The notes below the pieces were generated by a model, which was not told the DNA's origin, searched no databases, and saw only the letters and a program-made list of their open reading frames with translations. Made by a program: the position numbers and the translations under genes. From Verrucomicrobia bacterium UBA2970 (lineage in GTDB: Bacteria; Verrucomicrobiota; Verrucomicrobiia; Limisphaerales; AAA164-E04): DNA of 40,104 bases. Of this stretch, positions 1 through 40,104 are shown in pieces. The stretch is from positions 1 to 40,104 of the forward strand of contig DEAY01000329.1 in NCBI GenBank assembly GCA_002348345.1. Direction: 5' to 3'. Each line of letters starts with the position of its first letter. Position 1 is the first letter of the stretch.

Positions 1-1085
1 GATGGGTCGTCATCCTGGTCGGGTTGTTCTTCGCCAATGGTCCCTCACTTCAGGGTGCGGATGCCAAACCGGTGGTGGGGGAGCCGGTGACGCGAGGGCC
101 CCGCATCGAAACCCTTCGTTTGACCGGATCGGTCTTCTCGCGCCGGTATTCAAAGTTATCGGCCGAGGTTGAGGGGTTGGTGCGTCATTTAAGGGTGGAT
201 AAGGGTGATTTCATTGGTGAGGGGGAGGTGTTTTGCGAGATCGATCCGACGTTTGCCCGTCTCGATGCCGAGGAAGCCGATGCCCGGGTGGAGCGAAGCA
301 AAGCGGCCTTGGCCGAAGCGCGGCGCCAGTACGACGAGGGGATTGGACTCTCCCGGGAAAGGATCATCGCCGAGAGCGATTTGCAGGCATTGACCTCTCA
401 GTTGCGGCTAGCCGAGCTGGAGGTCAAGCGGACGTTGATCCTTCAACAGCGAAGTCGTGAAACGCTGGATCGGTATGAGCTCCGCGCGCCCTTCAGCGGC
501 ATGGTGGTCAGTAAACAGATCGAGGAAGGGGAGTGGGTCCCCCGGGGGGGCACGGCGGTGACCATGGTCGAGTTGGATCGTGTCTTCGCCGAGTTCCTGG
601 TTCCCCAGGCGTTCTATCACCGGCTTGAGCGCGATTTGGCTGTGACGATTCGATTTGAGGCCATTCCTCAACGCGAGTTTCATGGTCCTATCGGGAGTGT
701 GGTGGCCCTGGCGGGCGAATCCTCGCGGTCCTTTCCCGTGAGAATCGAGCTGGACAATCCTGAGCACCTCATAGCTCCAGGGATGTCGGCCCGAGGCCTT
801 TTCCCCCTTCACGCCGAGGGGGTGAAGGAGGCGGTCTTGGTGCCGGCGGATGCCGTCATCCGGTCGGTTGAGGGGAATGAGACGGTCTGGGTCGTCAACC
901 AGGGGAACGGAGCCGTAGCCACCGTGGAGGAACGATCGGTTCGGACGGGGGTCCGGCAAGGAAACCGAGTGGAGCTGGTGTCGGGAAGCCTGAGTCCAGG
1001 CGAGACCGTCGTGATTCGCGGGAACGAGCGGTTGGTCGCCGGCGATTCCGTTCGTGTGATGGATAGCGGGGACGAGAGGCGTTAG
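1..1085 (+). CDS. Efflux RND transporter periplasmic adaptor subunit (HlyD/MFP family), 5' end outside the window
   Basis: The frame is open from nt 3 (WVVILVGLFFANG..., a membrane anchor), so the true start is upstream and the ORF-track TTG at 24 is probably internal. MFP hallmarks: lipoyl-like 'VRHLRVDKGDFIGEGEVFCEID', a short coiled-coil hairpin (ARLDAEEADARVERSKAALAEARRQYDEG ... LRLAELEVKR), and 'YELRAPFSGMV'. The TAG stop at 1083-1085 lies 5 nt before the RND permease ATG. Confidence 0.85.
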   Translation, partial: WVVILVGLFFANGPSLQGADAKPVVGEPVTRGPRIETLRLTGSVFSRRYSKLSAEVEGLVRHLRVDKGDFIGEGEVFCEIDPTFARLDAEEADARVERSKAALAEARRQYDEGIGLSRERIIAESDLQALTSQLRLAELEVKRTLILQQRSRETLDRYELRAPFSGMVVSKQIEEGEWVPRGGTAVTMVELDRVFAEFLVPQAFYHRLERDLAVTIRFEAIPQREFHGPIGSVVALAGESSRSFPVRIELDNPEHLIAPGMSARGLFPLHAEGVKEAVLVPADAVIRSVEGNETVWVVNQGNGAVATVEERSVRTGVRQGNRVELVSGSLSPGETVVIRGNERLVAGDSVRVMDSGDERR

Positions 1086-1090
1086 AACCC

Positions 1091-4000
1091 ATGCTTCAAG
1101 CCATCATCCAACATGGTGTCAAGTCCGCGGTGGCCGTCCTCATCCTCTGTCTGGTTGGGTTGGTGGCGGTCTTCCGGGTGCCCATCCAAATGATTCCCAA
1201 CATGGATGTGACGACCATCTCGGTCGAAACCACCTGGTCCGGGGCCACCCCACGAGACATCGAACAGGAGATTCTTTTTGAACAAGAAAAATACTTGCGT
1301 TCGATTCCGGGTCTCCATCGAATGACTTCGACCGCAGGTTCGAGCCGGGCGGAAATCGAACTCGAATTCTTGCCGGGAATTGACGTGCAGGAAGTGTTGA
1401 TTCGGGTCAATAACGCCCTCGCACAGGTTCCCCGGTATCCCGAGAATGTCGACCAGCCTCGGATTGCCACCTCCTCCGCTTCGGAGAGTGCCTTTCTCTA
1501 TTACAGCATTCAACCGCTTCCGGGGAATCCCATGAACGTCGACATCATCATGGAGCGAGATTTTGTCGACAACCACATTCGGACGGCGATCGAACGGGTC
1601 CGGGGCGTTTCTCAGGTCCAGGTGAGCGGTGGGGCGCGGCGCCAGGTGAAGGTGTTCGTGGATCCGGCCAAGCTGGCGGAACGGCAGATCGGTGTGCTCC
1701 AATTAAGGGAGGCTTTGCGGCGGCGGAATGTGGATGTGTCGGGAGGAGACTTTGAGAGCGGCAAGCGCCGCTACATGTTGCGCACGGTGGGCCGCTTTGC
1801 TTCGGTGAGAGAGATCGAGGATACGGTGATCGCCAAGCGAGACGGGGTTTTGGTGTATTTGAAGGAGGTGGGGGAAGCCCGGTTGGATCATGCTGAAGTC
1901 GTTCGGGTATCGACCTTCAACGGGTCGCCCTCCATTTCGATAAGTATCAAGCGACAAATTGGTTCCAATGTCATCGAGGTGATGGACCGGGTCACGGAAA
2001 GGGTGGATCAATTGAATGCCGGGTTGCTGAAGGCTCGGGGAATGCGGATCACCTGGGCGAGCGACGACGTCATGTATGTTCGGGAGGCGATCGCCATCGT
2101 GAAAAAGAATTTTATCCTGGGAAGCCTGTTGGCAAGTGGCGTGTTGTTCCTGTTTCTACGCTCGCTCTCAACAACTTTCCTGGGCGGATTAGGCATCCCC
2201 ATTTGCACGATCGCCTCGTTCCTGGGGTTACTCGTCACCGGAAGAACCATCAATGTGATTTCTCTGGCGGGCGTGGCGTTTGCCATCGGGATGACGCTTG
2301 ATAATTCGATTGTCGTGATGGAGAACATTTACCGGCATCGACGAATGGGGAAGGGGCTTTTCGAATCGGCTTTTGATGGCGTGAGTGAAGTCTGGACGGC
2401 CGTATTGGCGTCGACGCTGACTACCGTGTTTGTTTTTGTTCCGATCATTTTCGTCCGTGAAGAGGCGGGTCAGCTCTACTCCGATATCGCGGTGGCGATT
2501 TCGGCATCGATCTTGATGTCCATGCTCGTGGCGATCACGGTGGTTCCCTGTGCGGCGGCCCGCTGGATGAAGGTCCGGGACGGCTCGGATTCTCCTGATG
2601 CGTTAGCCCGGTTTGGAGCCGGAGTCAGGGAGGGGTTGATCGGCTTGGTCGCATGGATCCTTGCCCGTGTTTCGCGGCGGCTGACCGCGATCGGGATGGT
2701 GCTACTGAGCAGCCTGGGCATTCTCTGGTTCCTGACTCCCAAATCCGAGTATCTGCCTGAAGGGGAGGAGGCCAAGGTGTTCACCATCATGTCTCCCCCG
2801 GCGGGCTACAGCTTGGCCGAGATGGAGGTGATCGCGAGAGAGGTGGACGAGTTCCTGGTGCCTCATCTCGGGACGGATCCGACCCGCTTCGACGCCGGTG
2901 AGACCGAAGTGCCGGCACTGAAGACGATTATCAACTTTTGTCGGCCGACTTCGCTCATGACGATCGTCACGACGAAAGATCCCAAACAAATCGACGAGTA
3001 TCTTGAGATCATCGACACCCGGTTCGGGCAAGTTCCTGGGGTGACGAGCTTTTCCTCTCGTGGGTCGATCTTTTCGGGTAACTTTGGAGGCACTCGAAGT
3101 ATTGATCTGGATATTTCGGGCCCGAATCTGGCGACGATTTACGCGGTGGCTCGCGAGGCCTTTGACCAGGCCAATGAGATCTTTGTCTCCCCCCAGGTGC
3201 GGGCGCAGCCCGGTCTGGCTTTGGGCCAACCCGTGCTCGAGGTTCGGCCCGATTGGGTTCGGGCCGAGGAGTTTGGGGTCAGTGCTCGCGAACTGGGGTA
3301 TTTGGTGGCCGCCTTTTCCGACGGTGCCTACTTGGACGAGTTTTTCCTGGAGGATGAGAAGATTGATATGTTTCTGCACAGCCTCCAATCCGCCCGTCGG
3401 GACCGGGTGGGGTTGGATGATCTGGAGGTCTATTCTCCCTCCGGGGGGGTTTTGCCGTTGCGCGCGCTCGCGACGGTGCGGGAGACCATCAAGACGGACG
3501 TGATCCAACGGGTTGATAGCCGGAGGACGGTGACCTTATCGATTGTGCCGCCCCGTGACGTGCCTCTTGAGGCGGCGGTGGAGCGCGTGGAGGCCGAGTT
3601 GATCCGGGGAATGCGTGATCGGGGCGAACTTCCGGCCGAGGTCCAGATCCGAATTGCGGGGGCGAGCGACAAGTTGAAGGCCACCCGGGAAGCTCTGGGG
3701 GGAAACTTTCTTTTGGCGGTGGTGATTTCTTACCTGCTGATGGTGGCGATTTTCTCTCATTGGGGTTTGCCATTGATCATCATGTTGTCCGTACCCCTGG
3801 GCGCGAGTGGTGGGGTGATTGGCCTCTGGCTGATCAATCATTGGCATGTGTTGTTTGGACTCATGGGCGCGCAGCCCATCAATCAGCCCCTGGACATGAT
3901 TACGATGCTCGGTTTTCTGGTGCTCATCGGGACGGTTGTTAATAATCCGATTCTGATCGTGGACCAAGCCGTCCGCCGTTTTCGGGAGGGAGGGGTGGCC

Positions 4001-4249
4001 GTTTCCCAAGCGATCATTGAAACGACACGGACCCGGTTGCGGCCGATCATGATGTCGACCATCACGACGGTCTTCGGTCTGTGCCCCCTCGTGTTTCTTC
4101 CCGGGGCGGGAACGGAACTGTATCGCGGTCTGGGAGCGATCGTTCTGTTTGGGTTGATGTTTTCCACCTTGGTCACCCTCATTTTCGTTCCCGCCGTGCT
4201 TTCGCTTTTCATGGAATGGCGGTTTTGTACGGCATCTGATCGACGCTAA
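1091..4249 (+). CDS. Efflux RND transporter permease subunit (AcrB/AcrD/AcrF-like)
   Basis: The 1052-aa ORF has hydrophobic blocks alternating with two large soluble loops, as in 12-TM RND pumps. The N-terminus is 'AVAVLILCLVGLVAVFRVPIQMIPNMD'. The TM4 motif is 'AIGMTLDNSIVVMENIYRH', with the second-half counterpart 'LIGTVVNNPILIVDQA'. It sits immediately downstream of the adaptor gene. Confidence 0.95.
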   Translation: MLQAIIQHGVKSAVAVLILCLVGLVAVFRVPIQMIPNMDVTTISVETTWSGATPRDIEQEILFEQEKYLRSIPGLHRMTSTAGSSRAEIELEFLPGIDVQEVLIRVNNALAQVPRYPENVDQPRIATSSASESAFLYYSIQPLPGNPMNVDIIMERDFVDNHIRTAIERVRGVSQVQVSGGARRQVKVFVDPAKLAERQIGVLQLREALRRRNVDVSGGDFESGKRRYMLRTVGRFASVREIEDTVIAKRDGVLVYLKEVGEARLDHAEVVRVSTFNGSPSISISIKRQIGSNVIEVMDRVTERVDQLNAGLLKARGMRITWASDDVMYVREAIAIVKKNFILGSLLASGVLFLFLRSLSTTFLGGLGIPICTIASFLGLLVTGRTINVISLAGVAFAIGMTLDNSIVVMENIYRHRRMGKGLFESAFDGVSEVWTAVLASTLTTVFVFVPIIFVREEAGQLYSDIAVAISASILMSMLVAITVVPCAAARWMKVRDGSDSPDALARFGAGVREGLIGLVAWILARVSRRLTAIGMVLLSSLGILWFLTPKSEYLPEGEEAKVFTIMSPPAGYSLAEMEVIAREVDEFLVPHLGTDPTRFDAGETEVPALKTIINFCRPTSLMTIVTTKDPKQIDEYLEIIDTRFGQVPGVTSFSSRGSIFSGNFGGTRSIDLDISGPNLATIYAVAREAFDQANEIFVSPQVRAQPGLALGQPVLEVRPDWVRAEEFGVSARELGYLVAAFSDGAYLDEFFLEDEKIDMFLHSLQSARRDRVGLDDLEVYSPSGGVLPLRALATVRETIKTDVIQRVDSRRTVTLSIVPPRDVPLEAAVERVEAELIRGMRDRGELPAEVQIRIAGASDKLKATREALGGNFLLAVVISYLLMVAIFSHWGLPLIIMLSVPLGASGGVIGLWLINHWHVLFGLMGAQPINQPLDMITMLGFLVLIGTVVNNPILIVDQAVRRFREGGVAVSQAIIETTRTRLRPIMMSTITTVFGLCPLVFLPGAGTELYRGLGAIVLFGLMFSTLVTLIFVPAVLSLFMEWRFCTASDRR

Positions 4250-4340
4250 GCATAGAGGATAAAGGATATGGGTGGGCGGAGGGGGGTCGGGCCGCCAAGG
4301 TTGAAATTCCGAAACAAGGGAGACATTTCGGCCCCAGAGC

Positions 4341-4384
4341 CCGGCCAACCCTCCTTTCCCGCCGCGTTGGGCGAGGGTTGCCGG
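4341..4384. terminator. Imperfect GC-rich hairpin in a convergent intergenic spacer (possible bidirectional terminator; weak call)
   Basis: ccggccaaccctc (4341-4353) pairs with gagggttgccgg (4373-4384), with one bulged C and a 19-nt loop. It lies between the convergent stops at 4249 and 4411. There is no U-tract on either strand, so terminator function is a guess. Confidence 0.2.
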
Positions 4385-4410
4385 ATGCGAGGTTGGAGGG
4401 GAAACGGCGC

Positions 4411-7400
4411 TTACCAGGAGACTCGAACCGGGATGCCGTTCCGTTGGCCCGGATCAACCAGGATCTCCAGGACATGTGGGCCCGGTGAAACCTCGAGTCT
4501 TGAGTTCCCTTCGAACCCTTCCACCTGTTGGTCGATGTAGACCTTCAATCCGCGTGGGTCGTTCACATGCAAGGTCTCGGTGTCGTCGGGATTGAGCTTT
4601 GTTTTGATCCAAAAAGGCCCGCTTGATCCGATCAGGCTGGCAATGTCCTCGATGGAAACCTCTCCCGATACCCGACTGGGAAAGGGGATCCATTCGCGTT
4701 CCTGGGAACGGGATTCGTTCGAGCTCGTCTGCCAGTCTCGAATGACATCGCGGTCGCGGGTAGAAAAGTCGCCAGGAGACCCGAGTTCGGAGAGGAAGCG
4801 GATCAGGTCTCTGAGCTGAGGTCGTGTGAGAAGAGAAACCGCGGTCGGCGGCATGATGGATCCGATGGTTTCTCGCGATTCGATGGTGTCCTTGGCAATC
4901 TGAATTCGTTTCTGGCTACCAAATTCCTCCAATACGACAAAGTCCTTGAGCCCCCGTTCTTGACGGGGATAGCCCTGGATTACCTGACCTTTCCGCAGCG
5001 TCAGTTGCGTCAAGGCGTAGCCCTCTTTGACGTGGCGCGTCGGCCAGACAACCTCCTCGATCAACCGTCGAATCGGAATGCCCGTGCCCGTCGCGCTCAA
5101 GTCGGGGCCGAGCTCGGCTCCAACCCCGGCAATCCGGTGGCAGGCATAGCAGTTGGCAGCGGATGATCGAAAGACCGCCTCGCCTGCGTGGGGGTCTCCT
5201 TTTTGTTTCACCGATTGGACGATGGCGTCGATATAGGCTTCACTAAACTCCGGGGGCTCCATGAAGCTTCCCGATTGATCTCGCAAGACCTCGGTCAGTT
5301 GGGGATCGGAATAGCCCTGGGTCACCAGCGTGTTGAGAAGGTTCTGGGCCTGGCCGGTATCGAGGACATGTTCCCTCAGGGCGGTCGCCAAGGCGTGACT
5401 TCCCCCTTTATGGTGGATGAAGGCACGGAGGAGGGGCGCATGGTGGGATTGGAAGCGACTCGACTTGAGCAAGGCGATTGCATGATCGGACGCTTGACGG
5501 GGTTTGAGGGAAACCATGGCCGATATCGCAGCGACCTGTATGGAGGCAAGGTCCGTGGATTGCGCGAGCCGGACCAGGGTCTTGAGCGCGTCCTTGCCGC
5601 CAAGAGTCGGAAGGGATGAAATGGCCGCCTTTTGCAGCCGTGGCTGAGAAGAGGAGGATTGGGCAATCGACCGAAGGAGAGGGAAGAGCTCACTGACCTG
5701 CCAGTGGATTGCGAGACGGATGGCGGCCAGTTGAAGAGCGGTTGAGGGACGTTCGAGCATGGGCTCAAGCAGGCTGGCAATCTCGCCCGGGGGGCGCGGA
5801 CGGTTGGCGCCGACGATGCTTTGAAGGACCTCTGCTTGGAGTGAGTGCGCCGCCGGGGTTCTGTCGCCGTATGGATTCGGAGTGATCAGGTCGAGGAGAT
5901 CGGCATCATCGCCGACCGCCGCCAAAATGTGGCAGACCGTAGCGTGAGTCCCGGCGTTTGGGTTCGAGTGCGTCAAGAGCGGGCGAACCACCTTCGCCAA
6001 ATCCTTGGAATGCGATGCACGGAGGATTCGCAAGAGATCCGTGGGTCCCTCCGGAAACGTGAGGGAGCCTTTGGCGAGGGCGGGAATCCACTGGGGCTCC
6101 AGATAACGAACCGTTTGGGTGAAGGCATAGTCAATCCAGGGATCGCTTGGGTGGCGCATTGCCCGGGCTGCCGCTTGAACGGCGGTCGGGGTCCCCAGAT
6201 TCGCGCAACCGAGAATCGCCTCCATCCGGACCAGCGGATCGGGGTCCTCGACCAACTGGGACAGAAGCGCTTGAGCGACGTCAAGACGATCCCCCCAACG
6301 GCCGAGCGTGCGAGCGGCATAGGCTCGGACCCGGGGCTCCGGGGATTCAAGACAGGTCCGAACGGCGGGTTCGGAGACGGCCTCGATCGATTGATACATC
6401 ATCAGGGCTTGGAGCCTGGCGAAGGAGGCCTCCGGGTCCTTCCCGTCGACTTTTTGTGACCAACGGTCGAGCGCCTCGATGACGCTCTTTCGATCGCGGG
6501 TGACGAGTTCCCGTTTGGATTGCTCACGTTGCCAGCGGTTCCTCGATCCGAGCGAGTCAGTCAGCTCCTCGATCGACTGCTCGGCGAGAACAGGGACGGG
6601 GCGTGAATCGCCGCGATAGGTGATCCGCCAGATGCGACCATGGCCCTTGTCCCGAGCGGTGTGTCGGTAGGAATCGTCCTGATGACAGATGACCGTGTTG
6701 AACCAATCACAGACGTAAATCGCGCCGTCGGGGCCGACCTTCACGTCAACGGGCCGAAAGTACTCGTCCTTTGACACGATCAGCGGGTCCCGCCAGAGGA
6801 CGTCGAAACTGGCACCGTCGCGTTGTAAGGCAAATCGACTCACGGCGTTGGGTTTGTAGTCGCCGATCAGGAAATCACCCTGCATGGACTCCGGAAGGGT
6901 GGGGGCGCCAATGACATCAATGCCGGAGTAGCCTCCGGGACGTCCAATCGTGGGAAGGCGGAGGCGGTGAGGGGTTGCCAGCAGAGCGGGGCTGAGATGA
7001 GTGATGCCGCCCGCTCCGTCGATGACGATGGGTTGGCCCCAATCGTCAAAAGCGATGCCCCACGGATTTCCGGGTCCCATGAAATCATCGAGCAACCCCT
7101 CGAGTCGGTAGCGATCGGGTTGAAGCCGGTAAACGCCGGCTTGAAAGAGTCGAGAGACTCCCCAGGGCGTTTCCACCCGGGATTCGATGCCATCTCCCTG
7201 ACACCAGTAAAGTTGGCCGCCCGGGCTCCAGACGAATGAATTTGAGGTTTGGTGGGTGTCCCCATTGCCGAAGCCACTCAAAACCGTCTCGCGTTGATCG
7301 GCCTGGTCGTCGCCGTCGGTGTCACGAAGAAGGAGAAGCTGCGTGCCTTGACCGACGTAGACCCCATCAGGGGCGATTTCGATCCCCGTCGGGATATTGA

Positions 7401-8637
7401 GTCCATCGGCGAAGACCCGATGGAAATCGGCTTTTCCATCGCCGTTGGTATCTTTCAGAACGATGATCCGGTCATTTGGGATCTCCCCGGGTTCGTGTTG
7501 CGGATAGGCGATGGTGCAGGCGACATAGAGCTTGCCCTCGGGATCCCAGCGAAGGGCCAGGGGGTTGATTAGGCCTTCGGTTTCCGAGGCAAAAAGATTG
7601 ACCTCGAAGCCTTTGAGCAGACGGAAATCCCCCAGCGCAGCTTCCGCTGGCCTTGTTGGAGATCGAGGTTCCGACCAACCCTGAATCCCGGGTTTGAGTT
7701 GAGCGACCTGGTCGGGCGAGGTCCCTCTCAGAAGGTCTTGAATTCGGTTTTCCGCTTGATTGATCAAGGCAGGGTAGCGGGCCCATTCCTCTCGAAAGGT
7801 CGGGTAGATCCCCGCTGCCTCACCAAAGATTCTTTCCCCATCGTCTCCAAACAAACACTTCCAATTGGCGGGGCGCCAATACTCATACCAGAGCCGGTGT
7901 TTCTCGACCACTGCGGTTCGCAGTTCGGGATCGACCGATTGATTGGAATCGGGGAGACCGGCGGCACGAAGGAATAAATCACAAAAGCCTTCTTGTCGGG
8001 ACGGCGAAAGGTGCAGGCCATTATCGGTCCATCGCTTCCCCTGTCGAATGGCTCTACGGGTTGGCTCAAAGAGATTGATAAAGCCGAGCTTGTGACGCGC
8101 TGCCAGTTTTCGAATCACCTTCACATAGCGGGCGAGCGTTTGGTTGGCATCGGTTAAATTGGGTTGATGAGATCCTGCGGTGGGCTCAAAGGCGATTGGG
8201 GTCAGCAATGTGATCCGGTCCACGCTTGCCTGCCATTGCTTGATGAGGGTTTCGTAGTGCTCCTCGAACGAATCGAGCTGGCCGGGTCCGGCCAGAGACT
8301 CCATTTTTCCGAACTGGGCCCAGACGACGGTGGCGCCGATGTGTGAGAGCTGTTGGGGCCAGTCGCCATACCTTTCCTCCCGCCATCGTTCGTGGATGGT
8401 CGTTTGCACCTCGACGGTGTCCCCTTCCCAAGTCAGATCTCGAAACCTCAGATTCGCATCGGCATGAGATTTTGAAAGGAAGGTCTCAAGGAATCCCGCT
8501 CGTTGGACGCGCAGCAGGTTTTCTCCCCCCAGGAACGCAACCACGTCGTTCGGGCGCAAATCGATCGGGCTGGTTTGGGCGGATGCGGCCTGGAGAACAC
8601 CTAAGAGGGTGAGGAGCTGGAATGTTCGCGCTTTCAT
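4411..8637 (-). CDS. Secreted multidomain protein: SGNH-like domain + Pirellula/Verrucomicrobium-type 'membrane-bound dehydrogenase' beta-propeller + HEAT repeats + CxxCH heme-binding domain + C-terminal extra domain
   Basis: Signal peptide MKARTFQLLTLLGVLQAASAQT. SGNH-like blocks (VAFLGGENL ... TDNGLHLSP). Propeller-type motifs 'KLYVACTIAYPQHEPGE', 'LKDTNGDGKADFH', 'LRDTDGDDQAD', 'GPDGAIYVCDWFN'. HEAT-like 'EPRVRAYAARTLGRWGD' and 'DPDPLVRMEAILGCANLG'. Heme motif 'ANCYACHRIAGVGAELGPDLS'. The ATG overlaps the upstream gene's stop (ATGA at 8634-8637). Confidence 0.85.
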   Translation of the reverse strand: MKARTFQLLTLLGVLQAASAQTSPIDLRPNDVVAFLGGENLLRVQRAGFLETFLSKSHADANLRFRDLTWEGDTVEVQTTIHERWREERYGDWPQQLSHIGATVVWAQFGKMESLAGPGQLDSFEEHYETLIKQWQASVDRITLLTPIAFEPTAGSHQPNLTDANQTLARYVKVIRKLAARHKLGFINLFEPTRRAIRQGKRWTDNGLHLSPSRQEGFCDLFLRAAGLPDSNQSVDPELRTAVVEKHRLWYEYWRPANWKCLFGDDGERIFGEAAGIYPTFREEWARYPALINQAENRIQDLLRGTSPDQVAQLKPGIQGWSEPRSPTRPAEAALGDFRLLKGFEVNLFASETEGLINPLALRWDPEGKLYVACTIAYPQHEPGEIPNDRIIVLKDTNGDGKADFHRVFADGLNIPTGIEIAPDGVYVGQGTQLLLLRDTDGDDQADQRETVLSGFGNGDTHQTSNSFVWSPGGQLYWCQGDGIESRVETPWGVSRLFQAGVYRLQPDRYRLEGLLDDFMGPGNPWGIAFDDWGQPIVIDGAGGITHLSPALLATPHRLRLPTIGRPGGYSGIDVIGAPTLPESMQGDFLIGDYKPNAVSRFALQRDGASFDVLWRDPLIVSKDEYFRPVDVKVGPDGAIYVCDWFNTVICHQDDSYRHTARDKGHGRIWRITYRGDSRPVPVLAEQSIEELTDSLGSRNRWQREQSKRELVTRDRKSVIEALDRWSQKVDGKDPEASFARLQALMMYQSIEAVSEPAVRTCLESPEPRVRAYAARTLGRWGDRLDVAQALLSQLVEDPDPLVRMEAILGCANLGTPTAVQAAARAMRHPSDPWIDYAFTQTVRYLEPQWIPALAKGSLTFPEGPTDLLRILRASHSKDLAKVVRPLLTHSNPNAGTHATVCHILAAVGDDADLLDLITPNPYGDRTPAAHSLQAEVLQSIVGANRPRPPGEIASLLEPMLERPSTALQLAAIRLAIHWQVSELFPLLRSIAQSSSSQPRLQKAAISSLPTLGGKDALKTLVRLAQSTDLASIQVAAISAMVSLKPRQASDHAIALLKSSRFQSHHAPLLRAFIHHKGGSHALATALREHVLDTGQAQNLLNTLVTQGYSDPQLTEVLRDQSGSFMEPPEFSEAYIDAIVQSVKQKGDPHAGEAVFRSSAANCYACHRIAGVGAELGPDLSATGTGIPIRRLIEEVVWPTRHVKEGYALTQLTLRKGQVIQGYPRQERGLKDFVVLEEFGSQKRIQIAKDTIESRETIGSIMPPTAVSLLTRPQLRDLIRFLSELGSPGDFSTRDRDVIRDWQTSSNESRSQEREWIPFPSRVSGEVSIEDIASLIGSSGPFWIKTKLNPDDTETLHVNDPRGLKVYIDQQVEGFEGNSRLEVSPGPHVLEILVDPGQRNGIPVRVSW

Positions 8638-9797
8638 GAATCGATCCTTGCAGGCTCGAGGGGTTCGGCACCGTTGACCTCATCGAGGCGGATCCATTGG
8701 CCGAGTCGGGCCGATTGTTCAACGGCATCGGTGAAAACTTGGATCCGCCAACCGTCCTCGAGATTGGGGTGGTCTTGAGGAAGGTTGGAATCAAGGGTCC
8801 TGTAAAAGGCGGGAAACACATGTTTCTTGAAGCGGTTTCCAAAGCCTTGGTCGGGGTGGTGAGCGATGACCTCGGTGCTCCCATCGGGTTTTGCGAGCGT
8901 GAGGGTTCCCGTCAAACGATCGATCCCCAGGGAGGCGTCGGTGCCATGGAATTCGAGCTCGGGTGAGAATCCCTTGCGAAGGAAGGTGGCGTGGGAGACG
9001 AGGAGAGAACCGACGGCACCTGAAGGAAATTCCCATGCCGCGCAGGCGTAGTCGGGCGTCCCGCCCCGCTTGGTTTGGACATCCTCAAGCTGGTGGGATT
9101 GGCCCCAGGCCAGCGCCTCTGCCAGATTGACTCCTCCCAGATCGGCCTTTGCCGGGGTGATGGTGTCGGCGTGGGCGAGGACTCTGATGGCCTCTTCACC
9201 GAGGATCCAGCGGACCATGTCATAGGCGTGTGATCCGACGTCGGCGATGCTGCCTGCGGCGGAGAGAGTCGGGTCATCCCGCCACGTAAAGGGCATGGAA
9301 GCGGGGCGAGGGTTGTACCAACGATAGATGATGACTTTGATCTGTCCCAGGGTTCCGCGTTGAACCAGTTTTCGTGCCTCGGAGAAGACCTCGACATAGC
9401 GGGTCCAGAATGGCACATAGGTCGCCAGGGACGGGCGTTGGGCATAGGCCGCCACCATGGCTCGAGCCTCGAGGGCATTGACGCCCACGGGTTTTTCGCA
9501 GAACAGGTGCTTTTTTGCTTTGGCACATGCTAATACGGCGTCGTGATGGAGGGCGTCGGGTGTGGCCACGATGACATAATTGACATCGGGATGGTGGATC
9601 ACCTCCCGCCAATCCGAGGTGGCCAGCTGCGCTCCGTCTTCGGCCGCCGCAGCGGCAAGGAGATCGGCTCTCCGGGCGCAGACGGCAACGATCTTTGCTT
9701 GTTTGGACTCCCGTATTTCTTGGCGGTAGGGCGTGCCGATATAACCGGTTGCTCCGATGATGCCAATACGAAGAGCCTGGCTTTCTAAATCTGACAT
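8634..9797 (-). CDS. Gfo/Idh/MocA family NAD(P)-dependent oxidoreductase
   Basis: The ORF-track start (9908) is trimmed to the ATG at 9795-9797, giving MSDLESQALRIGIIGATGYIGTPY with a Rossmann GxGxxG loop right at the N-terminus. The 'HLFCEKPVG' EKP motif and a typical C-terminal alpha/beta domain are present. There is a 4-nt ATGA overlap with the downstream giant gene. Confidence 0.9.
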   Translation of the reverse strand: MSDLESQALRIGIIGATGYIGTPYRQEIRESKQAKIVAVCARRADLLAAAAAEDGAQLATSDWREVIHHPDVNYVIVATPDALHHDAVLACAKAKKHLFCEKPVGVNALEARAMVAAYAQRPSLATYVPFWTRYVEVFSEARKLVQRGTLGQIKVIIYRWYNPRPASMPFTWRDDPTLSAAGSIADVGSHAYDMVRWILGEEAIRVLAHADTITPAKADLGGVNLAEALAWGQSHQLEDVQTKRGGTPDYACAAWEFPSGAVGSLLVSHATFLRKGFSPELEFHGTDASLGIDRLTGTLTLAKPDGSTEVIAHHPDQGFGNRFKKHVFPAFYRTLDSNLPQDHPNLEDGWRIQVFTDAVEQSARLGQWIRLDEVNGAEPLEPARIDS

Positions 9798-9891
9798 AGG
9801 TCGGTGGGGAGAGCTTAGCGGGATCGAAATGAATCGCAAGACTGGCAATTGATTGGAAAATCCACCAGGATTGGAAGGGAATCCATCGGTG

Positions 9892-11253
9892 ATGAACGAG
9901 GCAATCAAATCGACGAAGCAGTCTGCCCGCGTGGTGGTGGTGATCGTGGCCGTCCTCGCCTGGTTTTTTGGCGGTGTTCAGATTTCCATTACAAATCTGG
10001 CACTTCGGTCGGCTGCGGTGGGATTAATGGGCGACGCGGGTTGGATGGATCCGGACCGGTATCAGGCGCTCACCGCCGAAGCGCGAACGGCGACCCTGTC
10101 GGATTCGGATCAGGCGCAGCTCGAGGATTGGAATCAACAGGCCGCCAAGTGGTATGCCTGGTTCCAGTGCGCGTTCCTTTTCGGGGCCGCGGCGGGCGGG
10201 TTTGTCTTCGGACGCCTGGGCGATCAGTGGGGACGAACGAGGGCTCTGGCGATGAGTGTGGCCGTGTTTTCGGCGTTTACGGGACTGTCTTACTTTGCTC
10301 GCAATCCCGTGGACCTTTTGATCCTCCGGTTCGTCGCCTGTTTAGGGATTGGTGGGACGTGGCCCAATGGGGTGGCTTTGGTGACGGAGGCGTTTTCCCG
10401 AATCGCTGGTCCTATTATGGCCAGCCTGATTGGGATGGCCGGCAATGTGGGGATTTTTGCCATGTCGACCTTGGCGGCTCAGGTCGAGGTGACCCCGGAG
10501 GCTTGGCGTTGGGTGATGTGGGTCGGCGCCATCCCTCTGGTCTTGTCGCTCCTCATCTGGATTCTCTTACCCGAATCGCCGGCTTGGCTTCGAATGAAAA
10601 AGGAGGGCGCCGAATCATCCAAACAGGCGTCCGGTGCCAGCGCGGTTTTTCGACGGCCCTACGGTCGGCTGACGTTGATTGGGATCGGTCTTGCCACCAT
10701 TCCACTGCTGGGTGGCTGGGGAAGCGCTAATTGGATGATGCCATGGGCCGATGAGGCGGGTGCGATGGCCGAAACCCCGGATCCGTTTCTCAAGGCGCGG
10801 GTCGGTCAGGCCAGAGCACTGACCAGTATCGCTGGGAGTTTTTTGGCGGGCTGGATTTCGCTATGGATCGGACGTCGTCGAACATATTTTCTGACGAGTC
10901 TTGGAGCCTTATTGGTGGCGCAATATGCGTTCCGATACACCGAGCCAATGGATTCTGATTTTCTGGTCTGGGTCGCCTGTTTGGGATTCTTCAACGGGAT
11001 CTATTTTGGATGGCTTCCTTTTTTCCTACCGGAGCTCTTTCCGACTCGAATTCGATCGACCGGTGCGGGCGTCAGTTTCAATTTCGGACGGATTCTCACC
11101 GGCTTAACCCTTCTGATCACAGGCACCTTGCTGGCGTGGTTTAACAGTGATTATGCCCGGATCGGTCAGGTGACCAGTTTTGTCTTTGCTTTGGGGATGA
11201 TCTGTATTTTGTTTGCCCCAGACACGACTCGGCAAGAGGGGGAGGCGGAATGA
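9892..11253 (+). CDS. MFS transporter (sugar/organic-acid porter-like)
   Basis: About 12 hydrophobic segments. MFS motif A 'GRLGDQWGRTRA' follows TM2, and there is an unusually long (~45 aa) acidic loop between TM1 and TM2. The first ATG is at 9892 (MNEAIKSTKQ); the ORF-track start at 9853 is a TTG. The stop overlaps the next gene's ATG (ATGA at 11250). Confidence 0.85.
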   Translation: MNEAIKSTKQSARVVVVIVAVLAWFFGGVQISITNLALRSAAVGLMGDAGWMDPDRYQALTAEARTATLSDSDQAQLEDWNQQAAKWYAWFQCAFLFGAAAGGFVFGRLGDQWGRTRALAMSVAVFSAFTGLSYFARNPVDLLILRFVACLGIGGTWPNGVALVTEAFSRIAGPIMASLIGMAGNVGIFAMSTLAAQVEVTPEAWRWVMWVGAIPLVLSLLIWILLPESPAWLRMKKEGAESSKQASGASAVFRRPYGRLTLIGIGLATIPLLGGWGSANWMMPWADEAGAMAETPDPFLKARVGQARALTSIAGSFLAGWISLWIGRRRTYFLTSLGALLVAQYAFRYTEPMDSDFLVWVACLGFFNGIYFGWLPFFLPELFPTRIRSTGAGVSFNFGRILTGLTLLITGTLLAWFNSDYARIGQVTSFVFALGMICILFAPDTTRQEGEAE

Positions 11254-12068
11254 AGATCCATCTAAACGTAGGCACGGACTTGGGCAAACGGTGCTGCCTG
11301 GCTGGGCGAGCCGTGGAGGGGTTGGAATGGGTTGAGCGAATCGAGGAAGCTGATGGCGTGCTGACGGATCAAGTGCCCAGAGAGGACCGTCCGCGTCCGG
11401 CGCTTTTTTTGGGTTCGATCCCGGAGCTGACCCGGTCGGCCGGATCAATTCCCAATTTGGGGCCATGGTTCTCGGTGGGTCTCCCGCGGCGCTATGAGCC
11501 TGCGATTCAGGGATTGTATCGAAGTCATCGCCAAGGGGAGCTTGGCGAACTAGGGTTGTTGCGAGCACATCGCTGGCTGGCGGGTGGCATCAACGAGGCC
11601 AGGCGTCAGCAAGAACGAGTGGCTTTGATCGATGTGGTGGTTTGGTTGTTTGGTGGATTGCCTGATACCGTTTACGCGCTGCGCCATCAGGATGATAACG
11701 GATTGCAGGTGCATCTTTCCTTTCCCGGGGCGGGGATGGCGATGCTCGATTGGGCATGGAGCCTTCCTGAGGGAAAGAACTACGACTCGATTCATCTGAT
11801 CGGAGATCGGGGGGCGGCCTACGCGGATGACCATCGAAACATGGCGCTCCTTTATTCAGGTGACGATCCTCGCGCCTTGACCGTCGGGAATCCGACCTAC
11901 GGGATGGCGACCCTGCTTCAGGCGTTCGTGGATTCAATATCCGCACACAAACCGATGGTATCACTGGCGGAGGTTCTTCAAGTGCAGAAAGTGGTCGATG
12001 CCGTCCAGAAAAGCCTAGAGGCTCATGAAGTTTGCCGCTTGAGAGAAGTCGGGGGAAAGGATTGCTGA
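11250..12068 (+). CDS. Gfo/Idh/MocA-like protein with a truncated/degenerate nucleotide-binding domain
   Basis: The C-terminal two thirds look like the Gfo/Idh/MocA C-terminal domain ('RRYEPAIQGLYRSHRQGELGELGLLRAH', 'ALIDVVVWLFGGLPDTVYAL'). Only ~75 aa precede it. I see no GxGxxG loop, and the EKP position reads 'LGSIPE'. Confidence 0.6.
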   Translation: MKIHLNVGTDLGKRCCLAGRAVEGLEWVERIEEADGVLTDQVPREDRPRPALFLGSIPELTRSAGSIPNLGPWFSVGLPRRYEPAIQGLYRSHRQGELGELGLLRAHRWLAGGINEARRQQERVALIDVVVWLFGGLPDTVYALRHQDDNGLQVHLSFPGAGMAMLDWAWSLPEGKNYDSIHLIGDRGAAYADDHRNMALLYSGDDPRALTVGNPTYGMATLLQAFVDSISAHKPMVSLAEVLQVQKVVDAVQKSLEAHEVCRLREVGGKDC

Positions 12069-12070
12069 CA

Positions 12071-13186
12071 ATGGGAACCCGGGCCCAACATCGAGTGCTG
12101 GTACTGAGCGTGGTGAAACACGATTACCTGCCCCGGGCGGTCGCTGCCCATCCGCAGTTCGAGCTCGTCGGTGTCGCCGACCATGGCGACCGACCCGCTT
12201 GGGTGCACGAACGGAATCAAGCCTTTGCCGATGAGTTCTCGATTCCTTACCGAACCGATGTCGAGGAAGCGCTCTCTGCATCGGCCGCGACGGTCGCGGT
12301 GGTCAGCTCGGAGGCGGAACGCCATTGTGAGCTGGGGCTCCGAGCCGTCCAGGCCGGCCTCCACGTCATTCTGGATAAACCGCTCGCGTTGCGATTGTCT
12401 GATGCGGACCGGCTCGTCGATGCGATCGAGCAGAGGGGGGTGCAATCGTTGGTCTGGAATCGAAACTACCTGCCGTCCTTAGTGGAAACCAAGTCGGTGC
12501 TGGATTCGGGAGGCTTGGGTTGCCTTCGGTCGATTCACTGCGACTTCTATTTCTCCAAAGATGCGGGTCCGCGGAAGGGAACCCGTGGCTTGGATGAGCC
12601 ACCCATCAATTGGTTGGAGCGCCAGTTGGAGGCGCATGCCGATGGCTCCGACGGAGGCGTTGGCCTGGAGCCGATGGGGGAATTGCAGATTGAAGGGATT
12701 TACCCCTTGGCCTATCTCCATCTCCTCACGGGCCAGCGTGTGGCTCGAGTCTTTACCAAAGCGGCTGCTCACTTTCATCAAGCCAATGTCGACAATCAGG
12801 TGGAAGACTTGGCAACCGTTTCCTTGGAAATGGAGAGCGGGGTCTTGGCTTCGCTCTGTATTGGTCGTATTGGTGCCGCGGCTCACCCCGACATCGGGGA
12901 GATCAAGCTTCATCTGGTGGGCACTGAAGGCGCTTTGGTGGTGACAGAAGCGCGACCGGAAGTGAGCGTCCATTATCGCGATCAGAATCCCCTTGAGTTT
13001 AAGAACCGCCGGATTGCTGATCACAATAACTTTTTGCTGATGGACGAATTTGCTCGGGCCTTGGCCGGCAAAGGTCATCCAGTCTTCACCGTCTTGGATG
13101 CCCGAAACATCACGGCCACCATCTTGGCGGCCCTAGAATCGAATCGAACAGGAAACGCGATCATCGTCGAGAACCGAGGGGTATGA
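12071..13186 (+). CDS. Gfo/Idh/MocA family oxidoreductase paralog (non-canonical Rossmann loop)
   Basis: The ATG at 12071 is 2 nt after the previous stop (the ORF-track start 12032 lies inside the upstream gene). The N-terminus 'RVLVLSVVKHDYLPR' replaces the glycine-rich loop, and 'HVILDKPLAL' is a DKP variant of EKP. The C-terminal domain is typical for the family. The stop overlaps the next ATG (ATGA at 13183). Confidence 0.75.
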   Translation: MGTRAQHRVLVLSVVKHDYLPRAVAAHPQFELVGVADHGDRPAWVHERNQAFADEFSIPYRTDVEEALSASAATVAVVSSEAERHCELGLRAVQAGLHVILDKPLALRLSDADRLVDAIEQRGVQSLVWNRNYLPSLVETKSVLDSGGLGCLRSIHCDFYFSKDAGPRKGTRGLDEPPINWLERQLEAHADGSDGGVGLEPMGELQIEGIYPLAYLHLLTGQRVARVFTKAAAHFHQANVDNQVEDLATVSLEMESGVLASLCIGRIGAAAHPDIGEIKLHLVGTEGALVVTEARPEVSVHYRDQNPLEFKNRRIADHNNFLLMDEFARALAGKGHPVFTVLDARNITATILAALESNRTGNAIIVENRGV

Positions 13187-13995
13187 CAGGACTAGAATTA
13201 AGGACGGCCTTGAGGTCGGGGCAAACCGTATTGGGTACCTTGGTGGTCTCCACCTCTCCGTTTTGGCCGAAGATCATTCGAGATTGTGGGTTAGACTTTG
13301 TCTTCATCGATACCGAACACATTGCCATTGATCGCGAGCGGTTGTCGTGGATGTGCCGGACTTATTCGGCGCTGGGGCTGCCACCTTTGGTTCGGCTGAC
13401 CGATCAAGACCCGAATCAAGCCACGGTGGCTCTCGACGACGGCGCGGCGGGAATCATCGCGCCCTATGTGGAGAAGGCGGAAGCTGCCCAAGCGCTGCGA
13501 GGAGCGACCAAGTTTCGCCCGCTGAAAGGACGGCGATTGGTGGATGCTCTCGCGGGTTCCCCATTGGAGCCGTCGTTGGATGACTACATCGGGTCACACG
13601 CAGGGAACAACATTCTCATTCTCAACACCGAGAGCGTCCCTGCGATCGAGGCCCTGGATGAGATCCTCGAGACCGAAGGAGTGGATGCGGTTCTGATTGG
13701 TCCCCATGATTTGTCGACGAGCCTGGGAATCCCCGAGCAGTATCAGCACACTGACTTCCTCAAGGCGGTGGAGGCGATTTTCAAGAAGGCCCGGTCTCGT
13801 GGGATTGGGGCGGGGATCCACGCTTGGTTTTCCTTGGAGGAGCATGTGCGGTTCGTCGAAATGGGAGCGAATCTCCTGATTCACAAGGCCGACGTCATCT
13901 TCTTCCGACAGGGAATGATGGCCGAAATGGGTGAGTTGCGGTCCCGTCTCAAGATCGAGTCGGGAACCGGTCACGATTCATCGGTGAATATTTGA
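13183..13995 (+). CDS. HpcH/HpaI family aldolase (2-keto-3-deoxy-acid aldolase-like)
   Basis: 'CGLDFVFIDTEHIAIDRERL', 'PPLVRL' and 'GIIAPYVEKAEAAQALRGATKFRPLKGRR' match the class II HpcH/HpaI/citrate-lyase-beta-like aldolase pattern (xDxEH, VRv, mvPxVxtaeeA ... PxGxRG). Confidence 0.85.
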   Translation: MTGLELRTALRSGQTVLGTLVVSTSPFWPKIIRDCGLDFVFIDTEHIAIDRERLSWMCRTYSALGLPPLVRLTDQDPNQATVALDDGAAGIIAPYVEKAEAAQALRGATKFRPLKGRRLVDALAGSPLEPSLDDYIGSHAGNNILILNTESVPAIEALDEILETEGVDAVLIGPHDLSTSLGIPEQYQHTDFLKAVEAIFKKARSRGIGAGIHAWFSLEEHVRFVEMGANLLIHKADVIFFRQGMMAEMGELRSRLKIESGTGHDSSVNI

Positions 13996-14143
13996 ATCTT
14001 TCCCGGAGATCCGAAAGCGGAGGGTTTGGTTGGACCCTTGGTCCGTCCTCAATCGGTCAAGGCAAGGGATTGGGTCGCATGTGACGAGCGAGGGTGTCGG
14101 GACCGGTCGATGCCGGCACGCCAGATTTCGTCAGCGACGGTCT

Positions 14144-14911
14144 CTAGACGTGAGAAGGTTTCCTTGAATCCTGGGGATGGGTTTGAAGAAGGGAAAGCAT
14201 TTCCGACACGGCCGCCGACATTCCGACGGTCAGGGCTCGGCTGACGATGCTGTGGCCGATGTTGAGCTCGGACAGATGAGGGATGGTGTGAATCCGATGA
14301 AGATTCTGGTAGTTCAGTCCATGCCCGGCATTGATTTTCAGGTTTTGAGCGTTGCCGCGTTCGGCGGCTCGAGTGAGTCGTTGAAGTTCTTCGGCAAGAT
14401 GTGCCTCGGAGTCGGTGAATGATTCGGCAAAAGGTCCGGTGTGCAGCTCGACGGCTTGGGCCCCCGTTTCCAGGGTTGCCTCAATTTGGTGGAGATCTGG
14501 ATCAATGAAGAGACTTACTTCAATCCCAAGGTCCTGAAGGCGCTGTGCCGTCTCTCGAATCCGGGCGATCCCGCCGGCCACATCGAGGCCGCCTTCCGTC
14601 GTCAGTTCCTCCCGTTTTTCCGGGACAAGACACACGGAGGTCGGTTTGAGTTGCTCGGCAATGCCCACCATCTCCGGCGTATTGGCCATTTCGAAATTCA
14701 GGGGGATCGCGAGGGCTTGTTTGAGATTCCAGATATCCTGGTCGAGAATGTGCCGACGATCTTCGCGAAGGTGGGCTGTAATTCCGTAACAACCAGCGGC
14801 CTCGCAGGCCATGGCTGCCTCGATGGGGCAGGGTTCACCGTTCGAGGCGCCCCGATACCGTGCCTGACGGACGGTGGCGACGTGATCGATGTTAACGCCG
14901 AGTTTTAGCAT
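14144..14911 (-). CDS. pdxJ: Pyridoxine 5'-phosphate synthase
   Basis: Nearly motif-for-motif like E. coli PdxJ: 'LGVNIDHVATVRQAR', 'GITAHLREDRRHI', 'LNFEMA', 'VCLVPEKREELTTEGGLDV', 'VSLFIDPD', 'VELHTG', 'INAGHGLNY', 'ELNIGHSIVSRA'. Confidence 0.97.
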   Translation of the reverse strand: MLKLGVNIDHVATVRQARYRGASNGEPCPIEAAMACEAAGCYGITAHLREDRRHILDQDIWNLKQALAIPLNFEMANTPEMVGIAEQLKPTSVCLVPEKREELTTEGGLDVAGGIARIRETAQRLQDLGIEVSLFIDPDLHQIEATLETGAQAVELHTGPFAESFTDSEAHLAEELQRLTRAAERGNAQNLKINAGHGLNYQNLHRIHTIPHLSELNIGHSIVSRALTVGMSAAVSEMLSLLQTHPQDSRKPSHV

Positions 14912-16553
14912 TGGGGCGGGGGATCGGCGGAGGACTCGGCACCGAGGGGGTGGAGATGAAGCCTCTCATTTCCCACTGGGTGAGAAGCTCCTTGTCCAAG
15001 AACGGAAAGGCTTTGGCCTCGATCCATTGAGCGAGAAGGTTGAGCTCCAAGCCGGTGAGACCGAAGTGGCTCTTACGATTGAGCCTGAGTTCGTTTGGTT
15101 TCGAGGCCCTTACAATGGTCACTGCGTTCCCCATCTTCGATTCGATGGCAGAAAGCCATCGATAACCGGGGCGATTGGATTGGCTCTGTGGCTTTTGGAA
15201 AAGGAACGCCAGGAACTGGGCCAGGACCCTGTAGGTCTCGATTCGGTTCTGTGTGATCTCCCATTGGTAGTAGACGATGTTTTCCTGGCTCTCGAGTTGG
15301 TCGATGAGGCCCTGGGGAATGGAGCGGAAGGCGGGGGACAGTGGGAAGAGTCCGGCAACCCGCACGCCGTGGGTCTCGTTCGTGGCGCCCCGGATAAATG
15401 GCTGAATGAATCCGGGCATGATTTGAAGGATGGTCTCGTTTCGCTGTGGAAACGAGACCAAACGGGCGCTACCGCTCGTCATGATGCCGGATCCCATCAG
15501 GAGAGGCAGTTGCTTCGTCAGCGGGGCGACCGGGATGGCCGCCTGGGGGATCGGCCATGCCAGATAGAGGGGAAAAATAGGGATACTGTTTGAGCTCACC
15601 ACGCTAGGTCGGGACCAGGAAAAGACCTGCGAAGGGAGCCCTTCCTGGCGGAGCGGATTGCTCATTGGCAGTTTCTCGATCAAGGGGTTGAGTCCTCTCA
15701 ATCCACTGAAACTGACGATGGGATCCGCGATCAGTTTCGTGGGGACTTCCCACGAGGGAAGCGGCGCTTGGACCGGTTGGGCGATCGAGAACCTCGCTTC
15801 AGTCCTGACGGTGGTATCCTCGGGGATAAACTTCAGATCAAATCTGGTGACGAGGTCGAGATCAAGGTCGGCCAACCATTTTGCAAGGCGACGAAAATCA
15901 CCACGGAGATCGAGGGCGGACCGTTCGGAGCGCTTCGGGATGATGCCTTCCTTGATCTGTTGGTTCCACTCGGGCAGCTTTGAGTGGGTGTCGGGTCCGA
16001 CGGAAAAGAGGAGCCACTCCCCTTGGTACACGAAGCGGGTCAGGAGTTCCGGTCGGGGATGGGTGGCCGTCCAATCGATGTTCTCGGAATCGCTGTTGGA
16101 AACCGGCGGCTTCCAGCCAAGTGTTCCCAAGTAACGTCTGAGGTTTCGATCCCAAAGTTCCAGTTTCTTCTCGGGGAAACGCACGCCGAGGGAGAGGTTG
16201 GGATGCTCTCCCGGCGTTCCATTGAATTCTCCGAAACTTTCATAGGTGAGGACGCCTTCCAGAAACGCTTTGAGTAGTCTGCGTCGGACGGGGGGCGCGG
16301 CCGCTTCGGTTCCAAAGATTTGCCGCTCAGGTGCTTGGGCCAGTCCTTCCAGCACGGAATTCATGAGTCGCCGGGATTCGGGTAATCGAAACACTTCCCT
16401 GACCGAGCCCGCGTTGGGATCGGATTTCAACGGGCCTGAGCCCGCGTAATGCCAGCGAAACCAGAGGGAATCTGACTCGTCCGGCAAGGCGACCGGAACC
16501 ATCGAGTCAAGAATCCCGATCAGGGTGAGAAGTGGAAGGACGGCGCTACGCAT
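14892..16553 (-). CDS. Hypothetical exported protein (no recognisable domain)
   Basis: Long uninterrupted ORF. The start is trimmed to the ATG at 16551-16553 (MRSAVLPLLTLIGILDSMVPVA, a signal-peptide-like N-terminus). Its 3' end overlaps the pdxJ start by 20 nt on the same strand. Amino-acid composition is balanced, unlike the shadow ORFs. Confidence 0.7.
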   Translation of the reverse strand: MRSAVLPLLTLIGILDSMVPVALPDESDSLWFRWHYAGSGPLKSDPNAGSVREVFRLPESRRLMNSVLEGLAQAPERQIFGTEAAAPPVRRRLLKAFLEGVLTYESFGEFNGTPGEHPNLSLGVRFPEKKLELWDRNLRRYLGTLGWKPPVSNSDSENIDWTATHPRPELLTRFVYQGEWLLFSVGPDTHSKLPEWNQQIKEGIIPKRSERSALDLRGDFRRLAKWLADLDLDLVTRFDLKFIPEDTTVRTEARFSIAQPVQAPLPSWEVPTKLIADPIVSFSGLRGLNPLIEKLPMSNPLRQEGLPSQVFSWSRPSVVSSNSIPIFPLYLAWPIPQAAIPVAPLTKQLPLLMGSGIMTSGSARLVSFPQRNETILQIMPGFIQPFIRGATNETHGVRVAGLFPLSPAFRSIPQGLIDQLESQENIVYYQWEITQNRIETYRVLAQFLAFLFQKPQSQSNRPGYRWLSAIESKMGNAVTIVRASKPNELRLNRKSHFGLTGLELNLLAQWIEAKAFPFLDKELLTQWEMRGFISTPSVPSPPPIPRPNAKTRR

Positions 16554-16732
16554 ACAATCGGCTCTTTGATTGCCAAATTCGGAGTGAATAAGCAAATGGA
16601 AATCGAATGGGATCCAACCGACGCCATGAGGCGGCCATCATGGGATCGATCAGTATTTCGTCTTGATTTGAGGGCGTCTGCTCTGTTTTGTATGCGGAGG
16701 AAGAGTTGGAAATAAACAGGAAGATCAAGCGA

Positions 16733-17149
16733 GTGAAGAACATTTTTGGCAGGATTTTAATGGCTGGAGTCATGGCGGTATGGTTGGCGGGATGCAACCA
16801 GTCTCAGGATCAAGCCCACCACGACCACGATCATGAGGGTGAGCATTCCCACAGTCATAATGGGGACAGTGATGCCGAACACCACCATGGGACGGCGGAT
16901 CATGACGGAGAGAGCCATTCTACGGACCTGGCTGCTCAGAAAGCGGCCTATCCCCTAAAGACGTGTGTGGTGGGAGGGGAGGCGCTTGGGTCGATGGGGG
17001 ATCCCGTGGAATATGTGCACGAGGGCCGCTTGGTTCAGTTTTGTTGCGAGGGCTGCATCGATGATTTCAAGAAGGATACGGCCCAATACCTCGCCAAGCT
17101 GGATGCGGCGCTCCCCCCTCAGGGAGGGGAGGCCCCTTCTCAGGAATAG
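16733..17149 (+). CDS. Histidine-rich lipoprotein with a C-terminal YHS/TRASH-like Cys motif (putative metal-binding)
   Basis: The preferred start is the GTG at 16733, with AGGAAG 9 nt upstream. It gives MKNIFGRILMAGVMAVWLAG|C, i.e. a lipobox LAGC. Alternative starts are the TTG at 16688 and the ATG at 16760. The mature N-terminus has 12 His in 42 aa (NQSQDQAHHDHDHEGEHSHSHNGDSDAEHHHGTADHDGESHS). The C-terminus reads 'KTCVVGGEALGSMGDPVEYVHEGRLVQFCCEGCIDDF'. Confidence 0.7.
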   Translation: MKNIFGRILMAGVMAVWLAGCNQSQDQAHHDHDHEGEHSHSHNGDSDAEHHHGTADHDGESHSTDLAAQKAAYPLKTCVVGGEALGSMGDPVEYVHEGRLVQFCCEGCIDDFKKDTAQYLAKLDAALPPQGGEAPSQE

Positions 17150-17155
17150 CGGAGG

Positions 17156-19420
17156 TCAGTCCTCGAAGTCTTCGCCCGTGATGCGTTCCACTGCCGAACG
17201 CGCGCGGGCCTTGACGTATCGACTCCGATCGCGTTGGGCCAATTCCTTGAGGCGCGGGACCGTGGCTTCGGCCTGACTCCCCAGTTGGCCGAGTCGCTCG
17301 GCCGAGTAGGCGCGAACACCGGAACTTCGGCTATCCAAGCCATCCTGATAATGTGGATATTGACTCGGGTCCGCAGGGATTTTCCGGAGAGCCTGTAGAA
17401 TGTTCGGGACGTAGTCCTCTTTCCCGAGCAACGCCATCAGGGCGGAGGTGGCTGGGATCGCATCCTCTTCGAGCATGCCAAGATTCTTGGCAGCGACGTT
17501 TTGGATGTCTGAGTTGGAATCCTTCAAGGCTTCCAGGCTCAAGTCGAAAATGGCCTCACTATCTCGGCTCACCCGACCGAAGGCATCGAGCGCTGCCTCT
17601 CGAATGACGGGTTCCTCGTGCGCGGTGGCGGTTCGAAGCACTTCGATGATTCGAGGCTGATCCTGATCGAGTTCTCCGAGGCAGCGAATGGCCGCCAGTT
17701 GCAAGGCACCCTCGCTTGTGGTCGCTCGATCGGCGATTTGGATTCCGGTGGACTTCGAGGCAGATCCGAGCGCCCCCAGCGCCTTGAGGGTGGCGATCTG
17801 AATCTCTTCGCTGGGATCTTGAATCAGTGCAGTGAGACGATTGGATTGGCTGCGAGCCGGTTCACCGATGCTGGCAATCGCCTGGGTACTGGCCAGCCGG
17901 ATTCTGTGGTCCGAATCCTCGAGAAGCTCGCCAAGCCGTTCGATGGTGGCGCGGTCGGAAAGATCAATGGCGGGGATCGCCTTGGCGGCCGCGTGGCGGG
18001 CGATCGGTTCGGCGTCCTGAAGGAGCCGCCGGATATGGTCGGTGTATTTTGACGGGTCACCGGAGATGGCCACCAAGCTAAGGAGGCTAGCTGCCCGAAT
18101 GGAAGGGTGAGGATCGTCCAGTAGGCGCTCGATCGTCCGATCCGCGTTCCGGCCATCAGCCCCCAATCGTTGGATCGCGTAGAGGCTCGCCAGGCGAACG
18201 TTGATGTGGTCGTGAGTCAGGCCCTGGGCAAGTTTTGGAAGGCCAGGGATGCCGTAGTTTCCCAGGCTCGGAACGATCCAATGGGAGGCGTCCAGCGGCT
18301 TGGATGTCGAGGTTTCGGCCAAGTGGGTGAAAAGCGCCTCCGCCGCCGAAGGGCCGAGGGAAGCAATCGCTTTTCGAAAGGGTTTGGCTTGGGGTTGGCT
18401 GCCATAGCCGTCGACCAGGACAATCAATTGGGGAACGGCTTCGAGAGCGGGAGTCCCCATTCGCCCCAGCAGGTCCGCGGCCCAAAGTTGTGTGGCGAGA
18501 TCGTCGGTGTCAAGGCGTTCCCGGAGAGGCGCAACGGTAAGTTCACTGGGCAGATCCAGAAGGCAGTTGGCGACCTCGTGTTTGACCGCGTCGTCGGTGT
18601 GGTCTGAGAGTGACCAAGCCAATGACGAAAGCGTTTCGGGGTCAAGCCCGGTGGCACGCAGGGTGCGAAGGGCGGCGGCTTGAAGATCGGGGGCTTGGTG
18701 AGTCCTTGCTATCGGGATGAGTTGATCGGCGAGTGCCAGGGCTAGCGGTCCCGCCGTCTCGAGTGCGAGGAGGGCGGCGAGGAGGGCGGGATGATGATCC
18801 CCCTCCAGGGTTTTGCTCAGTCCTTCCAGGGCCGAGGGACCCATGCGCCCGAGCGACTCGGCGCTGTGCTGGCGGACGCGTTCGTCCTCGTCCCGCAGGC
18901 ATTGGAGTAAAGCCGGGATTGCGACGGCACCTTCCTCGCCGATCCAGCCGAAGGCTTTGGCGACCCCTGAGCGAATACTGGCATTCTCGTCTTTCAAGGC
19001 CGCTTGAAGCGGCGGAATCGCGGCGGGGCCCATATTGCCAAGGGCGTAAGCAGAGCGATACCACTTCGCGTTTTCTCCTCGTCGGCCCTGTCCGGTGAGA
19101 TCCTCGATGAGTGTGGGGATGGCAGGGGTGGCCGCACTCCCGATTCGAGCCAGCGCGGTGACGCTATGAAACCAAACCTGAGTATCAGGGTCGTCCAGGG
19201 CGGCGGCGAGGGCATCCACGGCCGGTCCAGCCTCGGCTCCCAGTTGGCTCAAAGCCAAGGCGGCGTCTCGGCGTTCCTGAACCACCGAACGATCTTTCCC
19301 GGGGAGCTGAAGCGCTTTGATGAGCGGGTCCAAATGCACGCTTCGCTCTTGAGCGAGGAGATCAAGGGAGGCAAGAAGGCCGCTGCAAAGGAGCAGTAAT
19401 GGATACAATCGATTGGGCAT
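17156..19420 (-). CDS. Secreted HEAT-repeat (PBS-lyase HEAT-like) protein
   Basis: The start is trimmed to the ATG at 19418-19420 (MPNRLYPLLLLCSGLLASLDLLAQ, a signal peptide). There are many ~30-aa repeats of the form 'LxxaLxDxdxxVRxxAaxALgxiG', e.g. 'LDDPDTQVWFHSVTALARIG', 'LKDENASIRSGVAKAFGWIG', 'LRDEDERVRQHSAESLGRMG'. Confidence 0.85.
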   Translation of the reverse strand: MPNRLYPLLLLCSGLLASLDLLAQERSVHLDPLIKALQLPGKDRSVVQERRDAALALSQLGAEAGPAVDALAAALDDPDTQVWFHSVTALARIGSAATPAIPTLIEDLTGQGRRGENAKWYRSAYALGNMGPAAIPPLQAALKDENASIRSGVAKAFGWIGEEGAVAIPALLQCLRDEDERVRQHSAESLGRMGPSALEGLSKTLEGDHHPALLAALLALETAGPLALALADQLIPIARTHQAPDLQAAALRTLRATGLDPETLSSLAWSLSDHTDDAVKHEVANCLLDLPSELTVAPLRERLDTDDLATQLWAADLLGRMGTPALEAVPQLIVLVDGYGSQPQAKPFRKAIASLGPSAAEALFTHLAETSTSKPLDASHWIVPSLGNYGIPGLPKLAQGLTHDHINVRLASLYAIQRLGADGRNADRTIERLLDDPHPSIRAASLLSLVAISGDPSKYTDHIRRLLQDAEPIARHAAAKAIPAIDLSDRATIERLGELLEDSDHRIRLASTQAIASIGEPARSQSNRLTALIQDPSEEIQIATLKALGALGSASKSTGIQIADRATTSEGALQLAAIRCLGELDQDQPRIIEVLRTATAHEEPVIREAALDAFGRVSRDSEAIFDLSLEALKDSNSDIQNVAAKNLGMLEEDAIPATSALMALLGKEDYVPNILQALRKIPADPSQYPHYQDGLDSRSSGVRAYSAERLGQLGSQAEATVPRLKELAQRDRSRYVKARARSAVERITGEDFED

Positions 19421-19510
19421 GATAAGCTCCGAAAGACCACCGCCTGCTGCTGCCAACGTAGAACCCCGGCAAGGGCCGGACGGGCGGATGCGGGTGATTT
19501 AGTCCGTCAA

Positions 19511-20866
19511 TCAGGTAAAGAGCCGGGTGATCGGTCCCGTGCTGTCTCCGAATCGAGCCTGGTGGACCCCCATTTGGTCTAGCATGGAAAGATAGAGATT
19601 CGACATCGGCGTTTCAAAGTGATAGCGGAGATGCCGGCCCGGTTTGATCGCGCCTCCCGCCTTCCCTGCCAGGAGAATCGGCAGATTCTCGTTATTGTGA
19701 CGGTTCCCGTCGCTAATGCCCGCTCCGTAGACCACCATACAGTTATCCAGCAAACTGCCGTCGCCTTCGGGGATCGACTTCAAGCGCTGAAGAATATAGG
19801 ACACCTGGCGCGCGTGAAATTCATTGATGTCACTGATCTTACGTAACTTCTCGGAATCCCCGCCGTGGTGAGAGAGCGAGTGGTGCCCCTCATTGACACC
19901 AATGAAGCGGTAGCTCTTGTTACTTCCTTCATTGGCCAGCATGAAGGTGGCGATTCGCGTCATATCCGTCTGAAAGGCGAGCACCATCATATCCCCCATG
20001 AGGCGGATATGCTCTTCGTAGGACGACGGAATGCCATCGGGGAGATCAAAGGATTCCAGGTATTCCGGGCGCTGGTGGGCATCTTGCTCGGCGCGTTCGA
20101 GTCGAAGCTCAATCTCGCGAACGGCGGTGAGGTATTCATCGAGCTTGACCCGGTCCTTACCTCCCACTTTGCGGTGGATTCGTTTGGCATCTTCAAGCAC
20201 GAAGTCGAGGATGCTGTTCTGGAATCGACGACGTCGAACGGCGCTCTCTGACTGTTCGGCGTCATTCTGGTTCCCGAAGAGCCGCTCGAAGACCAAACGG
20301 GGGTTGGTTTCCTTGGTCATCGGGGTGGTGGCATCTCGCCATGAGATGTTGTTGGAGTAAGAACAGGCGTAGCCGGAATCGCATTTTCCTGATTGCCGTC
20401 CCTTCTCCGTACCGAGCTCAAGGGAAGCGAAACGGGTTTCGTGGCCAACCCCTTGGGCGGCGACCTGATCGACTGAAACGCCGGCTCGGATCTCAGCACC
20501 CTCACTCTTGAGGGGTTGGACACCCGTGAGAAAGACCCCGGCCGAACGGGCGTGGTCGCCCGGTCCGTCCCCGTTGCCCCGGCCTTTGTCGTTGGTGAGG
20601 CCGGTCAGAACGGTGAGGTCCCGCTTGATCGGCTCCATCGTCTTGAGGATTTTGGGCAATTCGAAATGAGGGCCTTCGCGCTCGGGCGTCCAATCGGGCA
20701 TGTGCATCCCGTTGGGTACAAAGAGGTAGGCCATTCGGACCGGAGCGGGCTTTGCGTTCCCCGCCAGGGCCCTGGTGGGCAACATCGCATCAAGCATGGG
20801 AAGCGCCATGGAAGTGCCGAGCCCTCGGAGAAAGGTTCTGCGAGCAAGCGGGTGTTTCGGGTTCAT
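19511..20866 (-). CDS. DUF1552 (HxxSHH) domain-containing protein, Tat-exported (pair 3 partner)
   Basis: Twin-arginine N-terminus 'LARRTFLRGLGTSMALPMLDAM'. Family motif 'GHHSLSHHGGD' (HxxSHH). The ATG shares 1 nt with the upstream gene's TAA (TAATG at 20864-20868). Confidence 0.9.
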   Translation of the reverse strand: MNPKHPLARRTFLRGLGTSMALPMLDAMLPTRALAGNAKPAPVRMAYLFVPNGMHMPDWTPEREGPHFELPKILKTMEPIKRDLTVLTGLTNDKGRGNGDGPGDHARSAGVFLTGVQPLKSEGAEIRAGVSVDQVAAQGVGHETRFASLELGTEKGRQSGKCDSGYACSYSNNISWRDATTPMTKETNPRLVFERLFGNQNDAEQSESAVRRRRFQNSILDFVLEDAKRIHRKVGGKDRVKLDEYLTAVREIELRLERAEQDAHQRPEYLESFDLPDGIPSSYEEHIRLMGDMMVLAFQTDMTRIATFMLANEGSNKSYRFIGVNEGHHSLSHHGGDSEKLRKISDINEFHARQVSYILQRLKSIPEGDGSLLDNCMVVYGAGISDGNRHNNENLPILLAGKAGGAIKPGRHLRYHFETPMSNLYLSMLDQMGVHQARFGDSTGPITRLFT

Positions 20867-23220
20867 TATTCTTCTTGTTGTAAACTCACCATCTGGAACG
20901 GCGAACTCAGGACGATCGCCTCAACGAGCGCCGAGAATCGGAAGTCCCCTGCGATGAGGGAGGCCACGATATCGTCGGTTGCACACCGATCATAGTATTC
21001 TAAGCCCCTGCCAAGTGCAAACGTCAACATTTTCTCGGTGATCGTTTGAAGGAATGTCGTTTCGGTTTTGAGGATCCCGATGAGTTCCTTTGGGCCCGCG
21101 AAAGACCTTCCATCGGGCAGGATACCGGACGGATCGATTGGAAAGTTGCCATCCAATTCTCGCCAAGCACCGATGGCGTCAAAGTTTTCAAAAGCAAAAC
21201 CAATGGGGTCCATCTTGGCATGGCAGGTGGCGCACTCGGACTTGGATCGATGCAGTTCAAGGCGTTCGCGGAGAGAGGCCGATGCAGCGGCCTCCTGACT
21301 CTCCTCGAGCTCCTCGACATTGGGCGGCGGCGGGGGGGGAGGAGTACCCAGAATCTGCTCCAAAACCCATTTTCCCCGGATCACGGGAGATGTCCGGGTG
21401 GGATTGGCAGTGAGCGCCAGGGTGCTTGCTTGGGTGAGGACGCCGCCTCGAGGACTGTCCCGGTTCAGGGTGACGCGTTGGAACACTTCCGTGTATGATC
21501 CCTCCATGCCGTAGTGATCAGCGAGGCGACGATCGACAAAAGTAAAATCAGCGTCGAGAAACTCGAGGACGCTTCGATCCTCCTTCATGATGGCACCAAA
21601 AAACAGCTCGCTTTCTCGGCGCATTGACTCGCGGAGTGCCTCCGTGAAGCCGGGAAACAGGTCCGGATCCGGAGTGATGGTGTCGAGGTTTCGGAACTGC
21701 AGCCACTGGCCCGCGAAATGAGTGACCAGGGCCCTGGCTTTCGAGTCCCCGAGCATCCGGCGAACCTGAACACGAAGGACACTGGGGTCCATCAGCATCC
21801 CGTTTCCGGCCAAATACAGCAGCTCATCGTCTGGCATGCTGCTCCAGAGAAAATACGAGAGGCGAGATGCCATTTCGTAGTCTGTAAGCCTCCGGGTCGA
21901 TGCGCCCTCTGAACCGGGTTGTCCGTCGAGTTCCCAGCGGAAAAGAAAGCTGGGTGAAACGAGGACGGCCTGAACGGCGACTTGAAGGGATTCCTCGAAG
22001 GTCACTCCCTCTTGGAGAGCGTATTCAACCAGATTCAGGAGGCGGTCGATCTCATCGGGGTCGGCAGGACGCCGAAAGGCCCGCGTCACCAATGACGTCA
22101 GAATGGCGCTGGCCGCCGTTATTTCTTCCCCCGGTTCCGGTGGTTGAGGAATCAGGCGGGTATGGGATCCAGGGAGTCGGGGGCGTGGTTGGTCCAGGGG
22201 GCCTTCGAGGGTTACCGAATCGACAAAGAGATTTCGATCTCCGTTCAGTTCGGAAATGGGGTGGTCTTGCCGATTGTAGTTGTTGGTAAAGCCCAGTTCC
22301 AAGCGATGGGAACTTGCCGGGAGCGTTAAGTTCAGGGTGTAGGTGCCCGGTTTTGTTGCGACGGCGCTGACCTCAACGAGTTGGGCTTCCTTCCGATTGA
22401 TTCGAACGGAGAGCTGTGCTGGATCGGGACCCGCCTGTTGGCCGTAGGCACGGATCTTGATGAGGTAGTCCCCAGCCTCGCCGGTCCGAAAGAGATGGGT
22501 GGCCGTCCCCTCTCGGTAGAATCCCATGACAGACCCCTCTGCTCGAACGTGGTCTTCGGTCCTGGAACGGAACGTCTCGGCTTCAAACGTCGTCCGGGGC
22601 GGCCATGGCGGGACTTGGCCAACAATCGCTTTTTGGGCGATTTGCTCGGCGGCCGTGAGGTATTTCTCCATCAGGATGGGAGAGAGCGAGAGGACGTCGC
22701 CGATATTGTCGAATCCATAACCGACTTCATCGAGCGGGAAGTCCGCTGCCGGCTCGAAATCGACGCCCATGAGATCGCGAATGGTATGATTGTATTCCGC
22801 GCGATTCAGTCGCCTGATGGTGACCCGGCCGGGTTGCTCGATCTCATCGCAATCGAACCTGGCCAGCTCCTTGTTGATGAACTCTGCGAGACGAATGCGG
22901 TCTTCCTCAGAAGGTTGAGGCTGATCCTCGGGGGGCATTTCGCGTTCGAGAACAAGGTCCCGGAGGGTTTCCCAGAGGTCTCGCTCCGTGTAGATCGCGT
23001 GATCCGGCCCGTAGGCTTGGAGATTGAGATCTGCCTTCTGCTTTTCATCGCCGTGACACCCGTAGCAATAGCGGTCGAGAAGTGGGCGAGCGATCTTGGT
23101 AAATCCCGAGGGCTCACCCGCCCGAATTGAGGGCAAGACGGCCAGTTGCAGGAGGGCCAGGGCGAGTGAACCCACCCGGATTCTCCGAATCAACACCCTA
23201 AAGGAGTATTTCATTCCCAT
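20866..23220 (-). CDS. DUF1592/DUF1595/DUF1587/DUF1588/DUF1585-type (PSCyt3/PSD) CxxCH protein, long paralog
   Basis: The start is trimmed to the ATG at 23218-23220 (MGMKYSFRVLIRRIRVGSLALALLQLAVL). The N-terminal motif is 'LLDRYCYGCHG'. 'RRLNRAEYNHTIRDLMGVD', 'FDNIGDVLSLSPILMEKY' and a 7-Pro tract lead to the C-terminal 'CATCHAKMDPIGFAFENFDAIGAWR'. Confidence 0.9.
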   Translation of the reverse strand: MGMKYSFRVLIRRIRVGSLALALLQLAVLPSIRAGEPSGFTKIARPLLDRYCYGCHGDEKQKADLNLQAYGPDHAIYTERDLWETLRDLVLEREMPPEDQPQPSEEDRIRLAEFINKELARFDCDEIEQPGRVTIRRLNRAEYNHTIRDLMGVDFEPAADFPLDEVGYGFDNIGDVLSLSPILMEKYLTAAEQIAQKAIVGQVPPWPPRTTFEAETFRSRTEDHVRAEGSVMGFYREGTATHLFRTGEAGDYLIKIRAYGQQAGPDPAQLSVRINRKEAQLVEVSAVATKPGTYTLNLTLPASSHRLELGFTNNYNRQDHPISELNGDRNLFVDSVTLEGPLDQPRPRLPGSHTRLIPQPPEPGEEITAASAILTSLVTRAFRRPADPDEIDRLLNLVEYALQEGVTFEESLQVAVQAVLVSPSFLFRWELDGQPGSEGASTRRLTDYEMASRLSYFLWSSMPDDELLYLAGNGMLMDPSVLRVQVRRMLGDSKARALVTHFAGQWLQFRNLDTITPDPDLFPGFTEALRESMRRESELFFGAIMKEDRSVLEFLDADFTFVDRRLADHYGMEGSYTEVFQRVTLNRDSPRGGVLTQASTLALTANPTRTSPVIRGKWVLEQILGTPPPPPPPNVEELEESQEAAASASLRERLELHRSKSECATCHAKMDPIGFAFENFDAIGAWRELDGNFPIDPSGILPDGRSFAGPKELIGILKTETTFLQTITEKMLTFALGRGLEYYDRCATDDIVASLIAGDFRFSALVEAIVLSSPFQMVSLQQEE

Positions 23221-23489
23221 GAACCTGACCCGCGACTGATTTGACTCGCTGGTAATAATCGCTGGAGGGCGATGAGCGGACATCACAGGGAGCATGCCCC
23301 GCTGACTCCCATTTGCAAGCTCTCGCGAAGGGAGTCAACACGAAGTGTGGAAGGGCGGCTTGTGTTTGGGTCTTCGATGTCTTTTATGGGAGGAATAGCT
23401 TGGCAATTCAGGGTGTCGTGATTTAGGAACAGGAAAAGGACCCCATGGCTGGTCGCGACCTGCTCGGCTGAGCCCCTCTCTCCCAAGGA

Positions 23490-24830
23490 CTATGCCAACA
23501 CCCCGGGGAGTAAGCCGTCGCTGTCGGCGAATCGATCCATCGGCGTGTCGAAGGCCTCCAACATGGAACGATAGAGATTGGCAAGCGGCGTCAATCGGTC
23601 GAACTTGAGATGTTGTCCCGTGCGAATACGGTTGCCCGCCCGTCCGGCGAGAACGAGGGGAAGGTTCCGGGGGCTATGTTTGTTTCCATCTCGAAGGCCC
23701 GATCCGAAAAGGATCATGGAATGATCCAGAACACTCCCCTCTCCCTCCTTCATGGCTTTGAGTTTTGAGAGGAGATAGGCATATTGCTCGACGTGCCATT
23801 GAGCGATCCGCTGATACTGCACCAGGTTTTCTTCCTTGTTCTCGTGATGCGACAGGGAGTGGTGTCCGCCTTGCACCCCCTCCAGAAAGGAGAAGTTGGT
23901 ATTCCCGACGGCGTTGCCAAACATAAACGTACAAACTCGTGTGGTGTCGGTCTGGAATGCCAGCGCAATCATGTCGAGCATCAGTCGAACGTGTTCGGCG
24001 TGTTCCCGGGGAATCCCCGATGGCTTGACACCTGGATCCATATCGACGAGGGGTTTCCAAGTCTTGCCCTCTGACCGACTGGCTTCCTCGACCCGTTTTT
24101 CAAGTGATCGGACCGATTCCAGATAGTCGTCGATTCGAGATTGATCCGCCTGCCCGACTCGGCCCTTGAGTTGCCGGGCGTCGTCGAGAACTCGATCCAG
24201 GAGAAGCGACTGGTATTGATTCTTCTCCGGCCGGGGATAGGCGGCTCGAAAGAGGCGCTCGTAAACGAGCCGGGGATTGATCTCCCGGGCCAGGGGACGC
24301 GTGGGACGGCTCCAGGCGATATGGGAACCGTAAACCCGGGTGTAGCCAACATTCGTGTCCACTCCGATGCTGACCGGGTGAATGGCCAGTTCGAGGGACC
24401 GTAGCGGCGTTTGGCCGGCGATTCCCGCGGCGGCGATTTGATCCATCGAGATGCCGTTGCTATTGAGATCGAAGCCCAAAGACTTGCTGATCGTTTGGCA
24501 GGTCAGAAACCCGGATGTCTTGACGTAATGTCCGTCTCCATAGTCGCTGGCTTGGTTCCAAAGGTTGGTGGGAATGAGGAGCTCGTCTTTGAGCGGCTCA
24601 AGGGGAGTCAGGGTTTTGGAAAGTTTGAACTCTCGACCGGTGCCTGTCGGTGTCCACTGGTCCTCTCGAACGCCATTGGGCATGAAGAGGATTCCCAGGC
24701 GCTTGGGACGCGGTGCTTCCGACGCTCGGAGCGTCCCTGGATCCATGGCTTCCAACCAGGGCAGGGCGAGCGCCGCTCCCGCCCCCTTTAAGAGGGTGCG
24801 TCGGGATAGGGCTTGGTGAGGTCTAGTCAT
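23490..24830 (-). CDS. DUF1552 (HxxSHH) domain-containing protein, Tat-exported (pair 2 partner)
   Basis: The start is trimmed to the ATG at 24828-24830 (MTRPHQALSRRTLLKGAGAALALPWLEAM, a twin-Arg motif). 'GGHHSLSHHENK' is present. It is collinear with 19511-20866. There is an 8-nt overlap with the upstream gene's 3' end (24823-24830). Confidence 0.9.
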   Translation of the reverse strand: MTRPHQALSRRTLLKGAGAALALPWLEAMDPGTLRASEAPRPKRLGILFMPNGVREDQWTPTGTGREFKLSKTLTPLEPLKDELLIPTNLWNQASDYGDGHYVKTSGFLTCQTISKSLGFDLNSNGISMDQIAAAGIAGQTPLRSLELAIHPVSIGVDTNVGYTRVYGSHIAWSRPTRPLAREINPRLVYERLFRAAYPRPEKNQYQSLLLDRVLDDARQLKGRVGQADQSRIDDYLESVRSLEKRVEEASRSEGKTWKPLVDMDPGVKPSGIPREHAEHVRLMLDMIALAFQTDTTRVCTFMFGNAVGNTNFSFLEGVQGGHHSLSHHENKEENLVQYQRIAQWHVEQYAYLLSKLKAMKEGEGSVLDHSMILFGSGLRDGNKHSPRNLPLVLAGRAGNRIRTGQHLKFDRLTPLANLYRSMLEAFDTPMDRFADSDGLLPGVLA

Positions 24831-26787
24831 GTCGAATCGTCTCCGCTGTGTTAAGGGTGACACCGGTCTCCGGATTGCTGCCAGCCTTGTAGCGGAACGG
24901 GACGCTGTTGATGACCCCCCACAGCAAGGCATGGGATCGAAATCCGTTGTGGCCTAATTCAGTCACAATCTCATCGACCGCGCAATAATCTTCGTGGGTC
25001 AGGCCGCGTGAGAGTGCATAACCCAGCATTTTCTTGGTGAGGTGCTTTAGGAACGGTTCCTTTCGGTCCAGGAGCAACCTTTTTAGTGCCTCGGGGCCCG
25101 AGAAGGAGGTGCCATCCGGGAGGGAGGCTTGAGGATCAATCGGATGCCCCTGATCGGTGGTTCTCCAGCGACCGAGGACGTCGTAGTTTTCCAGGGAGAA
25201 CCCCAGGGGATCGATTCGATCATGACAGTTCGCGCAGGTTGGGTGTTGGCGGTGAACCTCCAGGCGCTCACGAAGCGAAGTCGGTGCTCGACCGGTTGCT
25301 TCAGCTTCCAGACCGGGGACATCGGGCGGCGGGGGGGGTGGGGGATCCCCGAGCAGCGTGTCCAGAATCCACTTTCCCCTGAGGACGGGACTGGTTCGGT
25401 GGGGATGGGACGAGATCGCCAGAATGGCCGCCATTCCAAGGAGGCCTCCCCGGTGGGGTTGATCCGTGATTTCCACTCGCTTTGGTTGCTCCCGGAATGT
25501 TCCCTGGATGCCGTAATGTCGAGCCAGTCTTCGGTTGACGTAGGTGTAGTCGGCTTGGATCAAGTCGAGCAGCGAGCGATTCTCCTGGAGGATTTCATGA
25601 AAGAAAAAGACCGGCTCATATTTCATTCCCCCTTCCAGTTCTGAGTCGTAGCCCTTGATGGACGGATCGGGCCGAAACTCCCTGCCGAGCACGCGGGTTC
25701 CCACCCACTGTTCGATAAAGTTCTGAGCAAAGCTTCTGACCTTTCTGGCATGCGGATCTTCCAACATTCGGAGCATTTGGCGACGCAGGGTCTCCGATTC
25801 GTGTAAACGGCCTTCGGTGGCGACTTGTTGTAATTCATCATCGGGGGGGGCTCCCCAGAGAAAGTAGGCGAGGCGGGTTGCAAGTTCATGTGGAGAGACC
25901 GGAATGGGGTGGGGATGGGGATTGGGTTCCTCGATGATGAACAGAAACTTGGGGGACACGAGAACAGCCGAAAGGGTGGTCTTCAGGGCGAGGGCGAACG
26001 AGGGTTCCTTGTGGTAGACCGAATCGAAAACTTCGCGGTAGGCTTGATGCTCTTCCGGACTGACGGGCCTCCGAAAGGCACGGGGAAGGAAGGATTCGAG
26101 AATGTCGTCGGCGGCCGCTTGCGGGCTGAGCGTGTCGCTGGGTTGAGCAGTGAGGAAGCGACGATTGGATCGGGTATCGGCAAAGCCGTATTCCACGGCG
26201 GTCTGGGACGCTTCCAGGTATTTCTCCGCATGAATGGGTGACAGGAAAAGGGTCTCCGCGGCGTTGTCAAATCCTTCGCCTCCGGCGCCGTCATCGGGAA
26301 GGGCCTCTCCCGCGTCGAAATGAATATCCAGGAGATGCCGAACCGACGCCGAATACTCGCTGCGGTTGAGTCGTCGGGTGATCGCCGGTCCGGGGCGGAT
26401 TCCGTTTTCACAGGCAGCCTCTCGCAGCGTGGACTCAATCCACCGAACAAATGTTTGCCGCTCGTCGTGGCTGGGTTGATCGACGTCTTCATCGTCAGGC
26501 GGCATCTCTCCCTGACGCACTCGAGCCACATACTGATCCCAGTCAAGGGCCCGGCTGACGATTTGCTTTTCGGAGGTGACCGTCGAGAAATCGAGCTTTC
26601 CTTTGGGCCTTGGCGGTTGGTGGCAGGAAACGCAGTAGGATTGAATAAACCGGACTCCCGACTCCTGCGAGTCGACCAGGAGGGTGGTCTGCAGAAGGAG
26701 CGTGAGCGGGATGAGCTTCCAGTGACGCAAGGGCTTGGAGAACGCGGTCGCCGGGGTGATCTCGATGCGCGATGGGCTGTGGTTCAT
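24823..26787 (-). CDS. DUF1592/DUF1595/DUF1587/DUF1588/DUF1585-type (PSCyt3/PSD) CxxCH protein, short paralog
   Basis: ATG at 26785-26787 (MNHSPSRIE...WKLIPLTLLLQTTLL); the ORF-track start at 26820 is a TTG. Motifs: 'IQSYCVSCHQP', 'RRLNRSEYSASVRHLLDIH', 'FDNAAETLFLSPIHAEKY', PPPPPPP, and 'CANCHDRIDPLGFSLENYDVLGRWR'. Confidence 0.9.
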   Translation of the reverse strand: MNHSPSRIEITPATAFSKPLRHWKLIPLTLLLQTTLLVDSQESGVRFIQSYCVSCHQPPRPKGKLDFSTVTSEKQIVSRALDWDQYVARVRQGEMPPDDEDVDQPSHDERQTFVRWIESTLREAACENGIRPGPAITRRLNRSEYSASVRHLLDIHFDAGEALPDDGAGGEGFDNAAETLFLSPIHAEKYLEASQTAVEYGFADTRSNRRFLTAQPSDTLSPQAAADDILESFLPRAFRRPVSPEEHQAYREVFDSVYHKEPSFALALKTTLSAVLVSPKFLFIIEEPNPHPHPIPVSPHELATRLAYFLWGAPPDDELQQVATEGRLHESETLRRQMLRMLEDPHARKVRSFAQNFIEQWVGTRVLGREFRPDPSIKGYDSELEGGMKYEPVFFFHEILQENRSLLDLIQADYTYVNRRLARHYGIQGTFREQPKRVEITDQPHRGGLLGMAAILAISSHPHRTSPVLRGKWILDTLLGDPPPPPPPDVPGLEAEATGRAPTSLRERLEVHRQHPTCANCHDRIDPLGFSLENYDVLGRWRTTDQGHPIDPQASLPDGTSFSGPEALKRLLLDRKEPFLKHLTKKMLGYALSRGLTHEDYCAVDEIVTELGHNGFRSHALLWGVINSVPFRYKAGSNPETGVTLNTAETIRHD

Positions 26788-26838
26788 ATGTCGCCGATGG
26801 AGCCAAGCCCTCTGCGACAAGAGGGGGGCTTGATCGTT

Positions 26839-28275
26839 CTACGCCAAGATATCATGGAGGATGTTGCCATGGACGTCGGTCAGTCGAACGTCCCGACCCG
26901 CGTAGCGATAGGTCAGGAGCTGATGGTCGAGGCCCAGCTGGTGGAGGACGGTGGCCCAGAGGTCGTAAATGGTCGTGGGTTGGTTGATGACGTGATAACC
27001 GTAGTCGTCGGTGGCACCTCGGATGCTCCCCCCCCGAACCCCGCCGCCCGCCAACCAGAGGCTGAAGCCGAAGGGGTTGTGATCCCGACCGTTGGACCCT
27101 TGTGAAAAGGGAGTGCGGCCGAACTCACCGGTGAAGACGATCAGGGTTTGGTCGAGCAATCCGCGAGACTTGAGGTCCTTGATCAGTCCCGCAATCGGTT
27201 GGTCCACCTGGTAAGCCATGGCGCGGTGCCCTTTTTCGAGGTCACCGTGCTGATCCCAAGGATTGGCGGCACCTCCCGCCCCAATTCGCTCCGTGAGGCA
27301 GGAGAGCTCAATGAAACGGACACCTTTTTCGACCAAACGTCTCGCCAGAAGGGCTTGTCGGCCGTAGGCGACCTTTTCCGAGTCGCCGTCATCGAGACCG
27401 TAGAGCCGACGCGTGGCTTCGCTTTCACCGCTGATGTCGCAGATCTCCGGGATTGACGACTGCATTCGATAGGCCGTCTCGTAATTCTGGATGGCGGCTT
27501 CGATGTTGGCGTGGCCCTTGACCGTCGTGGAGAATCCACGGTCAATCTGGTTAACGAAGTCGAGCCGGGAGCGTTGCAGGTCAAGCGCTTGACTGGGTTT
27601 GATGTTGGTGACGGCTTCATCCCCATCGGCCTGAAGAATCGATGCCTGATGCTGTGCGGGAAGAAACCCGCTGCTGTAGAGCCCGACGCCGCCGTGAGGT
27701 GGAACGGCATGGCTGCTCTCCAGCGCGACATAGCTGGGGAGGTTTTCGTTGGCCGATCCGAGTCCATAGCTAATCCAAGCTCCGGCACTCGGGTAACCGA
27801 GAAAGGGAAAACCCGAATGCATCGCGAAATTACCCTGGGCATGCTCATTGACGGGCGTGGTCATCGACCGGATGACCGCCAGGTCGTCAGCACAATCCGC
27901 AAGATGAGGAAAAATACTGCTGAGTGGAATGCCGCTTTGACCGTGTTGCTTGAACGAGAAGGGCGACGGAAAAATCTTCCCGTTGTTGTTGAATTGCGTG
28001 CGTTCGATTTTGACCGGCATCGGCTGACCGCCCTCCCGAGCCAGGCGGGGCTTGGGGTCGAAAGAGTCGAGGTGGGAGATGCCTCCGGACATGTAGCAGA
28101 GAATGATGCTTTTGGCCTTGGGAGGATGGATGAGGGCCGAGTGGGCCTTGGATTGAGCCAGCGCCCGATGAGAGGGTGCTCGACCCAGGAGGCCTGCCAG
28201 CGCCAACATTCCGAAGCCGCTCGAGCACCGTTCGAGCATTCTTCGACGGGAGATGGGGGATGGATTATCGAACAT
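26839..28275 (-). CDS. DUF1501 domain-containing protein (alkaline-phosphatase/sulfatase-like fold), Tat-exported (pair 1 partner)
   Basis: Twin-Arg N-terminus '[24 protein letters not shown]'. Family signature '[21 protein letters not shown]'. C-terminal '[12 protein letters not shown] ... [17 protein letters not shown]'. The ATG lies 11 nt inside the 3' end of the upstream DUF1553 gene. Confidence 0.92.
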
Positions 28276-31200
28276 AGATAAACTCCTTCATGTTAAAAAC
28301 GGCCAGAGCGAGATCCGTCCAGACTTCGTCTCGTCCGGCGAGGGGAGTGGCTTCTTTCAGGCGCCCGAGGGTCCGTGAAAGGACGTCGTGGGTTTGGGTC
28401 AGTCGTTTCCAGGTCGAGCGCTCTGATTCCGAAAGCGCAGCCAACAGATCGGCCTGGGAAATAAAGTCGCCCTGCTTGCGGGAGGCCGCCTTGACCTCTT
28501 TCACGGTGAGCGGTCGGTCGTAGAGTCGTGCTTCGAAAATCCTTCCTCGCAACATCTTGTCTTTGGAAGGGGTGGCATGCCGGAGCCCAAAGACGATCTC
28601 GGCTTCCCCATTTTCAAAGGTCCGTGGGCCCGAAGATTTGTATTTGCTTCCGTAGGGTTCTCCGTTGCGATAGCCGAGGATGGTGCCGTCTCGTCGATAA
28701 ACGATTGCAATGTGGACGGGTTCCCGATCGGCTCTGTCTTCTTGAGGGGCCTTGAAATCCTCGGTTCGAGAAAAGCCCTCGCTTCCCGCCATCCAGCGTC
28801 GGGATTCTCGCTCGCCAAAGACCATCGCATCAAAGATTTCACCGTCCGGCGTCTGCAGAGAGATCGCAGCCCCTCCCTGTTGATCGAGATCGTCGAGTTG
28901 AACCCAGGCTTCGAAGGTTTTTTCGGTCAAGTCTTTCCGGATTCGAGCGCTTTGCGCGTAAGCGTCACCGCCATCGACGACCAGAGCGCCGTCCTGAATG
29001 ATGGCGCCCCCCTTCAGTTCGGCGTCGAGATTACCCACGTTGTCTTTTCCATCTTCGTCAAAGAGCCACTGTGCGGTTGGATTGAGAAAGGCCGGATTGG
29101 TTCCCTTGGTTTCTTGATCCGGTCGGATTCGTGCGCGGGCCTTGGCCTCGAGATCGATCCGTTGCCGGTTGATGTTGGCCAGTTCCTCCGTTTTGCTTTT
29201 GAAGGCCTCCGCCATGACCTCGTATTCCCGCCCTTGGCGTTCGATGAAGTTAACGGCTTGTTGCCGTTCCTGCGGACTGGGTCGGCGTCCGAATGATCGC
29301 ATCCAGATGCGTGAAACCAGCTCTTTGTGAGGCGTTCTTGCTGCTTCGAGTCCGAGTTGCCGCCCCCAATGTCGGGCGGTTTCCACGACGAAGTCGCTGT
29401 TCATCATCGTCAAGGACTGACTCGGCACCGTTGTGGCGTTGCGACGGCCTTGGGAGGAAAACGGGACGGGGGCGTCAAAGGTATGGAGAAAGGGATCGAG
29501 GCGGTTCCGAACCACATTGACATAGACCGAACGCCTTGGTTCGTGACCGGGCACCGGGTTGCCGAACGCGCGAAGATCCAAACGATGGGAGACCTGAAGT
29601 AAGGCATCGCGTATCGCCTCCGCTTCCAGTCGTTGTACGTTAAAATGGGTGAGGAGGTCGTTGGCAGGATCGAGGTCCCGAGCCTCGGGGGAGGGCTCGC
29701 TCGCGAGTCGCCACGTTCGACTGGTGACGAGGTAGCGGATCAATTGTTTGATCGACCAGTTGGCCCGGGTCGTCAAATAGCTGCCCAGGTGGTCCAGAAG
29801 CGCGGGATGGGAAGGCCGGGCTCCCAAACGACCCAGATTGTCTGGGGTGCTGACAATCCCTCGTCCAAATAAGTGGTGCCAGACTCGGTTCACGAACACG
29901 CGTCGGGTGAGGGGATTGTCGTCCCGCAGAAGATCTTCCGCCAATTGTCGCCGCCCGCTCAGCTGGGTTCGGTAGGGTGAGGGATCGATGGCCTCGAGGA
30001 ACCGTCGGGGGACCTTGGCGAGTGGTTTCGTGTGATTGCCCCGATCAAAGAGCGCTTGGTCTTGGGCCTTCCACTCCGCAACCGTCGGAATTCGTCGGGG
30101 AATAGGGATGGCCCGCTCAAGGCGTCGGTATTCCTGGATGAGGGCCGCAGCGCTCGGAAGCTGATCGATTTTGTTTGGCAGGAGGGCCAGGCGAAGGCAT
30201 TCATCGAGCAGCTCCGCCTGATCGTCGCTCAGGGTACCGGCTTGCCAAGCTTGAAGGGCGAGCTTGATGGCGGTCGAGTAGGCTCCGATCAGGTCGTCGA
30301 TCTGTTCGACAGAGTTTTCTTGGGTGATGGAAAAGATCGGTGCCAGATATCGCCGCGGAGTTTTGGGAGGCGTGGGTTCCCCCTTCTTGACCATGACGAT
30401 TTCCCGAACACCAAACCAGGACCTTGGTTTGTCTCTAACCAGGAGCGGGGCATCGTCGGAGGTTGCAACCTCAAGATGAATCTCGTCACCACTCCAATAG
30501 TCGACGTCATATCGTTGCCAGTGCCATCGGTCTTGATCATCCCTCATGTCGCGGACAGGGTAGACGGTGCCGTTGCGGGGATAATTGAACACGACGTAGC
30601 GCGACATTGACCGTTCGGCACCCTTTAGTCGGAGCCAGATTTCGTAGGCGTCATCCAAGTCGATATCGGGTGAGGTGAGCAGGCCTCCATGCTTGGTCGA
30701 AACCAAGTGAGTGTAGGTCCCACCTGGATGGATTCCTGAGACGGCCGTCTCCCCATTGGCACTCAAACTAAACGCTCCGGCCGGAACCGGGCCCGTTTTC
30801 AGGCCGATCCCCTCACGGTACCACTTTTGGTGGTCGGCTGACGTTGAGAGATCCCATCGCTGAGGATAACCGCGTTTCCGATGCGCCTTCCAGGCAAGGT
30901 CTCGCTGTTCCCAATCCGATTTTACGGCCTCCCAAGCGGCCGAGAACGATTTTTTGAGAGCCGTCTCCCGGAGGGGTCGGAGGAGCTCTCCCTTAGGGTC
31001 CTTGTCTTCCTCAGTGATGAAGGCCTTGAGTCGGTCTTTCACGGTCGGCAGGGCAGCGAGCCAATCCGTGGCAATGGCGTCCCGGATGCTTGGTTTCAAG
31101 GTTTCAATGGAGGAACGATTGCGGTCCTGTATTTCCGGCAAGTCAATGGCTTTTCGTCCGGGACGTGTCGACCCCATGATGCCGAAAAAGGCGTAATAAT

Positions 31201-32359
31201 CTTTCTGGCTGATCGCATCAAATTTATGGTTGTGACAGCGGGCGCATGAGACGGTGAGACCGAGAAACGCCTTGGAGAACACGTTGATCTGGTCGTCGGT
31301 GAAGCGGACTTTTTCGTCGAGTGCATCGGTCGGCGCAAAGCCATGGAAGACCATTCGCCAGTGAGCGGTTCCGATGAGAGATTCATTGATTCCGAGTTCC
31401 CGATTGAGGCGCGGCGATTCGAGTTGGTCCCCTGCGACATGCTCGCGAACCAGTTGGTCGAACGGGATATCCTGGTTCAAGGCCCGGATGAGATAGTCAC
31501 GGTAGAAGTGCGCATTGACGATTCGCGGGTCCCCTTCCGAACCGTGGGATTCGGCATAGCGGATCCAGTCCATCCAATGTCGAGCCCAACGTTCCCCAAA
31601 ATGGGGACTCGCGAGGAGTTCGTCGACTTGTTCGGAGATCGCGGTTTCGGGATGCCGCTGATAGGACGCCACGAAGTCATCGATTTGATGAGGGGTGGGA
31701 GGGAGACCGATCAGGGCGAAATAAAGTCGACGCACCAGGATTGGGGCTGGGGCGGGTCCGTTGGCGTCCAATCCGGCTTCGGCCCGTGTTGCTTCGACGA
31801 ATTGGTCGACGGGGTGAGGGGACCATGAAGAGGGCGGCGGTTTGGGATTGGTTAGGGGCTGAAAACTCCACCAGTTCTTGCGGCGTGCAAGGACGGCGTC
31901 CCAATTCTGATCCCGATCGACTTCCGCTTGGGTGGGCGGTTGCTCTCGAGGATCAGGCGCTCCCATCTGAACCCATTGGACAAAATCATGAACGATTGCC
32001 TGATCAAGTTGAGCCCCGGACTTGGGCATTTTGAGATCGTCGAGGGAGTGCCGGATCGCCTGGATCAGGAGACTTTCATCCGGTTTTCCGGGTAGAATCA
32101 CCGGTCCGCTGTTGCCCCCCGCCTGCCAGGCGGCGCGATGGTCCAAACTAAGCCCACCTTTTTTTGGCCCCGCGCTGCGATGACATTCGTAGCAATCTTG
32201 CGCCAAAATCGGTCGAATCCGCGACTCAAAGAATTCCACCTGTTCAGGGGAGAGGTTTTCGGCGGGGTTAGCGTGGAGGACGATCGCCGTCACGCCCGTG
32301 AGGAGTGGAATGAGTCCGGTTCCTCTTGAATCGGGAACCATTCGGTTGATTAAGCGCAT
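28265..32359 (-). CDS. PSCyt1/DUF1549 (PSCyt2)/DUF1553 (PSD1) protein with a C-proximal LamG-like domain
   Basis: The start is trimmed to the ATG at 32357-32359 ([28 protein letters not shown], a membrane anchor or signal). The 98-aa Arg/Pro/Ser-rich extension upstream would run into the LysR gene. Motifs: '[12 protein letters not shown]', DUF1549-type '[21 protein letters not shown]', DUF1553-type '[18 protein letters not shown]', a LamG-like block (28475-29074), and the family-typical C-terminus '[13 protein letters not shown]'. Confidence 0.92.
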
Positions 32360-32431
32360 TTTGGAAGGACAACGTGGATCCGATTTTCCGGGATTGAGGG
32401 GGGAGCGTAGGACCTTTCCCCATCGGGTGGT

Positions 32432-32460
32432 AGGATAAAAAAGGGTCAGTTGCCGTTCAA
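32432..32460 (-). promoter_or_regulatory. Candidate sigma70-like promoter for the DUF1553-led gene array
   Basis: On the minus strand this reads TTGAAC (32455-32460) - 17 nt - TATCCT (32432-37). It lies in the 115-nt spacer between the LysR stop and the DUF1553 ATG. This is pattern match only, and promoter consensus in this phylum is not well defined. Confidence 0.3.
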
Positions 32461-32474
32461 TGGGAAGAAGGCCG

Positions 32475-33377
32475 TCAAGCACTTCCCTTCGCAGCGGCCC
32501 GTTGTCGTTCGAGCTCCTCAGCTTGTCGGCGGCAGAGGGCAACGACCCGCCGACCCGCCGACGAGAGTTTGTGGCGCCAAAGCGCTCCGACACGGATCGG
32601 GGGAATGGATTTGACGGGCAGTCGATGGATCGACGGATGGGCCTCCCCGCCAAGCGCCTCGATGCCCAGTCCCACCCCGATCCCCTTCGCGACGTAGCGT
32701 TCGATCAGGTCCAGCGAACTCAATTCGATCAAGGGCGGCCAACTCAGTTCGTTTTCCTCGAGGAAGGAAACGAACTGTTTGGTCACTGTCTCCTCGGGGG
32801 TGAGTGAGATCAGCGGTTCGGAAATCCGATCTTGGCCCCAAAAATGGTCCAGCGAGGTGATCCCGGAATCCCGTCGAACCAGAAGGCAAATCTGGATTTC
32901 CATCAGCGGGGTGTGTTCGAAGCCCTTCGGAGCCGTTTCCTGAATCGGGCTGATTGCGAGGTCGATTTGTTCAGCCAGGAGTCGCTCGACGACTTCATGG
33001 TGATGTCCCTCTCTCAGGGCCAACTTCACCGAGGGCGATGTTTCCCGGAGGTCTCGAACGATTTCGGGGAAATAGCGGTCCAGAACAATCTTGGGAGCGC
33101 CGAGCCGGATCAATTCGGAGGTTCCATCGCGGATCTGGTCGCAGATTCCCTCGATATTGTCGAAGAAGGGGCGAATGGACTCATACAAGCGCTTTCCCGC
33201 GGGACTCAGGGCAAATGGTCGTCGTTGAAACAGCTTCACCCCGAGGTTGTCTTCTAGCTGGATGATTTGGCCCGAGACCGCGGGTTGCTGGATGCCGTAG
33301 GGCATATTTCGGACGGCCTCCATGATGCCACCGTGCTTGGCGACGTAGTAAAACAACTCAAGATGGTGGATATTCAT
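32475..33377 (-). CDS. LysR-family transcriptional regulator
   Basis: The start is trimmed to the ATG at 33375-33377. The N-terminal wHTH 'MNIHHLELFYYVAKHGGIMEAVRNMPYGIQQPAVSGQIIQLEDNLGVKLFQRRP' matches the LTTR pattern, followed by a ~200-aa substrate-binding-like domain. Confidence 0.92.
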   Translation of the reverse strand: MNIHHLELFYYVAKHGGIMEAVRNMPYGIQQPAVSGQIIQLEDNLGVKLFQRRPFALSPAGKRLYESIRPFFDNIEGICDQIRDGTSELIRLGAPKIVLDRYFPEIVRDLRETSPSVKLALREGHHHEVVERLLAEQIDLAISPIQETAPKGFEHTPLMEIQICLLVRRDSGITSLDHFWGQDRISEPLISLTPEETVTKQFVSFLEENELSWPPLIELSSLDLIERYVAKGIGVGLGIEALGGEAHPSIHRLPVKSIPPIRVGALWRHKLSSAGRRVVALCRRQAEELERQRAAAKGSA

Positions 33378-34563
33378 TGAGGGGCTGCTGATGGTGAGGT
33401 TGTTTTGTTGGGACACCCGGATCTTTCTCCTGCACCAGGACTGAAAAGGCGCGGCCAAAATGGCTGGGATGAACGAGCGTCTTGAAGGCTTTGACGTGGT
33501 TGGGATGGAGAAGAGGAGATTGAGGACGACGTTCCATTGTTGTCTTAATGATCTGAGTCAGAAACGTTTCCTGCGAGAGGAGGGAGACGGTTTTTAACCC
33601 CTCTTCCCATCCGGCTCTTTCAATCTGTGAGAAATTGACGTGTGCGGTGAGGTCTTGGTCTCCGGGGCGGGCCAAGAGATCGGAACTTTGACGCTGTTGG
33701 CAGTAGGCGCGAAGCGTTCCCTGATGTCGATGAGGAGCAAAGAATTCCTCTTCCCGCAGACCGTAGTCGATGGTGATGAGGTGACCTTGCTTGAGTCGAC
33801 TTGCAGCTTGATGCCACCACTGAATCGCATCCGAATTGAGTTCCGTTGTAAATCCATCGGGAAGATGGGCGGTGAGCGCCGGGGAAAAAGTCCGGTTCCA
33901 TCTTTCCACAGAGGCGGCCTGCGGATTGGGGAGCCGGCACCAGCTCAACTCGCCTTTTTCGAGGGTGACTCCCCAGGCAAACCATTGTTTGGCATCGGCA
34001 TCCCAACTTACCCTTTCGGCCGGAAAGGCATCCAGTAGTTCGTTACTGAAGATGACTCCCGAGAGGGAATGGGGATCATAGTCGTCCCAGGATCGCGTCC
34101 AATGAAGACGGTCTTGATGCGCAGCAAGCCTTTCTCTCTGGGCCATCTGGCGCCGGGGTGAGGGCTCGACAATCTCATAACATAGCTTTTGATAGGTCTT
34201 GGGAAATTCTCGCTGGCAGAAATCCAGAATATCTAGGGCCAATTGCCCGGTATGAGCCCCTGCCTCTACCCAAACCGGCCTCGCCTCCGCGTCAAAATCT
34301 CGGTTTTCGGTCCACTCTACGAATTGGCAGGCGAGGAGCCAACCGAATACCGGAGTCTGACTGACGCTCGTGACAAAATCGCCCGAAGGGCCAATCGTCC
34401 GGAGATTCTTGCAATAATAACCTAAATTTGGGTGGTAAAGAGCGAGCTCCATAAATTCACGAAAGCTGAGCACTCCCCCAACCTCGATCTGGTGCCGGAG
34501 CACTTCAATCAGCGCCAAGTCACAATGAGAAGAATCTGGCAAGTCGTCGGCAATAGTAGACAT
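33358..34563 (-). CDS. Class I SAM-dependent methyltransferase, MidA/NDUFAF7 (DUF185) family
   Basis: The start is trimmed to the ATG at 34561-34563 (MSTIADDL...). 'FREFMELALYHPNLGYYC ... GPSGDFVTSVSQTPVFGWLLA' and 'VEAGAHTGQLALDIL' match the family pattern (F.dFM..aLY.P..GYY ... GDF.TsPe.s..FG). The 3' end overlaps the LysR start by 20 nt. Confidence 0.8.
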   Translation of the reverse strand: MSTIADDLPDSSHCDLALIEVLRHQIEVGGVLSFREFMELALYHPNLGYYCKNLRTIGPSGDFVTSVSQTPVFGWLLACQFVEWTENRDFDAEARPVWVEAGAHTGQLALDILDFCQREFPKTYQKLCYEIVEPSPRRQMAQRERLAAHQDRLHWTRSWDDYDPHSLSGVIFSNELLDAFPAERVSWDADAKQWFAWGVTLEKGELSWCRLPNPQAASVERWNRTFSPALTAHLPDGFTTELNSDAIQWWHQAASRLKQGHLITIDYGLREEEFFAPHRHQGTLRAYCQQRQSSDLLARPGDQDLTAHVNFSQIERAGWEEGLKTVSLLSQETFLTQIIKTTMERRPQSPLLHPNHVKAFKTLVHPSHFGRAFSVLVQEKDPGVPTKQPHHQQPLNEYPPS

Positions 34564-34957
34564 TGATAGGATGCTTTTGAATCTGTGCCTAATTTCGGTC
34601 AAAATTCAAACAAACCATCCACTCTTGACACAAAAGGCAATTTTCACCCTCCACATTAACTAAAACGACTCGATGGAGCTGGCCCCGGCCGAAAAGCTTG
34701 TTGTCACCCCTGACAAAATCTGGTCTTCCCAAAGCCTCTTCAATTGAACCCAGAACTCAACTTCGAGGCGGGCCCCGCAACAGAAAAAACTCAAACGGAC
34801 CAATTTCGAGCCAATATTTCTCGGTCCTAACATGGGGATTATCCCCTCGGAACCAGCGGATTATCAAACAATTCCTCAGAAACCCTTGCCACCATTCCAA
34901 AACCTAACTATAAGATAGGCGCTTGTGAAAAATGATTCAGAAAACTGGAAAATACCA

Positions 34958-34986
34958 TTGACAGTCGGGTTGTTTTTTACGAGATT
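34958..34986 (+). promoter_or_regulatory. Candidate sigma70-like promoter of the secreted-repeat/PEP-CTERM operon
   Basis: TTGACA (34958-34963) - 17 nt - GAGATT (34981-34986), about 30 nt upstream of the ATG at 35019, in a long AT-richer intergenic region. Pattern match only. Confidence 0.3.
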
Positions 34987-35018
34987 GGACGCACACACGG
35001 TAATTAGATAAGTAAAAA

Positions 35019-35624
35019 ATGAGAACAAAAACGCTACTCATCGCGGCTGTGCTGGGAGCAGTGGGTATCGCAACCACTTCGGCGCAGGTTGCCTCGGTTA
35101 ACGCTGTAGGCTACGTCAACAAGTCATTGAGTGCAGGTCTGGCATTGATCGCCAATCCTCTGAGCAATGGAGATAACAAGATCTCGGAGGTAATCCCGAG
35201 TGCACCTATCGGCTCTGCTGTGTTCACCTTTGATGCAGCTACCGGTTTCGGTGTTAGCCAATTCGTTGGGGTCTGGTCGGAAGACTTGACGCTTCCTGTT
35301 GGTGACGGATTCTACATCCAAGTTCCTTCGGACGCTACCATCACGTTTGTTGGTGAAGTGCTTCAAGGAGATGCCACGAACAAGAATGTTCCTGCAGGAC
35401 TGAGCATCCAAGGTTCAACCGTTCCTGTGTCGGGGACGTTGAGTGCTCATGGCTTCCCTGGTTCAGTCGGTGATGTTGCATACTCATTCGATGGAACCGG
35501 ATTTGCCGCTGACACGTTTCTTGGTGTTTGGGCTCCCAATGATCCTGCATTAGGCGTTGGTGACTCGATCTTCATCGACAAGGCCGAAGCGGGAGATTGG
35601 AATCGCAATTTCACGATTAACTAA
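35019..35624 (+). CDS. Secreted protein of unknown function with two tandem ~85-aa repeats
   Basis: Signal peptide MRTKTLLIAAVLGAVGIATTSAQ. The internal duplication is visible by eye: 'NKSLSAGL...FDAATGFGVSQFVGVWSEDLTLPVGDGFYI' versus 'NKNVPAGL...FDGTGFAADTFLGVWAPNDPALGVGDSIFI'. The GC content and codon style are lower than and different from the neighbours. Confidence 0.75.
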   Translation: MRTKTLLIAAVLGAVGIATTSAQVASVNAVGYVNKSLSAGLALIANPLSNGDNKISEVIPSAPIGSAVFTFDAATGFGVSQFVGVWSEDLTLPVGDGFYIQVPSDATITFVGEVLQGDATNKNVPAGLSIQGSTVPVSGTLSAHGFPGSVGDVAYSFDGTGFAADTFLGVWAPNDPALGVGDSIFIDKAEAGDWNRNFTIN

Positions 35625-35665
35625 TCACACCTCACCTAAACAACCAAAAGACAATAAAACATAGT

Positions 35666-36169
35666 ATGAAAAAACTATTGCTCTCAGCCTTGCTTGTTGC
35701 GGCTACTTTTAGTGCCAATGCTCAAGGGACAGTAAGTTTTGCCAATATTGGTGGTGGAGTTAATGCTCCTTTCACCTTGGATGGAGCTCCGATTGGAGCT
35801 GGATCCGGCGCAGTTGCTCAATTGCAGTTGGCTGACGGAACGAACGTCGGAGATAGCGCGGCATTCCTCGCAAACGGTCTATTTTCCGGTGGCGTTCGCA
35901 CTATTGATGGTGTTGCTGGCGGCAGTTCTGCAACTCTTCAGGTTGCTGTCTTGGATGGCGCGGGTGCAGTTCTCGGTGTTTCCAACCAAGTGACTGTGAC
36001 GCTTGGTGGAGCTGGAACTCCTCCTTCTACGCCGGCTGCTCTGTCTGGCCTGTCTGCTGTTGCCGCTGTCAGTGGTGGCGGTGCAGCTGTTGATCCGATT
36101 CCGGAGCCTTCCACCATCGCTTTGGCGATTCTTGGTGGCGCTGCATTGTTGCTGCGACGACGCAAGTAA
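35666..36169 (+). CDS. PEP-CTERM sorting domain-containing protein
   Basis: Signal peptide MKKLLLSALLVAATFSANAQ. A Gly/Ala-rich body follows. The C-terminus 'PIPEPSTIALAILGGAALLLRRRK' is a PEP motif plus a TM helix plus a basic tail. It starts 41 nt after the upstream gene and is followed by a strong terminator. Confidence 0.85.
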   Translation: MKKLLLSALLVAATFSANAQGTVSFANIGGGVNAPFTLDGAPIGAGSGAVAQLQLADGTNVGDSAAFLANGLFSGGVRTIDGVAGGSSATLQVAVLDGAGAVLGVSNQVTVTLGGAGTPPSTPAALSGLSAVAAVSGGGAAVDPIPEPSTIALAILGGAALLLRRRK

Positions 36170-36188
36170 TCTCAACTTGTTCTCATTC

Positions 36189-36220
36189 GGCCGCTCCACA
36201 TCGGAGCGGCCATTTTTTTT
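36189..36220 (+). terminator. Rho-independent terminator
   Basis: Perfect 9-bp GC-rich stem ggccgctcc (36189-36197) / ggagcggcc (36203-36211), 5-nt loop acatc, then a + T8 (36213-36220). It begins 20 nt after the TAA at 36167-36169. Confidence 0.85.
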
Positions 36221-36347
36221 GTCTACTGTCCCAACGCATCAGGAATTGATAAACCAACAAGTTACAAATCACAAAATGGAGCAGAATCAACGGAACGTAT
36301 CGCTCTTAGACGAATAATTGACGGATTCATCTTTTTGTGAGGCGACA

Positions 36348-36377
36348 TTGACGGCACCTGTAAGAAATAGGTAACCT
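36348..36377 (+). promoter_or_regulatory. Candidate promoter of tRNA-Glu (and possibly the downstream ORF)
   Basis: TTGACG (36348-36353) - 18 nt - TAACCT (36372-36377), 13 nt before the mature tRNA 5' end. The octamer ATTGACGG occurs twice (36317-36324 and 36347-36354). Pattern match only. Confidence 0.3.
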
Positions 36378-36390
36378 GACCTCACAGATT

Positions 36391-36465
36391 GGCGCGTTCG
36401 TCTATCGGTTAGGACACGGCCCTCTCAAGGCCGAGAGACGGGTTCGATTCCCGTACGCGCTACCA
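36391..36465 (+). tRNA. tRNA-Glu (anticodon CUC), CCA encoded
   Basis: Hand-folded cloverleaf. Acceptor ggcgcgt/acgcgct (G1-U72 wobble). D-arm gtct/ggac with loop atcggtta. Anticodon stem cggcc/ggccg with loop c-t-CTC-a-a. 4-nt variable loop. T-arm acggg/cccgt with loop ttcgatt. Discriminator A plus CCA. The D-region 'GTCTAtcGGTTAGGACAC' is typical of tRNA-Glu. Confidence 0.95.
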
Positions 36466-36486
36466 TCCTTGTTCACCCGTTTGCCG

Positions 36487-36855
36487 ATGATTCCGTTCCA
36501 GATTATCTTTAATCCCCTTAGTGCTAAAGAGTTGGAGAAACTACCGAAGGAACTCCAGCTAGAGATCCTTGGAGACTTTCGCGGGTTCCCTCAGGACATT
36601 CGTTCATCGGAGATCGACCGATTCGGCGAACTTGAACGAAATGGAAAGAAACTTTATCGATATCGATTGGGAGATTACCGAGTCTATTTCGAGCGTTCGG
36701 AACTGGGCATCGTGATCCAACGGATTCTCAGTCGCAATACCTTGAAGGATTTCCTCTTCCGGTCGAGCCTGCCAACCGGGGAGGACCAGGCGCTGGAGCA
36801 GAATCCCAAGTTTTGGGATTTGATGGATACCAAAACAATTTCCCAAGCCAACTAG
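36487..36855 (+). CDS. RelE/ParE-fold toxin-like protein (orphan, with a C-terminal extension)
   Basis: 'IIFNPLSAKELEKLPKELQLEILGDF' and 'KLYRYRLGDYRVYFERSELGIVIQRILSRN' match the RelE/ParE pattern (i.f...A.kdl.kL.k... / yRlRvGDYRviY.i....v.v..i.hR). The first ATG (36487) is 21 nt after the tRNA CCA; the ORF-track TTG at 36469 is 3 nt after it. An extra tail of ~35 aa follows the toxin core. Confidence 0.6.
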   Translation: MIPFQIIFNPLSAKELEKLPKELQLEILGDFRGFPQDIRSSEIDRFGELERNGKKLYRYRLGDYRVYFERSELGIVIQRILSRNTLKDFLFRSSLPTGEDQALEQNPKFWDLMDTKTISQAN

Positions 36856-36883
36856 TGGGATGGGTCCGCTTTCGAGAGCGAAT

Positions 36884-37507
36884 CTACTCCAACTGATGTC
36901 CCAGTTCGACGTTCCAGTAGGCGACATCGAGAAAGTGCTTCCAGCTGTCATGCCCGTTCGTTCTTAGGTTCACCTGCATGAAGGGCCGCCATTTTGGTCG
37001 GGTCGGGGGACGAATCAAGTTCATGGACGCCTCCCGTGGTGTCCGGTTGGCTTTCCGTGTGTTGCAGGGTATACACGAGCAGACGATGTTCTCCCAACTC
37101 GTTGGACCTCCCCGATCTCGGGGAACGACGTGGTCGAGATTGAGATCGTTGCGTTCAAATACCCTGCCGCAGTACTGGCAGGTATTTTTGTCACGCTCAA
37201 AGATATTGTGTCGGGTGAACTTGACTTCCTTTTTTGGAAAACGATCGAAGACGGCCAGAAGGATTACTCGCGGGACACCGATTCGGAAGGAGACCGTTCG
37301 GACAAGATCCTCGGGTTTTCGGTCTTCGGTGAACGATTGCCATCGATCAAAGTCAAATGTTTGAAACTGGCCATCGGGTGACTCGTAAACCACCTCGGCG
37401 CGGCCCTCAAAGAGAAGCGTTAGGGCCCGTCTTGCCGTGCAAACGTTGACCGCTTGCCACAGTCGGTTAAGCACCAAAACCGGGCTTTGGAGGAGTAAGG
37501 GAGCCAT
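36884..37507 (-). CDS. HNH endonuclease (COG1403-type, conserved ~200-aa family)
   Basis: HNH core 'CQYCGRVFERNDLNLDHVVPRDRGGPTSWENIVCSCIPCNTRKANRTP' (CxxC ... DH ... N ... CxxCN). The N-terminal 'VLVLNRLWQAVNVCTARRALTLLFEGRAEVV' is typical of this stand-alone HNH family. AAGGAA lies 7 nt upstream of the ATG. The gene converges on the RelE-like gene with a 28-nt spacer. Confidence 0.9.
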   Translation of the reverse strand: MAPLLLQSPVLVLNRLWQAVNVCTARRALTLLFEGRAEVVYESPDGQFQTFDFDRWQSFTEDRKPEDLVRTVSFRIGVPRVILLAVFDRFPKKEVKFTRHNIFERDKNTCQYCGRVFERNDLNLDHVVPRDRGGPTSWENIVCSCIPCNTRKANRTPREASMNLIRPPTRPKWRPFMQVNLRTNGHDSWKHFLDVAYWNVELGHQLE

Positions 37508-37510
37508 AGA

Positions 37511-37540
37511 GATTCCTTACGGGACGTTACGGTGCTACCA
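37511..37540 (+). repeat. Degenerate direct copy of the tRNA-Glu 3' end (possible attR-like scar)
   Basis: The tRNA 3' end is gattcc-cgtacgc-gctacca (36446-36465). Here the sequence is gattcc (37511-16) - ttacgggacgttacggt - gctacca (37534-40), containing an internal 10-nt-period duplication of ttacgg (37517-22 and 37527-32). Removing one unit leaves about 17 of 20 matching positions. Orientation is the same as the tRNA. Confidence 0.35.
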
Positions 37541-37668
37541 CGATAGTGCCAATTGTGTCAACGTGGCGTTGGAAAAGGTTTTGGGGTAGATTAGTCTCGA
37601 TTTACGAAATGTGAGTTTTTAGGCTCAAGCTGTTTGCGGCTCACTTTGAGTGATAGAAAACAACAAAC

Positions 37669-39453
37669 ATGAAGAGTTTCTTCTTTCGGCTGTTGGTGGC
37701 ATGGACCTTTGTTGCTTGCGTTGGTGTGAAAGCAGCGGAGGCGAGTGATGAATATGTCTCCATTTATAGCTTGATCACCAAGGGAGACGAGATGCTGGGT
37801 TCGGACCTTCGTGGAGAGGCCGCCCAGTTCTACAGTGATGCGCATCGGAAATTGGTTGCTTTCAAGAGGGATTATCCCGGATGGAACGAACAGGTTGTCC
37901 GCTTTCGATTGAAGTATTTGGGCGAAAAGCTTGCCGGGCTCCCCGCCATCTCCCCAGAACCGTTGGAGAGCGTCCCGGCCATTGAGCTGGGTGTCGCCAC
38001 CGATCCGTCCGCTCCTTCTGCGACCCGAACCCGGCTCCTGGAGGGGCAGGTCGGTGCGCTCAGCGAACAGTTGCGGCAATTAACGGCTGACAACTCCCTC
38101 CTGCTTTCAAAGCTCCGGGAGGCCATGTCGGCTCGACCTGCTTCGGTGGACCCTTCCCAGGTGAGAAAGGCCGAAGCAAAGATTCTGGAACTGGAGAAGG
38201 AAAACGAATTGATCGAATTGCAGCTGCGGCGGGCCCTGGAGTCCAAAACAGCGGTAGCCACCGCCAATCCCGAAAACGATGAGGTGGCTGCCCTCCGGGA
38301 GCGTTACGGACAACTTCAGTCCGACAGAGTTCGGTTGCAGGCTCAGGTCGATGAGTTGGGTGCGGAACTCTCCAGGGCCCTTGGTGATTCGGGGGCCGGG
38401 ACCCAGCGAACCCAAACGGCTCAAGCAGGCGAAGTCACCCGGTTGACGGCGGAACGAGATCAACTTTTAGAGCAGATGGCTTCCCTGAAGCAAGGGGATG
38501 ACACGCGTGACACCATCGAGGAATTGATGAGGGAGAACGCGAGACTTCGGCGTCAGGCGGCTTCGCCTGCAGAGCCTGTGGGCCCTGCTACAAACGCTGA
38601 TGAAAAGCTATTGAAGCGGTTGAGTCAGCTTGAGAAGGAAAACCGGCAGCTTGGGGAACGGCTTTCGCAGCAACGTTCCGGTGAAAAAAGTCGGCTCAGT
38701 TGGTTGCCTGGGTTTGGGCGCCGGGGATCGAAGAATATCACTGTTATGGAAGCCCGGTTGGCCGTTTTGGAGGCTGAGAAAGACCCGTACTCTTCTGAAG
38801 AACTGGCCCTGCTGAAAGGGGCTCAGCTCGCCGAGGTGTCCGGTGTCATGACGGCGAATTCATCGGCGGCAAGCGCTCCAACGGCGGAGATTTCTCAGGC
38901 GGCGGCGGCTCTTGAGGCGGCGGCACAGCAGGCGGCGGAAAGCGGCGATTTTGCGACAGCTGAATCCAAATATGATGAGATTTTGGATCTGATTCCGAAT
39001 CATGCACCCAGTCTGGCGAGCCTCGCCCTCACGCAACTGAAACAAGAGAAACTGGGAGAAGCAGAAGCCAATCTTGAGATGGCACTCGAGATTGCTCCGG
39101 AAAACACTTACGCGCTTTTCCTAAGCGGTCTTTTGAAGATGGGACAGAATCGCTTTGACGAAGCCGTGACCTACTTGAGCCGAGCGACGGTATTGGATCC
39201 GGACGATGCTGAGGCCCAGAGTCATTTGGGAATTGCCTTAACCGAGGTCGGTCATCGCGGTCCCGCCGAGGCGGCGCTCCGCAAAGCCATCCGGCTGCGA
39301 CCCGGTTACGCCGAAGCCCACATTAATCTAGCCGTGGTCTATGCCTCCCAGGACCCACCGTTCAGGGAGTTGGCCAAGTATCACTATCAACAGGCGATGA
39401 ACTCCGGACATCCTGCCGATCCGCGAATCGAACAATTGATCAATAAGAACTAG
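37669..39453 (+). CDS. Secreted coiled-coil / tetratricopeptide-repeat protein
   Basis: Signal peptide MKSFFFRLLVAWTFVACVGVKAAEA. There is a long heptad-like Glu/Leu/Gln/Arg-rich central region (e.g. 'KILELEKENELIELQLRRALE', 'LSQLEKENRQLGERL'). The C-terminus has TPRs ('AESKYDEILDLIPNHAPSLASLALTQLKQEKLGEAEANLEMALEIAPEN', 'DEAVTYLSRATVLDPDDAEAQSHLGIAL', 'AEAALRKAIRLRPGYAEAHINLAVVY'). Confidence 0.85.
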   Translation: MKSFFFRLLVAWTFVACVGVKAAEASDEYVSIYSLITKGDEMLGSDLRGEAAQFYSDAHRKLVAFKRDYPGWNEQVVRFRLKYLGEKLAGLPAISPEPLESVPAIELGVATDPSAPSATRTRLLEGQVGALSEQLRQLTADNSLLLSKLREAMSARPASVDPSQVRKAEAKILELEKENELIELQLRRALESKTAVATANPENDEVAALRERYGQLQSDRVRLQAQVDELGAELSRALGDSGAGTQRTQTAQAGEVTRLTAERDQLLEQMASLKQGDDTRDTIEELMRENARLRRQAASPAEPVGPATNADEKLLKRLSQLEKENRQLGERLSQQRSGEKSRLSWLPGFGRRGSKNITVMEARLAVLEAEKDPYSSEELALLKGAQLAEVSGVMTANSSAASAPTAEISQAAAALEAAAQQAAESGDFATAESKYDEILDLIPNHAPSLASLALTQLKQEKLGEAEANLEMALEIAPENTYALFLSGLLKMGQNRFDEAVTYLSRATVLDPDDAEAQSHLGIALTEVGHRGPAEAALRKAIRLRPGYAEAHINLAVVYASQDPPFRELAKYHYQQAMNSGHPADPRIEQLINKN

Positions 39454-39512
39454 CTAAGGAACGGCGTCTTCCTTTGGTTCGGTGATGACAATTTGAAACC
39501 TTTGGAGCTTGA

Positions 39513-39932
39513 ATGAGGCAGGCCGTGGAAACGATCGCCATCCCGACTACCGGGCGCGGGCTCTACGAGTTTACCGATCGAGTACGGGGTTTGTTGACTG
39601 GGATCGGCATGTCCGAAGGAGCGGTCACGTTGCATGTCCAGCATACCTCCGCATCGCTCTTGATTCAGGAGAATGCCGATCCCGAGGTTCGTGAGGACTT
39701 GGAACGTTTTTTTGCCCGGATCTGCCCGGACGGTGATCCGATCTTTCAGCATACTTACGAGGGGCCCGATGACATGCCAGCTCATGTGAGAACGGCATTA
39801 ACCTCAGTCAATACAACGATTCCCTTCAAGTCCGGTGTCTTGATGTTGGGGACTTGGCAGGGGCTCTACCTTTGGGAACATCGTACTCATCCCCATCGCC
39901 GAGGCGTGATTGCCTACTTCTGCGGTGAGTGA
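39513..39932 (+). CDS. yjbQ: YjbQ/UPF0047 family protein (secondary thiamine-phosphate synthase enzyme)
   Basis: Collinear with E. coli YjbQ: 'GRGLYEFTD', 'LHVQHTSASLLIQENADPEVREDLERFF', 'YEGPDDMPAHVRTAL', 'GVLMLGTWQGLYLWEHR'. GGAG lies 5 nt upstream of the ATG. Confidence 0.93.
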   Translation: MRQAVETIAIPTTGRGLYEFTDRVRGLLTGIGMSEGAVTLHVQHTSASLLIQENADPEVREDLERFFARICPDGDPIFQHTYEGPDDMPAHVRTALTSVNTTIPFKSGVLMLGTWQGLYLWEHRTHPHRRGVIAYFCGE

Positions 39933-39954
39933 GCGGTGGTCATGCTTTCTGGGA

Positions 39955-40104
39955 ATGATGAGGACTTTTGTCGCTTCAATCGTTGCTTTGGGCGGTCTTG
40001 CCGTCAGCTTTGGAGGGGTCGGCGATCCGGTCGGTTTTGGCGGGCCGGAGATCTTTCCGATTGATCCACGCATTGGGCAGTTGATCTCAGCCGATGTGAA
40101 TCAA
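39955..40104 (+). CDS. 5' end of a secreted protein (3' end outside the window)
   Basis: ATGATG at 39955 opens a frame that stays open to the window edge: MMRTFVASIVALGGLAVSFGGVGDPVGFGGPEIFPIDPRIGQLISADVNQ. This is signal-peptide-like, and 'SADVNQ' is reminiscent of an FG-GAP/VCBS repeat start. It is too short for the ORF track, so the call is tentative. Confidence 0.4.
   Translation, partial: MMRTFVASIVALGGLAVSFGGVGDPVGFGGPEIFPIDPRIGQLISADVNQ

Follow-up and report, generated by a model that had tools for sequence, protein, structure and literature searches.

The PSCyt and PSD domains, named by Studholme et al. (2004), and the DUF1501 and DUF1552 proteins that accompany them count among the commonest uncharacterised families of Verrucomicrobiota and Planctomycetota (up to ~90 modules per genome), and no function has been assigned to them since 2004. 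Two pairings of a large protein (hereafter, the giant) with a smaller partner have already been published: (i) DUF1501 with PSCyt1/PSCyt2/PSD1, presented as a PVC 'conserved genetic module', for which electron transport was proposed and which was linked to cell-plan complexity (Kamneva et al., 2012; PMC3542564); and (ii) PSCyt3/PSD2-5 genes of Group III, which pair with a DUF1552 gene (He et al., 2017; PMC5615132, Text S1, Fig. S7b). A single MAG can hold as many as 71 DUF1501 and 17 DUF1552 genes (He et al., 2017). In the literature searched, no biochemical function was found for the PSCyt/PSD giants or for the DUF1501 and DUF1552 families, which agrees with the original prediction made from this DNA, where they figured as PVC paralogue families of undefined function that occur as pairs.

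Two other systems resemble these pairs in part. The DUF1800-DUF1501 operon pair of Proteobacteria belongs to polysaccharide-related clusters (Gonçalves et al., 2016; PMC5122149). Cbp2D of Cellvibrio japonicus has CBMs, c-type cytochrome domains and DUF1587/PSD3, and its c-type cytochrome domain X183 can reduce LPMOs (lytic polysaccharide monooxygenases; Branch et al., 2021; PMC8981238).

The locus described here lies on the minus strand of contig DEAY01000329.1 (assembly GCA_002348345.1) of Verrucomicrobia bacterium UBA2970, in a window of 40,104 nt (the whole stretch of DNA that was analysed). The host is a marine Limisphaerales-like Verrucomicrobiota population, of an apparently compact lineage. 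The locus is shown to be a cluster, specific to this lineage, in which two known PVC module types are represented by three independent copies, each consisting of a giant and its partner. The following features can be differentiated:

32475..33377, minus strand: LysR-type regulator (Pfam HTH_1, 47.4 bits, and LysR_substrate, 89.9 bits)
32360..32474, minus strand: 115-nt spacer from LysR to module 1, where two blocks that are unlinked elsewhere join
28265..32359, minus strand: module 1 giant, 1364 aa (Pfam PSCyt1, PSCyt2/DUF1549, PSD1/DUF1553, Laminin_G_3)
26839..28275, minus strand: module 1 partner, DUF1501 (PF07394, 448 bits), with the twin-arginine motif SRRRMLE
24823..26787, minus strand: module 2 giant, 654 aa (PSD3, PSD5, PSD4/DUF1592, PSCyt3/DUF1588, PSD2), with a cytochrome-c-like N-terminus
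23490..24830, minus strand: module 2 partner, DUF1552/HXXSHH (PF07586, 317 bits), with SRRTLLKG and HHSLSHH
23221..23489, minus strand: 269-nt gap between modules 2 and 3
20866..23220, minus strand: module 3 giant, 784 aa, with domains as in the module 2 giant and, in addition, an inserted CBM60 (40.7 bits)
19511..20866, minus strand: module 3 partner, DUF1552/HXXSHH (PF07586, 362 bits), with ARRTFLRG and HHSLSHH
17156..19456, minus strand: HEAT-repeat protein (HEAT_2 in 10 stretches) with a hydrophobic signal-like N-terminus

The seven genes from LysR to the module 3 partner are co-directional, with gaps of 115, -11, 51, -8, 269 and -1 nt, the negative values being the giant-partner overlaps of 11 nt (module 1), 8 nt (module 2) and 1 nt (module 3). 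The HEAT gene follows after 54-90 nt, and the 90 nt given in the original prediction are reproduced if its start is Met13. The coordinates, overlaps, motifs and family calls of that prediction all hold, and the Pfam search that it had recommended confirmed LysR, DUF1549/1553, DUF1501, DUF1592 and DUF1552. Above the Pfam cut-offs are PSCyt1 (57.7 bits), PSCyt2 (PF07583, 226.7 bits) and PSD1 (PF07587, 249.7 bits) in the module 1 giant, as well as PSCyt3 (PF07627), PSD4, PSD2, PSD3 and PSD5 in the giants of modules 2 and 3. A search of NCBIfam gave no named family for any module protein.

Module 1 has the architecture of the module of Kamneva et al. (2012), including the optional Laminin_G_3 domain: a PSCyt1/PSCyt2/PSD1 giant with a hydrophobic signal-like N-terminus is followed, on the same strand, by a twin-arginine DUF1501. 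Nothing essential differs, and the presence of two PSCyt3-type modules and a LysR gene beside module 1 is not a family trait. Modules 2 and 3, for their part, belong to Group III of He et al. (2017), in which PSCyt3 is combined with PSD4, PSD2, PSD3 and PSD5 next to an adjacent DUF1552 gene and one copy has a CBM; they differ from it in that two copies stand here in tandem and in that the CBM60 of the module 3 giant is outside that paper's list. In short, there is no new system here; to the published pair, this analysis adds the alkaline-phosphatase-like fold of DUF1552, as seen in a predicted model.

The pairs are genuine units, as had been claimed. In orthologous loci, the giant is directly upstream of its partner in 77/77 (module 1), 74/78 (module 3) and 11/11 (module 2) cases. 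Loci with a more similar giant also tend to have a more similar partner (Spearman 0.60 and 0.78 for the identities of the two), and in 150/150 loci conservation is higher in the small subunit than in the giant. Constraint on the enzyme-like partner is very strong: DUF1501 is 64-88% identical to its 80 orthologues, planctomycete ones included, and always above the value of the giant; the ten close orthologues of the module 2 DUF1552 share 62-79% identity with it; and partner identity reaches up to 88% against 70% for PdxJ in the same relative. Three kinds of neighbours accompany the pairs: (i) a HEAT gene 3' of the module 3 DUF1552 orthologue, on the same strand and at 170-2200 nt, in 23/80 loci; (ii) S1 sulfatase genes, in 20/80 module 1 orthologue loci; and (iii) IclR regulator genes, directly upstream in 9/80 of the latter. 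Module 1 orthologues associate with sulfatases and IclR, rather than with LysR. Every module is a two-gene unit that is autonomous and maintained by vertical descent, and module 3 often extends to three genes with the HEAT protein. The unit of function is shown to be the pair and not the array. As a side observation, HEAT-repeat proteins and DUF7133-HEAT-cytochrome giants recur beside modules in relatives, and ECF sigma factors recur near them.

Regarding the giants, each of them carries two CxxCH motifs: CYECH at residue 56 and CARCH at 372 in module 1; CVSCH at 52 and CANCH at 518 in module 2; and CYGCH at 52 and CATCH at 663 in module 3. Both motifs are kept in 138 of 142 full-length orthologues (64/68, 10/10 and 64/64 for modules 1, 2 and 3, respectively). 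At the N-terminus, PSCyt1 and Cytochrome_CBB3 are above cut-off in the giants of modules 1 and 3, and just under it in that of module 2. Conserved CxxCH motifs within a cytochrome-c-like domain are what a c-type cytochrome sequence is expected to have, and haem attachment is predicted. Similarly, the N-terminal hydrophobic segment of the giants is consistent with a predicted Sec export. The AF2 model of the module 2 giant has a pLDDT of 71 overall and above 90 in an all-alpha core (residues 185-365), and a fold search of this model against the PDB gave no significant match (best E 0.22). Cbp2D, implicated in polysaccharide degradation, is like the giants in combining CBM, c-type cytochrome and DUF1587/PSD3 domains, but it is described without a partner of the DUF1501 or DUF1552 family, and the electron transfer to LPMOs demonstrated for it is without parallel in the LPMO-free window, where sulfatase and glycoside hydrolase genes are also absent. 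The proteobacterial pair, in turn, has a Tat-motif DUF1501 beside a larger protein, as in module 1, but no haem motifs are described for DUF1800 in PMC5122149, and the similarity of DUF1800 to residues 200-257 of the module 1 giant (PSCyt2 region) is weak and sub-threshold (E 0.016).

The partners have Tat-like N-termini (SRRRMLE, SRRTLLK and ARRTFLR, with a hydrophobic stretch after them), and Tat export is predicted, the Pfam TAT_signal match being sub-threshold (E 0.013). In an alignment of 22 DUF1552 sequences, R9, R10 and HHxLSHH are invariant, and R10 and R11 of DUF1501 are at least 90% conserved in the orthologue alignment. In this way, the motifs noted for giants and partners in the original prediction proved to be conserved in orthologues.

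That prediction had also regarded the partners as alkaline-phosphatase-like, and this receives support from two different sources. First, the AF2 model of the module 3 DUF1552 is of moderate quality (pLDDT 67), and its 25/25 Foldseek matches in the PDB at E <= 1e-3, with TM values of 0.2-0.42, are S1 sulfatases, iPGM, LtaS or PMH (phosphonate monoester hydrolase); by this model, DUF1552 looks like an alkaline-phosphatase-superfamily fold. Second, DUF1501 has weak Pfam matches to Sulfatase (16.2 bits against a cut-off of 25) and Phosphodiest, and a sub-threshold match to GALNS among PDB sequences (E 0.011), its weak similarity to S1 sulfatases being located around the C-terminal Asp-His metal-ligand region; from these sequence matches, DUF1501 looks alkaline-phosphatase-like, distantly sulfatase- or phosphodiesterase-like. 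A profile comparison of both families gave a common C-terminal (S/G)xG(N/R)(R/D)HN motif, at a weak E of 7.7e-4 and a probability of 25%. The profile search with DUF1501 and the comparison of Pfam Sulfatase with DUF1552 gave no match, and sequence searches of the PDB with four module proteins gave nothing or sub-threshold sulfatase matches only.

S1 sulfatases share with the partners the predicted DUF1552 core fold and are frequent gene neighbours of module 1 orthologues. Nevertheless, the partners are not classical sulfatases, because none of the three has the Cys/Ser-x-Pro-x-Arg formylglycine motif where it would be expected; the Sulfatase match is below cut-off, no Pfam or PDB match exceeds the threshold, and the partners, unlike S1 sulfatases, have an obligatory giant with haem motifs.

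As to the array, three-module contiguity was seen solely in this marine population among the relatives compared. In complete chromosomes of relatives, the modules are 0.2-3 Mb apart, and OZ245740, a single 10.5-Mb chromosome, has the LysR orthologue at 6.6 Mb, that of module 2 at 8.1 Mb and that of module 3 at 4.8 Mb. The closest MAG preserves the order and orientation of the three modules, all of them within 36 kb, but stretches of 12.7 kb and 4 kb with unrelated genes part them: GT2, GT87, a methyltransferase, an ECF sigma factor and a hybrid histidine kinase, of which GT87 and the kinase are on the opposite strand. A background density of ~1 module per 100 kb predicts 0.3-0.9 triplets per genome by chance, and the three-module clustering, together with the LysR adjacency, does not exceed chance. 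An assembly chimera at the junction of LysR and module 1 was considered as well. The order Methyltransf_28, LysR, PSCyt2/PSD1, DUF1501, PSD-type giant, DUF1552, PSD-type giant is present in two long contigs, and the LysR-PSCyt2/PSD1 junction is spanned by three shorter independent marine metagenome contigs; a chimera is ruled out because five independent marine metagenome contigs carry the junction.

Taken jointly, the probable explanation is a lineage-specific cluster made up of autonomous modules, each with a catalytic partner and a haem giant. The small subunit would be the catalytic part, a metal-dependent alkaline-phosphatase-superfamily hydrolase or transferase that would fold in the cytoplasm and then leave via Tat. 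In the large subunit, a novel all-alpha core would be combined with CBMs (Laminin_G_3, CBM60) and with c-type haem, one or two per protein, and this subunit would dock the enzyme on a specific periplasmic glycan or glycan ester, most likely sulfated; it may also supply or remove electrons, although the role of the haems is speculative, because it is not obvious why an enzyme with an alkaline-phosphatase fold should require a cytochrome. The three modules would differ in substrate specificity and would not be steps of one pathway. Regarding the origin of the cluster, the three modules probably became contiguous through loss of intervening genes, together with a rearrangement that set the end of the Methyltransf_28-LysR block upstream of them.

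A bolder reading, which we consider rather unlikely, is that the deletion of 12.7 kb and 4 kb, plus a rearrangement, fused the three modules and a captured LysR gene into a newborn operon, each pair being a physical complex that represents a new class of enzymes, in which a hydrolase of alkaline-phosphatase fold and a haem-c/CBM scaffold act together on (sulfated) glycans. The 269-nt gap has no residual similarity to the 4 kb parting modules 2 and 3 in the closest MAG, and its RNA structure is not significant (z -0.70).

The pairing of a Tat-exported subunit with a haem-c subunit is common in periplasmic dehydrogenases, SorAB-type sulfite dehydrogenase being a model for it. The modules, with their Tat-exported subunit and Sec-type haem-c subunit, recall many such enzymes, and it has been considered whether the partner could be the catalytic subunit of a periplasmic oxidoreductase, with a cofactor inserted in the cytoplasm, and the giant its dedicated cytochrome c acceptor. 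The strict conservation of the CxxCH motifs and the N-terminal matches to PSCyt1 and Cytochrome_CBB3 suit this idea. Nevertheless, the DUF1552 model and the weak DUF1501 similarities point to the alkaline-phosphatase superfamily, which to our knowledge comprises hydrolases, transferases and mutases and no redox enzymes, and the partners match no other cofactor-binding family in Pfam. Besides, metal-dependent phosphatases, among them PhoD and PhoX, take the Tat route too. Even with the electron transport proposed by Kamneva et al. (2012) in its favour, a redox enzyme is unlikely.

The original prediction had gone beyond the pairs and placed LysR and the three modules in one regulon or operon, as a single coordinated periplasmic redox/hydrolytic pathway behind a dedicated regulator. 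Seven co-directional genes with short gaps and no convincing terminators, an arrangement reproducible in five metagenome contigs, and the module order and orientation kept within 36 kb in the closest MAG speak for it. But the modules are scattered over megabases in relatives with complete genomes, the closest MAG has opposite-strand genes and a separate ECF sigma factor between them, and such a triplet is expected by chance. That prediction had counted a lack of synteny in related genomes as evidence against it, and this is what was found for LysR and, to a large extent, for the triple array, one close MAG keeping its order without contiguity.

The LysR gene itself points in the same direction. 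A LysR homologue within 10 kb was found in 0/171 orthologous module loci. Orthologues of this LysR (61-67% identity) keep instead a block of TPR, HNH, PEP-CTERM, o201, MT28 and LysR; in the window, the gene overlaps the upstream Methyltransf_28 gene by 20 nt, and 3' of orthologues L001-L003 there are a GCV_T-like gene and AIM24, and no PSCyt genes. LysR thus closes another conserved block, has no conserved proximity to the modules and is in no conserved sense their dedicated regulator. In favour of a link, a non-orthologous PSCyt2/PSD1 gene lies in the same orientation 0.3-1.3 kb 3' of 3/77 distant LysR homologues, but two of these three cases have one shared arrangement and ~0.5 are expected by chance (a rough estimate from module density). 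NCBIfam gave for this gene only generic or unrelated LysR subfamilies, far under their cut-offs. An alternative LysR regulon was also sought, and none can be named: in the wider homologue set, contexts are heterogeneous, at most seven of the 80 LysR loci sharing a neighbour.

The 115-nt spacer does contain the reported TTGAAC-N17-TATCCT, but it matches 8/12 consensus positions (own count), under the scan threshold of 9/12, and the six promoter-like sites of the scan are no excess over the 5.7 ± 2.3 of shuffled sequence. Neither DNA similarity to relatives of either flank nor a LysR-type T-N11-A dyad was found in the spacer (for the dyad, in or near it), the inverted repeats seen there being limited to a GGATCC palindrome and a further one of 6 nt; moreover, LysR is co-directional with module 1 and not in the typical divergent LTTR arrangement. 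The scan found no terminator-like sites in the short same-strand gaps (115, 51, 269 and 54-90 nt), which would allow read-through from LysR, so local co-regulation is possible in UBA2970. In any case, the modules came to stand side by side behind LysR by a local juxtaposition of recent date, and they do not form a conserved pathway. As a conserved system, the single pathway is already largely refuted, and as a whole we consider it quite unlikely; of the pathway interpretation, the conserved pairs stand and the LysR-led coordinated array does not.

Finally, it is highly improbable that the giants are envelope scaffold or sensor proteins paired with their partners for shared assembly or export and not for catalysis: the large all-alpha core of the PSD-type giant without an enzyme-like fold match, the HEAT-repeat and DUF7133-HEAT-cytochrome giants and ECF sigma factors that recur nearby, and the tie to cell-plan complexity (Kamneva et al., 2012) would fit such a role, but the CBMs in the giants, the sulfatase neighbours and the strong conservation of the partners in comparison with PdxJ suit a metabolic role better.

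The locus carries a word of caution, since abundant families can yield a tidy co-directional cluster behind a regulator by chance plus genome compaction. If, on the other hand, the reading of a newborn operon were true, the locus would be a compact natural cassette for the twenty-year-old question posed by the PSCyt/PSD and DUF1501/DUF1552 families. A solid handle on the PSCyt/PSD families would help to understand how these bacteria turn over glycans in oceans and lakes.

The array comprises the following genes, where each module joins a large CxxCH-bearing protein (the giant) to a small twin-arginine protein (the partner):

32475-33377, minus strand: LysR-type regulator
28265-32359, minus strand: module 1 giant, 1364 aa, with PSCyt1, PSCyt2 (DUF1549), PSD1 (DUF1553) and Laminin_G_3
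26839-28275, minus strand: module 1 partner, DUF1501
24823-26787, minus strand: module 2 giant, 654 aa, with PSD3, PSD5, PSD4 (DUF1592), PSCyt3 (DUF1588) and PSD2
23490-24830, minus strand: module 2 partner, DUF1552/HXXSHH
20866-23220, minus strand: module 3 giant, 784 aa, with the architecture of the module 2 giant plus a CBM60 insert
19511-20866, minus strand: module 3 partner, a second DUF1552
17156-19456, minus strand: HEAT-repeat protein, after module 3

The coordinates, order, motifs and junctions of the original prediction were exact to the base: giant and partner overlap by 11 nt (module 1), 8 nt (module 2) and 1 nt (module 3), the gaps in the array measure 115, 51, 269 and 90 nt, two CxxCH motifs are found in each of the three giants, and the motifs SRRRMLE, SRRTLLKG, ARRTFLRG and HHSLSHH in the partners. 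The giants have a single hydrophobic segment, which is N-terminal, and no further membrane-spanning stretch. The promoter-like TTGAAC-N17-TATCCT is present as predicted, but by our own count it agrees with the consensus at 8/12 positions, and a consensus promoter scan of the region yielded sites no more numerous than in shuffled sequence. The array is a real genomic arrangement, since the full gene order was found again in two long contigs and the LysR-to-PSCyt2/PSD1 junction is spanned by three further contigs, shorter and independent, from marine metagenomes (some of them from Tara Oceans). One of the samples with the contig of the window is Tara sample SAMEA2619840. The genomes nearest to the window are Limisphaerales/Pedosphaera-like Verrucomicrobiota MAGs.

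The window contains three autonomous, conserved two-gene units. Homologues were searched with four anchors (LysR, module-2 DUF1552, module-3 DUF1552 and DUF1501), using one genome per species and flanks of 10 kb per locus, and every window protein was mapped onto 251 loci. The gene immediately upstream of the partner is its giant in all 77 DUF1501 loci, in 74 of 78 loci for module 3 and in all 11 for module 2, and partner identities rise and fall together from locus to locus (Spearman 0.60 and 0.78). The small protein is better conserved than the giant at every one of the 150 comparable loci. DUF1501 shares 64-88% identity with its 80 orthologues, planctomycete ones among them, and in a close relative it surpasses PdxJ (70%). 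Both CxxCH motifs are kept in 138 of 142 full-length orthologues. Every sequence of the DUF1552 alignment has the twin arginines, and across the DUF1501 alignment their conservation is at least 90%. In public gene calls (L252-L253 gene calls, P0001) the start is placed at Met13 for DUF1501 (466 aa) and at Met20 for the module-3 DUF1552 (432 aa); this annotation artefact cuts off the conserved twin-arginine motifs and masks the Tat signal. The pair concept of the original prediction is correct, but it is not new. Module 1 is a textbook example, including Laminin_G_3 and the Tat motif, of the DUF1501 + PSCyt1/PSCyt2/PSD1 module (Kamneva et al., 2012; PMC3542564), and modules 2 and 3 belong to the group III PSCyt3 genes, "usually next to DUF1552" (He et al., 2017; PMC5615132).

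The proposal that LysR heads the three modules as one coordinated periplasmic pathway did not survive the comparison of gene orders: a LysR homologue within 10 kb of a module was found in 0/171 orthologous module loci, and the modules are scattered in relatives. The three closest LysR orthologues (identity 61-67%) retain instead the upstream part of a block, which matches the right-hand end of the window and is made up of o201 (an ORF on the LysR side), PEP-CTERM, Methyltransf_28 and LysR, with TPR and HNH also present in two of the three. A co-directional PSCyt gene downstream of LysR was found in none of them; the closest orthologue (L001) precedes a GCV_T-like gene and AIM24. The Methyltransf_28 gene (33358-34602, minus strand) shares 20 nt with LysR and adjoins it in all three close relatives (L001-L003), and hence LysR is probably co-transcribed with the methyltransferase. 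Between 34000 and 38000, GC falls from about 0.58 to 0.50-0.52 across the o201, PEP-CTERM and HNH endonuclease genes; this low-GC block is not a recent island, since it is conserved in L001-L003.

A second conserved block runs leftward from the module-3 giant and comprises the DUF1552, HEAT, YHS, 567-aa unknown, PdxJ, HpcH and GFO genes. In the 10.5-Mb chromosome OZ245740, LysR lies at 6.6 Mb, module 2 at 8.1 Mb and module 3 at 4.8 Mb, and a distance of 0.2-1.25 Mb separates modules 1 and 3 in five further complete chromosomes. The closest MAG (CAYFGX) has the three modules in the same order and orientation as the window, with (i) 12.7 kb between modules 1 and 2 (GT2, opposite-strand GT87, a methyltransferase, an unknown gene and an ECF sigma factor); (ii) 4 kb between modules 2 and 3 (an opposite-strand hybrid histidine kinase and an unknown gene); and (iii) a divergent peptidase gene instead of LysR upstream of module 1. 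In a second close MAG the site is without module 2. The 115-nt spacer and the 269-nt gap have no DNA in common with either set of relatives. Judging from these gene orders, the window is the junction of two otherwise unlinked blocks, accompanied by a loss of intervening DNA. Modules occur about once per 100 kb across 1.1 Mb of unrelated Verrucomicrobiota loci, from which a rough Poisson estimate gives 0.3-0.9 three-module clusters per genome expected by chance; the counts per MAG in the literature go up to 71 for DUF1501 genes and 17 for DUF1552 genes (He et al., 2017; PMC5615132). Local co-transcription of the array in the one population represented by the window is possible.

Other neighbours recur among the 1498 neighbouring ORFs clustered from the 171 module loci. 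Module-1 orthologues most commonly have S1 sulfatases as neighbours: these lie within 10 kb in 20/80 loci (L181, L211, L215 and L232 among them), in many cases directly beside the module genes. An IclR-type regulator is directly upstream of the module-1 giant in nine of the 80 (L184, L192, L208, L220, L221, L234, L237, L245 and L246). Neither S1 sulfatase nor IclR-type regulator genes were found within the window. In 23/80 loci (L092-L121 among the loci) a HEAT protein is encoded after the module-3 DUF1552, with both genes on one strand; in consequence, the module 3 of Verrucomicrobiota may comprise three genes. ECF sigma factors and DUF7133-HEAT-cytochrome giants are further recurring neighbours.

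Several genes to the left of the array also deserve a description. A 1408-aa DUF7133 + HEAT + GDSL-lipase-like giant (4411-8637, minus strand) has one CxxCH, at residue 1163, and its gene overlaps by 4 nt that of a GFO/IDH/MocA oxidoreductase (8634-9908, minus strand); related DUF7133-HEAT-cytochrome c giants directly follow module orthologues in L193, L204, L136 and L139. The 567-aa protein (14892-16595, minus strand) had no match in Pfam or NCBIfam and lies beside PdxJ in five relatives (identity 44-57%). Between its gene and the HEAT gene, on the opposite strand, a small YHS-domain protein (16688-17149, plus strand), whose position is conserved in relatives L092-L099, contains a lipobox-like LAGC as well as a stretch rich in His and Asp (HHDHDHEGEHSHSH), and may be a metal-binding lipoprotein.

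By sequence, the four module proteins searched had no match among solved structures; the only signal was a weak DUF1501-sulfatase match (residues ~350-446), and Pfam Sulfatase and Phosphodiest hit DUF1501 at E of about 0.007-0.009. For the AlphaFold2 model of the module-3 DUF1552 (pLDDT 67), 25 PDB hits reached E <= 1e-3, and every one belongs to the alkaline-phosphatase superfamily (S1 sulfatases, cofactor-independent phosphoglycerate mutase, LtaS and phosphonate monoester hydrolase). The Pfam HXXSHH model ends at residue 355 and hence lacks the C-terminal strands and the conserved SDGNRHN, which would explain why Pfam is blind to this likeness. In profile-profile comparison, SDGNRHN aligned weakly to the GRDHN of DUF1501 (E 7.7e-4, probability 25%). 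A dehydrogenase partner, which would make the module a true redox enzyme, agrees with the logic of Tat export plus cytochrome, but is at odds with this predicted fold. The partners are not classical sulfatases: at the N-terminal position where a formylglycine motif would be expected, none of them has one. Candidate metal ligands are HHxLSHH and D386/H390 in DUF1552, and D341/H343 and D398/H399 in DUF1501.

The module-2 giant model has a pLDDT of 71 overall and an all-alpha core (residues 185-365, above 90); its search against the PDB returned no fold match (best E 0.22). The surroundings of the second CxxCH are poorly modelled, as would be expected for a haem site modelled without haem. In the PSCyt2 region of the module 1 giant, residues 200-257 gave a sub-threshold Pfam DUF1800 match (E 0.016). 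Since DUF1800 and DUF1501 are described as operon pairs in Proteobacteria (PMC5122149), where DUF1800 is the usual large partner, this weak match suggests that PSCyt2-type giants and DUF1800 may be distantly homologous.

The reading that we prefer is that each module would be a periplasmic two-subunit device, in which the small subunit would be a Tat-exported, metal-dependent catalytic protein of alkaline-phosphatase fold, and the large one, probably Sec-exported, would combine haem c with a novel all-alpha core and with carbohydrate-binding modules (Laminin_G_3 and CBM60 are the domains of this type in the window's giants), and would target one specific glycan, probably a sulfated one. The three modules would then represent three specificities, not three steps in one pathway. 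The role of the haem is the weakest part of this mechanism. The CBM-bearing Cbp2D of Cellvibrio contains PSD3/DUF1587, and its cytochrome domain X183 is able to reduce lytic polysaccharide monooxygenases (PMC8981238).

No functional study of the module families was found in the literature searched. To what is known of these abundant PSCyt/PSD + DUF1501/DUF1552 modules, the present analysis makes small additions: a predicted fold for DUF1552, the strong constraint on the partners, the association with sulfatases and IclR-type regulators, and the HEAT protein as a third gene.
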